From: Candidatus Multivoradales bacterium
GTDB taxonomy: Bacteria > Acidobacteriota > Thermoanaerobaculia > Multivoradales > JAHEKO01
Assembly: GCA_965223155.1 (NCBI GenBank)
Contig: CBDCVR010000014.1
Span: 1,267,881 to 1,331,880 of the forward strand
Direction of reading: 5' to 3'
DNA: 64,000 nucleotides
The number at the start of each line of letters is the position of its first letter. Positions within the stretch are counted from its first letter, which is position 1. Under the pieces are notes generated by a model. It had not been told where the DNA came from. It did not search any database and saw only the letters and a program-made list of their open reading frames with translations. The position numbers and the translations under genes were made by a program. This document shows, piece by piece, positions 1 to 64,000 of this stretch.

Positions 1-2
1 AT

Positions 3-398
3 GCGCGCACAGTCCGGAATTGGCGTCCCAGCTCGGCTCACAACGGACTCCTCGAGCTCCTCTTGGATCTCGGCATCGTAGGTCTGGTCCTCGTAGCACC
101 GAGCCTCTGGGAGACGACGCGCCGAGCCATAGCGCGAATGCGTCGTGGCGGCTGGCAATCTCTATGGCCACTGGCTCTGCTTCTCTATCTCTTCGCTCTC
201 AACTTGACTGAATCGGCCCTGGTGAACCGCAACAGCTTGTTCTGGATGCTGTACGTGGCGACCACCGTGCAGCTCGGCCTAGAGGAGCGTACCGGCCCCT
301 CAACCCGCGGCCAAGTCGTAGACCGAGGCCACGCAGCGGGCGGACCTCCGCCGGGACCAGAGGTCGAAGGCGGAGGGCCTCGGCCGAGATCGCTCTAG
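3..398 (+). CDS. O-antigen ligase/polymerase (WaaL/Wzy_C) family protein, 5'-truncated by window
   Basis: Frame 3 is open from the window edge and reads ...SAHNGLLELLLDLGIVG..., the HN..L....(E/D).G..G motif, followed by hydrophobic helices and 'NLTES'. Confidence 0.75.
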   Translation, partial: ARTVRNWRPSSAHNGLLELLLDLGIVGLVLVAPSLWETTRRAIARMRRGGWQSLWPLALLLYLFALNLTESALVNRNSLFWMLYVATTVQLGLEERTGPSTRGQVVDRGHAAGGPPPGPEVEGGGPRPRSL

Positions 399-1328
399 GC
401 GCAGCCAACCATAAATCGCTTCGATGGCTTCGGCATCGAGGCGGTCGGAAACGGCGAGCACCCAGCGCTCTCCTAGAGACTCTTGAAGATCTCGCGAGCG
501 GGCATTGTCGGCCATAACAATCGGCAAGCCCTGCTCCAGGGCGGTGACCGGCGCATACGAGTTAAAAGGCATGAGCGAGATGAGACCGTCGACCTGACCC
601 AGCAGCTCGGTCAACTCAGCCTCGGAAACATGCCGAGGAACCACGGTCAGCCCCGGCTCCCGCGCCGAAATTTCGAGCAAGCCTTCGACCAGCGGCGCCG
701 AGACGGGACGTCCTGCTAGGACCAGGCGGCGCAACGAGCGCGGTCTTTGAGCTTGAGCGTCGGCAAAGGCTTCGGCCAACTCCAGGAGCCGCTTGTCGCG
801 CGCCAGAGCACCGAGCATCAAGAGTGAAGCCGCTCCCTCGGAGGCGGGCCGAGCCCACAACCGCGATCCATCGATTCCGGATCGGCAGGTCGTCGTGGGC
901 ACTCCCCGGAGTTTCGGGAACGCGGCCTCGGCCTCCGCCTCTTGGCCGGGGGCCAGGAGGATCACCCTCCGCACGCACCCGGAGATCGCGCCAAAGATGA
1001 AGCGATCCAAGAGCCGAAGCATCGGCGAAGTCGTGCGCGGCTCCAAGTTGTGCACAGTCCAGACCAGCCGGTGCCCCCGGGCTGTCAAAAGAAGGCAGAG
1101 AAGAACTCCGTGGATCGCCTTCAGAACGCGGCGCGGAAGTCCTCGATTCGAGCGCACGAAATGTTCCGGCCAGTGAATGTGGACGATCCGTCGTCGTCCC
1201 AGGACGGAGCGAAGATTGAGGCCCCGAACCTCGACCCCCTCCTTCCTCAATGCGCGCGAGAGCTTGGCAATGTGCGGGCTCTGGCTGTTTCTTGGATCCG
1301 GGTGCCACAGCACGACTCGGCGGCGCAT
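300..1328 (-). CDS. GT-B (family 4-like) glycosyltransferase
   Basis: IVHIHWPE and LVWTVHNLEP motifs plus a GT-B C-terminal lobe. The ATG at 1328 was chosen so the gene does not overlap the divergent gene. Confidence 0.7.
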   Translation of the reverse strand: MRRRVVLWHPDPRNSQSPHIAKLSRALRKEGVEVRGLNLRSVLGRRRIVHIHWPEHFVRSNRGLPRRVLKAIHGVLLCLLLTARGHRLVWTVHNLEPRTTSPMLRLLDRFIFGAISGCVRRVILLAPGQEAEAEAAFPKLRGVPTTTCRSGIDGSRLWARPASEGAASLLMLGALARDKRLLELAEAFADAQAQRPRSLRRLVLAGRPVSAPLVEGLLEISAREPGLTVVPRHVSEAELTELLGQVDGLISLMPFNSYAPVTALEQGLPIVMADNARSRDLQESLGERWVLAVSDRLDAEAIEAIYGWLRLERSRPRPSAFDLWSRRRSARCVASVYDLAAG

Positions 1329-1358
1329 CGCAAGAGTATCCCCCAGAGTCCGAGCTGT

Positions 1359-3098
1359 ATGCTTCGCCCGCGAATGGGCCCGAAACCGTCGACCGACGCC
1401 GTCCCACCAGTTGGTGCCGACCGGAACCTTCGTCTGCGGCCCTCCATAGGAGGGTTGCTGGGCGTGCTTATTCTGGTCACCAGCTACGGTCCGACGGTCA
1501 CCGAGCACATGGCCCACGCTCGCGATCCCGCCTACCTGAACGATGACGCTCGCGCCGTACTGACTCCATACTTCAGCTGGACTCCACAAGGTTTTGCGGC
1601 CGGATATCCGGAGGCCTATCACCTCGCGGGCACACCCCTAGGTGTCCGCTCCGCCTATTCGGTTCTAGCGAGATTCTTCGACCCGGCCATAACCAGCAGT
1701 CGCCTTCCCTATCTTCTCTGGGTCGGAACAGCCGCCGCCGTCGCGGCTGCCGCGCATCGACTAGGCGGAGCAGCGGCGGCTGTTGGCTCTCTGGCGCTGT
1801 TCCTGGGAAGCGCCTACCCGATGGCTCGACTGGTCGGCGCTCTGCCACGAGCCTATGCGCTTCCCATTGTCGGGCTAGGAGCCTGGGCATTGATCACCAA
1901 TCGCAAGCGCGCGCTCGCGGTGAGCGTCGTCCTGGGTGCGGCGTTCTATCCAGCGAGCGGGATCCTGACCGGGACCGCCTTGGCCATGGTGCTCGTCGTC
2001 ACAGCACTCCAGCACCGATCGTCCAGACGCTACGCCGGTGTGCTGCTGGCGATCACTACCACCTGCGCGGCCACTCTGGTCGTCCCGCTGGCCCTGCGCT
2101 TCGCTCCGTTCGGCCCGAGCGTCAAACGAGCTGCCTTCTCAGAGCTGCCGGAGGCATCCCCACAGGGTCGGCTGCAAATCGCCGAGGACCGAGTCGAGAC
2201 CGACCTGCGTTCGGCGGTACGACGATCCGGCCGGGTCGCGCTTGTCGGCGCGCGCCCTTGGCTGCCGACGCTGCGGTCTGCTCTTTTCAGCCCACCACAG
2301 CGCAAGCCCATCGCGGCCTTGTTCGTGGCGATCCTCCTCCTAGGCTTCTTGTACCTTCTTCGGGCTGGTCCCCCCGCCAGACGTCTGTCGGTGCTCTTGC
2401 TCGCCGCAGCAGGCTTGTACTTGTTGGCTCAGATCGCTTTTCCGTACCTCTACTTGCCCGGACGCTACACAGCCTACGCCGTCCCGGTCCTCGCCTGGAT
2501 CCTGGCTCCCGCGAGCCTGGTGGCCTTACGTCGTCGTTTCGCCGCCGGCCGCCGGTGGCTCGACTGGGTCGCAATCGGAGCACTGCTGCTGGCACTCGGC
2601 GGACGTGGGGATCCCAAGGCCGGTTACACCTCGGTGATCGACATTTCGAACCCGGTCTTTGCCGCAGTCTCCGCCCTCGACTCGCAAAGCCTTGTAGCCG
2701 CCTGGCCGCGCGGACTGGCGGACAACCTACCCTACTGGACTCGGCGGCCGGTACTTGCCAACTATGAGAGTCACCTGCCGTACCACCGGGCCTACGTGCT
2801 GGAGATGCGAAGGCGAGTGCAAGCGATCATCGCCGCCTACTGGGCAAGATCGAACGAGCCGCTCCACGGGCTCCGTAGAGATTTCGGCGTCACTCACTTC
2901 CTGGTCGACAAACGTCTACTCTCCGGCGACGCCCCAAGCTACTTTGCCCCGTTCGACCAAGACATCGACCGTGCCCATTCAGCGACGGCGGAGGAAACGC
3001 CGGCTGTACTTCGCCTCGCGCCGTCGGCCACAGTCTACGAAGACGAACGGTACCTGTTGGTGGATCTGGTCCGCCTGGCCAAGGCTCCCAGCCCCTAA
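1359..3098 (+). CDS. Polytopic membrane protein, possible GT-C fold glycosyltransferase
   Basis: About 10 hydrophobic segments, an acidic NDD motif after the first TM, a 'PGRY' late loop and a soluble C-terminal domain. Lies in a glycan-gene neighbourhood. Start uncertain. Confidence 0.5.
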   Translation: MLRPRMGPKPSTDAVPPVGADRNLRLRPSIGGLLGVLILVTSYGPTVTEHMAHARDPAYLNDDARAVLTPYFSWTPQGFAAGYPEAYHLAGTPLGVRSAYSVLARFFDPAITSSRLPYLLWVGTAAAVAAAAHRLGGAAAAVGSLALFLGSAYPMARLVGALPRAYALPIVGLGAWALITNRKRALAVSVVLGAAFYPASGILTGTALAMVLVVTALQHRSSRRYAGVLLAITTTCAATLVVPLALRFAPFGPSVKRAAFSELPEASPQGRLQIAEDRVETDLRSAVRRSGRVALVGARPWLPTLRSALFSPPQRKPIAALFVAILLLGFLYLLRAGPPARRLSVLLLAAAGLYLLAQIAFPYLYLPGRYTAYAVPVLAWILAPASLVALRRRFAAGRRWLDWVAIGALLLALGGRGDPKAGYTSVIDISNPVFAAVSALDSQSLVAAWPRGLADNLPYWTRRPVLANYESHLPYHRAYVLEMRRRVQAIIAAYWARSNEPLHGLRRDFGVTHFLVDKRLLSGDAPSYFAPFDQDIDRAHSATAEETPAVLRLAPSATVYEDERYLLVDLVRLAKAPSP

Positions 3099-3151
3099 CA
3101 GGCCGCCGACGCGCGACTCGGAAAAGCAGTCTTTCTCCGGTCTGCTTCCGA

Positions 3152-6100
3152 TCAAATCTCGCGCGGAGCGGCGACCCCTGCGGCAGGACTGCCCGCAGCT
3201 CCGGCACCTTCGCCGTCTCCGGCCGAGGCCATCCGCCGCGCCGCCCGCTTCAAGGTGCCGCTGACGATGGCGCGGGCGTCGTCAAAAAAGGTGTAGAAGA
3301 CCGGGATGACGAGAAGGGTCAGGAGGGTCGCGGTGGTCAGGCCGCCGATCAGGGTCAGACCGAAGCTCCGGTAGCTCAAGCCGATGCTCGAGGAGCCCTG
3401 GACGGTCAGCGGCACCAAGCCGCCGATCGTTGTCAGCGCGGTCATCATGATCGGCCGGAAGCGGCGGCTGGCGGCCAGGAGCAGCGCTTCGCGCCGCTCG
3501 TAGCCCTGATGCCGCAGGCGGGTCACGTAGTCGACCAGGACGATGCCGTTGTTGACGACCACGCCAACGAGCAGGATTAGTCCGACGGCTCCCAAGAAGT
3601 CGATGTTGAGCCCGGAGAGAAAATGGCTCCAGTACACCCCCAGGCTCGCGAGCGGAATCGTCAGGATGATCGAAAGCGGCAGAATGAAGCTCTCGAACAG
3701 GAAGCCCATCAGCAGGTAGATGAAGATGACCGAAACGATGGCCGCGAAGATCATCCCCTGGAGATCCTCGCTCAGTCCCTCGTTGCCGCCCTGGGAGCCG
3801 AAGGTCACGCCCTCGGGCAGGTCGATCGCCGCGGTCAGAGCCATCAGGGTCGCCCGGGTGTCGTCTTCCTTGCCGTCTTCGAGCTCCATGGTGATCTCGC
3901 GCGAGGTGCGCTTGTTCTTGCGGAAGATGCGCTGCGCCGAGGCCAGATAGCGCGGTTCGGCGAGCGTCGAGAGTGGCACCGTGGCGCCGTCGTTGGTCGG
4001 CACCGAGAAATCAGCGAGTTCGTCGAGCGAGTCTCGGTCCTCTTCCCGGAAGCGCACGGTCACCGGGATCTCCTTGCCGCCGGCATGAAACCGCGGCAGC
4101 CCCTGGCCGCGCAAGGCGTAGCCGACCACCGCCGAGACCACCATGGGATTGATGTCCTGGGCTTGGAGGCGCTCCCGGTCCAGGACCAGCGCCATTTCGC
4201 TCGGGGTCTCGTCACCTACCTTCTTGGTGCCGATGACTCCCGGAACCCGGGTAAACAGGGCCTCCAAGTTCTCGGCCACGGTCTCGAGAATTTCGGAGTC
4301 CTCGCCTTCGATCATGACGGTGTGGAGGCTCTTGTTCTGGAACTGATCGCCGCGGCCGTCCTCGGCGGTCCGCACCTTGACTCCGGCCTTCTCGGGCAGG
4401 GCGTCGAGCACGGCCTTGGTGGCCTCGCGCAGGGATACGTCGTTGGTGCGCGGGCTCTTGAACCAACCCTGGAGCTCGCCGTAGGTCGAGCGATGGAAAA
4501 CGAACCAGCCGTCCAGATCGAGCTCCTCGGCATGGTCTTCGACGACCTTCTCCGCCGCCAGGAAGTACTCCTCGGCCTCTTCGAGGGTGGTGTTCTGGGC
4601 CAGGCTGACCGAGAGCTCGAAGCCGCCGCGGGCTTCTTCCTGCACTTCCACGAACTTGACCTTCTGGAAGATGACGCCGCTGACCAGGAAGATCGCCGCC
4701 AGCAGCAGGACGAGATCCAGACGCCGGTTCAGAAACACTCCCAGGAGACCCGTGTAGCCCTTGGCTAGGAGCCCGAAGGTGGCATCGTAGGCGCGCTTCA
4801 GCCAGTCGAAGACGACATGGGGCTGATCGTCGTCCCGCCCGTCCTCGGGCAGGGTCAGATAGACCGAGAGCGGAATAAAGATCAAAGCCACCAGAAGCGA
4901 GCCCAGAAGCGCCACCGAGATCGGAATCGAAAGCCGCAGCAGGAAGAACTGCCCCATCCCCTCGACCAGCGACACCGGCAGGAAAACGATGATCGTGGTC
5001 AGGGTGGCCATGACGATCGCCAGCGCGATCTCGCCCGCGCCCTCGATACAGGCGCGCCGCCGGGACAGCCCCTCGCGGTGGAGACGAAAGATGTTCTCGC
5101 CCACGACCACCGAATTGTCGACCAGGAGTCCGACCGAGATCATCAGCGCCAGCAGCGTCAGGATGTTGAGCGACTCGCCCGCGAAGTACATGGCGGTGAG
5201 GGCGATGACGATCGAGACCGGGATCGACAGGGTCACGATCAGGGTCATGCGGAACCGGCGCAGGAAGAAAAAGAGCACCAAGAGCGCGATGATGCCGCCG
5301 ATCCGGCCGCTCGCCAGAAGCGTGCCCAGGGACTCCATGATGACCTCGCCCTGATCGAAAAGGGTGGCCACGTCCACGACCTGGAGCCTGGGGTTGGCGC
5401 GCATCTCCTCGACCGCGGCGTCCACCCGCCGGGCCACCTCGAGCGAGTTGGCGTCGCCCTCCTTCATCACCGACACCGCCACCGCCGGCCGGCTCATGGC
5501 CCGGACCCGGTACTTCTTGTCCGGCAGGTCGTAGCTGACGGTGGCGATGTCTTTGAGCCTGGTGTTGGGTCCGACCAGCCGGTTCTCGAGCTCTTCGACG
5601 TGGTCGTAGCGAGCCACCGAGCGCAGGAGTAGCTTCTTGCCGCCGTGGCGGACGTCGCCGCTCGACAGGGTGAAGTTGTCGCCCGAGAGCTGCTGGGCCA
5701 GATCGTAGATGTTGAGTCCGGAGGCGGCGGTGCGCTCGCGGTCGAGCTCGATCAGGATCTCCTTCTCTTCGAGACCGTGGGTCTCGACCGAAGCCACGCC
5801 CTCGAGCCGCTCGAGACGCAGGACCACCTCGTCCTGGACCAAGTTGTAGACGTCGACCACGGCCGGATCGATCGCCAAGCCCACGAAGTAGATCGGAATG
5901 CCGGAAGCGTCATCCTTGAAGAGGAAGACCTGCTGAACGTCGTCGGGCATCTCGATCCGCGCCCGCTCCACGCGGTCGCGCGCCTCGCGATAGGCGACAT
6001 CCATGTCGGTGCCCTGCTTGAAGCGCAACGAGCACATGGCAAAGCCCGTGCGCGCGTACGAGTCGAGCTGGTCGATTCCGGCGATGGTCGAAAGCTCGGC

Positions 6101-6373
6101 CTCGAGAGGCAGGACGATCTTGTCCAGGACCTCCTGCGAGGGCGCGTCCCGCCACGGCACCTGGACGCTCAGGTGGGGCCCCTCGAAACCGGAGGGAAAG
6201 AGCTCGAGCGGAATGCTCAAGGTGGCGACCGCGCCCAACACGACCAGGGTCATGAGGATCATGAGCACGGTGATCCGCCGGTCGAGCGAAAAGCGCGGCA
6301 AGCGCGAATCGGTACCGCCCACGGGCTCGCCGGGCGTGGCGGGTTCTTGGCTCGGGGTTCGAGTCTCGTTCAT
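3152..6373 (-). CDS. RND efflux transporter permease (AcrB/AcrD/AcrF family)
   Basis: 1073 aa; GLLVDNSVVVGEN, GVVVNNGIVLVD and RFRPIMMTALTT motifs. Confidence 0.95.
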   Translation of the reverse strand: MNETRTPSQEPATPGEPVGGTDSRLPRFSLDRRITVLMILMTLVVLGAVATLSIPLELFPSGFEGPHLSVQVPWRDAPSQEVLDKIVLPLEAELSTIAGIDQLDSYARTGFAMCSLRFKQGTDMDVAYREARDRVERARIEMPDDVQQVFLFKDDASGIPIYFVGLAIDPAVVDVYNLVQDEVVLRLERLEGVASVETHGLEEKEILIELDRERTAASGLNIYDLAQQLSGDNFTLSSGDVRHGGKKLLLRSVARYDHVEELENRLVGPNTRLKDIATVSYDLPDKKYRVRAMSRPAVAVSVMKEGDANSLEVARRVDAAVEEMRANPRLQVVDVATLFDQGEVIMESLGTLLASGRIGGIIALLVLFFFLRRFRMTLIVTLSIPVSIVIALTAMYFAGESLNILTLLALMISVGLLVDNSVVVGENIFRLHREGLSRRRACIEGAGEIALAIVMATLTTIIVFLPVSLVEGMGQFFLLRLSIPISVALLGSLLVALIFIPLSVYLTLPEDGRDDDQPHVVFDWLKRAYDATFGLLAKGYTGLLGVFLNRRLDLVLLLAAIFLVSGVIFQKVKFVEVQEEARGGFELSVSLAQNTTLEEAEEYFLAAEKVVEDHAEELDLDGWFVFHRSTYGELQGWFKSPRTNDVSLREATKAVLDALPEKAGVKVRTAEDGRGDQFQNKSLHTVMIEGEDSEILETVAENLEALFTRVPGVIGTKKVGDETPSEMALVLDRERLQAQDINPMVVSAVVGYALRGQGLPRFHAGGKEIPVTVRFREEDRDSLDELADFSVPTNDGATVPLSTLAEPRYLASAQRIFRKNKRTSREITMELEDGKEDDTRATLMALTAAIDLPEGVTFGSQGGNEGLSEDLQGMIFAAIVSVIFIYLLMGFLFESFILPLSIILTIPLASLGVYWSHFLSGLNIDFLGAVGLILLVGVVVNNGIVLVDYVTRLRHQGYERREALLLAASRRFRPIMMTALTTIGGLVPLTVQGSSSIGLSYRSFGLTLIGGLTTATLLTLLVIPVFYTFFDDARAIVSGTLKRAARRMASAGDGEGAGAAGSPAAGVAAPREI

Positions 6374-6413
6374 CGTGGAGTCGCTTTCTTGGATATCCCT
6401 CGGATCTTGACGC

Positions 6414-9967
<3,554 letters not shown>

Positions 9968-9971
<4 letters not shown>

Positions 9972-11179
9972 TCGCCCGCCTCGTCCTCGACCGGCGCGGC
10001 GGCGGACTCGGCGCCGTTCCCGACGATCCGGACCACCGAACCGTCCTTCAAGCCGGCCTGGCCGGCGATCACGATGCGGTCGCCGTCCTCGAGGAGGCCC
10101 GCGGGCTCGATGTTGTCCCGATCTTCGAGGCGAGCCTCGACCAGCAAGCGCTCGACCTCGCCGTCGCCGGTCAACCGGAAGACGAAGATCTGGTCGGCGT
10201 CGTAGATCAGGGCCTTCTTCGGCACCAGCACCGCGCTGTCGTTGACCGCAGTCACCAGCTCGACCGAAACGTACATGCCAGGCAGAAGCTCCGAGCCGCG
10301 CGGAATAGCGATTGTAGCCTTGACCGTGCCGCTACGCGGGTCGACGCGCGGCGCGATCCGCTCGACCGTGCCGTAGCGCTCGGCGCCCCGGGCTCCCTCG
10401 GCGTAGATGCGGGCCTCGAGGCCCGTGCGGATCCGCCACAGGTCCTTTTCGGGCACGTAGACGCGAGCCACGATCGAGTCGAAGTCCACCAGGTCGAAGA
10501 GCGGCTGGCCGGCGGTCACTTGATTGCCGACGCTGACATGGCGCTGGGTCACGGTACCGGCGATCGGCGCGCGCACCTCGGTGTAGCCCAACTCGCGGCG
10601 GGCGTCCTGAAGAGCCAGCTCGAGCTGCTCCAGCTCGTAGGTGGCTTCGTTGTACGTCTGCTCGCTGATCAGCTGCTGCTCGAAGAGGTTGGTCTGGCGC
10701 TGGTACTCCCGCCGGGCCTTCGCCAGCTGGCCCTCGGTCCGGGCTAGCGCCGTCCGCAGCTCGTCGTTCTGCAACCGGAGCAGCACCCGTCCCTTGCCGA
10801 CTTCGTCGCCTTCTTCGACCAGGAGCTGGCGTACCGGAAGCTGCCGGGTCGCCTGGGAAACCACCTGGACCTCGCCCTCGGCTTCCAGATTGGTCGAGAA
10901 CCGCAGCAGGGTCTCGATCGGTCCCCGCTCCAGAATCGTGATCTCGACCGGAACGGCCTCGTCTGCATCGTCCTCGTCGTTCTCGGAGTCCGGCTTCTTG
11001 TCGCCGTCTTCGGAGGCCTTGCCGGATTCCTCCGCAGCCTCGCCATCCGACTCCCCGGCCGACTCCCCGTCCGGCCGCGAGCAGCCCACCGGGCCGCCGG
11101 CCAGAAGCGCCGCGAGGGTCGCCAATACGACCAGTAGGTAGAAATGTTTCGAGACTCCGACTCCAAGCGTAACTCGCAT
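9968..11179 (-). CDS. RND periplasmic adaptor (membrane fusion protein), probable lipoprotein
   Basis: LLVEEGDEV..G..LLRL and VRAPIAGTV hairpin/lipoyl motifs, IAPRVDPRSGT, LLPGMYV. Signal ends in PVGC. GGGAG RBS. Confidence 0.92.
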
Positions 11180-11266
11180 CCGTATCTCCCCGAGGTACCG
11201 TTCCCGTCTAACCTACTACGTCCGCGCCCTGGGCTGGTTTCCCGGACCTCGCGATACGCTTGCGCC

Positions 11267-12586
11267 ATGTCCGCGGCGTCCCAGAGCGCGTGGCGGCGAG
11301 CTCTCGACCTCGCCGACGCCACGCCGCCCACGCGCAACCGGTACGCCGATTTCCTGCGCGCCGCGTCGATCTCGGTCGTGGTGCTGGGCCATTGGCTGAT
11401 GGCGGCGCCGCACCGCCGCGCCGACGGCGTGGCCTTGGAGCACATGCTGGATGTCTCCTCCTGGACTCACTGGCTGACCTGGCTCCTCCAGGTCATGCCG
11501 ATCTTTTTCATCGTCGGCGGGTTTTCGAACTCGATCTCCTGGGAGAAGGCTCGCGAGCGGGGACTCGGCTACGCCGAATGGCTGGACTCGCGCCTCCGGC
11601 GCCTGGTGATGCCGGTCCTGCCCCTGCTTCTCGTCTGGGGGATCCTGGGCTCGGCCGCAATTCTGGCCAAGATCCGGCCCGAGACTTTGCGCGCCGGCTC
11701 CCAGATCGCGCTGGTCCCGACTTGGTTTCTGTGCGTCTATCTGGTCTCGATTCTGACCGTGCCCTGGACGCACGCCGCCTGGCGCCGGTTCGGCATGGGC
11801 TCGTTCGCGGCGCTGGCGGTGCTGGCGGCGGTGGTCGATCTGGCCGCCTTCGCCGGGGGCATGAAGGCGCTACGCTGGCTCAACTATCTCTTCGTCTGGT
11901 CGGCGGTACACCAGCTGGGCTACGCCTGGCGGAGCCGGCGCCTGGAAGGCTGGCGGCGGGTGGCCCTGGCCGGATTCGGTCTCGCCGCGCTCTTCGCTCT
12001 CGTGCTGCGCGGCCCCTACCCGGTCAGCATGGTAGGCGTGCCGGGCGAGGAGGTCTCGAACAGCCTGCCGCCGACGGTCGCGCTCCTCGCTCTTGGCATG
12101 TTCCAGGGAGGTCTCCTCCTGACTTTCGAGCCCTGGGTTTCGCGCTGGCTCGAGCGGCGCCGGGTGTGGGCGGCCACCGTCCTCGTCAACGCCAACATCA
12201 TGACCCTCTATCTCTGGCATTCGACGGTCTTGGTGCTGGTCATCGGTCTCCTGGTGCGCCTGAACGGCCTGGGACTCGGCCTGGCGCCGGGAACCGGTAC
12301 CTGGTGGTGGTCCCGGATTCCGTGGGTGTTGGCTCTGGCGGCGCTGCTGCTGCCGGTCCTGGCCCTCTTCGGCCGCTTCGAGCGGCCGTCGGCGCGGCCC
12401 GGCCCGCCACCCGCGGCCTGGCGGCTGATCGTGGCGGCTCTTCTCTTCTGCGGCGGAGTCGCGATTCTGGCCTACAACGGCGTCGGCGGAGGCCGGTTCG
12501 GCCTCCGCATCGTGGCCCTGGCTCTGCCGTTTGCCGGAGCCGCCCTGGCGCAGTTCGGCTGGCGCCGGGGATCAAGTCCTACCTAG
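11267..12586 (+). CDS. Acyltransferase-3 family membrane protein
   Basis: RNRYADFLRAASISVVVLGHW, QVMPIFFIVGGF and MTLYLWH motifs; polytopic. Confidence 0.85.
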   Translation: MSAASQSAWRRALDLADATPPTRNRYADFLRAASISVVVLGHWLMAAPHRRADGVALEHMLDVSSWTHWLTWLLQVMPIFFIVGGFSNSISWEKARERGLGYAEWLDSRLRRLVMPVLPLLLVWGILGSAAILAKIRPETLRAGSQIALVPTWFLCVYLVSILTVPWTHAAWRRFGMGSFAALAVLAAVVDLAAFAGGMKALRWLNYLFVWSAVHQLGYAWRSRRLEGWRRVALAGFGLAALFALVLRGPYPVSMVGVPGEEVSNSLPPTVALLALGMFQGGLLLTFEPWVSRWLERRRVWAATVLVNANIMTLYLWHSTVLVLVIGLLVRLNGLGLGLAPGTGTWWWSRIPWVLALAALLLPVLALFGRFERPSARPGPPPAAWRLIVAALLFCGGVAILAYNGVGGGRFGLRIVALALPFAGAALAQFGWRRGSSPT

Positions 12587-12688
12587 CCCGACGGGATCGA
12601 CACCAGACTCCGGCGACGACATCTCCGGAAGGCCAACGGCAGGGCCCTCGATCGTTCTCAGGCCGAATCCATGCGGTGGAAAGCTCGG

Positions 12689-12724
12689 AAAAAGGTCGAG
12701 GCCCCGGAGAGCATCCGGGGCCTC
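12689..12724 (-). terminator. Rho-independent terminator
   Basis: Perfect inverted repeat GAGGCCCCGGA (12698-12708) / TCCGGGGCCTC (12714-12724). A5 at 12689-12693 gives a U-tract on the minus strand. Confidence 0.7.
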
Positions 12725-12776
12725 TAAGGATGGTGTGCTTAGCGATGGGAAGATGGGAAATGGCCACCGCAAGCAC
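12689..12776 (-). ncRNA. Candidate small RNA (two hairpins, intrinsic terminator)
   Basis: Minus strand: hairpin GTGCTTGCGGTGG/CCATCGCTAAGCAC with a C/U-rich loop, then a perfect 11-bp hairpin and a T5 tract. A promoter-like sequence lies just upstream. Confidence 0.45.
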
Positions 12777-12780
12777 GCTC

Positions 12781-12809
12781 AGGATATCACGGACCGGTAC
12801 CGGACCCAA
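12781..12809 (-). promoter_or_regulatory. Putative sigma-70 promoter for the candidate sRNA
   Basis: Minus strand TTGGGT-17 bp-TATCCT with an extended -10 TG (TGaTATCCT). Confidence 0.35.
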
Positions 12810-12924
12810 ATCGCAGATCCGGCGGCTGGTTACTCCACTACCGAACCTCGCCAAATAGGACCGCTCATTCGATACTCTCGCTGGGCTTCCAGCTCATCGA
12901 GCCCGGTCCGGGCCGCAGCCCAGT

Positions 12925-14115
12925 ATGCCGATTCCCTCGCCCTTTCACTCCAGGACGTCGAAGCTCTGTACCAGCATGCGCTGGAAGGACTGGGCTGGTC
13001 ACTACGCCGTCTGCTCGTACCGGTCCAGCCACGAGCCCGAGTACCTGGCCTTCCGCCACTCCGCCGGCTTGATCGACGTCTCGCCGCTTTTCAAGTACGA
13101 GGTCTCAGGAACCGACGCCGGCGCCTTCTTGTCGCACTTGACGGTCAAGAACGTTTCCCGGCTGAAGCGGGGCCGGGTGACCTACCTGTGCTGGTGCGAC
13201 GACGACGGCAAGGTGGTGGACGACGGCACCGTAGCGCGCCTCGACCGGCGCCGGTTTCGGGTTACCGCGGCCGAGCCTTCGCTGTCCTGGTTCGAGCGCG
13301 CCGCACGCGGCTTTTCGGTCACGATCGAGGACGTGAGCGAGCGCCTCGCGGCACTCGCCCTCCAGGGACCCCGCGCACGCGCCATCCTGGCTGAGGTCTC
13401 GGACGCCGATCTGGACCGGCTGCGCTTCTTCGCGCTGACCGAGGCCCGGATCGCCGGCTCCGCGGTGACGATCACGCGCACCGGCTACACCGGCGACCTC
13501 GGATACGAGATCTGGATACACGCGGACGACGCCGAGACCGTCTACGACGCTCTTTTCGACGGCGGCCGGGACCATGGATTGGTGCCGGCCGGCCTAGATG
13601 CCCTGGACGTCGCCCGCATCGAGGCCGGCTTCATCATGAACGGCGTCGACTATTTCAGCGCCCACCACTGCCTGACCGACCTCCGCAAGTCTTCGCCCTA
13701 CGAGCTGGGCCTAGGCTGGACGGTCAAGCTCGAGCGCGAGCCGTTCGTGGGCCAGGCCGCTCTTGCCGCCGAGCTCGCTCGGGGACCGGCCCGGCGCCTG
13801 GTGGGTTTGGACGTCAGCTGGACGGAGCTCGAGTCGGTCTTCTCCGGCTACGGGCTGCCGCCGGAGCTGCCCACCCGCGCCTGGCGGGACGGACGGCCGG
13901 TGTACGACCGGGAAGGCCACTGGATCGGCCAGGCCACCAGCGGCACCTGGTCGCCGACCTTGAAAAAGAACCTGGCGCTGGCGCAGGTCGAGCCCGCCCA
14001 GGCCGAACCGGGAACCCGAGTGCGCATCGAGGTCACCGCCGAGTATCGTCGCCATCAAGTCACGGCCACGGTGCTGGATCCGCCGTTCTTCGATCCCGAA
14101 AGGAAGAAGGCATGA
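12925..14115 (+). CDS. Aminomethyltransferase (GcvT-like, folate-binding) family protein
   Basis: GLIDVSPL, GKVVDDGTV, ALQGP, ITRTGYTGDLGYEIW, RIEAG, TSG.WSP.L and PFFDP motifs. No gcvH/gcvP nearby. Confidence 0.9.
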   Translation: MPIPSPFHSRTSKLCTSMRWKDWAGHYAVCSYRSSHEPEYLAFRHSAGLIDVSPLFKYEVSGTDAGAFLSHLTVKNVSRLKRGRVTYLCWCDDDGKVVDDGTVARLDRRRFRVTAAEPSLSWFERAARGFSVTIEDVSERLAALALQGPRARAILAEVSDADLDRLRFFALTEARIAGSAVTITRTGYTGDLGYEIWIHADDAETVYDALFDGGRDHGLVPAGLDALDVARIEAGFIMNGVDYFSAHHCLTDLRKSSPYELGLGWTVKLEREPFVGQAALAAELARGPARRLVGLDVSWTELESVFSGYGLPPELPTRAWRDGRPVYDREGHWIGQATSGTWSPTLKKNLALAQVEPAQAEPGTRVRIEVTAEYRRHQVTATVLDPPFFDPERKKA

Positions 14116-15701
14116 AGCGGGATCCGCTGGACGCGATCGTCATCGGCGGCGGGCACAACGGCCTCATCTGCGCCGCCTACCTGGCCCGGTCCGGGCGCAA
14201 GGTCCTGGTTCTGGAGCGGCGGCATGTGCTGGGCGGCGCGGCGGTTTCGGAAGAGCTCTATCCGGGCTTCAAGTTTTCGGTCTGCTCCTACGTGGTGAGC
14301 CTGCTTCGCCCGGCGATCCTGCGCGACCTCGAGCTCGCCCGCCATGGCCTCGAGATCCTGCCACTGGAGACCGCCTACACGCCGCGCCGGGACGATCCCG
14401 GCCTGTGCCGCTGGTCGGATCCGGCGCGCACGCGGCGCGAGATCGCCCGCTTCAGCCAGCGCGATGCCGAGATCTATCCCGAGTTCGGCCTGACCATGAC
14501 CCGCATGGCCCAGGGCGTGCGCGGCATCATCGATTCGCCGGCCCCCGACCCAACGTCCTGGAACCCCTTCGAGTTGGCCAAGCTCGTCCGCCTGGGACGC
14601 GAGCTCGCCGGCGGCGGCGCCGAGGCCGCGTATCTCCAAATGAAGCTCACCACCATGAGCGCCGTTGATTTCCTGGGCCGCTGGTTCGAGTCCGACGTCC
14701 TCAAGGCGCCGATGGCGGTCAGTGGCATCATCGGCACCTTCCTGGGCGTGCGCTCTCCGGGCACCGCCTACGTTCTGCTCCACCACTACATGGGCGAGAT
14801 CGACGGCGCCTTCCGCTCGTGGGGGTACTCCAAGGGAGGGACCGGCGGCGTCAGCCTGGCCTGCGCCCGGGCTGCCAAGGCCTTCGGCGCCGAGATTCGC
14901 ACCGAGGCGCCGGTCGAAGAAATCTTGATCCAGGACGGCCGCGCCCGCGGCGTGGTTCTGGCTGACGGCGAGGAAATTCGAGCCAAGACCGTGATCTCGA
15001 GCTGCGACCCGCACCGCACCTTCTTCGGCTTTGTCGGCCGGGAGCGTTTGGAGACGGACTTCGTGCGCGATCTCGAGCGCTACAAGCTGCGCGGCTCGTC
15101 CGGCAAGGTCAACCTGGCGGTGGACCGGCTGCCGCGCTTCCCGGGCCGGGAAGGCACCGACTTCCTGCGCGGTGACATCGCCATCGCGCCGAGCATCGAC
15201 TACCTGGAGCGCGCCTACGACGAGGCCAAGTACGGCCGCTTCTCGAGCCGGCCGTACATCAACGTGGTCATCCCTTCAGTGATGGATCCGAGTGTTGCGC
15301 CCCCCGGCAAGCACATCATCTCGATGTTCGTTCAGTACGCTCCCTACGAGCTCGAGGGCGGCGCCCAGGCCTGGCCGGAGGAGCGCGAGGCCTTCGGCGA
15401 TGCCGTGGTCGACACGCTGGCCGAGTACTGTCCCGGGCTCAAGGAGTCGATTCTGTACCGGCAGGTCCTGACGCCCTGGGACCTCGAGCACGAGTTCGGT
15501 TTGACCGAGGGCAACATCTTTCACGGCGAGCTGGGGCTGGATCAGCTCCTCTTCCTGCGGCCGGTGCCGGGTTGGGCACGCTACCGGACGCCGATTCGCA
15601 ACCTCTGGAGTTGCGGCTCCGGCACCCATCCGGGCGGCGGCATCATGGGGGCCCCGGGCCAGCTCGCCGCCGGCTCGCTCCTGGCTTCGGGAGAGCTATG
15701 A
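14112..15701 (+). CDS. FAD-dependent oxidoreductase, phytoene dehydrogenase-like (PYROXD2-type)
   Basis: GGGHNGL..AAYLA dinucleotide fold, GLTEGNIFHG, GSGTHPGGGIMGAPG. ATGA overlap with the upstream gene. Confidence 0.9.
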   Translation: MKRDPLDAIVIGGGHNGLICAAYLARSGRKVLVLERRHVLGGAAVSEELYPGFKFSVCSYVVSLLRPAILRDLELARHGLEILPLETAYTPRRDDPGLCRWSDPARTRREIARFSQRDAEIYPEFGLTMTRMAQGVRGIIDSPAPDPTSWNPFELAKLVRLGRELAGGGAEAAYLQMKLTTMSAVDFLGRWFESDVLKAPMAVSGIIGTFLGVRSPGTAYVLLHHYMGEIDGAFRSWGYSKGGTGGVSLACARAAKAFGAEIRTEAPVEEILIQDGRARGVVLADGEEIRAKTVISSCDPHRTFFGFVGRERLETDFVRDLERYKLRGSSGKVNLAVDRLPRFPGREGTDFLRGDIAIAPSIDYLERAYDEAKYGRFSSRPYINVVIPSVMDPSVAPPGKHIISMFVQYAPYELEGGAQAWPEEREAFGDAVVDTLAEYCPGLKESILYRQVLTPWDLEHEFGLTEGNIFHGELGLDQLLFLRPVPGWARYRTPIRNLWSCGSGTHPGGGIMGAPGQLAAGSLLASGEL

Positions 15702-17275
15702 CCTCGAAGCGCGGTCCGTATGACGCCATCGTCCTTGGCGCCGGCCCCAATGGCCTCGCCGCGGCCACTGTACTCGCCCGCGGCGGCCGGCGTGTCGCCG
15801 TCGTCGAAGGACGCGACGAGCCGGGCGGCCTGGCCGGCCGGCGGGAGTTCGCGTCCGGCTACAGGGTCGACGGCGTTCTCTCGGACGCCAGCCTGGTGCG
15901 TCCCTGGGTCGTCCGCGAGCTCGGCCTCGCCAGGCACGGCCTGGCGTTCCGGGAGCGCCCGCCGGTGCTGGTACCTGGGCTCGACGGTCCCGGAATGGTC
16001 CTCAACGGCCAGGCTCGCACCGTAACCGGCGTCTCCTCCGAGGACGCGCGCCGGTACGGCGACTTCCTGGCCTTCCTCGACCGTCTGCGACCGGTCCTGG
16101 CCGGCTTGCTCGATCGACGCCCGCCGGACCCTCTGGGCGAGGCCCACGGCCTGCCACTGATGGGTGACCTCTTGAGCCTGGCGCGATCGGGCCTGGCGCT
16201 ACGGCGCCTCGGCAAGCGCCAGATGCTGGAGGTACTGCGCGTCACGCCCCTGTCGCTCAGGGACTGGCTGGCCGAGTGGTTCGACTCGGAGAAACTCCGG
16301 GCAGCGCTGGCGGCACCCGGTCTCGAAGCAACCTTCGCCGGTCCCTACTCACCGGGCAGTGTCTTGCCGCTCATGCGCCTCGCGGCCCTGACCGGAAGCG
16401 AGGTCGTGGGGGGACCGGCGGCCGTCATCGATGCCTTGCTTCGAGCCGCCGAATCCGCCGGCGTAACCCTCGAGACCGGCCGGCAGGTCACCCAGATCCT
16501 GGTCCGGGACCGGGTCGTCACCGGCGTCGAGACCGAGGGCGGCGAACCACTTCGAGCGCCACTCGTGCTGGCCACTTGCGACCCTAGACAGACCTTGCTG
16601 AAGCTCCTCCCAGCCAGCGCCATCTCGGGAAGCCTGGCCGGGGAGATCGCCAGCTTTCGGGCGCGCGGCACCACGGCCAAGATCCACCTCGGGCTCGCGG
16701 CCTACCCGGAGATCGCGAGCCGGCCGGGGGAGGTGTTCGAGCGACTGCGCCTCGCCGGAGATTCGGTCGAGGACCTGGAGCGCGCCTCCGACGCCGCGAA
16801 GTACGGCCGGATCTCCGAACGGCCCTGGCTCGAGGTCTCGTTTCCCAGCGTGGCCGACCCGTCGCTCGCTCCGGCGGGCCATCACGTCGCCTCGATCCTC
16901 GTGCATTGGGCGCCGTACGACTTGGGCGGCGGCTGGGACGCGGCAGCGACGAGCCGCCTCTACGAGCTGGCGCTCGAGCGGCTGGCCGAGCACTTGCCCT
17001 CCCTGCGGCAATCGATCGTGGCCTCCGAGGTGCTGACACCGGAGGATCTCGAAGCCGTCTTCGGCCTGACCGGCGGCCATCTGCATCATGGCGAGCACGC
17101 CCTGGACCAGCTTCTGGTGCGTCCAGCGCCGTGCTGCGCCCGCTACGACACACCGGTCCGGGGACTCTTTCTGGGAGGCTCGGGCAGCCATCCCGGCGGC
17201 GGAGTGACCAGCGCTCCGGGCGCCCTCGCCGCCAAGCGAGCCCTCGAGGCGAGCTCGGCGCCTGCCGCCGGCTGA
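15698..17275 (+). CDS. FAD-dependent oxidoreductase, phytoene dehydrogenase-like (paralog 2)
   Basis: GAGPNGLAAA, GLTGGHLHHGE, GSGSHPGGGV. The ATG at 15698 overlaps the previous stop (ATGA). Confidence 0.88.
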   Translation: MTSKRGPYDAIVLGAGPNGLAAATVLARGGRRVAVVEGRDEPGGLAGRREFASGYRVDGVLSDASLVRPWVVRELGLARHGLAFRERPPVLVPGLDGPGMVLNGQARTVTGVSSEDARRYGDFLAFLDRLRPVLAGLLDRRPPDPLGEAHGLPLMGDLLSLARSGLALRRLGKRQMLEVLRVTPLSLRDWLAEWFDSEKLRAALAAPGLEATFAGPYSPGSVLPLMRLAALTGSEVVGGPAAVIDALLRAAESAGVTLETGRQVTQILVRDRVVTGVETEGGEPLRAPLVLATCDPRQTLLKLLPASAISGSLAGEIASFRARGTTAKIHLGLAAYPEIASRPGEVFERLRLAGDSVEDLERASDAAKYGRISERPWLEVSFPSVADPSLAPAGHHVASILVHWAPYDLGGGWDAAATSRLYELALERLAEHLPSLRQSIVASEVLTPEDLEAVFGLTGGHLHHGEHALDQLLVRPAPCCARYDTPVRGLFLGGSGSHPGGGVTSAPGALAAKRALEASSAPAAG

Positions 17276-17506
17276 CGCAACCCGGCCCGGGCCCATCCCG
17301 TCCAAGAGATCGGCCGGAAGAGTCCAAGCACCCGGACGCCGGCACCTTGCCCGCCTTGCGCCACTCCGCGGCGCTCCGGAAAATCTTTCCGAGAGCCGGT
17401 CACCCGATCGTAGCCTCGATCCCGACGGGAAGACCGCGAGGTCGACCACGACTTGGGCCTCCGAGGATCTCTAGAGGATCTTGAGGCCGATGAAAGGACG
17501 AGATCG

Positions 17507-18952
17507 ATGCTACCTGTGACCCGAAACCGACTCCTGGGTCTGGCTCTCCTTGCGCCAAGCCTTTTCGTGCCCGGCCCCGAACCGGTACTCGCCAACGAGC
17601 ATCCTGCCATCCGGGTCAGTCCTGGAAGCATCAACTTCGGTTCCGTCGCCGGCAGCCGCACGCGCCGGGTCACGGTTCGCAACTCGGGCAAGTCTCAGCT
17701 CGAGGTGAACGCCATCGGTCTCTGCGTGGGAACCAGCTCCGAGTTCTCGGTCACCCCCGGCTCGGTTTCGATCGCACCCAAGGGCAAAGCCCGGATCGAC
17801 GTCGGCTACACGCCGGCCGACGCCAGCACCGACAGCGGTTGCTTCGAGCTCGCCAGCAACGATCCCGACCGGCCCGTCGTCACCGTGCCCCTTGCGGGCA
17901 CCGGCCGAACGGCTGAGCCGGATCCCGCCGAGGATCCGCCCAACCTCCGGCTGCGGCCATCGTCGGTAGCCTTCGGCGAGGTCGCCGTGGGCGAGACCGC
18001 GACCCGCAACGTCCGGGTTCGAACGCAAGGACCGGCCGCGGTGGACGGCGTCGTGATCACCCGATGTTTCGGAACCAGCGAGGAATTCGGCTTCCAGCCA
18101 GCCGTGCCTTTCGAGGTCGCACCGGGACCCGGAACCCCGGTCGCGGTGAGCTACTCGCCCACCGACGAGACCATCGACACGGGCTGTCTGGAGTTCGGCA
18201 CCGGCCTCCCCGGTCAGGAGCCCGTGGTCCTGGCGCTCGATGGAACCGGGATCGCTCCGTTTGACGGTGTCGATCTCGACATCGCCAAGTTCAAGGTGCG
18301 CCGCGAGCTCAGGCTCCGCCAGGGACAACGAACGGCCGTCCGCCTCTGGGTCCGGAACGACTCGGACCTAGACGAGCCGCGCGAAGCGACGGTCGTGGGC
18401 GAACAGAACGGGGCGGTGGTCTACAGCCACGACTTGGCCGTCGAGGATCGTCCAGGCAACCGCGGGCTCACCCCGTACCGCCTGCCGGGCTTCCAGCCCA
18501 CCGCCGTCGGAGACATCTTGTGGACGGCAACGATCGACGATGACGCGGCCGACGACGATACGGCGGTGGCCGTGACCCGCGTCGGCCCGGGTCCCCCGCC
18601 CGCGCCCCCGGGTGGCGATCCCTCCCTCGTGGACCTCGACATCGCTCGCTTCAGGGTCTCGGCCACGGCCTCGGTGGGACGGGGCGACGCCGTTCGGCTG
18701 CGCGCCTGGATCCGCAACGCCGGCTTGCTCGACGAGCCGCGCCCGGCCATCCTGATCGGGATGCAGGACGGAGTCGAGGTCTACTCGGAAGCGCTTTCCG
18801 TCGCCGACGCACCGGGCAACTCCGGCTCGACCCTGGTCCGGTTCCCGGCGTACGTGCCGACCGCGCACGGAAACATCCTCTGGATGCTGGTCGTCAACGA
18901 CGACGACCCGGACGTGGACGAAGCGCTGGGCGCGACCCGCGCGGTGCCCTAG
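17507..18952 (+). CDS. Secreted protein with two ASH/choice-of-anchor-D-like Ig domains and two repeated C-terminal beta domains
   Basis: Signal peptide; (I/L)RV.P.S..FG.V..G....R.V.VRN and SNDPDRP..TVPL.GTG motifs. Duplicated C-terminal unit DLDIA.F.V...VRL..W.RN...DEPR.A...ILW...DDD.D.D. Confidence 0.7.
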   Translation: MLPVTRNRLLGLALLAPSLFVPGPEPVLANEHPAIRVSPGSINFGSVAGSRTRRVTVRNSGKSQLEVNAIGLCVGTSSEFSVTPGSVSIAPKGKARIDVGYTPADASTDSGCFELASNDPDRPVVTVPLAGTGRTAEPDPAEDPPNLRLRPSSVAFGEVAVGETATRNVRVRTQGPAAVDGVVITRCFGTSEEFGFQPAVPFEVAPGPGTPVAVSYSPTDETIDTGCLEFGTGLPGQEPVVLALDGTGIAPFDGVDLDIAKFKVRRELRLRQGQRTAVRLWVRNDSDLDEPREATVVGEQNGAVVYSHDLAVEDRPGNRGLTPYRLPGFQPTAVGDILWTATIDDDAADDDTAVAVTRVGPGPPPAPPGGDPSLVDLDIARFRVSATASVGRGDAVRLRAWIRNAGLLDEPRPAILIGMQDGVEVYSEALSVADAPGNSGSTLVRFPAYVPTAHGNILWMLVVNDDDPDVDEALGATRAVP

Positions 18953-19046
18953 CCGGCCACTCGGACAAACCTTCGTCTGGAAGCGCCAACGAGTCGGGCA
19001 ATCTGGGCCGGCGCGTCCGCAGGCCGCGGCACCCCTGGATTTTCGC

Positions 19047-19063
19047 CCGGGCAAAATGCCCGG
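19047..19063. promoter_or_regulatory. Palindrome, candidate enhancer (UAS) for a sigma-54 activator
   Basis: CCGGGCA-AAA-TGCCCGG, about 190 bp upstream of the sigma-54 promoter. Could instead be part of a terminator for the upstream gene. Confidence 0.35.
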
Positions 19064-19244
19064 CAATCCGGGGCCGGAGCTCCGCCGGCCGTTCCTGCCG
19101 AGCCCTTGAGGTTCCGGCCTGGATTCGCAATTCTCGGCGCACCAGAAGGCTAACTACCGCATTTGCCTCAGTTGGAAGAAGCTCGCGGCGACGAACCGGG
19201 AGCGCGCCAATTGGTCCCCAGATCGAAACGTGCACAACCATGCA

Positions 19245-19259
19245 TGGCACTGCCCTTGC
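19245..19259 (+). promoter_or_regulatory. Sigma-54 (-24/-12) promoter
   Basis: TGGCACTGCCCTTGC matches TGGCACnnnnnTTGC exactly, 50 bp before the ATG at 19310. Confidence 0.8.
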
Positions 19260-19309
19260 CCTTCCTCCACATAGAGCGCTAGAGCGACAGCTCCAGAGAT
19301 TTCCGGCCG

Positions 19310-21481
19310 ATGCACTCCACCGCAACAGACCGTCAGCCCCGAATTCTCGTCGTAGATGACGAGATCATGATGCGCATGGTTGCGCTCGAGTCGTTGGGCC
19401 AGGCCGGCTTTGAGGTAGTCGGAGCCGAAAGCGGCCTCGAGGCGGTCAACAAGCTCAACGAGATCGAGCCGGATCTGGTCCTGCTCGACGTCAACATGCC
19501 CCACATGGACGGCTTCGCCACTTGCCGGGCACTCAAGGCGTCGGCGCCGGGAAGCCAGATTCCGGTGATCATGGTCACCGCTCTCGACGATGTCGACTCG
19601 GTGCGCAAGTCGTACGAGGTCGGCGCGACCGATTTCGTGACCAAGCCGCTCAACTGGCTCATCCTGCGCCATCGCATCGACTACGTGCTGCGAGCCAACC
19701 GCGCCGCCGCCGAGCTGCGCAAGAGCCGGGGCCGGCTGGCCAACGCCCAACGAATCGCCCGCCTCGGTTACTGGGAATGGCAAGTGGAACAGGATCGCCT
19801 GAGCTGCTCGGCCGAGATGTGCCGGATCCTGGGAAGCCGGCCGGCGAATCTCTCCGGCAGCTTCGACGACCTCATGAGCCGCGTCCATCCCGAAGACCAA
19901 ACCGGGCTCGCCGAGTACTTTCGAGAGATCCTCGGCTTCGGCGACCCGGGCGGTATCGAGTACCGCATCGTGGGCTCGGACGGCAAGCAGCGCCACGTCG
20001 AGCAGCAGTCCGAGGTGGCCGCGCGCAAGGGCGGACGGGTCGAGACCGTCTCGGCCACGGTCCGGGACATCAGCGAGCGCAAAGACGCCGAGGCGACGAT
20101 TCGCTTCCTGCGCTACAACGAGGCCACCACCGGCCTCCCCAACCGGCGCTCGTTCGTCGAACGACTCGACGCGGTGCTCGAGGGCCGGGAGAAGGCCGGC
20201 GACCAGTGGGCCGTTCTGGTCCTTGGCCTGGACCGCTTCGATCGGCTGAGTGACACGCTCGGCCCGGGAGCCGGCGACGAGCTCCTGCGCCACGTCGCCT
20301 ACCGGCTCCGCAACCATCTACGCTCGGGCATGTCGAACTGGGGCGAGAGCCGCGCCGCGGATATCATCTCCCACTTCGGCTCGGACGAGTTCGCCATCTT
20401 GCTGGCGGACATTCGCGAAGCGCAGGACGTCTCCATCGTGGCCCGGCGCCTGCTCTCGCTCCTGGATACTCCATTGACGCTGGGCGACCACCAGGTGTTC
20501 GTCAAGGCGAGCCTGGGTGTGGCCGTCTACCCCAACGACGGCGCCACTGGCGAGGACCTGGTCAGCAGAGCCCAGGCAGCCCGGCATCATGCCCAGCCGG
20601 GCGCGCCCCACGCGTACCACTTCTACGACGAGACCCTGAACGAGTCGGCTCTGGAGCGCCTCAAGCTCGAGAGCAACCTGGCCGCCGCGATCGAGCGCGA
20701 CGAGTTCGATCTCTTCTACCAGCCCCAGGTCGACATGACCTCGGGTCAGGTACTGGGTGTCGAGGCCCTGATCCGGTGGAACCATCCGGAGCTGGGGCTT
20801 CTGACGCCGTTCCATTTCCTGGACCTGGCCGAGGAAACCGGCCAGATCGTGCCGATTGGAGAGTGGGTGCTGCGCGAGGCCTGCCGCCAGGCTCGCCTCT
20901 GGCGCGACCTCGATCTCTTGCCCGTGCGCGTGTCGGTCAATCTCTCCAGCCGGCAGCTTCTTCAAGAAGACCTGGCCGACAAGGTTGCCGGAATCCTAGA
21001 GGAAACCGACATGCCGCCGCACCTACTCAACCTCGAGCTGACGGAAGGCGCGCTCATGCAGGACTTCGACGAGGCGGCCAAGCGCCTGACCGATCTCAAG
21101 GGTCTGGGCGTCGGGCTATCGGTCGATGACTTCGGCAAGGAGTACTCGTCGCTGAGCCGCCTTGCCCAGTTCCCGCTGGACTGTCTCAAGATCGACAAGT
21201 CGTTCCTCAGGGGTGTTCCGGATAGTCGGGACATGTCCGCCATCGTCGGTGCCATCATCGCCATGGGCGAGAGTCTCGGCCTCGAGGTGTTGGCCGAGGG
21301 CGTCGAGCTCGAGGACCAGGTGGATTTCCTGATCGAGCGCGGCTGCACCCGCTGCCAGGGCTTCCTCTTCGCCAAGCCCATGAGCGCCGAGGACGTAGCG
21401 CCCCTCCTCGAGGCCTCCGGCGCCTCCTCATCGCGCCGCGCCGAAAGCTCCGGTCCGGTGCGTCTGGCCGCCGTCCTCTAA
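19310..21481 (+). CDS. Response regulator REC-PAS-degenerate GGDEF-EAL (probable c-di-GMP phosphodiesterase)
   Basis: REC (LVVDD, LLDVNMP, KP), PAS (G.WEW, VHPED), GGDEF-like with GSDEF, EAL (VEALIRW, LELTE, DDFGKEYSS, LKIDKSF, AEGVE, QGFL). Confidence 0.93.
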   Translation: MHSTATDRQPRILVVDDEIMMRMVALESLGQAGFEVVGAESGLEAVNKLNEIEPDLVLLDVNMPHMDGFATCRALKASAPGSQIPVIMVTALDDVDSVRKSYEVGATDFVTKPLNWLILRHRIDYVLRANRAAAELRKSRGRLANAQRIARLGYWEWQVEQDRLSCSAEMCRILGSRPANLSGSFDDLMSRVHPEDQTGLAEYFREILGFGDPGGIEYRIVGSDGKQRHVEQQSEVAARKGGRVETVSATVRDISERKDAEATIRFLRYNEATTGLPNRRSFVERLDAVLEGREKAGDQWAVLVLGLDRFDRLSDTLGPGAGDELLRHVAYRLRNHLRSGMSNWGESRAADIISHFGSDEFAILLADIREAQDVSIVARRLLSLLDTPLTLGDHQVFVKASLGVAVYPNDGATGEDLVSRAQAARHHAQPGAPHAYHFYDETLNESALERLKLESNLAAAIERDEFDLFYQPQVDMTSGQVLGVEALIRWNHPELGLLTPFHFLDLAEETGQIVPIGEWVLREACRQARLWRDLDLLPVRVSVNLSSRQLLQEDLADKVAGILEETDMPPHLLNLELTEGALMQDFDEAAKRLTDLKGLGVGLSVDDFGKEYSSLSRLAQFPLDCLKIDKSFLRGVPDSRDMSAIVGAIIAMGESLGLEVLAEGVELEDQVDFLIERGCTRCQGFLFAKPMSAEDVAPLLEASGASSSRRAESSGPVRLAAVL

Positions 21482-21648
21482 CGACCCGTCGATAGCCCGC
21501 GATAGGTGCCGCGGCCGCGCTCGCGCCGTGCCCGCTTCCTGCCGGCTGGCCCGGTCTCCGCCGGGCCAGCGGCCGCGGCTTGCCGTGCCGGTCCGTTTCC
21601 GTTTTACACTACGGCCAGCAATCCCGGCGGCCGCCCACACCGGACCTT

Positions 21649-23010
21649 ATGCGCGACATCGAAACCCTGGTCATCGACGACGATCCCCAGATCCAACTGG
21701 CGGTGGAGCTCGCGTTGGAAAACGAGAACTTCAACCTGACCGCCGCCGGCAGTGCCGAAGAAGGCCTCGAGCTGGCGAAGCGTCACCGCTACGAGACCGC
21801 GGTCCTGGACCTTCACCTACCCGGCATGCACGGCTTGGAGCTCCTGGGCCAGCTCAAGGAGATGCCGCAGTCGCCGGAGGTGGTCGTCCTGACCGGCCGG
21901 CCCGACTTGGACACTGCTGTCAAGGCGACCAAGGCAGGCGCATACGACTACCTGTCCAAGCCTTTCGACGCGTTCAAGCTGGCCTCGACCCTCAAGAACG
22001 CTGCGGCCAAGTACCGGCTGAGCCGGGAAAACGCCGTGCTCAAGCACACAGTCGCCAGCCACCGGGCCGACACCGGTGGCCTGGTCGTCGCCGACAGCGA
22101 GCCCATGCGGCGCATCCTCGAAGTGCTGGACCGGGTGGCTCCATCCGACGCCTCGGTGCTGATCCAGGGCGAGACCGGCTGCGGCAAGGGCTTGATGGCC
22201 AAGCTCATTCACGCCCGCAGCACCCGATCCGCTGAGCCTCACCTTCACATCAACTGCAGCGCCCTGTCCGATTCCCTTCTCGAAAGCGAGCTCTTCGGCC
22301 ACGAGAAGGGCTCGTTTACCGGCGCCACCAGCGCCAAGCCCGGCCTCTTCGAGGTCGCCGACGGCGGCACTCTGTTCCTGGACGAGATCGCCGAGACCAG
22401 CGCCGCCATGCAGGCAAAGCTCCTTCAAGTTCTGGACAGCGGTGAGCTCCGCCGCGTAGGCGGGACGTCATTCATCCAGGTGGACGTTCGCATCGTCTCG
22501 GCCACCAACAAGGACTTGGAGCGCGAGATCGCCGAAGGACGATTCCGGCGGGATCTCTTCTTTCGTCTCAATGTGGTCAACCTCCAGTTGCCGCCATTGC
22601 GCGAGCGTCGAGACGACATTCCGGGGCTCGTCAGCCTCTACCTCGAGCGCCACCGACTCCCGGGACAGAAGGTCAAATCGGTGGCCCCCGGGGCAATGGA
22701 ACGCCTCCGCACCCACGCCTGGCCGGGCAACGTGCGCGAGCTCGCCAACGTGGTCGAAGGACTGGTGCTGATGACTCCCGGCGAAACCATCGGCAGTCAG
22801 CATCTGCCGGCGACACTGAGCGACGGGCCGCACAGGGAAGCCGAAACGAGCGACCCCCGGGAGCCCCGCAGCCTGGCCGAAGTCCAGAAGGAGCACCTTA
22901 TCCGGACTCTGCGCTACACGGACGGCAAGAAGGCCCCCGCGGCGAGGCTTCTCGGAATCGACGTCAAGACCCTGTACAACAAGATCAAGGCGTACGAAAT
23001 CGAAGTCTGA
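21649..23010 (+). CDS. Sigma-54-dependent response regulator (NtrC family: REC-AAA+-Fis HTH)
   Basis: [45 protein letters not shown], and C-terminal AARLLGI..KTLY.K. Confidence 0.95.
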
Positions 23011-23021
23011 GTCCCGGCGAG

Positions 23022-26000
23022 CTAACTGACCGCGGCCTCGTCGTCGATGTCGGTGGCCAGGGCGTGGAGGACTCTCTCGTGCTCGCGGACCAACTCGACG
23101 AGAAGGTCGGCGACGTTCGGTGCCGTACCGGCGCCGTCTTCGATCTCGGTACAGATCTCGGCCAGGCGGCTGGCGCCGATCATGGCGCTCGAGGATCGGA
23201 ACTTGTGCGCCAGGTAGGTCAACTGCTCGTGGTCACCGGCCGAGGCCGCCGATCCCATCAATTCGACCTGCTCGCCCGACGTCGTCCGGTAAAGGCGCAG
23301 GATCCGCAGCGCGCCTTCCTTGGACAGCGGATCCCAGAGGTAGCGCTTCTGCTCCTCGAGATTGATCGGCGAGTCCGCATCCGGGGAGACCCCTGCCTCG
23401 GCCCCGGAGGGCACGAGCTTGAGGCCCGAGAACCGGTTCTCCGGGCTCACCTTGGCAGGCATCGGCTGCACCTCCTTGCGAACCGCCGGCAGCCAGCGAC
23501 GCAGAACGGCGAAGAGCTGATCCTGGCTGAAGGGCTTGCTTAGGTAGTCGTCCATACCGGCGGCAAGACACTTCTCGCGCTCGCCCGCCAGCGCGTGGGC
23601 GGTCATCGCGACGATCGGGACCCGGAGCGTCTCGGGCCTCGAGCGAATCTCGTTGGTGGCCGTGTACCCGTCCATGTGTGGCATCTGGCAGTCCATCAGA
23701 ATGAGGTCGAAGCTCTGGGCGTCTAACGCTCTCAAGGCTTCGATGCCATTGCTCGCGACTTCCACGGTGCCACCCAGGCCTTCGAGCATTCCGCAGACTA
23801 CGTCCTGGTTGATCTCATTGTCCTCGACCAAGAGCACCCGCCGCTCGTGGAGATTGGGCGGCGACGCCGCGGCAACCCGGGCCAGGGCCTCGTCGGTGCG
23901 CATCCGGGAAGTGCTGGCCTGGCGCTCGAGGCGCACCTCGAACCAGAAGGTTGAACCCTCGTTCCAAGTACTATCGACGCCGATCTCGCCGCCCATCATC
24001 TCGACGAACGCCCTGGAGATCGCCAAGCCCAAGCCGGTACCGCCGAACCGGCGCGTGGTCGAGCCGTCGGCTTGCTGGAAGGTGTCGAAGATCACCTCGC
24101 TTTCCTCGGAGCTGATGCCGATGCCGGTATCGCGCACCTCGAAGCGGAGCTTGACGTCGGCCTCGGTTGATTCCACCGGTTCGACTTCGAGCGAGACGAA
24201 TCCTGAATCGGTGAACTTGACTGCGTTACCGACCAGGTTGATCAAGATCTGGCGCAGCCGGGTAGGGTCTCCGACGAGCTTCCTCGGGCAGCGCTGGAGC
24301 GCGGAGGAGCGCAAGACGAGCCCCTTGCGCCCGGCCTGCTCGTCAAAGAGGCCTAGCACCTCGTCCAGGACTCCCTGGAGGTCGAAGGCCACCTCCTCCA
24401 ACTCCAACTTGCCGGCCTCGATCTTGGAGAAGTCCAGGATCTCGTTCAGGATCCCGAGCAGGTTGCCGGCCGAATCCCGCGCCTTCTCCGCGCAGGCCGC
24501 CTGGCCGGCGGACAGGTCGCTATTCATCAGGAGCTCGAGCATGCCCAGCACTCCGTTCATCGGCGTGCGAATCTCGTGGCTCATATTGGCCAGGAACTGG
24601 GACTTGGCTCGCGAGGCGCTCTCGGCGTGCTCTTTTTCTTTTTGGAGGCGAATCATGTCGGTGACGTCGGTGCCCGAGCTGAGGGTTCCGGCCGCCCTGC
24701 CGTCGTCGCCGCTCAGATACGTCGTTTGCCAGGAAATGACCCGCTCGTCTCCGCCCCGCGTACGCACTCGGTACTCGGAGGAACGCGGCGCTTTGGCACC
24801 CACCAGGCTCCGTCGCACGACCTCCGGCTCACAGACGAAGGACTCGAACCAGTTGCGGCCGATGAGATCCGCCTCCTCATAGCCAAGGAGCTGGCAGCCC
24901 TTGCGGTTGACGAGAACGATCTGCCCGTCCACGTCCAGCACCAACATGATGACCTCGGCCACCTGAAAGTAGTTCTGCGCCTTGGTCTTCTCACGAAAGA
25001 GCGCTTGCTCCTTGGCGACGCGGCGCTGGATCTCATCCTCCAGGGCGGTATTGGCCGCCGCCAGCTCGCGGGTTCGCTGCCGCTTTCGAAGCTGACCGCG
25101 CAGGTAGTACGCGGCCCCCAGCAGCACCGCGATCGAATAGCCGACAAACGCCCACCAGGTAGCCCATGGCGGTGCCAGCGCTCGCAATTTGAGGGTCAGT
25201 CCTTCCCGGTTCCAGACCCCGTCGTTGTTGGAGGCCTGGACGCGAAACGTGTACTCGCCCGAGTCTAGATTGGTGTAGGTCGCCCGGCGCCGATTGCCCA
25301 GGTCAACCCAGTCCTTGTCGAAGCCTTCCAACTTGTAGCGGTACCGGTTGCGCTCGGGCGCGGTGTAGTCGAGGGCCGCGAAATCGAACGTCACCATCGA
25401 GTCGGTATGTTCCAGAACCAGCTCCTCGAGCTGGGTCACCGGACGATCGAAGATCGCCTCCTCGTTGAGCTTCAGAACCCGGGTCAGAAACACCGGCGGT
25501 GCGTGCGGATTGGTTCGAATCTGGTTGGGATCGAAGACGTTGAATCCGTTGAGCCCGCCAAAGAACATGGTGCCGTCGCGAGCGCGCAACGCGGCGGCGA
25601 AGTTGAACTCCTCGCTCTGCAGGCCGTGGCTGGTGTTGTAGTTGCGAAACGTGCCGGTGGCGGGATCCAGAACCGCAAGGCCTCGATTGGTACTGAACCA
25701 GAGTTGGCCGTCGTCATCCAGCAGCGACCCATAGACCGTGTGGCTGGAGAGCCCGTCCCGAGGAAGGTACCGGGAGAAGACCGTCCGGCGCGCGCGGCGA
25801 TCGCTCGCCGCCCACCGGTTGAGCCCACCCCCCTGGGTGCCGATCCAGAGGTCGCCCACGGCGTCCTCGACGATGGTCCAGGCATGCTGCGAGCTCAGGC
25901 TGAAAGGATCCTCGGGATCGTAGGTGAAGTGATCGAAAGTCCCCCGGTCCCGGTCCATGCGGTTCAAGCCGCCGCCGTCGGTGCCGATCCAGAGCATGCC

Positions 26001-27590
26001 GTTAGCGTCCTCGTAGATCGCGACCACCCGATCGCTGGACAGGCTGGCCCCGTCCTCGCCGTCATGGCGATAGGCCGAGAACGACTCACCGTCGGCACTC
26101 AATTGATTGAGACCGCCGCGATAGGTGCCGACCCAAATCTGGCCGTGAGAGTCCTCGAAAATCGCGGTCACGCCATCGAAGCTGAGGCTCGTGGGGTCAG
26201 ACGGATCGTGGCGAAAGTTCCGGAAGTGGCCGGTGGCGAGATCGAGCATGTCCAGACCGGAGGCGACCGTGCCAATCCAGACCCGGTCCTGCGTGTCGAC
26301 GTAAACGGAAGCGACGCGGTTATCGCTCGGCCCCCCCCTCACGTTGGACGGATCGTGCCGATAGCGGCGAAAGCGGCCCGTCCCGCGATCGAACACGTTC
26401 AGGCCGTCGACGGTGCCGATCCAGATCCGGCCGGCCGAATCCTCACTGAACGAAGTCACGTAGTTATGGCTTAGCCGGGCCGGATCATCGGGCTTGGCGG
26501 TGAAATGGGGAAACGTCCCACTCAACGGGTTCCACTTGTTGAGCCCGTCGTCGGTACCCACCCAAACGACGCCGCCCCGATCCTGGAACAGGGACTTGAT
26601 GCGATCGTGGCCGAGGCTGTAGGGATCCGCTGGATCGTGGCGATAGACCCGGAAGTCCCTGCTCGCCGGATCCCAGGCTCCAAGTCCGGTGTCCGTGCCG
26701 ACCAGGAGCAGGCCGGCGCTGTCTTGAAAGATTGCGTTGACGGCCCCAGGGGGCAGGTTCGATCCGGCCGAATCGAAGCGCTCGAAGGTCCCGGTCGCGC
26801 GATCGAACCGGTTCAGCCCCTTGTCGGCCGTACCGATCCAGAGATCGCCGTTGCCGTCTTCGAAGAGCTGTACCAGCCGGTCGCTCGACAAACTCGCCGG
26901 ATCGGCTGGATCGTGCCGGTACTGCGTGAACAGGCGGGCACCCACGTTCAGGACGTTGAGGCCGCCGCCGTCGGTCGCGACCCAGACGCGCCCGGCGCCA
27001 TCCTGATGGAGATCGCGAACATGCCCGTGGCTCAAGCCGGATGCGTCATCGGCTATCGCAGGAAAACGGTCGGCCTGACCCGTCTCCCGATCGAAACGGT
27101 TGAGCCCACCGCCATCGGTGCCGATCCAGAAGTCTCCAGCCCGATCCTGGAGGATGACCCGAATGCGGTTGCTGCTGAGGCTTTGCGGATCGTCGGCGTC
27201 GTGCCGAAAATGCCGGAAACTGCCGTCGACCGGATTCAAGCGGTCGAGGCCGCCGGTGTCAGTGCCGATCCAGAGAAAACCGTCTTCGTCCTCCACGATG
27301 GCTCGAACACTATTGTGGGACAGGGTCGCCGGATCGGCCGGATCGTGGCGGAAGAGCTTGAACTCATAGCCGTCGAAACGATTGAGGCCCTCCTGGGTGC
27401 CGAACCAGAGGAAGCCGTCCCGGTCCTGGGCGATGACGTTGACTGCCGCTTGCGACAAGCCCTCTTCGAGCGAGACTCTCTGAAACCGCGTCTTGGTCTC
27501 GCGCGTGTTGCCAGACACAGGCAAGGCGGCCATCACCAGGATGGCCGCCAAACCCTTGAAAACGCGAAACTGAAACGACCGAAACATCAC
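23022..27590 (-). CDS. Hybrid sensor histidine kinase: periplasmic beta-propeller (Reg_prop) repeats + Y_Y_Y, TM, PAS, HisKA, HATPase, REC, Hpt
   Basis: Many ED..G.LWIGT..GGL repeats, YRYKLEGFDKDW, FLANMSHEIRTPMNG, GGTGLGLAI, LILMDCQMP, LAHKFRSSSAMIGA. Confidence 0.95.
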   Translation of the reverse strand: MMFRSFQFRVFKGLAAILVMAALPVSGNTRETKTRFQRVSLEEGLSQAAVNVIAQDRDGFLWFGTQEGLNRFDGYEFKLFRHDPADPATLSHNSVRAIVEDEDGFLWIGTDTGGLDRLNPVDGSFRHFRHDADDPQSLSSNRIRVILQDRAGDFWIGTDGGGLNRFDRETGQADRFPAIADDASGLSHGHVRDLHQDGAGRVWVATDGGGLNVLNVGARLFTQYRHDPADPASLSSDRLVQLFEDGNGDLWIGTADKGLNRFDRATGTFERFDSAGSNLPPGAVNAIFQDSAGLLLVGTDTGLGAWDPASRDFRVYRHDPADPYSLGHDRIKSLFQDRGGVVWVGTDDGLNKWNPLSGTFPHFTAKPDDPARLSHNYVTSFSEDSAGRIWIGTVDGLNVFDRGTGRFRRYRHDPSNVRGGPSDNRVASVYVDTQDRVWIGTVASGLDMLDLATGHFRNFRHDPSDPTSLSFDGVTAIFEDSHGQIWVGTYRGGLNQLSADGESFSAYRHDGEDGASLSSDRVVAIYEDANGMLWIGTDGGGLNRMDRDRGTFDHFTYDPEDPFSLSSQHAWTIVEDAVGDLWIGTQGGGLNRWAASDRRARRTVFSRYLPRDGLSSHTVYGSLLDDDGQLWFSTNRGLAVLDPATGTFRNYNTSHGLQSEEFNFAAALRARDGTMFFGGLNGFNVFDPNQIRTNPHAPPVFLTRVLKLNEEAIFDRPVTQLEELVLEHTDSMVTFDFAALDYTAPERNRYRYKLEGFDKDWVDLGNRRRATYTNLDSGEYTFRVQASNNDGVWNREGLTLKLRALAPPWATWWAFVGYSIAVLLGAAYYLRGQLRKRQRTRELAAANTALEDEIQRRVAKEQALFREKTKAQNYFQVAEVIMLVLDVDGQIVLVNRKGCQLLGYEEADLIGRNWFESFVCEPEVVRRSLVGAKAPRSSEYRVRTRGGDERVISWQTTYLSGDDGRAAGTLSSGTDVTDMIRLQKEKEHAESASRAKSQFLANMSHEIRTPMNGVLGMLELLMNSDLSAGQAACAEKARDSAGNLLGILNEILDFSKIEAGKLELEEVAFDLQGVLDEVLGLFDEQAGRKGLVLRSSALQRCPRKLVGDPTRLRQILINLVGNAVKFTDSGFVSLEVEPVESTEADVKLRFEVRDTGIGISSEESEVIFDTFQQADGSTTRRFGGTGLGLAISRAFVEMMGGEIGVDSTWNEGSTFWFEVRLERQASTSRMRTDEALARVAAASPPNLHERRVLLVEDNEINQDVVCGMLEGLGGTVEVASNGIEALRALDAQSFDLILMDCQMPHMDGYTATNEIRSRPETLRVPIVAMTAHALAGEREKCLAAGMDDYLSKPFSQDQLFAVLRRWLPAVRKEVQPMPAKVSPENRFSGLKLVPSGAEAGVSPDADSPINLEEQKRYLWDPLSKEGALRILRLYRTTSGEQVELMGSAASAGDHEQLTYLAHKFRSSSAMIGASRLAEICTEIEDGAGTAPNVADLLVELVREHERVLHALATDIDDEAAVS

Positions 27591-27612
27591 CGAAACATAC
27601 TAGTGGCTCAAC

Positions 27613-29292
27613 TCAGTCGTCGTTGAGGAACATGTCACTAGCAGACTGGATGTAGAGCGGGTCGCCATTGGGAACCGCATCCGACCAGAGGAAGCCGTCG
27701 CTCCACAGGAAGCCGTCACTCCACAGGAAGCCGTCGCTCCACAGGAAGCCGTCACTCCACAGGAAACCGTCGCTCCACAGAAAGCCATCGCTCCACAGGA
27801 AGCCGTCGCTCCAGAGGAAGCCCGCGGCCCACTGGTCGCCGTCCCAGAGCTCCGCCGTGTCCTCGATGAGGATCGCGTTGTCGCCCTCGACTCGCCTCAG
27901 CCGTGGCGACCAGGCGCGGGAGGCCGAGTCACTCGAATCGAAAAGCGCGGCCTGAATATTCAAGACGCCAGCTCCCGCCGCAACCGGACTCCAGTCGACC
28001 TTGCGCGCCGTTCGCATGAGCCGAGCCTTGATCGTGTCCGGATCCAACGAAGGGTCGTCCGCGATCATCATCGCAACCGCACCCGAGACTACGGCCGCCG
28101 CCATGCTGGTGCCACTGAGTTCGAAGTACTGACCGCTGCAATTCGAGCTGCCGCAGCTTCGAAGCCGCTCCGGCATCTCTTCGACCATGCGAGACTGGTA
28201 GGAGATCGGCGCAATGAACCGGTTTCCAGGGGCCAAGAGATCGGGCTTCAGGAAATGATCGAATGCGGTTGGTCCCTGGGACGAATAGGTCGAAACATAG
28301 TCGTCCCAGAAATAGTTGGTGCCGTTATCGGTCACCGATCCGACCGTGATGACGCTACGTGAATTGCCAGGGCTGGTGACGGTGAACCGGCCATCGCGGC
28401 CGTAATTGCCCGCCGAGCACACCACCACCATTCCTTGATCCCAAACCTTCTCGACCGCCTCGACCAAAGGATCGCGTCTGGCTTCGGCTTGGACTCCCAT
28501 ACCTATCGACATGTTGACGACCCGGACATCAAAGGACGAACCACGATCCAGGAGCCAGTCGAGAGCCGCCAGCACGTCCGAAGTCACGCCCCGTCCGTGG
28601 GAATCGAGCGCCCGAAGCGAGAGCACTCGGGCGTACGGTGCGATGCCACGGTACTGTCCCTTCGAATCGTATCCGTCTCCACCGATGATCCCGGCAACAT
28701 GGGTACCGTGACCGTAGGGATCGTAAAGTCCGGTACCCGAGCTGTTGTCCGAGCACTCATCATCGTCGCAACGACCGCCGACGAAGTCGAACTGAATCGG
28801 ACTAGGCCAGATGTCAACGTGAGAGCCCACGCCGGAATCGATGACAGCAACGGTAGGCGTGCCTGCCGTATTGTTGAAGTTCGGCGCAGTAGTCGCATGC
28901 GGATGACGCGCGGTTTGCCGAGCCGACACCGAGCTTGCCTCGACGGTTTCGTCCACGGCAACGTACTCGATCCTCGGATGGTCCACGAGAGACCGGAGGC
29001 GAGCCTCGGGAACGCGAACCGCGCGCATCGAGAAGTTCTTGTACTTGCGCAGAATCTCGACGCCGCTCGCCTCGAGCTCCTGGTCGTCAGCCAGCCCCGG
29101 GGGCGTGGTGAACTTCAAGATCACGTCGACTTTGGTCTCCCGACCAGGCGCCTCGGCCTGGCCCCGCGCTTCGGCGGCGGGACTGACGAGCAGCGCGGCC
29201 GCCATGGCCAGCAACAGCGTTGCCGTCGCTACCGAGGGTGCCGGTACCAGGTTCCAAAGAACATCATGCAGAAAGGAAGGTCGCGACATCAT
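27613..29292 (-). CDS. Secreted S8 (subtilisin-like) serine peptidase with C-terminal (GFLWSD)x8 array
   Basis: Triad VAVIDSG / GHGTHVAG / SGTSMA, plus signal peptide and I9-like prodomain. An AGGAG RBS precedes the ATG at 29292. Confidence 0.93.
   Translation of the reverse strand: MMSRPSFLHDVLWNLVPAPSVATATLLLAMAAALLVSPAAEARGQAEAPGRETKVDVILKFTTPPGLADDQELEASGVEILRKYKNFSMRAVRVPEARLRSLVDHPRIEYVAVDETVEASSVSARQTARHPHATTAPNFNNTAGTPTVAVIDSGVGSHVDIWPSPIQFDFVGGRCDDDECSDNSSGTGLYDPYGHGTHVAGIIGGDGYDSKGQYRGIAPYARVLSLRALDSHGRGVTSDVLAALDWLLDRGSSFDVRVVNMSIGMGVQAEARRDPLVEAVEKVWDQGMVVVCSAGNYGRDGRFTVTSPGNSRSVITVGSVTDNGTNYFWDDYVSTYSSQGPTAFDHFLKPDLLAPGNRFIAPISYQSRMVEEMPERLRSCGSSNCSGQYFELSGTSMAAAVVSGAVAMMIADDPSLDPDTIKARLMRTARKVDWSPVAAGAGVLNIQAALFDSSDSASRAWSPRLRRVEGDNAILIEDTAELWDGDQWAAGFLWSDGFLWSDGFLWSDGFLWSDGFLWSDGFLWSDGFLWSDGFLWSDAVPNGDPLYIQSASDMFLNDD
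27679..27822 (-). repeat. Eight 18-bp tandem repeats encoding GFLWSD
   Basis: Units like gtcgctccacaggaagcc that differ only synonymously. Confidence 0.97.
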
Positions 29293-29294
29293 TC

Positions 29295-31121
29295 TTACTC
29301 CTGATCGACCCATTTGTTGGTTCGCACCGCGTCGGTCGCGGCGAAGGTATCGGTCCAAAGAAAGCCGTCGGTCCACAAGAAACCGTCGGTCCAGAGAAAG
29401 CCATCGGTCCAGAGAAAGCCGTCGGTCCACAAAAAACCGTCGGTCCAGAGAAAGCCATCGGCAAACGCCGCGGCATCGGTCCAAAGAAAGCCGTCGGTCG
29501 ACGGCGAGGTGTCCGTCCAGAGGAACCCGTCCAGGCCTTCCAAGTAGTACGTCCCGTCCTCGGTCACCCGAGCCCGGCCGACGTAGTGCTCGACCCCGGC
29601 CAGATCCCGGTCAATGTCCAGGCCCTGGTTGGCGCAGAGACAGTCGTCCTTGGCCTTGAAGCGCTGCTCGACCGCCTCGTAGGCGTCAATGAGTCCCGCG
29701 CCTTGCTGAAAGACGCTGGCCGCGAGCTCACCCGTCTCGGTCAGCGCAGGACGCGCGGTCGCCATCAGGCGAAACTTGACTTCATCGGGAGTCAGAGAAG
29801 GGTGCTCTTCCAAAACGAGCGCCACGACACCGCTGACCACGGCGGCAGATTGGGAGGTGCCGGACATCATGAAGTAGAGGCCACCGTTGTGGAACTCGGG
29901 ATGCTCGTTCGCCAACGTCGAGAACACGCTCATCAGTGAAACGATGTGACCTCCGGGCGCCAAGACGTCGGGTTTGACAAAGCCCTCGGCCGTCGGTCCG
30001 GCGGCCGAGAAGTAGGTCAGCCGATCGTCGGTCCGGTCCGCGGGGGTGAAGTTGTCGGTCATGGCCCCCACCGTGATGACGTAGGGCACGTTGCCCGGTA
30101 CGCCGATCGTCATGGCGTCCGGGCCCCCATTCCCCGCTGAAGCCACCACCACGATGCCCGCACGCCAGGCCTCCATGACGGCCTGGTTGAGCGGATCGTC
30201 CCAGTAGTGGGAGCGCGCGGGGGCGCTGAAGGACAGATTCAGGACCCGAATGCCGTAGGCGTCGCGATTGCGCACGATCCAGTCGATGCCCCGGATGACG
30301 TCGGCATAGCTGCCCAGGCCCTCAGCATCGAAGGCCTTCACCACGACCAGATCGGCGTCTGGCGCGATGCCGTTGTAGCCACGTCCATCGTCGCTTATCC
30401 GGCTGTTGACTGCGACCGACGCGACGTGTCCGCCATGACCGAACTGGTCGGTTCCGAAAACCGAGGTACCGTGATCGGTGTCGCTGATCGCGTCGTAGTG
30501 TCCTAGAAGCCGAGTCTGCCCGTCCGAGTCCAGGTAGACGCCCGAATGGGAGGCGAACCCTGAATCCAGAACTGCGATCGTCACCCCGCGCCCTGTTGCC
30601 GCGCGCTCATGCACCCGATCCGCCTCGACTCGCTCCGGAAACTCCACGTAGGGATCGAGGTGCGATTCGAAGAGGGCTCTCCATGCGCTGTAGGAGCTGG
30701 TCCCCTCTTCCCCACCTGTAGACGTTGTGGTCGTCTCTTCGCTGGATTCCCCGGCCGTTGCCGATTCAATGTCCTCTGAAGTGCTACTACTTGCCTCACC
30801 TGAGGTCCGAGAGCTCCTCGTCTTCTTGGCGCTCGAGACCGTCGAGTCCTCGTAAACCCGGATGCCGGAACGGGTCTCGAGGTGATCGCGTTGGGCGGCG
30901 GTCAGATGGGCGCCGACCGCCCGGATCACGGTCAGCCGGTGGGTGACCGAGCCCCCCACGGCTTCCACCGCCTCGGCGGCCAGGTCGACGTTCTTCGCCT
31001 GGACGATGTAGGACTTCTTGGCCGAGGCATCTTCGGCCTCGGCTCGCATCGCCAGAGCAGGCACCAGCAGGAGGGCGCCGATCCAGGCGAGGACGAGAGA
31101 TTGCACACGAGTTCGATTCAC
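29295..31121 (-). CDS. Secreted S8 serine peptidase with C-terminal GFLWTD array
   Basis: Triad IAVLDSG / GHGGHVA / SGTSQS. GTG start at 31121 after an AAGGA RBS gives the signal peptide MNRTRVQSLVLAWIGALLLVPALA, downstream of the sigma-54 promoter. Confidence 0.92.
   Translation of the reverse strand: MNRTRVQSLVLAWIGALLLVPALAMRAEAEDASAKKSYIVQAKNVDLAAEAVEAVGGSVTHRLTVIRAVGAHLTAAQRDHLETRSGIRVYEDSTVSSAKKTRSSRTSGEASSSTSEDIESATAGESSEETTTTSTGGEEGTSSYSAWRALFESHLDPYVEFPERVEADRVHERAATGRGVTIAVLDSGFASHSGVYLDSDGQTRLLGHYDAISDTDHGTSVFGTDQFGHGGHVASVAVNSRISDDGRGYNGIAPDADLVVVKAFDAEGLGSYADVIRGIDWIVRNRDAYGIRVLNLSFSAPARSHYWDDPLNQAVMEAWRAGIVVVASAGNGGPDAMTIGVPGNVPYVITVGAMTDNFTPADRTDDRLTYFSAAGPTAEGFVKPDVLAPGGHIVSLMSVFSTLANEHPEFHNGGLYFMMSGTSQSAAVVSGVVALVLEEHPSLTPDEVKFRLMATARPALTETGELAASVFQQGAGLIDAYEAVEQRFKAKDDCLCANQGLDIDRDLAGVEHYVGRARVTEDGTYYLEGLDGFLWTDTSPSTDGFLWTDAAAFADGFLWTDGFLWTDGFLWTDGFLWTDGFLWTDGFLWTDTFAATDAVRTNKWVDQE
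29349..29528 (-). repeat. 18-bp register array: 8x GFLWTD with two in-register spacers (TSPSTD, AAAFAD)
   Basis: Units like gtcggtccagagaaagcc with synonymous variation; ten consecutive 18-bp units. Confidence 0.97.
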
Positions 31122-31200
31122 GAATTGAATTCCTTGAGTTCTCTTGAGGACTTGTTCGATGGTTTGCTGGGCGTTTCTCCGCCGGACGCAGCCTGCTAGG

Positions 31201-31215
31201 GCAAGGGGCATGCCG
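31201..31215 (-). promoter_or_regulatory. Sigma-54 (-24/-12) promoter for the protease-protease-kinase operon
   Basis: Minus strand CGGCATGCCCCTTGC: GG-N10-GC spacing with GGCA and TTGC, 80 bp before the GTG start. Confidence 0.7.
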
Positions 31216-31346
31216 TTGGCGTATTCGCATAACGCGATGTATCCCCAGAGTGGATTCACACCCGGTATCCCTTGCCATCAAGGGACTTTCTTCGGAGCAC
31301 TTCGAGCAGAAACAATCGGAGCCAGATCTTGGCCGGCGGTCTTCCG

Positions 31347-31390
31347 GGGAGTTTTTCCCGAGCTTCCGCGGGTGGCAAGGAAATCCTCCC
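31347..31390. promoter_or_regulatory. Pair of imperfect 13-bp palindromes, candidate enhancer sites
   Basis: GGGAGTTTTTCCC (31347-59) and AGGAAATCCTCCC (31378-90), 31 bp apart and 130-175 bp upstream of the sigma-54 promoter. Confidence 0.4.
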
Positions 31391-31610
31391 GGGAGCTATG
31401 GCGAGCCGGCCCCGGTCGCCGGCTCGCCACCGGCTCGGACCGTCGAGATGAATCCCCGTGGCGTGGGCGACGGCGCCGCCAAGTCCGAGAACCTCTCGCC
31501 ACCCTACCCTTGAACTTCTCGCGGGCCCACCCGTTCGGGTATGGTCACCCAACGCCGTGAGCGGTTAGATGACACGGAGGGCGGCGCCGTCGCTCGAGAG
31601 GAGGTTGCGA

Positions 31611-32201
31611 ATGTCCAGTGATCGGGAATCATCCAGGCGGAGTTTCGTCTCGCGCCTGTCCTCGGTGGCCCTCGTCGGCGGCTTGGCCAGCGCCTACGGC
31701 ACGCTTGCCGCGTTCATGGGGCGCTTCGTCTATCCGGCAAGGCCCCGCCAGAGGAGCTGGATGTTTCTCTTCGACGTCGATCGGCTGGCGCTGGGCGATG
31801 CCATCGACTACCGCGCTCCGGACGGCGCCGCGGTGACCGTCGCCCGTCAGAGCGAAGGACGCGGGGAAGAGGCGTTCGTCGCGCTTTCCGGAACCTGTCC
31901 ACACCTTGGCTGCCGCGTGCACTGGGAGCCCCAGAACGATCGCTTCTTCTGTCCCTGCCACAATGGGACGTTCGACTCGGACGGCACGGCAACCGGCGGA
32001 CCGCCCTTAGAGGCCGGGCAATCCTTGCCTCGATACCCCCTCAAGGTGGAGCGTGGTCTCGTCTACATCGAGGTTCCGACCGAGTCGCTGTCCGGCCAGC
32101 AGGCCCGTAGCGCCGGCCGCATGATCGAGCTCCGGAAGATCTCGGCCCGGCCCGGATTCGATCCCTGCCTCGCAGCCGGTAGAAGCTGCAGGAGCGCCTA
32201 G
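31611..32201 (+). CDS. Rieske 2Fe-2S subunit of a Rieske/cytochrome b complex
   Basis: Tat motif SRRSFV plus TM; CPHLGC and CPCH boxes; GGPP...LPRY. GAGGAGG RBS. Confidence 0.93.
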   Translation: MSSDRESSRRSFVSRLSSVALVGGLASAYGTLAAFMGRFVYPARPRQRSWMFLFDVDRLALGDAIDYRAPDGAAVTVARQSEGRGEEAFVALSGTCPHLGCRVHWEPQNDRFFCPCHNGTFDSDGTATGGPPLEAGQSLPRYPLKVERGLVYIEVPTESLSGQQARSAGRMIELRKISARPGFDPCLAAGRSCRSA

Positions 32202-32204
32202 CCC

Positions 32205-33254
32205 TTGAACGCCCTCCAGGCATGGCTCCAGGACCGTCTGCCGATCCAGGCGGACGATCTGCGCGAACTCACCAACGAGCCGGTTCCGAATCACCTGAAG
32301 CGCTGGTGGTTCGCGCTAGGAGGAACGCCCGCCTATCTCTTCGTCGTCCAGATCGTGACCGGCATCTTGCTGGCGATCTACTACCAGCCGGCGCCGGCAA
32401 CCGCCTACGAGTCGGTCCGCTACATCACCGAAGAAGCGGCTTTCGGCTGGTACTTGCGGGGCCTCCACAAGTGGGCGGCCACCTTCATGATCGCCGCGGT
32501 CATCCTGCACCAGATGCGGGTCTACTTCACCGGCGCCTATCGCAAGCCGCGCGAGATCAACTGGATGGTCGGCATGTGCCTCCTGATCTCGACCCTGATG
32601 CTTGGTTTTACCGGCTATAGCCTGGTTTACGAGCAGCTCAGCTACTGGGGCGCGACCGTGGGCGCCAACATCAGCGCCAGCGTGCCGGTGTTCGGCGAGT
32701 TGATGCGCAACCTGCTCCTCGGCGGCGAGGCCTACAACAGCAGGACCCTGTCGCGCTTCTTCATCCTGCACGCGGCCGTCCTACCCACGACGCTCGTCCT
32801 GCTCCTGGTCGTCCACATCGCCATCATTCGCATGCAGGGAGTCACCGAGTACCGGTTCAAGGACGACACCGAGGACAAGCCCAAGCACTTCAGTTTCTTT
32901 CCGGATCACCTCCTGACCGAGATCCTGATCGGGTTGGTTCTCATGATCTTGCTGACTGCCCTGGCGACGATCTATCCGCCGGAGATGGGGCCCAAGGCCG
33001 ATCCGCTGGTCACCCCCGAAGTCATCAAGCCGGAGTGGTTCTTCTACGTCGCCTTTCGCTGGTTGAAGCTCTTCTCGGGCACGGCCGCCGTCCTGAGCAC
33101 CGGCTTCGTCGTTTTCATCATGTTCGTCTGGCCGTTCATCGACGCCGCCATCCGCAAACGCACGCGCTTTCAAGAAGCCAGCATCTGGATCGGCATCGTC
33201 GGAGTCCTGGCCATCGTCGGCCTTACCGTCTGGGAAGCCCTGGTCGCCCACTGA
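32205..33254 (+). CDS. Cytochrome b (b6 + subunit IV-like, fused)
   Basis: RGLHKW...LHQMRV, GFTGYSL, SYWGATV, FFILH...VHI, KPEWFF (PEWY equivalent). Confidence 0.93.
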   Translation: MNALQAWLQDRLPIQADDLRELTNEPVPNHLKRWWFALGGTPAYLFVVQIVTGILLAIYYQPAPATAYESVRYITEEAAFGWYLRGLHKWAATFMIAAVILHQMRVYFTGAYRKPREINWMVGMCLLISTLMLGFTGYSLVYEQLSYWGATVGANISASVPVFGELMRNLLLGGEAYNSRTLSRFFILHAAVLPTTLVLLLVVHIAIIRMQGVTEYRFKDDTEDKPKHFSFFPDHLLTEILIGLVLMILLTALATIYPPEMGPKADPLVTPEVIKPEWFFYVAFRWLKLFSGTAAVLSTGFVVFIMFVWPFIDAAIRKRTRFQEASIWIGIVGVLAIVGLTVWEALVAH

Positions 33255-33286
33255 GCTCCGCTGGAGCCCTCTGAGCGGGAGTACGT

Positions 33287-34939
33287 ATGACCCTTGAAAC
33301 CAAACGCATCGTCATCGCCATCCTTGCTTTCGTCTTTCTGGCTTCGCTGCTCTTGGTCCAGCGCATGGAGATCGTGCGCCGCCAAGCTGAAGCCGGTCTC
33401 AGCAAGGCCCACATCTCGGTGCCCGCAAACTCGAAGGACTGTGTTGACTGCCACGCCGAGGGCAATCCCGGCATCGTGGACCACTGGCGCGGCTCGACCC
33501 ACGCCGAGAAGGGCGTGGGCTGCGTCGAGTGCCACCAGGCCGACGAGCGCGACCCCGACAGCTACCAGCACTACGGCGCGCTCATCGCCACCGTGGTGAC
33601 GCCGCGCGACTGTTCGCGCTGCCATCTCGAGGAGTCCCGGGAGTTTGCTTCCAGTCACCATGCCAAGGGCGGCAACATCCTGGCCTCGCTGGACAACTTC
33701 CTGGCCGAGACGGTCGAGGGGTCCAGGGTTCCCTTCAATCCCCACTCTCCGACCCCGGGCAAGGCCGTAGACGAGGTCAACGGATTCGCCAGCGCCTTCT
33801 CCGGCTGCCAGCAGTGCCATGGGTCCAAGGTGGCCCTTCAGGGCACCGACGGCGAGCGCGTGACGGTGGACGAGCTGGCGCCGGACGAGAACGGATTCCC
33901 CACCAGCTCGGAAGCGGTCTCGCGCATCGTGCGCGACGAGAACGGCGTGCCCGAGTTTCACCCGGGGACCTGGCCCAACACGGGCATCGGCCGCCTCAAT
34001 CTGGACGGCTCCCTGGGCTCGTGCACGGCTTGCCATAGCCGCCACGATTTCTCGCCGCGGCGCGCCCGCCAGCCCGAGAACTGCGGCAAGTGCCACTTGG
34101 GCCCCGATCATCCTCAAAAGGAGATCTTCGAGGAATCCAAGCACGGCGCCGCCTACCGCGACCTCAAAGATCAGATGAATCTGGACGCGACCGATTGGGT
34201 CTTGGGTGCCGACTACTCGGCGGCGCCGACCTGCGCCACCTGCCACATGTCCGGCAACCTCAGAAACGGCGGCGACGTCACCCACGATCCCGGCGAGCGC
34301 ATCTCCTGGACCAACCGGCCGCCGGTCAGCCTGGTCATGGACACCGACGTCGAGCACAAGATCGTCAAGGAGACCGATCCAGCCAAGCGAGAGGCCCTCA
34401 TTCACGATTCGGCCGCCGACAAGCGCGGGCGCATGGCCCAGGTCTGCTCGCACTGCCACACCCCCGACTACGTCAACGCCTTCTACACCCAGTACGACGA
34501 TCTCGTCATCTTGTACAACGAGAAGTTCGCCAAGCCGGGGCAGGCGATCATGGGCGCGCTCAAGGACAGCGGGCTACGCACGCCGACCCAGTTCGACGAA
34601 GAGATCGAGTGGACCTGGTTCTATCTCTGGCACCACGAGGGCCGCCGGGCGCGCATGGGCGCTTCGATGATGGCGCCCGACTACACCCACTGGCACGGCA
34701 TGTACGAGGTGGCCGAGCGCTTCTACATGGAGCTCATCCCGCAGGCGCGCGAGCTCGCCGAGCACGGCGCCGCCAAAGGCAAGCGCTCCCAGGCGCGGGC
34801 GGTCGAAACCCTCATCGACGGCATCCTGGCGCGGCCCGAGCACGCCTGGTTCGAACAGGGAGCCGAGGGCGAGGCCACCAAGATCCGCGAGGAAATGCAG
34901 CGCCGCTACGGCCAGTCGGGCGGCGACGAAACGAGGTAG
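33287..34939 (+). CDS. Octaheme cytochrome c, hydroxylamine oxidoreductase (HAO) family, N-terminally anchored
   Basis: Eight CxxCH (CVDCH, CVECH, CSRCH, CQQCH, CTACH, CGKCH, CATCH, CSHCH); CHLGPDHPQ.EI..ESKHG and RARMGA.M.APDYTHWHG. Confidence 0.9.
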   Translation: MTLETKRIVIAILAFVFLASLLLVQRMEIVRRQAEAGLSKAHISVPANSKDCVDCHAEGNPGIVDHWRGSTHAEKGVGCVECHQADERDPDSYQHYGALIATVVTPRDCSRCHLEESREFASSHHAKGGNILASLDNFLAETVEGSRVPFNPHSPTPGKAVDEVNGFASAFSGCQQCHGSKVALQGTDGERVTVDELAPDENGFPTSSEAVSRIVRDENGVPEFHPGTWPNTGIGRLNLDGSLGSCTACHSRHDFSPRRARQPENCGKCHLGPDHPQKEIFEESKHGAAYRDLKDQMNLDATDWVLGADYSAAPTCATCHMSGNLRNGGDVTHDPGERISWTNRPPVSLVMDTDVEHKIVKETDPAKREALIHDSAADKRGRMAQVCSHCHTPDYVNAFYTQYDDLVILYNEKFAKPGQAIMGALKDSGLRTPTQFDEEIEWTWFYLWHHEGRRARMGASMMAPDYTHWHGMYEVAERFYMELIPQARELAEHGAAKGKRSQARAVETLIDGILARPEHAWFEQGAEGEATKIREEMQRRYGQSGGDETR

Positions 34940-34943
34940 CAGC

Positions 34944-37295
34944 ATGAAACGACGCGAGTTCTTACAAGTGCTGTCCACGGGCGCGGCGGTCGCCGCGTTC
35001 TCGTGCCGAGATCGCGAGGAGGCCGAGCGCCTGGCGGCGAATCGAGACGCCGGCGCGATCGACCCGGCCGACCTGACCTGGGGCAAGGCTCCTTGCCGCT
35101 ATTGCGGCACCGGCTGCGGCGTCGAGGTCGGCGTGCGCGACGGGCGCGCTCTGGCAGTTCGCGGCGATCAGGCCAGCCCGGTCAACCGGGGTCTCCTGTG
35201 CGTCAAGGGCTATCACCTGCCCGGCCTTCTCTACGGTGAGGACCGGCTCCTCTATCCTCAGAAACGCGGCGCCGACGGCAAGCTCGCCCGAATCTCTTGG
35301 GACGAGGCCCTGGATCTCATCGCCGAGAACTACTCCCGCGTCCTGGAGGAGAGCGGCCCCGAGGCGGTCGCCATGTACGGCTCCGGCCAGTGGACCGTCT
35401 TTGACGGCTACGCCGCCACCAAGTGGCTACGGGGAGGCTTGCGCAGCAACAACCTGGATCCCAACGCCCGGCTGTGCATGGCGAGCGCGGTGATGGGCTT
35501 CGTGACTCAGTTTCAGAGCGACGAGCCCATGGGCTGCTACGAGGATCTCGAGGCCGGCGACGACTTCGTACTCTGGGGCAACAACATGGCCGAGATGCAC
35601 CCGGTGCTCTTCAGCCGCATCCTGGAGACCAAGCGCGTGAAGCCCGGCACCCGCATCGTGGACATCGCCACGCGGCGCACGCCGACCTCGGACTACGCCG
35701 ACATGTACGTCGAAATCCAGCCGGGCGCCGATCTGGCCCTTGCCAACGGCATCCTCCATCTGCTGGTCAAGGACGGCAAGGTCAACCGGCCCTTCGTGGA
35801 AGAAAACGTCGTCTTCAAGCGCGGCATCGAGGACGTCGATGAGATCGGCTACGGCTGCTACGGCGACGACGCCGAACGCTATACCTTCAAGGACTCCGGC
35901 CGCAACGCCTCCCTGGCCGAGCTCGAGAGCTTCCTGGCCGACTACACGCCGGAGAAGGTCAGCGCAATCTCGGGCGTCCCGACCCGGCAGATCGAGATCC
36001 TGGCCGAGATCTACGGCAACCGCGACCGAGGCACGGTCAGCCTCTGGTGCATGGGCGTCAACCAGCACGCCCGCGGCACCTGGATGAACAATCTGCTCAA
36101 CGACCTTCATCTCCTGACCGGCAAGATCAGCCGGCCTGGGAACAATCCCTTCTCGCTCACCGGCCAGCCCAGCGCCTGCGGCACCGCCCGCGAAGTCGGT
36201 ACGCTTTCGAACCGCCTGCCCGCGGACATGGTGGTGATGAAGGCCGACCACCGGGCCAAGGCCGAGGAGATCTGGGGACTCGAGCCCGGAACGATCCCGG
36301 CCAAGCCCGGCTACCACACGGTCGACATGTTCCGGGCACTGGTTCGCGGCGACGTCCGGGCGATGTGGATCCAGACCACCAATCCCTGGGTCAGCCTGCC
36401 CAACTTGAACCGGTTCGAGCGCAAGCCCGGGGACGGACGCTTCCTGGTGGTCAGCGAGATCTACCCGACGCCCACCACCGACGTCGCCGACCTCGTCTTG
36501 CCCTCGGCGGCCTGGATCGAGCGCGAAGGCGTCTTCGGCAACACCGAGCGCCGCACCCAGCAGTGGAACCAGCTGGTGCCGCCTCCCGGAGAAGCCCGAG
36601 AAGACGCCTGGCAGATCATGGAGGTCGCCAAGCGCATGGGCATGGGGGGTCTGTTTCCCTACCCCGAGGAGGCCTGGCACGAGCCCATGTACGAAGAGTA
36701 CCGGCGGTTCACACTCGGCACGGGCAAGGATCTGGCCTCATACCAGGAGCTGCGCGAGACCCGCGGCAAGCTCTGGCCGGTGGTGGACGGCAAGGAGACC
36801 CGGTACCGCTACAGCGCCGAGTACGACCCTTACGTCACCAAGGACCGGGGCGTTCATTTCTACAAGGCCAAAGGCTACGGCGAGAAGGCGGCCTTCTGGA
36901 TTCGCCCCTACCACCCACCGGCCGAGGGGCCGGACGACGAGTATCCGCTCTGGCTCACCACGGGACGGGTGCTGGAGCATTGGCACACCGGCTCGATGAC
37001 CCGGCGCACTCCGGAGCTCCATCAGGCGATGCCGGCGGCCACCGTCGAGATCAACCGCGCCGACGCGCAGGAGCTGGGCATCCGCTCGGGCGACCGGGTC
37101 CGCGTCGTCAGCCGCCGGGGTTCGGTCGTGCTCGAAACGGCAATCGACGGCCGCGGCAAGCCTCCGCGTGGGACGGTCTTCCTGCCTTTCTTCGACGAGG
37201 AGCGGCTGATCAACCGCCTCACCCTCGATGCCATGGACAACATCAGCAAGGAGCCCGACTACAAGAAATGCGCGGTGCGCGTCGAACAGGCCTAG
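34944..37295 (+). CDS. napA: Periplasmic nitrate reductase catalytic subunit
   Basis: Tat KRREFL, CRYCGTGC...LCVKGY, GSGQWT, NARLCMASA, WGNNMAEMHP, MGVNQ, SLTGQPSACGTAREVG, PDYKKCAV. Confidence 0.93.
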   Translation: MKRREFLQVLSTGAAVAAFSCRDREEAERLAANRDAGAIDPADLTWGKAPCRYCGTGCGVEVGVRDGRALAVRGDQASPVNRGLLCVKGYHLPGLLYGEDRLLYPQKRGADGKLARISWDEALDLIAENYSRVLEESGPEAVAMYGSGQWTVFDGYAATKWLRGGLRSNNLDPNARLCMASAVMGFVTQFQSDEPMGCYEDLEAGDDFVLWGNNMAEMHPVLFSRILETKRVKPGTRIVDIATRRTPTSDYADMYVEIQPGADLALANGILHLLVKDGKVNRPFVEENVVFKRGIEDVDEIGYGCYGDDAERYTFKDSGRNASLAELESFLADYTPEKVSAISGVPTRQIEILAEIYGNRDRGTVSLWCMGVNQHARGTWMNNLLNDLHLLTGKISRPGNNPFSLTGQPSACGTAREVGTLSNRLPADMVVMKADHRAKAEEIWGLEPGTIPAKPGYHTVDMFRALVRGDVRAMWIQTTNPWVSLPNLNRFERKPGDGRFLVVSEIYPTPTTDVADLVLPSAAWIEREGVFGNTERRTQQWNQLVPPPGEAREDAWQIMEVAKRMGMGGLFPYPEEAWHEPMYEEYRRFTLGTGKDLASYQELRETRGKLWPVVDGKETRYRYSAEYDPYVTKDRGVHFYKAKGYGEKAAFWIRPYHPPAEGPDDEYPLWLTTGRVLEHWHTGSMTRRTPELHQAMPAATVEINRADAQELGIRSGDRVRVVSRRGSVVLETAIDGRGKPPRGTVFLPFFDEERLINRLTLDAMDNISKEPDYKKCAVRVEQA

Positions 37296-37837
37296 CGGGC
37301 CTCACGGTTCTCACTCTGTTCCTCGGGTCGGCGTGTTCCGACTCCTCGAGCCGAGTGGCGGTACCCGATCGGCAGGGAGCTGAGAAGAGCGCGGCCTCGG
37401 TGCGAGCCGAGCGCCGGGCTTTCGACGGCGCGCCGCCGGTCATCGCCCACGAGAACTTCAGCATGACCTGCATCGAGTGCCACTCGGCGGCCGGCCGGCA
37501 CGTCCAGGACGTCGGCTTCGCGCCGCCTTCGCCGCACGAAGCGACCGCGGGCCTGAGCGCCACCAGCCGCTGCGCGCAATGCCATGTGTTCCGCCTCACC
37601 GAGGCGGTTTGGCGCGCCAACGACTTCGTCCCGCTCTCCCAAGACCTGCGGGCCGGGCGCCGGGCGGCGGCCGGAGCACCGCCGGTCCTGCCCCACTCTC
37701 CCTTCATGCGCGAGAACTGCGCCGCGTGTCATACGGGCCCCGCCGCGCGCGAGGAGGTCCGAACCAGCCATCCGGAGCGGCTGCGTTGCCGCCAATGCCA
37801 CGTACAACGTTCCATAACCACGGAGTTTTCACGATGA
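37268..37837 (+). CDS. napB: NapB-like cytochrome c with duplicated diheme module (4 CxxCH), probable lipoprotein
   Basis: GAPPVIAH...CIECH...PH...RCAQCHV, then GAPPVLPH...NCAACH...HPERLRCRQCHV. Signal ends in LGSAC. Overlaps the napA 3' end. Confidence 0.75.
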   Translation: MRGARRTGLAGLTVLTLFLGSACSDSSSRVAVPDRQGAEKSAASVRAERRAFDGAPPVIAHENFSMTCIECHSAAGRHVQDVGFAPPSPHEATAGLSATSRCAQCHVFRLTEAVWRANDFVPLSQDLRAGRRAAAGAPPVLPHSPFMRENCAACHTGPAAREEVRTSHPERLRCRQCHVQRSITTEFSR

Positions 37838-39090
37838 CCCTGCGTACCCGTCCATCCACCCGCCTTGCCGTCGCCATCCTGAGCCTGACGCTCTTGGCGC
37901 CGTTCGCTCTGCCCTTCCCAGCGGCGGCGGACGACCCGAACAACGGCGAGACCGCTTCGCTCGCCGACGCGATTCGAAACGGCAAGGCCGGGCTGGCTTT
38001 GCGCTACCGCGTAGAGAGCGTGGATCAGGACGGCTCCGCCAAAGAAGCCCTGGCCTCGACCTTGCGCACCACGCTTAACTACCGCACCGCCGCCTACCGC
38101 GGTTGGAGCGCTTTCGTGGAAGCCGAGAACGTCGCCGATCTGGGCGCCGATGACCAGCACAACAACGTCGGCTCCGGCTCCCTCGGCAACGGCGTCACCG
38201 ACCGGCCGGTGATCGCCGACCCGGCGCAAACCGAGCTTCATCAGGCGTACCTGCGCTGGACTGGGGACACGACCACGGTCACGGTCGGTCGCCAAGCGCT
38301 CGCCTTGGGCGACCAGCGCTTCGTCGGCCCGGTGGGCTGGCGTCAGAACCATCAGAGCTTCGACGCTTTCGCAATCCACAACCACGGGCTCGACAAGGTG
38401 GTCTTCGATTACGTCTTCGTGGACGAGGTCCAACGCATCTTCGGTGACTCGAAACCGATGGCGAGCCATCTGGCAAGCGCCGCCTTCTCGACCGGCATCG
38501 GCAAGGTCACGGCCTACGGCTGGCTACTGGACTACGACGAGACAGTGGACCGCGCGCTGTCGCGCACGACCCTGGGCCTCGAGCTTGCCGGCAAGCGCAA
38601 TCGCGATCGGTACTCCTGGCTCTACGAGCTCGAGTACGCCACCCAGTCGGACGCGGGCGACAACCCGGCCGACGTCGACGCCGGCTACCTGCACGGCAGC
38701 CTGGGTGTCGCCACCGCAGCAAAGACCACCTTCAAGGTGGGCTGGGAGCTCCTCGAAGGCAACGGCGGCGCTGATCGTTTCCTGACTCCGCTGGCGACGC
38801 TCCACAAGTTCAACGGCTGGGCCGACAAGTTCCTGGCGACCCCCGGAGCCGGCCTCGAAGACCTCTACCTTCAGCTCTCGGGGAGCCGCAACAAGCTCGC
38901 TTGGACGATCAAGGCCCATGACTTCAACGCCGACTCCTCGAGCGCGAGCTACGGCAGCGAGCTCGATGCCCAGCTCACCTGGAAGGGACCCCAGGGCCTG
39001 GTTTTCGGCGTGAAGGGCGCCTACTACGACGCCGACGAGTTCGCGACGGATACCACCAAGCTGTGGCTTTGGAGCGCCTGGAAGCTCTAG
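37834..39090 (+). CDS. Outer-membrane beta-barrel, alginate-export family
   Basis: Signal peptide; LRYRVE.V, GRQ...LGDQRFVG.VGWRQN.QSFDA, TPLATLHKFNGWADKF; aromatic C-terminus. ATGA overlap with napB. Confidence 0.8.
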   Translation: MTLRTRPSTRLAVAILSLTLLAPFALPFPAAADDPNNGETASLADAIRNGKAGLALRYRVESVDQDGSAKEALASTLRTTLNYRTAAYRGWSAFVEAENVADLGADDQHNNVGSGSLGNGVTDRPVIADPAQTELHQAYLRWTGDTTTVTVGRQALALGDQRFVGPVGWRQNHQSFDAFAIHNHGLDKVVFDYVFVDEVQRIFGDSKPMASHLASAAFSTGIGKVTAYGWLLDYDETVDRALSRTTLGLELAGKRNRDRYSWLYELEYATQSDAGDNPADVDAGYLHGSLGVATAAKTTFKVGWELLEGNGGADRFLTPLATLHKFNGWADKFLATPGAGLEDLYLQLSGSRNKLAWTIKAHDFNADSSSASYGSELDAQLTWKGPQGLVFGVKGAYYDADEFATDTTKLWLWSAWKL

Positions 39091-39276
39091 CCGGTATTGC
39101 GAAGTCCCTTAGCGGGACCCCAGAGGTCTCCGGCGTCGGTTTCCGAGCGCGGCAGGCGCGGCGCGTGGTAGCCTCCGCGCGCCGCCACCCGGCGCGCCGC
39201 TCACCGGCCTGCCGCCCGGCGGATCTCACAACGACTGGCCAACGATTGGCTAACGACTGAAAGGACCGTTCGATCG

Positions 39277-39813
39277 ATGATTCGTGGCTACCCGCGCGAG
39301 GTCGTGCTGCGCAACGGCAAGCGCGTCCTGCTGCGCCCGTTCGCCCAGGGCGACGCCGAGGCGCTTTTCGCTTTCTTCACCAAACTGCCCACCGACGTCC
39401 GCCGCTTCGCCTGGGATCACATCGACGACCCCAGAGTGGTCGAGACCTGGGCGCAGAACATCGACTACGCCAAGGTGCTTCCACTGCTGGCCGTGGACGG
39501 CAGCGGCGTCGTCGCCGACGCCAGCTTGCACCGCCGCGAGGGCGGCCCTCTGCGCTTGTCGGCGCGGATCAAGTGGCTCATCCATCCCGAGTACCGGGGT
39601 CAGGGCCTGGGAACCGCCTTGGTCAACGATTTCATCGACATCGGCAGGCAACAGGGCCTGCGCCACCTGACCTGCATGCTGATCGAGGACCTCGAGGCTG
39701 ACGCCGTCGAGACCTTGACCAACCTGGGCTTCGAGAAGTACTCAATGCCCGGCTACGGCACCGATCCCGACGGGGACGCGCACGACATGGTGAAGCTCAT
39801 CCTGGCGCTGTAG
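39277..39813 (+). CDS. GNAT family N-acetyltransferase
   Basis: IHPEYRGQGLGTAL acetyl-CoA motif and LGF. Confidence 0.88.
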   Translation: MIRGYPREVVLRNGKRVLLRPFAQGDAEALFAFFTKLPTDVRRFAWDHIDDPRVVETWAQNIDYAKVLPLLAVDGSGVVADASLHRREGGPLRLSARIKWLIHPEYRGQGLGTALVNDFIDIGRQQGLRHLTCMLIEDLEADAVETLTNLGFEKYSMPGYGTDPDGDAHDMVKLILAL

Positions 39814-39971
39814 GGGATCCCCCATCAGTCCCGGAGGCCCTCTCCGGAGGAGCCCTCCGCGGCAACGAAGGCCGGCTTCCAACGAGAACCTGCGTGCTAC
39901 GCTAACGGACAGTTCCGGGCAGACGGCGAGCGGCTTTCGGCGCCGGCATCAATTCGAACCTAGGAGGAGTC

Positions 39972-40523
39972 ATGGGTCATCAGGGACGGAAGCTTTCGTG
40001 TCTCGTCCTCATCATCCTCCTGCTGCTCCTGATCCTCCTCTACCTCAAGAGCCAAGCGCCGGACCCAGATTCTCCAGACGGCTCCGGTACCGATCCCGGT
40101 CCGGTCGCCACCAACACCGCCCCGAGCGCGGGCAGCGACGACTTCAAGCAATCCGGACCTCGGTGCGTGCTCTCGGGCTCGGCTCCGTTTGTTTGCACGG
40201 TGACCTACCCGGCCGGCAGCCTGACAGCCAACGATTCCGATCCCGAAGGACACGCCTTCTCGAGCCATATCGCCGGCACCGACATCGCCGGCCGGGCGTG
40301 CTCGAGCGACCATCTGTGCTCGACCGACGCCCATTTTGATCCAGCCGGCAGCAGCGTCACCGTCGCACCCGACGGCGGCTTCACCCTCACCTTCGCCACC
40401 AACCTGGAGCCGGTCTTTCTCCTGATCGCCGAGTTCCAGTACGTGGTCGAGGAGACGCAGACCGCGGATCGCCTGGTCTCGAATACCGCTACCGTCGAGG
40501 TCGCGGTCGAGTCGGCCGACTGA
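39972..40523 (+). CDS. Hypothetical membrane-anchored protein with Ig/cadherin-like motif
   Basis: Strong AGGAGGAG RBS, single N-terminal TM, LTANDSDPEG, FQYVV and SNTATV.V. Confidence 0.6.
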   Translation: MGHQGRKLSCLVLIILLLLLILLYLKSQAPDPDSPDGSGTDPGPVATNTAPSAGSDDFKQSGPRCVLSGSAPFVCTVTYPAGSLTANDSDPEGHAFSSHIAGTDIAGRACSSDHLCSTDAHFDPAGSSVTVAPDGGFTLTFATNLEPVFLLIAEFQYVVEETQTADRLVSNTATVEVAVESAD

Positions 40524-42283
40524 TGGGGCACGCCGCGCGCCAGCGGGCCGGTTCGCTTCAGCAAGGGTGCGCTCGGCGGGCCCGGTTCGGACTCGGACTC
40601 GCGCTCGCCCTGGCGCTCGCGGCGACCCCCCTCTCCGGCCAGACCCGGCCGCACCGGCCGGCCTCGGAAGGGCTCGTCGTGAGCGACCACGAGCTGGCTT
40701 CTGCGGCCGGCCGGGACGTCCTCGCCCGCGGCGGCAACGCCGTCGACGCTGCGGTCGCCACCGCCTTCGCGCTCGCCGTCACCCATCCGGCCGCGGGCAA
40801 CGTCGGCGGTGGTGGATTTCTCCTCTTCCATGGCGCCGACGGCGACGCGACCAGCTTCAACTTTCGGGAGACGGCGCCGGCGGCCGCCCGCGAGGAGATG
40901 TTCCTCGATCCCAGCGGCGAGGTGCGGGCGAATTCCAATCACGACGGCCCGCTCTCGGTCGGCGTACCGGGTACGGTCGCGGGGCTCTGGGCCGCACACC
41001 AGCGTTTCGGCAGCCTACCCTGGAAGGACCTTGTCCAGCCCGCCGTGGATCTGGCCGAGAACGGCTTTCCGGTGACCTGGGAGCTCATCCCGTTCATGAA
41101 GCGGCTGGCCAAGGTCGACCATCCCTGGTACCGGGAGACTCGCAAGGTCTTTCTGAAAGAAGGCGAGCCCTACGCCGCCAACGAGCTCTTGCGGCAGCCC
41201 GATCTGGCCCGCACTCTGGAGCGGATTCGCGACTCCGGCCGCGACGGCTTCTATCTCGGCGAGACCGCCGAGCTGATCGTCGCGTACATGGAGTCGATGG
41301 GCGGGCTCATCACGCGGGAAGATCTGGCGGCCTACGAACCCATCGAGCAGCCACCGGTGCGAGGCACCTACCGGGGCTGGCAGATCCTGGGCATGGCGCC
41401 GCCGTCGAGCGGCGGAGTCGCCGTCATCCAGATGCTCAACGTTCTCGAGGCGTACGATCTCGAGACGCTCGGCCACAACAGCGCGGCCTACGTCCACCTG
41501 CTGGCCGAGGCGATGCGGAGGGCGTTCGCCGACCGCGCCCAGCACCTCGGCGATCCGGCCGCCAACCCCGACCTGCCGGTCGAGCGCCTGCTGTCCAAGA
41601 AACACGCCGCCGCCGTCCGCCAGACGATCGAGCCCGACCGCGCCTCGACCAGCGATCCTGACGAGCTCGATTCGCCCTACGTAGCCCGGAGCGAGAGCGA
41701 GGAGACGACCCACTTTTCGATCGTGGACGCCGACGGCGACGCCGTGGCCGTGACCTATACCCTCGAGTACTCCTACGGCTCGCGCATGGTGGTCGAAGGC
41801 GCCGGGTTTCTGCTCAACAACGAGATGGGCGATTTCAACCCGCTCCCCGGCAAGACCTGGCGCAACGGAATCATCGGTACGAAACCGAACCTCATCGCGC
41901 CGGGCAAGCGCATGCTCTCGTCGATGTCTCCCACCATCGTGGCCAAGGACGGCAAGCCGGTCTTGATCGTGGGCAGCCCCGGCGGCCGGACGATCATCAA
42001 CACCGTCCTTCAGGTTCTCTTGAACGTCCTCGACCACGGCATGAACGTGGCCGAGGCGGTGGCCGCGGGCCGAGTCCACCACCAGTGGCTGCCCGACGAC
42101 CTCCGCGTCGAGCGCTGGGGGCTCTCGCCCGACACCGAGCGGCTTCTCACCGCCAAGGGGCACCGTCTGGTGCCGCGCGGATCCCAAGGGCGCGCCCACG
42201 TGATCTTGATCGACCCCGAGTCCGGGATGCGCTACGGCGCCTCCGACCCCCGAGCCTTCAACGGCAGCGCGGCCGGCGACTAA
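40523..42283 (+). CDS. ggt: Gamma-glutamyltransferase
   Basis: GGNAVDAAVA, FRETAP, VGVPGTV, ETTHFS (catalytic Thr), LLNNEMGDF, SSMSPT, GSPGG. Confidence 0.95.
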   Translation: MGHAARQRAGSLQQGCARRARFGLGLALALALAATPLSGQTRPHRPASEGLVVSDHELASAAGRDVLARGGNAVDAAVATAFALAVTHPAAGNVGGGGFLLFHGADGDATSFNFRETAPAAAREEMFLDPSGEVRANSNHDGPLSVGVPGTVAGLWAAHQRFGSLPWKDLVQPAVDLAENGFPVTWELIPFMKRLAKVDHPWYRETRKVFLKEGEPYAANELLRQPDLARTLERIRDSGRDGFYLGETAELIVAYMESMGGLITREDLAAYEPIEQPPVRGTYRGWQILGMAPPSSGGVAVIQMLNVLEAYDLETLGHNSAAYVHLLAEAMRRAFADRAQHLGDPAANPDLPVERLLSKKHAAAVRQTIEPDRASTSDPDELDSPYVARSESEETTHFSIVDADGDAVAVTYTLEYSYGSRMVVEGAGFLLNNEMGDFNPLPGKTWRNGIIGTKPNLIAPGKRMLSSMSPTIVAKDGKPVLIVGSPGGRTIINTVLQVLLNVLDHGMNVAEAVAAGRVHHQWLPDDLRVERWGLSPDTERLLTAKGHRLVPRGSQGRAHVILIDPESGMRYGASDPRAFNGSAAGD

Positions 42284-42332
42284 CAGGCGCCGAAGCCGTT
42301 TTCCCACCGCAACGCCCAAAGGAGTCCCGTCC

Positions 42333-45300
42333 ATGGCCCGAACCTTCCTCCTAACACTCGCCGCCGTCTTCGCGCTCGCTCTTTCCACGGTGCCCGCCGC
42401 ACCCGCCTCCGAGACTGGCGAGGCCGACGAAGCCGCCCCGTCCGCCGAGGCGGCTGAGTCGACTGAGGCCGAAGACTCCGGGGAAGTAGCCTGGAGTGTT
42501 TCCGAGCCGCCTGGTCCGTGGCGCACGGTCGCGATCGACACCACCGAGACGACCTGGTCCAACGTCGACGTCTCGCCCGACGGTTCGACCCTGCTCTTCG
42601 ACGTTCTGGGCGACATCTTCACGGTGCCGATCGCGGGCGGTGAAGCCACCGCGCTGACCTCGGACGTTGCCTGGAACTACCAGCCCAAGTACAGCCCGGA
42701 CGGCAGCGAGATCGTCTTCGTCTCCGACCGCGCCGGTGGAGACAACCTCTGGATTATGGGCTCCGCTGGCTCTGCTGGCTCCGCTGGCTCTGCTGGCTCT
42801 GCTGGCTCCGCTGGCTCCGCTGGCTCCGATAGCTCCGAGCCCCGAGCCGTGACCGCCGAGAAGGCCAACCTCGTTCACAACCCGTCCTGGAGCCCGGACG
42901 GCCGCTACCTCGTCGCCAAGAAGTCCTTCATGTCGACCCGCTCGATCGCCGCCGGCGAGATCTGGCTCTTTCACGCCGGGCACGAGGGCGGAGGTCTCCA
43001 GCTCACCAAGCGGCCGCACGGCGACCGCGACCAGAAGAACCAGGCCGACCCCGTGTTCTCGGCCGACGGAAGATACGTCTACTTCGCCCAGGACGTGACC
43101 TCTGGGCGCATCTGGCAATACGGCAAGGACTCGACCGGCCAGATCTTCGTCATCCAGCGCTACGATCGGGAGACCGGCAAGACCCAGCGATTCGTGACCG
43201 GTCCGGGCGGCGCGGTGCGGCCGACGCCGTCTCCCGACGGCAAGTACCTCGCCTTCATCAAACGCCTGCCGGGCCTCCAGTCGGCCATCTATCTGAAGGA
43301 TCTCGATTCGGGCCGGGAGTGGGCGATCTACGACCGCTTCGAGCGCGATCTCCAGGAGACCTCGGGCACCGAGGGCAACGCGCCCGCGATCGCCTGGACG
43401 CCCGACTCCGGGTCGATCGTCTTCTGGACCGGCGGCGGCTTCCACCGCATCGACGTCGCCTCGCGAGAGGTCACGGCGATCCCGGTGCGAGTACGCAAGG
43501 AGATGCGCGTGCGCGAGACCCTGCGCCGCACCGTCGAGGTCGCGCCCGAGACGTTTCGCGTGCGCATGCCGCGCTGGCCGGTGGTCTCTCCCGACGGCTC
43601 GACCGCGGTCTTCCAGGCCCTGGGGGTCCTCTGGACCAAGAAGCTGCCCGACGGCACGGCTCGACGGCTGACCGGCCAGGACGATCACTTCGAGTTGTTT
43701 CCGTCCTTCTCGCCCGACGGCCGCTCGATCGTCTACGCCACCTGGCATGACGGCGAGCAGGGCTCGGTGCGGATCGTCCCGGCCGCGGGCGGCAACAGCC
43801 GGGCGCTGACGTCGCGTCCGGGTAACTACGTCGAGCCCGCGTTCTCGCCCGATGGCAAGAGCGTCGCCTTCGGCCAGATCGGGGGCGGCTACCTGTTGTC
43901 GAACCTATGGTCGCTCGAGCCCGGCTTGTACACGGTACCGGCAGGCGGCGGCGAGCCCGAGCGTGTGACCGAGAGTGGATTCTCGCCCCGCTTCGGCGTC
44001 GGCGGAGAACGCTTGTTCTTCCTCGACCACGGCGAAAGCGGCCTGGTGCTGAAAAGCGTCAACCTGTCCGGCGACGACGAGACCACTCACGCCACCGGCA
44101 CCGGCATGGCCGAGCTCGCGGTCTCGCCGGACGGCCGCTGGCTGGCTTTCATCGAGGACTACCGTGCCTACGTCGCGCCCTTTCCGGCCATCGGACAGAA
44201 CCTGTCCCTGGGCAAGGGCACCACGTCGATCCCGGTGGCAAAGCTCTCCGGGCGCGCCGGCGACTTTCTGGCCTGGCAAGACGAAGCGACCCTGACCTGG
44301 AGCCGCGGGCCGGTGCTCTACCTGCGCGGTCTCGCCGAGGCGTTCTCATTTCTGGACGGCGCTCCCGAGGAGCTGCCCGAGCCGGTCGAGGAGGGCATCG
44401 ATCTCGGCTTCGACGTTTCCCACGACCGGCCCGAGGGCGTCATCGCCCTGGTCGGCGGCCGGGTGGTCACGATGCGCGACGCCATGAACGGCACCGAGGA
44501 GATCCTGGAGGACGGCGTCGTCGTGATCGAAGGCAACCGCATCGTCTCGGTCGGATCGCGGGACGCGGTCGAGATCCCCTCCGGAGCCCACGTCGTGGAC
44601 GTTTCCGGCAAGACCGTGGTGCCGGGCTTCATCGACGCCCATGCCCACGGCGGTTTCGGTCGCTCCCAGGTCATCCCGCAGCAGAACTGGATGCAGTTCT
44701 CAAATCTGGCGTTCGGCGTTACCACGATCCACGACCCCTCGAACGACACCTACGAGGTCTTCGCGGCCGGCGAGCTCCAGAAGGCCGGCAAGATCGTCGC
44801 GCCCAGGATCTTCTCGACCGGGACCATCCTGTATGGCGCCAAGGGAATCGGCTACCACGTGGACGTGGACTCGCTCGACGACGCCCGCTTTCACGTCAGC
44901 CGCATGCGGGACGTCGGCGCCATCTCGGTCAAGAGCTACCAGCTACCCCGGCGGGACTCCCGTCAGCAGTTGATCGAGGCCGGGGACGAGCTCGACGTCA
45001 TGGTCGTGGTCGAGGGCGGCATGAAGTTTCAGCACAACATGACCGAGATCGTCGACGGCCACACCACGATCGAGCACTCGATGACCTTGAAGACCGTCTA
45101 CGATGACGTCCAGCAGCTCTGGTCCCAGACCGGCACCGGCTACACGCCGACTCTCGGCGTCTCCTTCGGCGGGCTCGAAGGCGAGCGCTACTTCTACGAT
45201 CGCGACAACGTCTGGGAAAACGAGCGTCTGATGCGCTACACGCCGCGCTCCCGGGTCGAGCCGCGCGCCATCCGCCGGCAGACCGCCCCCGACAGCCACT

Positions 45301-45761
45301 ACAACCACATCCATGTGGCGGCGTCGGCCCGGGACCTGATGCGCCGCGGCGTCCCGGTCAACACCGGAGCCCACGGCCAGCGCGAAGGCCTGGCCACCCA
45401 CTGGGAGATGTGGATGCTGGCCCAGGGCGGCTTCTCGCCTTGGGAGGTTCTCCGGGCGGCCACCGCCAGCGGCGCCTACTCGCTCGGCCTCGACGCCGAC
45501 ATCGGCTCGCTCGAGCCCGGCAAGCTGGCCGATCTCGTCATCCTCGACGGCAATCCGCTGGACGACGTCCGCCGCACCGAGCACGTCCATGCCACCATGA
45601 TCAACGGCCGGCTCTTCGAGGCCGCGACCATGAACCAGGTGTGGCCCGAGACCGTCGCGCGCGGTGAGTTCTTCTGGGAGCTCGAGGGCGGCGACACCAT
45701 CCATCCGTCCACCGCCGCCTGGATGGCCGGCCGCGCCGAGCGCTTCGGCTGCCGGCACTGA
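42333..45761 (+). CDS. Secreted amidohydrolase with N-terminal TolB/PD40 propeller repeats
   Basis: Repeated P..SPDG motifs; PGFIDAHAH, GAHGQREGL, GSLEPGKLADLVIL. Confidence 0.9.
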   Translation: MARTFLLTLAAVFALALSTVPAAPASETGEADEAAPSAEAAESTEAEDSGEVAWSVSEPPGPWRTVAIDTTETTWSNVDVSPDGSTLLFDVLGDIFTVPIAGGEATALTSDVAWNYQPKYSPDGSEIVFVSDRAGGDNLWIMGSAGSAGSAGSAGSAGSAGSAGSDSSEPRAVTAEKANLVHNPSWSPDGRYLVAKKSFMSTRSIAAGEIWLFHAGHEGGGLQLTKRPHGDRDQKNQADPVFSADGRYVYFAQDVTSGRIWQYGKDSTGQIFVIQRYDRETGKTQRFVTGPGGAVRPTPSPDGKYLAFIKRLPGLQSAIYLKDLDSGREWAIYDRFERDLQETSGTEGNAPAIAWTPDSGSIVFWTGGGFHRIDVASREVTAIPVRVRKEMRVRETLRRTVEVAPETFRVRMPRWPVVSPDGSTAVFQALGVLWTKKLPDGTARRLTGQDDHFELFPSFSPDGRSIVYATWHDGEQGSVRIVPAAGGNSRALTSRPGNYVEPAFSPDGKSVAFGQIGGGYLLSNLWSLEPGLYTVPAGGGEPERVTESGFSPRFGVGGERLFFLDHGESGLVLKSVNLSGDDETTHATGTGMAELAVSPDGRWLAFIEDYRAYVAPFPAIGQNLSLGKGTTSIPVAKLSGRAGDFLAWQDEATLTWSRGPVLYLRGLAEAFSFLDGAPEELPEPVEEGIDLGFDVSHDRPEGVIALVGGRVVTMRDAMNGTEEILEDGVVVIEGNRIVSVGSRDAVEIPSGAHVVDVSGKTVVPGFIDAHAHGGFGRSQVIPQQNWMQFSNLAFGVTTIHDPSNDTYEVFAAGELQKAGKIVAPRIFSTGTILYGAKGIGYHVDVDSLDDARFHVSRMRDVGAISVKSYQLPRRDSRQQLIEAGDELDVMVVVEGGMKFQHNMTEIVDGHTTIEHSMTLKTVYDDVQQLWSQTGTGYTPTLGVSFGGLEGERYFYDRDNVWENERLMRYTPRSRVEPRAIRRQTAPDSHYNHIHVAASARDLMRRGVPVNTGAHGQREGLATHWEMWMLAQGGFSPWEVLRAATASGAYSLGLDADIGSLEPGKLADLVILDGNPLDDVRRTEHVHATMINGRLFEAATMNQVWPETVARGEFFWELEGGDTIHPSTAAWMAGRAERFGCRH
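42759..42839 (+). repeat. 9-bp tandem repeat (GGCTCYGCT) encoding (GSA)7-GSD-SSE
   Basis: Nine consecutive 9-bp units inside a propeller loop. Confidence 0.95.
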
Positions 45762-45770
45762 TCCTGAGCT

Positions 45771-46340
45771 TCACCCGCGCGAGGCACGCCGTCTCGATCC
45801 GACCTTCTGAAGCAGCAGGCTGGCACCGACGGTCATGGCTCCGGCGAGAGCATTGAAGCCGACGTCCCGCAAGTCGTAGACCCGGCCCGGCACCAGCGCC
45901 TGGAGTCCCTCATCGATCCAGCCGGCCAAGGCGGTGCCGCCCACGGCCAGAACCGCCGGCGCCGGCACCTTGCGACCGTTCGCACGGCGCTCGCTCAAGG
46001 CCCGGAAGACGAGCACCGCGAGCAGACCGTACTCGAAGAGATGGGTCCGCTCGGCCGCGGGAATCCCCATGCGCACCACCACCATGGCAAAGACGACGGC
46101 GATTCCGACGAGAAGCCCAATCTGGCGCCAACCCGGCGAACGCGCCAACGTGTCGAGCGCGATCGCCGCCAAGACCAGGACGAAGCCGGCGGCAAAGGCG
46201 ACCGGCAACAAGCCCCCGGCGTCGAGCGCCTCGACCAGCCGTCCCGCCACCGCGACGCTGGCCCAGATGAGGGCCACCACGGCGACTACCAGAAGCCACA
46301 ACCGGCCTTCCCGAACGGAGGAAACGAACGGCCTCTCCAC
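45771..46340 (-). CDS. VanZ-like membrane protein
   Basis: ERTHLFEYGLL and DEGLQALVPGRVYDLRDV..N motifs. Start uncertain. Confidence 0.75.
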   Translation of the reverse strand: MERPFVSSVREGRLWLLVVAVVALIWASVAVAGRLVEALDAGGLLPVAFAAGFVLVLAAIALDTLARSPGWRQIGLLVGIAVVFAMVVVRMGIPAAERTHLFEYGLLAVLVFRALSERRANGRKVPAPAVLAVGGTALAGWIDEGLQALVPGRVYDLRDVGFNALAGAMTVGASLLLQKVGSRRRASRG

Positions 46341-46359
46341 GAGATAGGATCTTCCCACG

Positions 46360-47238
46360 GTGACCCGAACCAGCCGCACTCCGGCCACCCTCGTCGTCCC
46401 GGTCTTCGCCCTCGCCTGCTGTCTGGCGTCGGTTCCATCCCGCTCGGAGGACAACGCCGCGACAATCATCCGACTGGCCTTCGAGGCCGCCAAGACCAAC
46501 TACGCTGCGGCCCGGCACTACGTCTACCACGAGCGCATCGAGGAGCTCCGCTTCGACCGCAAGGGCAAGCTCAAGCGACGCGAATCCCACACCTGGGACG
46601 TGACGCTCTTGGAGCACAGCGAACATCGCGTGCTGATCGAGCGCGACGACGCTCCGCTCTCGAGCGACGAGGCTGCGAAACAGCAGCGAAAGCTCGCCAA
46701 GCAGATCCGCAAGATGCAGCGCGAAACTCCGCGGCAGAAACGGAAACGGCTAGCCCGCATCGAGCGGAGCCGGCAAGAGGGCGAGGCGTTCCTAGCCGAG
46801 ATTCCGAAGGCCTTCGAATTTCGCATCCTCCGAGAGGAGGCCGTGGACGAAGTCGACACCTGGGTTCTCTCAGCCGAGCCCCGGCAGGGTTACGTCCCGA
46901 GCGGACGCGAAGCCCGAGTCCTGACCAAGGTGCGGGCGACCCTGTGGGTCTCCCGCGATGACTACGGCTGGGTCCAGGCCGACATCGAGACCCTTGCTCC
47001 CCTCACCTGGGCGTTGGTCTTGAAGCTCCACGAGGGCGCCCGTATCCGCTTCCGTCAACGCCGGCACGAGGACGGAACCTGGCTCACCGAGCGCTGGAAC
47101 GCCCGGTTTCGAGCCAAGGTCGCCCAAGTCGTGGGCTACAACCGCGAGCTCACCGGAACGTACGCCAACTTCCGAAAGTTCCAGACCGAGACCACCGCTA
47201 CCGGCTGGAGCGTCGAGTCCTCCTCGGTCGAGCGCTAG
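46360..47238 (+). CDS. Hypothetical exported protein
   Basis: Signal-like N-terminus; Y.Y.ERIEE...D.KG; FEFRIL.EE.VD..DTWVL.AEP; ATLWV..DDY. Possibly a LolA/RseB-like beta fold. Confidence 0.65.
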   Translation: MTRTSRTPATLVVPVFALACCLASVPSRSEDNAATIIRLAFEAAKTNYAAARHYVYHERIEELRFDRKGKLKRRESHTWDVTLLEHSEHRVLIERDDAPLSSDEAAKQQRKLAKQIRKMQRETPRQKRKRLARIERSRQEGEAFLAEIPKAFEFRILREEAVDEVDTWVLSAEPRQGYVPSGREARVLTKVRATLWVSRDDYGWVQADIETLAPLTWALVLKLHEGARIRFRQRRHEDGTWLTERWNARFRAKVAQVVGYNRELTGTYANFRKFQTETTATGWSVESSSVER

Positions 47239-47377
47239 CCTCGCCCGGTTCCCCGGTCGCGCTCCATGAGGCCGGTCCCGGAGGTCGGCGCCAGAAGACC
47301 GACAAGAGCCGGTCTCGGGTCGTGCCGGCGGAACGGAGCCGCGGTGGCCACACTCGATCCCATCCCCTCAGTGGGAC

Positions 47378-47407
47378 TTGACAGCGTCCGCTGGAGACGA
47401 TTATTCT
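47378..47407 (+). promoter_or_regulatory. Sigma-70 promoter
   Basis: TTGACA (47378-83), 18-bp spacer, TATTCT (47402-07). Confidence 0.6.
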
Positions 47408-47413
47408 CCAAAA

Positions 47414-47908
47414 ATGGAAATTGAAAGAACGATCGACAGCAAAGACCTGTCAATCCTGTCGATTCTTCAAGACAACGCCAGGATTTCGAACGCCGAGATC
47501 TCCCGGCGCGTCAAGCTCGCGCCCTCGGCAGTTCTGGAGCGAATCCGGCGTCTCGAAGACGACGGCATCATCGAGGGCTACCGCCCGCGGGTGCGGCCCC
47601 AAGCGCTGGGGCTCAGTCTTCTCGCCTTCGTCTTCGTCAAGGTCGAAGAGCTTCCCGGCGACGAATCCACCGGCCTCGCCATGGCCTCCATTCCTCAGGT
47701 CCTGGAGGTCCACCACATCGCCGGCGAGGACTGCTACCTGGTCAAGATCCGGGCCCGGGACACCGACGAGCTCGGCCAGGTTCTGCGCCGGAGCTTCGGC
47801 GCCATTCCCACGGTCCGCTCCACGCGGACGACCATCGTCTTGAACACGGTCAAAGAAGATTTCCAGATCCCGGTCGGGGCCGTGGATCGTTTTCGAGACG
47901 AAGGGTGA
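47414..47908 (+). CDS. Lrp/AsnC family transcriptional regulator
   Basis: IDSKDLSILSILQDNARISNAEI...LERIRRLE..GII.GY; EVHHIAGEDCYLVK. Confidence 0.95.
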   Translation: MEIERTIDSKDLSILSILQDNARISNAEISRRVKLAPSAVLERIRRLEDDGIIEGYRPRVRPQALGLSLLAFVFVKVEELPGDESTGLAMASIPQVLEVHHIAGEDCYLVKIRARDTDELGQVLRRSFGAIPTVRSTRTTIVLNTVKEDFQIPVGAVDRFRDEG

Positions 47909-48897
47909 CCCGATATCCCGAGCGGCCTTCCCCGCTTCTCCTGCTTCTGGCCTTCGCCGCCATCTACGTCATCTGGGGATCGACGTATCTCGCGATCCGG
48001 GTGGCGATCGAGACGCTGCCGCCGTTTCTGATGGCCGGAGCCCGGTTTCTCGTCGCCGGGCTGATCCTGTATCTCATAGCCCGGCCCAAGGCGGAGCGCC
48101 CCTCGCTCGCGCACTGGCGCAACGCCACCTTCGTCGGAGCCTTGCTCCTCCTGGGCGGCAACGGCGGCGTCGTCTGGGCGGAGCAGTGGGTACCGTCGGG
48201 CTTGGCGGCACTCCTCGTGGCTACCGTGCCGCTGTGGATGATCCTCTTCGAGTGGATCGGTCCGGACCGGATGCGGCCCTCCCGCCGGACCCTCGCTGGC
48301 CTGGTCCTTGGCTTCGCCGGAGTCCTGATCCTGGTCGGCGGTCCCGAAACTCAGGGAACGATGCCTTGGATTCCGGCCCTGGTGCTGATCGGCGCCTCGG
48401 CGTCCTGGGCCATCGGCTCTCTGGTCTCGCGCCGGATCGCCTTGCCGCGCTCGGCCTTTCTCGCCACTTCGATGGAGATGCTGGGCGGCGGCGGCGCTCT
48501 TCTCGCCACCGGCCTCCTCTGGGGCGAGGCCGCGGCCGTCGATCTCGAAGCGGTCTCGCTTCGCTCAGCCCTTGGGCTCGGCTACCTCATCGTGTTCGGC
48601 TCGATCATCGCCTTTACCGCCTACGTCTGGCTGCTGCGCGTCACGAGCGCCGCCAACGTCTCGACCTACGCCTTCGTCAACCCAATGGTTGCCGTGGTCC
48701 TGGGCTGGGCGCTGGCCTCGGAGCCGCTCACACCCAGAATCGGTCTCGCCGGGCTGCTCATCATCGGCGCCGTCTTCCTGGTCGTTCTGGCGAAGAAGCG
48801 GACGGTTCCGTCATCCCTCGCCGACGCCGATGAAATGGGCGACTGCGAGACGAGTTCACAACTCTGCTGCTCGGAGACGGCGACTCGAACCTGCTGA
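47905..48897 (+). CDS. EamA/DMT family transporter (YedA-like)
   Basis: IYVIWGSTYLAIR...PPFLMAG.RF, VPSGLAAL, YAFVNP.VAV.LG. GTGA overlap with the Lrp gene. Confidence 0.92.
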   Translation: MTRYPERPSPLLLLLAFAAIYVIWGSTYLAIRVAIETLPPFLMAGARFLVAGLILYLIARPKAERPSLAHWRNATFVGALLLLGGNGGVVWAEQWVPSGLAALLVATVPLWMILFEWIGPDRMRPSRRTLAGLVLGFAGVLILVGGPETQGTMPWIPALVLIGASASWAIGSLVSRRIALPRSAFLATSMEMLGGGGALLATGLLWGEAAAVDLEAVSLRSALGLGYLIVFGSIIAFTAYVWLLRVTSAANVSTYAFVNPMVAVVLGWALASEPLTPRIGLAGLLIIGAVFLVVLAKKRTVPSSLADADEMGDCETSSQLCCSETATRTC

Positions 48898-48961
48898 CCT
48901 CATCGACCGAACCGCCACACGAACCCGTCCAACCAAGCCCACCAGACCCATCCAGTAGGCT

Positions 48962-49015
48962 GAGCCATTCGAGCTATCCGAGCCAGCCAAGCCAGCCGAG
49001 CCATCCGAGCCAGCG
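48962..49015. repeat. Intergenic degenerate 9-bp tandem repeat (GAGCCAKCC)x6
   Basis: gagccattc gagctatcc gagccagcc aagccagcc gagccatcc gagccagcg. Confidence 0.8.
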
Positions 49016-49052
49016 TCAGACCAAGCCGCCGACCAGCAGGAGATACGACACC

Positions 49053-51080
49053 ATGCCCACCTCCTCCAGCGCCCAACATCTCGTCACCACCTGCGTCCTG
49101 GACTGCCCCGACGGCTGCGCCCTCGAGGTCGAGGTCTCCGGGGATGAGGTCGTCGCGGTGCGCCCGGCCCTCCAGGCCGGTACCGACTTCATCTGCGGCA
49201 AGGTCTCCCGGTACGGCGAGCGACTCGCGCACGCGACCCGCGTCCTGCACCCGCTGCGTCGCGCCGGAGCCAAGGGCGAAGGCGCTTTCGAGCGCGTCTC
49301 CTGGGATGAAGCGCTGGACGAGATCGTCCAACGCCTCACCGAGATCCGAGATCGTTTCGGAGGCGAAGCCATCCTGCCCTACCACTACGGTGGCTCGAAC
49401 GGCATTCTGACCGACGGCCTGCTGGACGACCTCCTCTTCGCACGACTGGGCGCCTCGCGTCTGGCCAAGACGATCTGCGCCGTGCCCGCGACCGAGGTGG
49501 CCGTCGGCATGTACGGCAAGATGCCGGGAGTGGCCTTTGAGGACTTCCCCGAGGCGCGAACGATCGTCGTCTGGGGCGCCAATCCCAAGGGGTCGAACAT
49601 CCACCTCGTGCCGTACTTGAAGGAGGCCCGGAGCCGCGGAGCCTTCGTCGCCGCCATCGATCCCCGCAACAACTTCGGTGCGGGCGAGATCGACCTGCAC
49701 CTGCCCGTCCTGCCCGGCCAGGACCTGCCGGTGGCACTTGCCATGATCGATCGGTGGCGCCAGCAGGACCTTCTGGACCGAGACTTCCTGTCCGGCCACG
49801 CCGACGGCCTCGAACCACTCCTGGATGCCGCAGCTCGCTGGACCGTGGACGACGCGGCCCGCGTCGCCGGCGTCGATGCCGGCGACATCGCCACGGTCGC
49901 CGACCGTCTGGCATCGGCCTCGCCGGCCCTCGTCCGTTGTGGCTGGGGACTCGAGCGGAACCGCAATGGCGCTCAGGCTGTCGCCGCCGTGCTCGCGATT
50001 CCCGCCCTGCTGGGCAAGTTCGGCGTCTCGGGAGGTGGCTACACCCTGTCCAACAACGGCGCCGCCAAGTTCGACCGGGACGCGGTTCTGGGACCGGTCG
50101 AATGGACCACCCGCGAGCTCAACATGACCCAGCTCGGACGGCTCATCGATCCCGAGAGTCCGGAAGCGCCCGACCCCGCGCTCAAAGCCCTTTTCGTCTA
50201 CAACGCCAACCCGGTTGCCTCGACGCCGCATCAGCCTCAGATCGAGCGGGGTCTGGCCCGAGACGACCTCTTTAGCGTCGTTCACGAACAGGTCCTGACC
50301 GACACGACTCGCTGGGCCGACATCGTGCTTCCGGCCGTGACCTTCCTCGAGGGCACGGATCTGCGCGCCAGCTACGGAGAGTACGTCGCCGGCGGCATCC
50401 GACCCGTGGTCGCCCCCGCCGGAGAGGCGCGCAGCAACATGCAGCTCTTCGGCGAGCTGGGGCGCCGGCTGGGCTTCGACGACGAGGCGTTCTCCTGGGA
50501 CGATGCCGAGATTCTGGCGCGGTCGGCCGCCGCCCTCGAACTCGCCGGCGCGGCCGACGCCGACGCGATCGACATCATCTCCCGCGGCGACCGAGTTCGC
50601 TACTCGTTCTCGGGCCGCCGACCAATCCAATTCCAAACCGTCCATCCCCAGACGGCGGACGGCAAGATCCACCTGACGCCGGCTGTCCTTGGCTCCGAAC
50701 CCTTCACCTGGAAGGAGCCGGATGCGGCTCGGGCCCTGGCCATGGTCTCGGCCGCCGACTCACGGCTGATCAACTCGACCTTCGGAGAATCCAGCCTGGA
50801 TACCCTGACCGTCGAGATCCATCCTTCCGACGCCGGCCCCCGCGGCGTCGATACCGGCACCGCGGTCCGGGTGTTCAACGACCTGGGTGAGGTCCATTGC
50901 CGCGCGCGAGTCAGCCCCAAGGTTCGTCCCGGCGTAGTCGCGATGCCTAAAGGCGCCTGGAAGCGCTCGTCGCTCAACGGAGCGACCGCGACAGCTCTGT
51001 GCCCTGACAGCGCCCAGACCGTGGGCGACGCCGCCTGCTTCAACGACGCTCGGGTTGACGTCGAAGCGCTGTCAGCCTGA
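49053..51080 (+). CDS. Cytoplasmic molybdopterin oxidoreductase (DMSO reductase superfamily, uncharacterised YoaE-like group)
   Basis: CVLDCPDGC...ICGK Fe-S motif, FERVSWDEAL, WGANP, ADIVLPA, C-terminal molybdopterin dinucleotide domain. No Tat signal. Confidence 0.88.
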   Translation: MPTSSSAQHLVTTCVLDCPDGCALEVEVSGDEVVAVRPALQAGTDFICGKVSRYGERLAHATRVLHPLRRAGAKGEGAFERVSWDEALDEIVQRLTEIRDRFGGEAILPYHYGGSNGILTDGLLDDLLFARLGASRLAKTICAVPATEVAVGMYGKMPGVAFEDFPEARTIVVWGANPKGSNIHLVPYLKEARSRGAFVAAIDPRNNFGAGEIDLHLPVLPGQDLPVALAMIDRWRQQDLLDRDFLSGHADGLEPLLDAAARWTVDDAARVAGVDAGDIATVADRLASASPALVRCGWGLERNRNGAQAVAAVLAIPALLGKFGVSGGGYTLSNNGAAKFDRDAVLGPVEWTTRELNMTQLGRLIDPESPEAPDPALKALFVYNANPVASTPHQPQIERGLARDDLFSVVHEQVLTDTTRWADIVLPAVTFLEGTDLRASYGEYVAGGIRPVVAPAGEARSNMQLFGELGRRLGFDDEAFSWDDAEILARSAAALELAGAADADAIDIISRGDRVRYSFSGRRPIQFQTVHPQTADGKIHLTPAVLGSEPFTWKEPDAARALAMVSAADSRLINSTFGESSLDTLTVEIHPSDAGPRGVDTGTAVRVFNDLGEVHCRARVSPKVRPGVVAMPKGAWKRSSLNGATATALCPDSAQTVGDAACFNDARVDVEALSA

Positions 51081-51090
51081 AGCGTTCGCC

Positions 51091-51495
51091 CTACAGGCTG
51101 ACGAGCGCCATGCCCCGCAGCAGCTCGTCGAGCGCGCCGACGTCGACCGGCTTCGGCAGGTACTCGAGACGTTCGGCGCCCTTGGCGTCGGCCATGAGAT
51201 TGGCGATCTCAGCATAGAGCGGATCGGATCCGCTCACAATCAGGATCCGGACGTCGCTGCGCCGGGCCACGACCCACTCCACCAGCTCGATACCTTCGAT
51301 CCGAGGCATCAGGATGTCGATCGAAACGACGTCCGGCGCGAAGGCGTCGAAAACCGCCATGAACTCCAGCGGATCGGTCAGAACCCGGGCTTCGAATCCC
51401 GCCTCTGTGGCGATTCGCCCGATCAGTTGCGCGATGTCGCGATCGTCGTCGACGACGAGCAGTCTCCGCGGTCCGTTGGAACAAGAGTCGCTCAC
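51091..51495 (-). CDS. Single-domain response regulator (REC)
   Basis: LLVVDDD, IDILMP..EGIEL, IVSG, LPKP. Confidence 0.85.
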   Translation of the reverse strand: MSDSCSNGPRRLLVVDDDRDIAQLIGRIATEAGFEARVLTDPLEFMAVFDAFAPDVVSIDILMPRIEGIELVEWVVARRSDVRILIVSGSDPLYAEIANLMADAKGAERLEYLPKPVDVGALDELLRGMALVSL

Positions 51496-51626
51496 ACCAG
51501 GCCTCCAGCCGGCCCTCATTGTAGCCGGACACGAGCGTTTCCGGCTGCCGCGAAACCGGACCGTCGCGTCCAAGGTGGCATACTTGCCGAAGCACTGGAC
51601 CAAGACCCACCGGGAGGAGCCTTGCC

Positions 51627-53036
51627 ATGATCGAATTCCTAACCCTGTTCCTGGGCCTGGCGGCCGGACCTCAGCACGTAGAGCTAGCCGCTTCGAACGA
51701 CACGTCCCAAGTGCAGGTGCTTCTTGACGGCAGGCTCGTGGCGGTCGACGATGACGCACCGTGGCAAGCGCGCTTGGACCTGGGCCCGGAAGTGCGACCG
51801 ATGTTGCTCGAAGCCGTGGCCTTGGATGCCGAGGGGAATGAGCTCGGCCGCAGCGCCCAAGCGCTCAACATCCCGAAACCGGCGGCCGAGGCCCGCATCG
51901 CTCTCGAGCAAGCCCCGGACGGCCGCGTCACCGAGGCCCGATTGAGCTGGGAGAGCACCGTGCAACCGGATCCCGAGCGTGCCGAAGCCTGGCTCGACGA
52001 GGAGCCGCTCGACGCCTCGAATCCCAGCCACATCCCGATCCCTCCCTACGATGCCTCGACGCTCCATCTTCTTCAGGCCGAGCTCCAGTTCTCGGCGGAT
52101 GTCCTGGCCCAGGCGCAAGCGGTCTTCGGCGGCACCTACGTCGATCGATACCGTTCCGATCTCACCGCCTTTCCGGTCTCGATCCGGCAAAGCGCCCGCA
52201 AGCTGTCGGCGACGTCTCTCGATGTCATGAGCTCATGGTTTGCAACCGGAGAGTCCTCCCGGGTGGTTGCCTTCGAGAAGGGAGGCCTCGACCTCATCCT
52301 GGTCAAGGGCCCGGGCGTCTCCACCGAGATCCTGGAACTCGAGGGCACGATTTCCCAGAGTCTGTCCTCGGGGGGCGTCAGCTCGGGCGAAGGTGGCCTG
52401 GGCCGGACGTCGATCGGCTCGCGAGGCCTTCAAGTTCTGGCCAATTCGAGCGTCGGAACCGCCGGAGAGCGCCTTCGCTCGATCATGACTCTCGACGCCA
52501 AGCAGCGGCTTCGAATCCTGGCTCCGCACTCTCGCAGGCAAGCCGGGCGATCCGTGGATCTCGAGGTCTTCGCCCTGTCGCCGGAGATCACCGCCGAGCG
52601 GGGTGGTCTCTACTGGTCTCTGGTCCAGGACGTGGCCCTTCCGGGGCTCGAACCCTCCCTGCGCCTGGCCGACGCCATCTCGGTCGCCGGCCTTCAAGCC
52701 GCGAATGGCAATCGCCGCCGGGCCGTGCTCCTGGTACTCGCCGGTCCGGCTGAGGACGCGAGCCGGCACGAGGCCGCCGCGGTGCGGAGATTCCTCAGCC
52801 AGCTTCAGGTTCCTCTGGTGGTCTGGCGCGTTGGCGATGCGATCGACACTTGGCCGGAATGGGGCCCGGGCGAAGACGTGCATCACTTTCGGGGGCTTCA
52901 AAGCGCGGCCCGCAGGCTCGCCGACCGGCTCGACCGCCAGCGCATCGTGTGGCTCGAAGGCCGGCACCTGCCGAACGCGATTCGCATCACCCAGGCCGCC
53001 AAGCAGCGGGTGGCCCAGGCTTCGGCCGGCTCCTAA
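51627..53036 (+). CDS. Hypothetical protein: N-terminal Ig-like domain, C-terminal degenerate VWA-like region
   Basis: V...LDGR.V......PW...DLG.....LEAVALDAEG.E Ig pattern; L.DA...AG..A....RRRAVLLVL C-terminal alpha/beta region. Confidence 0.6.
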   Translation: MIEFLTLFLGLAAGPQHVELAASNDTSQVQVLLDGRLVAVDDDAPWQARLDLGPEVRPMLLEAVALDAEGNELGRSAQALNIPKPAAEARIALEQAPDGRVTEARLSWESTVQPDPERAEAWLDEEPLDASNPSHIPIPPYDASTLHLLQAELQFSADVLAQAQAVFGGTYVDRYRSDLTAFPVSIRQSARKLSATSLDVMSSWFATGESSRVVAFEKGGLDLILVKGPGVSTEILELEGTISQSLSSGGVSSGEGGLGRTSIGSRGLQVLANSSVGTAGERLRSIMTLDAKQRLRILAPHSRRQAGRSVDLEVFALSPEITAERGGLYWSLVQDVALPGLEPSLRLADAISVAGLQAANGNRRRAVLLVLAGPAEDASRHEAAAVRRFLSQLQVPLVVWRVGDAIDTWPEWGPGEDVHHFRGLQSAARRLADRLDRQRIVWLEGRHLPNAIRITQAAKQRVAQASAGS

Positions 53037-53042
53037 GAAAAC

Positions 53043-53072
53043 GCGGCGCCCCGAAGTGCTTCGGGGCGCCGC
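53043..53072. terminator. Intrinsic terminator between convergent genes
   Basis: GCGGCGCCCCGAAG-tg-CTTCGGGGCGCCGC perfect inverted repeat, with an A-run on the left (U-tract for the minus strand). Confidence 0.85.
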
Positions 53073-53103
53073 CGGTTGTCCTTCGAGCCGATGCGAGCTG
53101 GCG

Positions 53104-55725
53104 CTAGAACTCCACCGAGAAGCGCGCGTACCAGAGGCCGCCGTTGAACCCAAACGGCGAGGTCAGCGAGCCGGTAACACCCAGGAACTGCAGGACCGGA
53201 TCCTGCTCCGCGTCCGGCAGGGTGTCGAAAACATTCTCGGCACCGATGGCGAACTCGTAGTGGTCCGCGATCTTGAACCGGGCCTCGATGTCGATCAGCG
53301 TCTCGGCGCCGTACGACGAGGCGTCGCTGGCGTCGCCGGGGCTGAAGAGCCCGCCGGTCGACTTCCAGCTGCCATAGCGGTTGGCGCGGATGTAGCCTGA
53401 GAAGAGATTGGTGCTGTCGTAGCTCAGGGTCACGTTCGAGCGCTGCTCCGGAACCTGGTTCTCGAGGTCGAAGACCCGCGAGGTGTTGATGGTTCCGCCG
53501 GTCACTCCCGACACCTCTTGCTCGTTGACGTTGTGCCGAACGTCCAGCGTCAAGAGGCCGGTGGACACGGCGAAGTGGCTGGTCAACGCCAGATCGATGC
53601 CCGAGACGTCCGAGTCGTAGGCGTTGCTGAAGAAGTTGGCGATGCTGTTGACCAGGAGTCCCGCGTTGGCGACCCCGGCCGCCTCGAGCAGCGGCACGTC
53701 GGCCGCGGTAACGGTGTTGTTCTGAAGCGCCAGGCGGTCATCGATCGAGATGTCGTAGTAGTCGAGCGTAAAGCTGGTGTTGGCCGACGGCCGGGCTACG
53801 AAACCGGCGGTGAAGCTGGTCGACTCCTCGGGCTCGAGCGGCACCGAGCCGAGCGCCAGCGCCACCGGGTGATCCACCGGGTAGACGCCGCTCGGAATCA
53901 GGTTGCCGGCCGAGTCCGCGCTCGTGGTCACGTTGAGAGTATTGACCTGGCCCGGAGTCGGGGCGCGAAAGCCCGTGTTGGCGGTACCGCGCAGCGCGAA
54001 CCGGTCGTTGACGTCAAAGCGGCCCGAGACCTTCCAATCGAAGGTCGAATCGAACTCGTCGTAGTCCTCGAAGCGTAGCGCCAAGCCGCCCGAGAACCGG
54101 TCGGTCAGGTCGGCCTCGAGATCGAGGTAGACCGCCATGCTCTCGCTGCTGAAGCTACCGGCCGACTCGACCGGGAACCCCTGGAAACCGTCCGAGCCCA
54201 CGCCGAAGATGGCCGCGGTTGGACCGGCTTCGATCGAAGCCCGATCGCCGGCGCCAATCTTGTACGTCTCATCCCGGACCTCGAAGCCGAAGGCGACGTT
54301 GAGCGGCGAGGCGAACGAGCCGACCTCGAAGGGCTTGACGAAATCGGCGTTCAGACTGGTCTCCTCCTGAGTGAGCGTCCCCGGATTGAACGACGTCGGG
54401 GACAGGCCGCCCAGGCTGGGATTGATGGTCTCCGAGATCACGTACTCGACCTCGTTCTCGCCCAGCCGGAAGCGGGTGTCCCAGGAGAGGCCGCCGCCGG
54501 TCTCGCCCCGGACACCGAAGACCCAACCGAGGTCGGAGAGGTCGGCGCCGAAGTTGGGGTTGTAGCCGCCCGGGAAGAGGGCGAAGGCGGGGTTCCGCAA
54601 CACGAAACCGCTCGGGCTCGAGGGGTCGGCCACCAGGTAGTCGCTCGGATTGAGCCCCGCGGCCAGAATCTCGTCCACCAGCGACTGCGGCGCCGGATCC
54701 GGCAGGAAATCTCCGTCCGAGTCCTGCTGCAGCGTGGTGCGGGCGTTGAACTGGTGCACCGGATCCAGAACCGGGCCCCGATAGAAGAAGTCCGAGATGG
54801 TCTCGTTGTCAGCGTAGCTCAGATGCGAGTAGATCTCGGCGTTGTCGCCCACCGGCTTGCCGGCGTTCAAGAAGAACTTGGTGACCTCGACTTCCGGATC
54901 TCCCCAACGCTGCCCCAGGCCGCCAAGAGGAGTGCGATCGGCGCCCACGACGCTGGCCACGAACTGGGCATCCGGCCGGGCCACGCCGCGGGAGGTCGTG
55001 TCCGAGGTCGAGTGCTCGAACGAAGCGTTCAAGAAGCCGTCCGCGCCCAGGCCGAAGCCGGCGTTCCCGCCGTAGGTGGTGCGGGTGCCGTCGCCTTCGA
55101 AATACTCACCGGTCTGGATCGAAAAGGAGTAGCCTTCCGAGGCGTCCTTCAAGATCACGTTGACAACACCGGCGATGGCGTCCGATCCGTACTGGGCCGA
55201 AGCGCCGTCCCGCAGAACCTCGATACGCTCGATCGCCGACGCCGGAAGCGTCGAGAAGTCGACCGCCTGCGAGCCCTGGTTGACGGTCCCGAGGGGGGCA
55301 AGCTGCAGGTTGACGAGCGCCGAGCGATGCCGGCGGGTGCCATTCACCAAAACCAGGGTGTGATCCGGCGACAGATTGCGCAGCGTCACCGGCCGGATGA
55401 AGGCGGTGCCATCGGCAATCGGGAACCGTTGCGTGTTGAACGAGGGCGCGATCCGGCTCAAGCCGTCCGTGAGATCAAAGCTTGCCTGCTCGGCAATCGC
55501 CTCGCTGGCCACGACGTCGATCGGAGACAGCGTCTCCGTAGGCACCAGTCCCGCCTTGCGGGTACCGGTGACGACGATCTCCTCGCCAAAGGTTTCCTGG
55601 TCGTCGGCTATTTCTTCAACGGCCTCTTCTGCCGTGTCCGCCTCATCTTGAGCCAAGACGGGGACCGGAGCGGCTAGAAGCGCCACGAAACAACCGACCG
55701 CGAAAACAAGCCACAGCTTCTTCAT
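53104..55725 (-). CDS. TonB-dependent receptor
   Basis: EEIVVTGTR TonB box, LVLVNG.R, IERIEVLRDGASAQYGSDAIAGVVNVILK, GFRAP, C-terminal Phe. Confidence 0.95.
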   Translation of the reverse strand: MKKLWLVFAVGCFVALLAAPVPVLAQDEADTAEEAVEEIADDQETFGEEIVVTGTRKAGLVPTETLSPIDVVASEAIAEQASFDLTDGLSRIAPSFNTQRFPIADGTAFIRPVTLRNLSPDHTLVLVNGTRRHRSALVNLQLAPLGTVNQGSQAVDFSTLPASAIERIEVLRDGASAQYGSDAIAGVVNVILKDASEGYSFSIQTGEYFEGDGTRTTYGGNAGFGLGADGFLNASFEHSTSDTTSRGVARPDAQFVASVVGADRTPLGGLGQRWGDPEVEVTKFFLNAGKPVGDNAEIYSHLSYADNETISDFFYRGPVLDPVHQFNARTTLQQDSDGDFLPDPAPQSLVDEILAAGLNPSDYLVADPSSPSGFVLRNPAFALFPGGYNPNFGADLSDLGWVFGVRGETGGGLSWDTRFRLGENEVEYVISETINPSLGGLSPTSFNPGTLTQEETSLNADFVKPFEVGSFASPLNVAFGFEVRDETYKIGAGDRASIEAGPTAAIFGVGSDGFQGFPVESAGSFSSESMAVYLDLEADLTDRFSGGLALRFEDYDEFDSTFDWKVSGRFDVNDRFALRGTANTGFRAPTPGQVNTLNVTTSADSAGNLIPSGVYPVDHPVALALGSVPLEPEESTSFTAGFVARPSANTSFTLDYYDISIDDRLALQNNTVTAADVPLLEAAGVANAGLLVNSIANFFSNAYDSDVSGIDLALTSHFAVSTGLLTLDVRHNVNEQEVSGVTGGTINTSRVFDLENQVPEQRSNVTLSYDSTNLFSGYIRANRYGSWKSTGGLFSPGDASDASSYGAETLIDIEARFKIADHYEFAIGAENVFDTLPDAEQDPVLQFLGVTGSLTSPFGFNGGLWYARFSVEF

Positions 55726-55822
55726 GGGAACACCTCCGAAACGTAATTCGTAGCGATCTGAGCATCGAACTCCAGGAAAGTCAATGCGCCCGCGCTGATT
55801 TCCCAGCCGGTACCATCACGCG

Positions 55823-56794
55823 ATGGAGATTACCCGTCAAGTCGAGCTCGCCGGCCAGCGCATCGCCGGCCGCGTGCGGCTGACGCCCCTCGAGCGCTCG
55901 CCGGTTCTCGAGGAGAGCCACGGCGGCGCGGTCTGGCTCAAGCTCGACAACCAGCAGCTCACCGGCTCGTTCAAGCTGCGCGGCGCCACCAACAAAATGC
56001 TGGTCTTGGATTCCGTCGATCGCGCCCGCGGGGTGGTCGCGGCCTCCTCCGGAAACCATGGCGCCGCGGTTGCCTGCGCGGCGCACGCCGTGGGCTGCCC
56101 GGCAACGGTCTACGTCCCGACGGGAGCCGTCGAGTCGAAGCTCGACGCCATCCGCGCCTGGGGCGGCAAGGTCCGCCTCCACGGCGATGATTGCGTCCAC
56201 GCCGAAGCCGAAGCCCGCCGCTTCGCCGCGGAGACCGGCGCTCCCTATCTGTCGCCCTACAACGACCCCGCGATCATCGCCGGCCAGGGCACGGTCGGAC
56301 TCGAGATCGCTACGCAACTTGGCGATGACGTCGACTCCGCCTCCGCGCTCGACGCTGTCTTCATCACCCTGGGCGGAGGCGGCCTTCTGGCCGGTGTCGG
56401 CGGATACCTCAAGTCGCGCTGGCCCGAGCTCCGGGTCGTGGCCTGCTCGCCCAAGAATTCTTGTGTCATGCACGCCTCGATCGAGGCCGGGCACATTCTG
56501 GAGATGGAGTCCCTGCCCACGCTTTCGGACGGCAGCGCCGGAGGCGTCGAGCCCGAGTCCATCACCTTCCCCCTGTGCCGCGACCTCGTCGACGAGTCGC
56601 TCCTGCTGGACGAAAAGGAGATCGCCGAGGCCCTGAGGCTCATTGTCGGCACCCACCACACCCTCATTGAAGGCGCCGCCGCCACCGCCGTCGCTGGTTA
56701 CCTGGCGGCTCGCGAGCGCTACGCTGGCGCCCACGTCGCGATCGTTCTCTGCGGCGCCAACGTCGACCGCGCGCGACTCAAGGAAGTTCTCTAA
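55823..56794 (+). CDS. PLP-dependent threonine/serine dehydratase family protein
   Basis: TGSFKLRGA (PLP Lys), ASSGNHG, AGQGT.GLE, GGGGLL.G, LCGAN. Confidence 0.92.
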   Translation: MEITRQVELAGQRIAGRVRLTPLERSPVLEESHGGAVWLKLDNQQLTGSFKLRGATNKMLVLDSVDRARGVVAASSGNHGAAVACAAHAVGCPATVYVPTGAVESKLDAIRAWGGKVRLHGDDCVHAEAEARRFAAETGAPYLSPYNDPAIIAGQGTVGLEIATQLGDDVDSASALDAVFITLGGGGLLAGVGGYLKSRWPELRVVACSPKNSCVMHASIEAGHILEMESLPTLSDGSAGGVEPESITFPLCRDLVDESLLLDEKEIAEALRLIVGTHHTLIEGAAATAVAGYLAARERYAGAHVAIVLCGANVDRARLKEVL

Positions 56795-56875
56795 CGGCGA
56801 GCCGCGCCACTCAGCAGATGAGTCCAAGTTCGGCTCGGGTCCGAGTCGGATCCCGTTCAGGTTAGGATCACCGGC

Positions 56876-57166
56876 ATGGCGACCTTCATCGTATTGCTCG
56901 ATTTCACCGACCAGGGCGTGCGCAATCTGCGTGACTCGCCGCAGCGCGCCGACGCCTTCAACGAGTTCGCCGAGAAGAAGGGGGTCGAGATCCTCGGCCA
57001 GTACTGGACCATCGGCAGCCACGACGGCGTCCTGCTCCTCGACGCTCCCAGCGAAGAAGTGGCCGCCTCGGTCCTGCTCCATCTCGCCGCCAGCGGCAAC
57101 GTCCGCACCACGACGCTCCGCGCCTTCGACTGGGCCGAAGCGCAAGACCTCATCGACCAGGGCTGA
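56876..57166 (+). CDS. GYD domain protein
   Basis: FT.QG...L.DSP.R, YWTIG..D, GNVRT.TLRAF. Confidence 0.85.
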   Translation: MATFIVLLDFTDQGVRNLRDSPQRADAFNEFAEKKGVEILGQYWTIGSHDGVLLLDAPSEEVAASVLLHLAASGNVRTTTLRAFDWAEAQDLIDQG

Positions 57167-57511
57167 GACGCCGCGGGGGCGGGTTCGGAAGCGAGTTTTT
57201 CGCCTGCCGGCTGGGAGCGGGCGGTGCCGTGCGGGACGGGCCGCGCTGGGAGACCTCCGTGTTGCTGGGCGCGGCTCTGCGCGGACCTTGGCACCGGCAG
57301 AGATCGGGACCCTGATCGTGGGCCGTCTCTGGCCCCGGGTCCAAGAATTGACTTGCAAGTCGCAACGTCTTCCACTACCCTGGCCGCGTGGTTGGTAACG
57401 GTTGTGTCGATTCTCCGATGGCGCGAGCCCGTCGCTCTCAGGACATCCTGAGCCGCGAGTCGTCGTCCGCCAACGCATTCCAACCCATGGCCAGTAGTGA
57501 AATGGGTTGGG

Positions 57512-60500
57512 ATGGGCCGCCAGGCTAGACCTTCCCGCCGATACCGAAGAATCGGGCGAGCCTGCGCAGCCGTGCTCGCGGCAGCCGCGGTCGCCACCGC
57601 CCAGGAGCCCGACCCGGGGCCAGAGGATCCGCCGGTCGGCGCCGACGTCAATGATGCTCTTGTCGTCTCGCAGAACCTGCCGGACGCGATGTACTGCGGC
57701 GACACCGAGTCGTTCGCGATTCGGCTCGAGAACGTCGGTACGGGCGACTGGACCGAGGACGGTACGAACGGGCACCGGCTCGGGGTCACGGACAACGACG
57801 ATCCGTTCCGCTCAAACGGCTCGAAGGTCCGGCTCCCCGCGGGCACGACCATCGCTCCGGGACAGCGGCACACGTTCACCGTCGAGTTGACCGCGCCCGA
57901 GACCCACGGTGTCGTACGCACGGAGTGGCAGATGGCCGAGCAGGGGGTCGAATGGTTCGGCTCGATCGTCTTCAAAGACATCAACGTCGTCTGTGGGGAT
58001 CACGCGGTCCTCGCCGCCGAGGTGTTCCCGGCGGCCATGAACTGCTCTTCGGAAGACGAAGCCACGGTGACGCTCCAGAACCTGGGCTCGACCGACTGGA
58101 CCGACGCGGCCGGCTTTTCTCTCGCCAACGTGGGCACGAGCGACGCGTTCAATCCGTCCGGCGCTCCGGTGCGCTTGCCGAGCAATGTCACGGTCGGCCG
58201 TGACGGGGGCCAGTACCCCTTCAAGGTCCCCCTCCAGGCCCCGAGCAACACCCACCAGAACGACGTCATGACGCTCTGGCAGATGGAGCACAACGGCGAA
58301 CCCTTCGGTCCGCTCGTGACTGCCAGGATCGACGTTGATTGCGTCAACGCTGCCACCCGGGTCTCGGACACCCTGCCGGATTCCATGACCTGCGGCTCGA
58401 CCCTGGTGCGCGAGGTGACGCTTCGCAACGGCGGCTCGAAACCCTGGACCGCAGCCGGCGGTCATCAACTGGGGGTTCCCGGGGATACCGATCCCTTCAA
58501 CCCGAGCGGCGCCCGGGTCCACCTGCCGGCGAGCCTCGCAATCGAAGAGAACGACTCCCACACCTTCGACGTCTCGCTGGTAGCGCCCGAGACGGCAACG
58601 ACTCTCACCACCGAGTGGCAGATGGTCGAGAACGGGCAGTGGTTCGGCGAGAAGGTCTCAAAGACCATCACCGTGGTCTGTCAAGACGCTGCCCAGGCTA
58701 TTGGTCACAACTTGCCGTCGCAGATGGCCTGTGGCGAAGTGGCGACCTATGCCGTCACGATGAAGAACACGGGTGACACGGTCTGGACACGGGCGGACGG
58801 CTACAAACTGGGCCCGACGGGAGGAAGCGACCCGTTCCGGGCCGATGCGACCCGGGTTCAGCTGCCCACGAGCGCCTCGATCGCCCCGCAATCCCAGCAT
58901 TCGTTCTCGGTCGCCTTGACCGCGCCGTCACAGCCCGGAAGCTATGGGACGGAATGGCAGATGGTCAACGAGGGCGTCGGCTGGTTCGGACAGGTTGTTT
59001 CCCATCCGATCCAAGTAGTCTGCGGCGGCTCGACAGCCTTACTCGACGACGCATTCGCGACAGGCGTCGTCTTCCCTTCGACGTTGTTTGAAGGGGACAC
59101 TGGCGAGGGTCTTGTGACGGTCGTTAACAACGGAGGGACAACCTGGACAGCTGGAGAGTATCTCTTGGCCTCCCTGGATGTGGACCCACTCGCCGCAGTC
59201 CAAGAGATCGGGATCACCACCGACCTATTGGGCTACTCGGTTCCCGAGGTCCCGCCAGAGGCTTCGTACACCTTTCGAGTGCCTCTGGATCCGGCCGAGG
59301 GGACACCGGGAGGAATCTACGAAACAAGATGGCGCATGCGATCGCCGGACGGCGTATTCTTCGGGGACATCGCAGAGGCTGAGGTCTGCTTCAACTGCGG
59401 CGGGCAAACCGGGGAACCACGGATCGACTCTGTGAGTCAGTCCTGGGTTCGGCAGGGGTTTGCTTCAAGCGTACAAGTTACAGGCGCCAACTTTCTCGGT
59501 AAGAGACCACGGATTGCAGGCTCTCTGGGGCCAGGAACGATCGAACCTGAGATCTCTGCTGCTACCGCTTCTTCGGATGGCACTTGGATGACGTTCCATC
59601 TTGATACGAGCAGTGGTAATACCGAAGGCTTCCATACCATCGTCATTGACGCGGACGGTTCCTCGCCAGGCGCAGCTTTCGTCGTTCGCGTCCTCCCACA
59701 CCATGTTCCGGTTGTCGATGCGTGGACGCCAGGTGAAATAGCTCAGCCGGGTTTCTACTTCTTTGCGATCGTCGGCGCCAACCTTCAAGGTGCCACCGTA
59801 ACGAGCTCGCATCCATCTCGGGTTGAGGTCGTGGGGGTCAATTCAGCACTCGATTCCCATGTCACAGGCCTGTTGCAACTTCTTCCTGGGCAGAGCGCTT
59901 CGGGTATTCACCTCGAGGTGAGAGGGAGATTCGGTCAAGGAGTACTGTTGCCGGTTAGTGGCGGTCTTGGCGCGTCAACCAACCTCCTGGTCTCCATGTC
60001 TCAAAGAGAATCGTCCGCCTTTTCTGCCTCGAACTTCAGTTTGAATGCTGCCGGCTTGACTCATAGCGAGCCGGTTTCGAGTTCCGAATGCGGCACGGAG
60101 ATCCTGCGATCCGCGACAATTCCGACCCACCGAAACGTCTACCCGTTGAGGCTTGGAGAAGCCGTCATCGACTACAACGTACTGGCCGGAATGCAACTAA
60201 GCGTAGAGTTCGAAATGGGAACGATGAGCCTAGGCACAGGCGGCAGAGTCGCCTGGCATGTAGATCCCGGTTGCTATCCGTTTGGGCCACCTTCGGTCTC
60301 CGTCGAGGCCGAAGTGACGGCGCACACGCCGGGCTACGAACCGTTGACCTGCGTCTTGACGGGCCAGCCGGCCGAAGGTGCCGCCAATTGTGCCCCCGGC
60401 GGTCCCCGTAGCGGCAAGCACTCGCAGTTCGAGCTGACAGCGACTTCAGCCACCATGGAGATCACAGACGTGACTGAGGGTGACCCGGAGGGAGGCTTCG

Positions 60501-61189
60501 CTGGCCTTAGGCGATTTGTCCTCTTCATGGAGGAGTGCGACCTGGAGGATTTCACGCCATTCTTGGAACTCGAGGCCGCGTTCGAGGACTTTTTCGGCCT
60601 GCTCACCATGAGAGATTTGGATTGGCTCGAAGCGCGGGTCGAAGAATGCTTCGCGTGCCAGCACAGAGGAAGGCGCAACAACGGTTGCCTGGTGGGGGAC
60701 GAGCCACTTGGGGACGACCCGCTTGGAAGGTACGTCAATCATCAAGCCACTGACGACGACGAACAGCACAGCTGCCGGGATACCACGCATACCGCACTTG
60801 CCGAGGCGGCACGTTTTTTCGTCAACCCTACGAATCCTGGGGTGAGGCCTCAGTACGGAGACATCAGTCTTCCCGGTGGAGGCAAGTTCGGAGTGTCCTT
60901 CACTCACCAGAATGGCTTGGATATCGACATGCGGTACTTCAGCAACATCGAGGATGTATTCGTCTTCGGCTCAGGGCCGGGTTCTTATGACTCGACGGCA
61001 ATGGTGGAGTTCTTGCTAGCGCTTGATGGTCAGCAGAAGATCTCACGGCTCGTTGCCCACCCTGCTTCTCAACTGAAATCGGCCATGCGACCCTACGGCA
61101 TTCAGGTGTCTTATGAAAGCAACATTCACGATAACCACCTTCACATCGAGTTGGTGAACCCCTCCCCGTCGAAGGCGTGTTCGAATTAA
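57512..61189 (+). CDS. Large secreted protein: 5 NBR1/FW-like Ig repeats, 2 IPT/TIG-like domains, C-terminal MepA-like (M74/LAS) murein endopeptidase domain
   Basis: Repeats LP..M.CG....V..N.G...WT...WQM....WFG; PRIDSV...VTGANF. C-terminus NNGCL.G, GDISLPGGG, HQNGLDID, HDNHLH. Confidence 0.8.
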   Translation: MGRQARPSRRYRRIGRACAAVLAAAAVATAQEPDPGPEDPPVGADVNDALVVSQNLPDAMYCGDTESFAIRLENVGTGDWTEDGTNGHRLGVTDNDDPFRSNGSKVRLPAGTTIAPGQRHTFTVELTAPETHGVVRTEWQMAEQGVEWFGSIVFKDINVVCGDHAVLAAEVFPAAMNCSSEDEATVTLQNLGSTDWTDAAGFSLANVGTSDAFNPSGAPVRLPSNVTVGRDGGQYPFKVPLQAPSNTHQNDVMTLWQMEHNGEPFGPLVTARIDVDCVNAATRVSDTLPDSMTCGSTLVREVTLRNGGSKPWTAAGGHQLGVPGDTDPFNPSGARVHLPASLAIEENDSHTFDVSLVAPETATTLTTEWQMVENGQWFGEKVSKTITVVCQDAAQAIGHNLPSQMACGEVATYAVTMKNTGDTVWTRADGYKLGPTGGSDPFRADATRVQLPTSASIAPQSQHSFSVALTAPSQPGSYGTEWQMVNEGVGWFGQVVSHPIQVVCGGSTALLDDAFATGVVFPSTLFEGDTGEGLVTVVNNGGTTWTAGEYLLASLDVDPLAAVQEIGITTDLLGYSVPEVPPEASYTFRVPLDPAEGTPGGIYETRWRMRSPDGVFFGDIAEAEVCFNCGGQTGEPRIDSVSQSWVRQGFASSVQVTGANFLGKRPRIAGSLGPGTIEPEISAATASSDGTWMTFHLDTSSGNTEGFHTIVIDADGSSPGAAFVVRVLPHHVPVVDAWTPGEIAQPGFYFFAIVGANLQGATVTSSHPSRVEVVGVNSALDSHVTGLLQLLPGQSASGIHLEVRGRFGQGVLLPVSGGLGASTNLLVSMSQRESSAFSASNFSLNAAGLTHSEPVSSSECGTEILRSATIPTHRNVYPLRLGEAVIDYNVLAGMQLSVEFEMGTMSLGTGGRVAWHVDPGCYPFGPPSVSVEAEVTAHTPGYEPLTCVLTGQPAEGAANCAPGGPRSGKHSQFELTATSATMEITDVTEGDPEGGFAGLRRFVLFMEECDLEDFTPFLELEAAFEDFFGLLTMRDLDWLEARVEECFACQHRGRRNNGCLVGDEPLGDDPLGRYVNHQATDDDEQHSCRDTTHTALAEAARFFVNPTNPGVRPQYGDISLPGGGKFGVSFTHQNGLDIDMRYFSNIEDVFVFGSGPGSYDSTAMVEFLLALDGQQKISRLVAHPASQLKSAMRPYGIQVSYESNIHDNHLHIELVNPSPSKACSN

Positions 61190-61245
61190 GGCACGAAAGA
61201 AGCACCGGAGCCCACGAGAGAGCGTGACATAGGGAGGAAGAAGAA

Positions 61246-64000
61246 TTGAGGCGATTGACTCGACTGACAGGTTTCGTGGTGTCCACCTTTCTCGCAACGA
61301 GTGCGCACGCCGTTGGCTGGAGTTCTGCAACCGGCGAAGTCGCATACTCGGACTCCGAGATCCCGGGGGAGGATTTTGGCCGTGTATTCGTCCATGCCCC
61401 CGGCAGTCCTCCGAGCCTCCTCTGGGAAAGGGCACCCGGCACCGAGACCACGATCAACAGGGTCCGCGTTACCTCGAACGGGCAGCGGATATCGTTCATC
61501 GAGCAAGGAGGCTGGCTCGACGGCGGGTTCGCGACGAGACCTTTTGTCGCCGGCGATCCCTGGGATCCTCATCGAGTGCTGCGAGTCCTTACCCGCAGCG
61601 GAGCGGAGGAGCTTGTCATCGACGGGGTCGGCCACTACGAGTGGTCCCCGGACGGCCGCTTTCTTGCCTACACGCAAGGAACCGAGCAGACCGAAGGCCA
61701 CGGCCTGTTGACCGCGGGCGTGACCCGGGTCCGAGACATGGATTCAAACGAGGATGAGATTGTCCTGAGCGACGCCTACGGCGCTATTTTTTGGGAAACT
61801 AGCGAGTCCTTCCTGATGGAGACCCTGGCTCTGGACCACCGCGTGACCCGGGTTGCGAGAGACGGGACGGGGCAATGGAGTACCAGTCCGGGTCCGCGGG
61901 CCGCCTGCTCGTCCCCGACGGGCAAGTACTTTGTGCAACTTGGGCCGGACGCGTTCTGTGAAGTCTGGACGGCGGAAGGGGACCACGATCTCGCGACGAG
62001 CTTGACGGCTTTCAACAGCAGGTTGAGCTCGGATGTCCAGTACGAGAGCACCTGGTGGCCTGCGGAATCCTTCCTTGCTACGCGTGGGTCAGAACGGACT
62101 GGCGCAGCCGTTGGATACCTTATCGACCTCGAGAACGACAGATTGGTCAAGATCTCTCGCTATCTTCTGTTTGCGGGCGACGAGACTATCCTAGCGATCG
62201 ATGAGTCCGGAAACATCGTCTCCGAGAGTCTCTGGAGCTTTGTCGGTGAGGCCGCCCAAGGCATTCCACTTCCTTGGGGCGCGGTCCTTCTGGACAAGCG
62301 GGACGAGGCCGAGCTTGTTGCCCACACGTTGCCGGACGTCCTGCGATGCGGGGAAGACTATGAGGTCTCGGTAACCTACCGCAACATCGGGACGAGCACC
62401 TGGACGGCGGAAGAGGAGTATGAACTTCGATTCTGGTTTTCATCTCCAGGGGATACTTCACGCAATACCAGTGCTCTTGCCTTCGAACAGAGCGTAGCGC
62501 CAGGGCAGACGGTCTCTGCGGTGGCTAACTTTGCCTCACCTCCGGTTACGACGACCTTGCGTGTCGCAACGGCTGTTGCCTCGGGGGCAGCATGGTTTCG
62601 ACGGGACTATGTCACCGCACAAGTTACCTGTGGCGAGAGCGGTGCTCCGCCACTGCCGGAGCCTCCTGAGGCCGCGAGCGAACCACAACCTCTAGTGCTA
62701 GCCGCCGGATTGACCGCGACATTTGACTACAGCGTCGTGGGTACGGATCCCGTCCAATATCGTTGGAGAAGGGACGGAGTCGGCCTGAGCAATGATCCTC
62801 GCATCTCGGGGGTCTATACCCCGAACCTGACGATCAACGATGTCGGCCCCGCCGACTCTGGACACTACACTTGCCGGGCCTCGAACGAGTTCGGCGAGGT
62901 CATCTCAGCTTCGGCCGAACTCGTCGTCGGGGTCGCTCCGTCCCTAACCGAGGGGCCGGTTCCTCGCAGCGCGTCCGAAGGTTCGTCCGTTTCGTTGTCG
63001 TGCCTCGTCGCCGGAACCGAGCCTCTGACCTACTCCTGGCTCAAGGACGGCCAGGTAGTTGCCGATGGCGGTCAAGTTACCGGTGCGTCGACTCAAGCCT
63101 TGATGCTTACCAATGTGGCTGCAAGCGATTCCGGGCAGTACAGCTGCCGCGTCGCCAACGACTGGGGCGAGGCGATCTCGGCCCAGGCCTTGGTCTCGGT
63201 CGGGTCAGCGCCAATTGTCACCACAAGTCCCGCAAGCGTCTCGACCCTTGTCGGCACGAGCGCCACCTTTTTCCTGCTCGGCCTCGGGCTCGGAGCCGCT
63301 CGCCTACCAATGGTTGCGGAATGGCGTCGAGCTGGTGGACGGCGTCCGAGTGACGGGCTCAGCGACTCCGAGCGTGACGGTGTCGAGTCTGGTCACGTCC
63401 GATGCCGGCGGGTATTCCTGCCGGGTGGCGAACGGCTTTGGCGAGGCCGTGTCGGCCTCGGCGAGTCTCGTTATCGGAAACCCGCCGCAGGTGACGAGCC
63501 AGCCGGCCCCGGCGACGGCGATCGCCGGCGGAGAGGCGAGCTTCTCGTGCGCGGCGACGGGCGATGGCACCCTCTCGTATCAGTGGCAGAAAGACGGCGC
63601 GGATCTGGCCGATGATGCCAGCATCGAAGGCGCCGCGACCACCCAGGTTACCGTTCGGAAGATCGATGCCTCGAGCGCGGGCACCTACCGGTGCCTCGTG
63701 TCGAGCGACTACGGACAAGCCCTGTCGGATCCGGCGGCCCTCACGTTCGAGGCCTGGCGCGCCTATCCGGTCGCCACGGTGAGCTCGAACTGGACTTCTT
63801 CGGAGCCGGTCCATGATCAGCTCGACGATCCCACCAACTTCGTGACCTCCCGCATGACGGCTGGTACCAGTATGAGCGATGCTCTGACGGTTCGGATGGC
63901 TCCGATGGGCGATCCTGACACCGATCTCGGGCACGAGATCCACGTCCGGGCCCGGGCACTCGACAACGCCCCGGTGACCTTGCGCGTGCACCTGATGCGG
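61246..64000 (+). CDS. Secreted protein with TolB-like N-terminus, one NBR1-like Ig and four I-set Ig repeats; apparent +1 frameshift at T5 (63268-63272); runs off the window
   Basis: GGGAGG RBS, TTG start and signal peptide; WSPDG. I-set motifs Y.W.KDG...D.G.Y.C...N..G. After removing one T, the frame continues TFSCSASGSEPLAYQWLRNG... with no stop to 64000. Confidence 0.75.

Follow-up and report, generated by a model that had tools for sequence, protein, structure and literature searches.

How is the nitrate reductase encoded in this operon supplied with electrons, and what is the function of the octahaem cytochrome encoded next to it? The window, i.e. the whole analysed stretch of 64,000 nt, is located on contig CBDCVR010000014.1 of Candidatus Multivoradales bacterium (GCA_965223155.1, positions 1,267,881-1,331,880, forward strand). 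Reading of the open reading frames revealed six genes on the + strand which form one operon:

31611..32201, +, Rieske [2Fe-2S] subunit (196 aa from the ATG at 31611, in a frame open from 31569; PF00355, E 1.3e-10)
32205..33254, +, cytochrome b (349 aa; PF00033, 8.6e-51, and PF00032, 2e-9)
33287..34939, +, HAO-family octahaem cytochrome c (550 aa; eight CxxCH motifs; PF13447, 7.4e-22)
34944..37295, +, NapA, catalytic subunit of the periplasmic nitrate reductase (783 aa; NF010055, 943.1 bits, cut-off 904)
37268..37837, +, tetrahaem cytochrome c (189 aa; four CxxCH motifs; from the predicted start at 37268, a 28 nt overlap with napA)
37834..39090, +, outer-membrane beta-barrel porin (418 aa, with signal peptide; PF13372 (Alginate_exp), 5.9e-12)

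The tight packing noted in the original prediction was borne out. Intergenic distances of 3, 32 and 4 nt are followed by the 28 nt overlap and by one of 4 nt (ATGA), in which the porin start overlaps the stop codon of the tetrahaem gene. Gene reading also confirmed that napC, napGH and napD are missing from the operon. The Rieske start assumed earlier is favoured, because GGAGG is located 6 nt upstream of the ATG at 31611. Neither flank is related to the operon: upstream, the - strand encodes two subtilases, and a GNAT gene lies downstream.

The products of the first three genes probably form a Rieske/cytochrome b-type complex in the membrane. The Rieske protein carries a twin-arginine motif, the cluster boxes CPHLGC and CPCH and a C-terminal tail 'PGFDPCLA'; R9, C96-P97-H98-L99-G100-C101 and C114-P115-C116-H117 are invariant in an alignment of 24 sequences. 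In cytochrome b, the N-terminal part is b6-like and is fused to a C-terminal part which resembles subunit IV; among solved structures, cytochromes b6 are the best matches (7R0W, 9.7e-54). H88, H102, H189, H204 and P276-E277-W278 are invariant among 25 aligned sequences. The paired histidines are separated by 14 and 15 positions, a spacing which we take to be b6-type, and alanine is found at the place of the cysteine in the b6 motif 'FYCLGG'. The Qo motif is PEWF (276-279). With both Rieske boxes, four histidines for the b haems and a Qo motif of the PEWY type, the two proteins show the features of bc1/b6f-type complexes. A gene for cytochrome c1, cytochrome f or a dihaem cytochrome c is absent from the operon; the third gene encodes the octahaem cytochrome.

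This cytochrome was assigned to the HAO family by its eight CxxCH motifs, which are present in 80/80 relatives, by PF13447 and by profile matches to solved structures. The best match is the octahaem cytochrome IhOCC (4QO5), with an E of 5.8e-45 for the single sequence and of 7e-102 for the family profile. Searching with the single sequence ranks 6H5L second among solved relatives (2.1e-21), and the family profile also matches NeHAO (4FAS, 8e-52) and 6H5L (5e-49). The AlphaFold2 model is of low confidence (pLDDT 58), and the ten top Foldseek matches all belong to the HAO family, but with a TM-score of only ~0.22 on this model. An N-terminal membrane helix at residues ~3-35 is predicted with a pLDDT of 84-92, and its sequence is near-identical between phylum labels in an alignment of 81 sequences. 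Asp274-His275 align with residues 267-268 of NeHAO and are kept in 81/81 sequences. In NeHAO, Tyr467 is described to cross-link to the catalytic haem of the adjoining subunit (PMC9250108). In the profile alignment, this Tyr467 (chain numbering) pairs with His468, which is present in all 81 sequences; the posterior at this position is only ~0.6. Two residues earlier, Tyr466 is almost invariant (80/81); it aligns with tryptophan in both NeHAO and IhOCC, and 33 of 43 wider relatives have an aromatic residue there. Thus, by the best alignment, the cross-linking tyrosine of oxidative HAO/HDH (P460) enzymes, a residue which the original prediction had proposed to check, appears to be missing. With the conserved Asp-His pair and, by alignment, no cross-link, the protein is a candidate member of the reductive HAO-like enzymes (IhOCC / epsilon-Hao / HAOr), a group defined in addition by nitrite or hydroxylamine reductase activity. 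By best alignment, it would be a membrane-anchored, cross-link-free member of the HAO family, closest to IhOCC among solved structures.

Complex prediction was performed with cytochrome b, Rieske residues 1-160 and, as partner, octahaem residues 1-488. The octahaem was docked with a score of 0.70 (runs 0.60, 0.70 and 0.75), while the best of three controls reached 0.24. A mark of 0.70 is reached by 116/157 solved complexes and 2/215 mismatched pairs, a calibration which is rough for custom alignments and three chains. Between runs, 15% or more of the contacts agree; the pLDDT of the partner is 83 or higher. In the modelled interface, the N-terminal helix of the octahaem (1-36) faces helices 93-109 and 324-346 of cytochrome b. 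HAO-family proteins are trimers and Rieske/cytochrome b complexes are dimers. Therefore, a rigid 1:1 complex of both has a symmetry problem.

NapA exceeds the curated cut-off of NF010055 and scores 916 bits against TIGR01706, just under the cut-off of 930.55. It contains PF04879, PF00384 and PF01568, and its translation has an N-terminal twin-arginine motif ('KRREFL'). The closest structures are 3ML1_A (1.2e-242), 2NYA (3e-237) and 1OGY_A (4.3e-237), followed by the monomeric 2NAP type (2e-182). The gene of the following small cytochrome had been described as napB-like, but its product carries four CxxCH motifs instead of two. Its halves align to each other with 31% identity (E 1e-4), and its family profile finds NapB chains as top structural matches (3ML1_B, 3.6e-4; 1OGY_B, 3.9e-4; 1JNI, 1.6e-3). 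With 15.0 bits it stays below the cut-off of Pfam NapB (PF03892, 25.1 bits). Of 120 homologues listed, 49 carry PF03892, and JGI gives the name NapB to 12. By sequence, the protein consists of a NapB-like dihaem module duplicated in tandem, and distant homology to NapB is supported although it is not itself a dihaem NapB. It is probably a lipoprotein, as a hydrophobic stretch ends in a cysteine; its AlphaFold2 model is of low confidence (pLDDT 53). The porin is of the alginate-export/Opr type, with a match to Opr (NF033923) at 2.5e-6 under the cut-off of that family.

The genome itself, which is 98.7% complete, was searched with family profiles for further routes. NapD, NapG, NapH, NapB, NrfA and NirK gave no match in this genome. 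It does encode NarG (1431 bits) and NirS (351 bits). The sole match to PF03264 (44 bits) is a tetrahaem cytochrome of the NapC/NirT superfamily beside MtrA-like and MtrB-like genes. It reaches 39 of the 310.6 bits demanded by TIGR02161 and 32 of 349 bits for NapC, and a NapC-grade tetrahaem is likewise absent from the operon. A role of this protein as a CymA-like donor to Nap is conceivable. A second Rieske/b6 cluster and ACIII are also present. The original prediction is supported by the lack of NapD, NapG, NapH, NapB, NrfA and NirK matches and weakened by NarG, NirS and the distant NapC/NirT protein. Owing to NirS, NarG and this tetrahaem, the operon is not the sole possible route for nitrate and nitrite, and Nap may be fed otherwise.

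Of at least 565 loci, the best 80 were analyzed for synteny, and fractions refer to judgeable loci among these 80. Cytochrome b adjoins the octahaem gene in 70/74 loci and the Rieske gene is adjacent in 68/73. NapA is adjacent to the trio in 38/76 loci, and the tetrahaem gene follows NapA in 31/31. The whole order Rieske-cytochrome b-octahaem-NapA-tetrahaem occurs in 31 fully judgeable loci with several phylum labels, far above chance, so that the predicted arrangement proved to be conserved. A porin homologue is located within 4 kb of the core in 23/80 loci, some of them without Nap. In the other 38/76 loci the trio has no adjacent NapA. The trio is 70-80% identical across at least six phylum labels. 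Rieske, cytochrome b and octahaem form a self-standing, highly conserved three-gene unit, independent of Nap. Downstream of trio loci without Nap, unrelated housekeeping genes and no reductase were found in the 32 of 130 ORFs scanned, and the flank clusters that recur contain no other reductase; NapA is the only catalytic neighbour that recurs. The trio occurs patchily: it is carried by 18 of the 201 genomes which were sampled from the phylum, none of them a same-genus or same-family representative.

In five genomes which carry the trio without adjacent Nap, neither NapA nor NarG exceeds its cut-off (each 0/5). NirS and NirK were not found in 12 trio carriers at E <= 1e-20 (each 0/12). A strong NrfA match is present in only 2 of 7 Nap-linked carriers (404 and 299 bits). 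In two of the five non-Nap carriers, Pfam NrfA gives marginal matches just above its cut-off of 24.1 bits (24.5 and 25.2 bits). They extend over no more than 103 of the 438 profile positions and are probably cross-matches of other multihaem cytochromes. Haem-copper oxidases are present in 12/12 carriers, and in 6/12 the cytochrome b of the trio is the only one. In each of these six, the ActD gene of an ACIII is located at a distance of 3-6 kb from a gene for a haem-copper oxidase. In carriers G001-G003, the single match to the haem-copper oxidase family at E <= 1e-20 lies beside ACIII. Since ACIII is encoded in the single-cytochrome-b carriers as well as in the genome studied here, the trio, judged by gene content, is very probably not the housekeeping complex III.

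We propose, with a probability of roughly 0.5, that the trio acts as a Q-cycle-type quinol:nitrite reductase, with ammonium as probable product, which also feeds Nap. From the observed gene content, families, motif conservation, synteny and independence of the trio we infer the electron-transfer steps, substrate and product as follows. The Qo site of cytochrome b would oxidise quinol. One electron would pass via the Rieske cluster into the haems of the octahaem, and the other would be recycled through the two b haems; by this bifurcation the reaction would be proton-motive. The octahaem may be the terminal reductase, in which a five-coordinate haem 4 and the Asp-His pair would reduce nitrite, most likely to ammonium and less likely to NO; hydroxylamine is possibly reduced too. 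Here and in about half of the examined relatives, NapA and the tandem-NapB tetrahaem would extend the module: the tetrahaem would accept electrons from the trio's complex, and one operon would serve to reduce nitrate to nitrite and the nitrite further. The porin may let anions through the outer membrane. The operon would probably allow energy conservation during nitrate and nitrite reduction.

It is unlikely, but worth serious consideration, that the octahaem of the same complex makes NO from nitrite in a one-electron reaction or mainly detoxifies hydroxylamine or NO, which would make the module denitrification-type or protective. A Tyr-less HAOr of Kuenenia is described to reduce nitrite to NO (PMC9250108; 10.1101/2025.03.25.645162), 6H5L is the second-best solved relative, and the genome is otherwise that of a NirS-type denitrifier. 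However, the closest solved relative is IhOCC and not HAOr, and G001-G003 appear to have no NOR-like enzyme within the haem-copper oxidase family.

The original prediction that the octahaem chiefly replaces cytochrome c1 as electron carrier, wiring Rieske/cytochrome b to NapA and the NapB-like cytochrome, seems quite unlikely. It fits the tight operon with its translational coupling, the position of NapA and tetrahaem behind the octahaem in 31 fully judgeable loci and the lack of a NapC-grade, NapG or NapH match in the genome. One part of it may stand, as the octahaem gene takes the third place and no c1 or f gene is present. A mere wire to Nap, however, is at odds with the 38/76 loci without adjacent NapA and the 5/5 such genomes without NapA and NarG, and would not need an Asp-His pair that is invariant in 81/81 sequences.

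In these five carriers, which lack Nap, Nar, NirS and NirK, nitrite would need an external source, and the substrate could differ. In a further reading, the trio would pass electrons to, or as terminal reductase reduce, a non-nitrogen substrate, e.g. a sulfur oxyanion or metal, and the link to Nap would be secondary. These five carriers, the in vitro promiscuity of multihaem enzymes of this superfamily (PMC9250108) and the porin homologue near the core in 23/80 loci would agree with this. We judge it very unlikely, as NapA is the only recurrent catalytic neighbour and neither the 32 ORFs nor the flank clusters contain another reductase.

Still less probable is a general respiratory complex III with an unusual c subunit, feeding oxidases and other periplasmic acceptors. 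Half of the 12 carriers have no other cytochrome b, and all have haem-copper oxidases, but ActD lies beside the oxidase gene in those 6/6, and the genome studied here has another Rieske/b6 cluster. The patchy occurrence in the phylum and the 70-80% identity between phylum labels fit an accessory, transferred module. A true, oxidative hydroxylamine or hydrazine oxidoreductase is hardly tenable: the protein belongs to the HAO family and is named 'hydroxylamine oxidoreductase' or 'hydroxylamine dehydrogenase' in databases, but it has His at the cross-link position by alignment, its nearest relatives are reductive members (PMC9250108), and its gene shares an operon with those for a quinol-oxidising complex and a nitrate reductase.

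The preferred reading, a proton-motive quinol:nitrite reductase that also feeds Nap, can be compared with several described systems. IhOCC of Ignicoccus hospitalis (4QO5) has the HAO fold without P460 and is the best solved relative of the octahaem; it is archaeal, with ~24% identity (Foldseek). Parey et al. are said to have found in 2016 that IhOCC is membrane-associated. It is described as an octahaem nitrite reductase without P460 (PMC9250108), and the available text of PMC4429474 describes no Rieske/cytochrome b partner for it. NeHAO (4FAS/1FGJ) shares the eight haem motifs, the fold family and the Asp-His pair. The octahaem differs from it by His in place of the cross-linking Tyr (by alignment), by the N-terminal membrane helix and by its gene neighbours, which are a quinol oxidase and Nap for the octahaem and c554/cM552 for NeHAO. 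NapA is closest to that of heterodimeric NapAB (3ML1, 1OGY), and the small cytochrome is distantly NapB-like. Unlike in NapAB, the partner of NapA is made of two NapB-like halves with four haems in total and stays below the Pfam NapB cut-off, in a genome without a NapD match.

The earlier statement that Nap normally works without a Q-cycle holds only with a qualification. In Campylobacter jejuni, Nap is reported to depend on QcrABC with an H+/2e- of 2 (PMC6195509). There, experiments showed that Rieske/cytochrome bc, and not NapC, feeds Nap and that nitrate reduction is electrogenic. Unlike in the operon described here, Qcr is the general complex in C. jejuni: its c-type subunit is an ordinary one, its genes lie apart from nap, and it has no HAO-family subunit. 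In the anammox complex R/b-3 (kuste4569-4574), the HAO-family octahaem Kuste4574 is part of a Rieske/cytochrome b complex and is considered a putative nitrite reductase, but this six-gene unit is assigned to the anammoxosome membrane and described with no Nap link (10.1101/2025.03.25.645162). Only the three core genes recur here, in non-anammox lineages, beside NapA, tetrahaem and porin or unrelated genes.

Caldithrix abyssi reduces nitrate without NrfA and has Rieske/cytochrome b and Hao in its nap cluster, and the same electrogenic route from quinol to Nap and Hao was proposed for it in 2017 (PMC5317091). As described there, its locus (Cabys_2556-2564) shares NapA, a tetrahaem for NapB, the lack of NapC, Rieske and cytochrome b within the nap locus and an adjacent Tyr-less 'epsilon-Hao'. 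It differs by NapG, NapH and NapF, by the order napM-napA...Rieske-cytochrome b-hao and by the lack of a porin; Hao and NapM are likened here by their description only. The idea is therefore already known from Caldithrix abyssi and resembles anammox R/b-3, and the arrangement described here is a variation, and a widespread one.

ORF calling returned six close-packed genes on the + strand between 31569 and 39090, and the families of all six products were borne out by Pfam and NCBIfam:

31569/31611-32201, +: Rieske protein (ORF call, Pfam/NCBIfam)
32205-33254, +: cytochrome b (ORF call, Pfam/NCBIfam)
33287-34939, +: octahaem cytochrome, eight CxxCH (ORF call, Pfam/NCBIfam)
34944-37295, +: NapA molybdoenzyme (ORF call, Pfam/NCBIfam)
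37268-37837, +: small cytochrome, four CxxCH (ORF call)
37834-39090, +: porin (ORF call, Pfam/NCBIfam)

The genes are separated by gaps of 3, 32 and 4 nt, followed by overlaps of 28 and 4 nt, so that content and spacing are as originally predicted; the interpretation of the operon was supported in part. For the Rieske gene, GGAGG lies 6 nt 5' of the ATG at 31611. NapA is nearest to NapAB-type enzymes, with 943 bits against NF010055 (cut-off 904, passed) and 916 bits against TIGR01706 (cut-off 930.55, just missed). Because two subtilase genes in divergent orientation lie upstream and a GNAT gene downstream, the unit is taken to comprise these six genes. Within 31000-39500 no sigma-70-like site was found, and none of seven terminator-like sites (4.4 expected) is convincing. 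Using consensus patterns which we take to represent the two sites, neither an FNR-type box (up to 2 mismatches) nor a sigma-54-type -24/-12 site (up to 3 mismatches) was found upstream of the operon in 31260-31610.

Elsewhere in the window, 'TGGCACTGCCCTTGCC' (19245-19260, +) is one mismatch off the sigma-54 -24/-12 consensus. A response-regulator-PAS-GGDEF-EAL gene (19310-21481) is located about 50 nt 3' of this site, and its neighbours encode a sigma-54 activator (21580-23010) and, on the - strand, a Reg_prop/Y_Y_Y hybrid kinase of 1522 aa (23022-27590). A molybdopterin oxidoreductase (675 aa, 49053-51080, +) stays under every curated cut-off, the best being Fdh-alpha with 198 bits vs 666; neither a match to the Fe4S4 domain nor evident partner genes were found for it. 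On the - strand, 3152-11179 holds a pair of adjacent genes for AcrB-type RND transporters (1073 and 1185 aa) along with one for a membrane-fusion protein.

The small cytochrome is, by sequence comparison, a tandem NapB-like tetrahaem, since its two halves align mutually (31% identity, E 1e-4), the three top PDB matches of a 28-member profile are NapB chains (3.6e-4 to 1.6e-3), and among 120 listed homologues the precomputed PF03892 assignment is present on 49 and the NapB name from JGI on 12. The NapB-chain alignments span the 'PPxIPH' segment and for 1OGY_B also both haem motifs. The protein labelled "NapB-like" in the original prediction has four haem motifs and stays under the Pfam NapB cut-off (15 bits vs 25.1). 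Its AlphaFold2 model has a pLDDT of 53, and Foldseek with this model gave no PDB match at E <= 0.001. Cytochromes named 'NapM', possible counterparts of this protein, occur in Desulfovibrio, Caldithrix and Deferribacter (PMC5317091, PMC6896113, PMC5276818).

The best solved relative of the octahaem is 4QO5, the Ignicoccus IhOCC (E 5.8e-45 in a single-sequence search and 7e-102 when a profile of 43 sequences is used), behind which the profile ranks NeHAO (8e-52) and the Tyr-less Kuenenia 6H5L (5e-49). In PMC9250108, IhOCC is named an octahaem nitrite reductase without P460, and Tyr-less HAOr is stated to convert nitrite to NO and not to oxidise hydroxylamine. Asp274-His275 of the octahaem align opposite NeHAO residues 267-268. 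We take this Asp-His of NeHAO to be the catalytic pair, and Tyr467 of its chain ('GGWTYTEGW') to be the cross-linking residue. In the profile alignment Tyr467 falls opposite octahaem His468 ('PDYTHWHG'), and octahaem Tyr466 pairs with Trp in both NeHAO and IhOCC. Asp274, His275 and His468 are found in 81/81 sequences (the window protein and 80 relatives) and Tyr466 in 80/81; across the broader set of 43 aligned sequences, 33 have an aromatic residue at position 466, and Tyr occupies position 468 in just 2. We conclude from the alignments that the cross-link Tyr is probably absent, with some doubt because the alignment posterior is about 0.6 there. The AlphaFold2 model of the octahaem (pLDDT 58, haem core poor) is of too low confidence to decide this question; with it, Foldseek ranked HAO-family chains first at a TM of only about 0.22. 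At the N-terminus lies one hydrophobic helix (residues 3-35, pLDDT 84-92), and its near-identity between phylum labels suggests a specific contact in the membrane.

When one genome per species was scanned, at least 565 octahaem relatives came to light; the best 80 (68-80% identity) were kept. The family also comprises more than 8000 protein clusters annotated as 'hydroxylamine oxidoreductase'.

Gene neighbourhood (loci with enough flank) and phylum labels (from record titles; Nap-linked, then without Nap) among the best 80 of at least 565 octahaem loci
Cytochrome b directly upstream of octahaem: 70/74
Rieske neighbour: 68/73
NapA directly downstream of octahaem: 38/76
Tetrahaem after NapA: 31/31
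Gemmatimonadota: 17 of 38; 0 of 38
Acidobacteriota: 6 of 38; 13 of 38
Planctomycetota: 8 of 38; 16 of 38
Anaerolineae: 0 of 38; 3 of 38
Other or unlabelled: 7 of 38; 6 of 38

The arrangement is conserved. A porin homologue lies up to 4 kb from the core in 23 of these 80 loci, with or without Nap, and the 32 downstream ORFs scanned at non-Nap loci, of 130 called, are unrelated housekeeping genes. Within the phylum of the window, the octahaem was detected in 18 of 201 sampled genomes, its own genome counted, and in no representative of the same genus or family in this sample. An accessory module that is transferred would fit this patchy distribution and the 70-80% identity between phylum labels. 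The 'two-component' flank cluster (13/80 loci) is a heterogeneous single-linkage group from which nothing was concluded.

Several loci (L numbers) show individual features. The Rieske C-terminus in the window (32120-32201) ends in the tail 'PGFDPCLA', which has the conserved form 'GPGHDPCL' in a subset of Rieske proteins; it is found at the same position in L004, L008, L011, L014, L016, L032, L036, L041, L057 and L080 and is missing from the Planctomycetota-labelled alignment members. Rrf2-family regulators lie up to 4 kb from the core in 6/80 loci (L005, L012, L065, L069, L075, L077); they may be of the NsrR, IscR or another subtype, every equivalog model being under cut-off. A conserved gene of about 190 aa stands directly 3' of the tetrahaem gene in eight loci (L005:9287-9868 as example, and L006, L007, L010, L011, L016, L038, L039; six labelled Gemmatimonadota, one Longimicrobiales, one only 'uncultured bacterium'). 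It is missing from the window, and its product has zero Pfam or NCBIfam matches. In L006, on a Gemmatimonadota-labelled chromosome, the octahaem, NapA and tetrahaem genes are intact; upstream, cytochrome b is matched only in part (253 bits) and Rieske not at all, and PF00033 has no match near the octahaem. Decay or misassembly may explain this copy. Two trios of Rieske, cytochrome b and octahaem genes (L030, L045), both without Nap, are present on one Thermoanaerobaculia-labelled chromosome; no cytochrome b genes other than their two were found in that genome.

The 38 of 76 cores without adjacent NapA speak against the octahaem serving chiefly as a link to Nap, as first proposed. In five genomes with the trio and no adjacent Nap, no NapA exceeds the cut-off (best 143 bits vs 904) and no NarG was found at E <= 1e-50. 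In these genomes the three-gene core thus exists on its own without any nitrate reductase. None of their Pfam NrfA matches exceeds 25 bits or spans more than 103 of 438 positions, and two are marginally over cut-off; among seven Nap-linked genomes four exceed the cut-off, strongly only in two cases (404 and 299 bits). NirS and NirK were each found in 0 of these 12 carriers at E <= 1e-20, a threshold at which control genomes were silent in the NirS search, which did catch the NirS of the window's own genome (4e-105). Since NirS and NirK are missing in all 12 and NrfA is strong in only two, most carriers lack another recognised dissimilatory nitrite reductase.

Whether the trio is the general complex III of its hosts was considered as well. 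Its cytochrome b is the sole one in 6 of the 12 carriers, one of which has two trios. Haem-copper oxidases occur in 12/12, and in each of the six sole-cytochrome-b carriers an oxidase gene and an ActD (ACIII) gene lie 3-6 kb apart.

The own genome, which spans 4.0 Mb on 15 contigs and is 98.7% complete, gave zero matches at E <= 0.001 for NapD, NapB (Pfam), NapG, NapH, NrfA and NirK. It contains NirS, in a form of 719 aa that has two additional c domains, and one NapC/NirT-superfamily tetrahaem far under the NapC and NrfH cut-offs. NarG (1431 bits) is encoded too. The six-gene operon is thus one among several nitrate/nitrite routes in this organism, and this redundancy in enzymes for the same steps is a caveat on the proposed mechanism. 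Four haem-copper oxidase genes and one ActD gene, again 3-6 kb from an oxidase gene, are present. The NapC/NirT-superfamily tetrahaem gene (204 aa) adjoins genes for an MtrA-like decahaem (340 aa) and an MtrB-like porin. Together with a monohaem cytochrome c they form an Mtr/Pio-like set outside the window (contig C15, L002:6595-11338, - strand; MtrB/PioB porin of 751 aa), which suggests extracellular electron transfer. A second cluster of Rieske, cytochrome b6 and subunit-IV-like genes lies, likewise outside the window, at G000 (own genome) contig C15:541907-547457 (L084:1907-7457, - strand). These genes are followed by the cluster's own 977-aa cytochrome with 8 CxxCH and class-I, c7-like and SoxX-like domains; ActD and haem-copper oxidase genes are located at a distance of 12-17 kb.

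A three-chain model of cytochrome b, Rieske 1-160 and octahaem 1-488, built with our own family alignments (A3-A5), scored 0.70 (runs 0.60, 0.70, 0.75) vs 0.24 for the best control. This score was reached by 116/157 solved complexes and 2/215 mismatched pairs, counts which are rough here as they were calibrated on single-chain pairs. The runs share at least 15% of contacts, with a partner pLDDT of at least 83, and the confident contacts lie between the octahaem N-terminal helix and cytochrome b helices. The solved anchor helices of c1/f on cytochrome b may inform the model; among solved complexes, none known to us contains an HAO-family subunit. The HAO family forms trimers and the Rieske/cytochrome b complex is dimeric, and the two would have to be reconciled, a further caveat on the proposed mechanism.

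We infer every electron-transfer step and the substrate as follows. Quinol would be oxidised at the Qo site of cytochrome b (motif PEWF), and the bifurcated electron would pass via the Rieske cluster into the octahaem. There, haem 4 would be the catalytic site. Ammonium is favoured as the product of nitrite because IhOCC is the nearest solved relative and because no NOR-like enzyme is visible in three carriers with a single haem-copper-family gene each; NO is possible. A side exit may lead from the octahaem to the tandem-NapB tetrahaem and then to NapA, with anions presumably supplied by the porin. We tentatively propose, with a probability of roughly 0.4, that the trio makes up a class of its own among terminal reductases, a 'complex-III-type ammonifier' that conserves energy, has spread horizontally and acts on nitrite (or hydroxylamine). 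In many Acidobacteriota, Gemmatimonadota, Planctomycetota and Chloroflexota without NrfA, NirS and NirK, it would fill the missing nitrite step.

Periplasmic nitrate and nitrite reduction is usually regarded as poorly or non-energy-conserving. A route driven by a Rieske/cytochrome b complex would lift the energy yield and alter the competition for nitrate and nitrite, and in bioenergetic terms it would be unusual for a complex III to have a catalytic multihaem enzyme as its c subunit. Public pipelines tally the octahaem as 'hao', a nitrification marker, and metagenome papers take such genes as hydroxylamine oxidation (PMC13335318). If the octahaem is reductive, such conclusions point the wrong way, and part of the 'hydroxylamine oxidation' potential of sediments and soils would be nitrite reduction with an H+/e- above that of NrfHA.

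A literature search returned no description of the operon in Acidobacteria, Gemmatimonadota or Planctomycetota, only the Caldithrix and anammox papers; it mostly excluded subscription journals, so a description there is possible. For a catalytic multihaem as complex III c subunit, hypothesised in anammox bacteria and Caldithrix, no biochemical demonstration was found in this literature. The anammox R/b-3 complex includes the HAO-like Kuste4574, of unproven activity (10.1101/2025.03.25.645162), and Nap depends on QcrABC in C. jejuni (PMC6195509). For Caldithrix abyssi the same hypothesis is already in print: its nap cluster contains NapM, NapA, NapGH, Rieske and cytochrome b, with a Tyr-less Hao adjacent (PMC5317091). 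The form described here lacks NapGH and NapD and has a tandem-NapB and a porin. This six-gene form is new, as are the three-gene core standing alone without any nitrate reductase and the breadth of this core.
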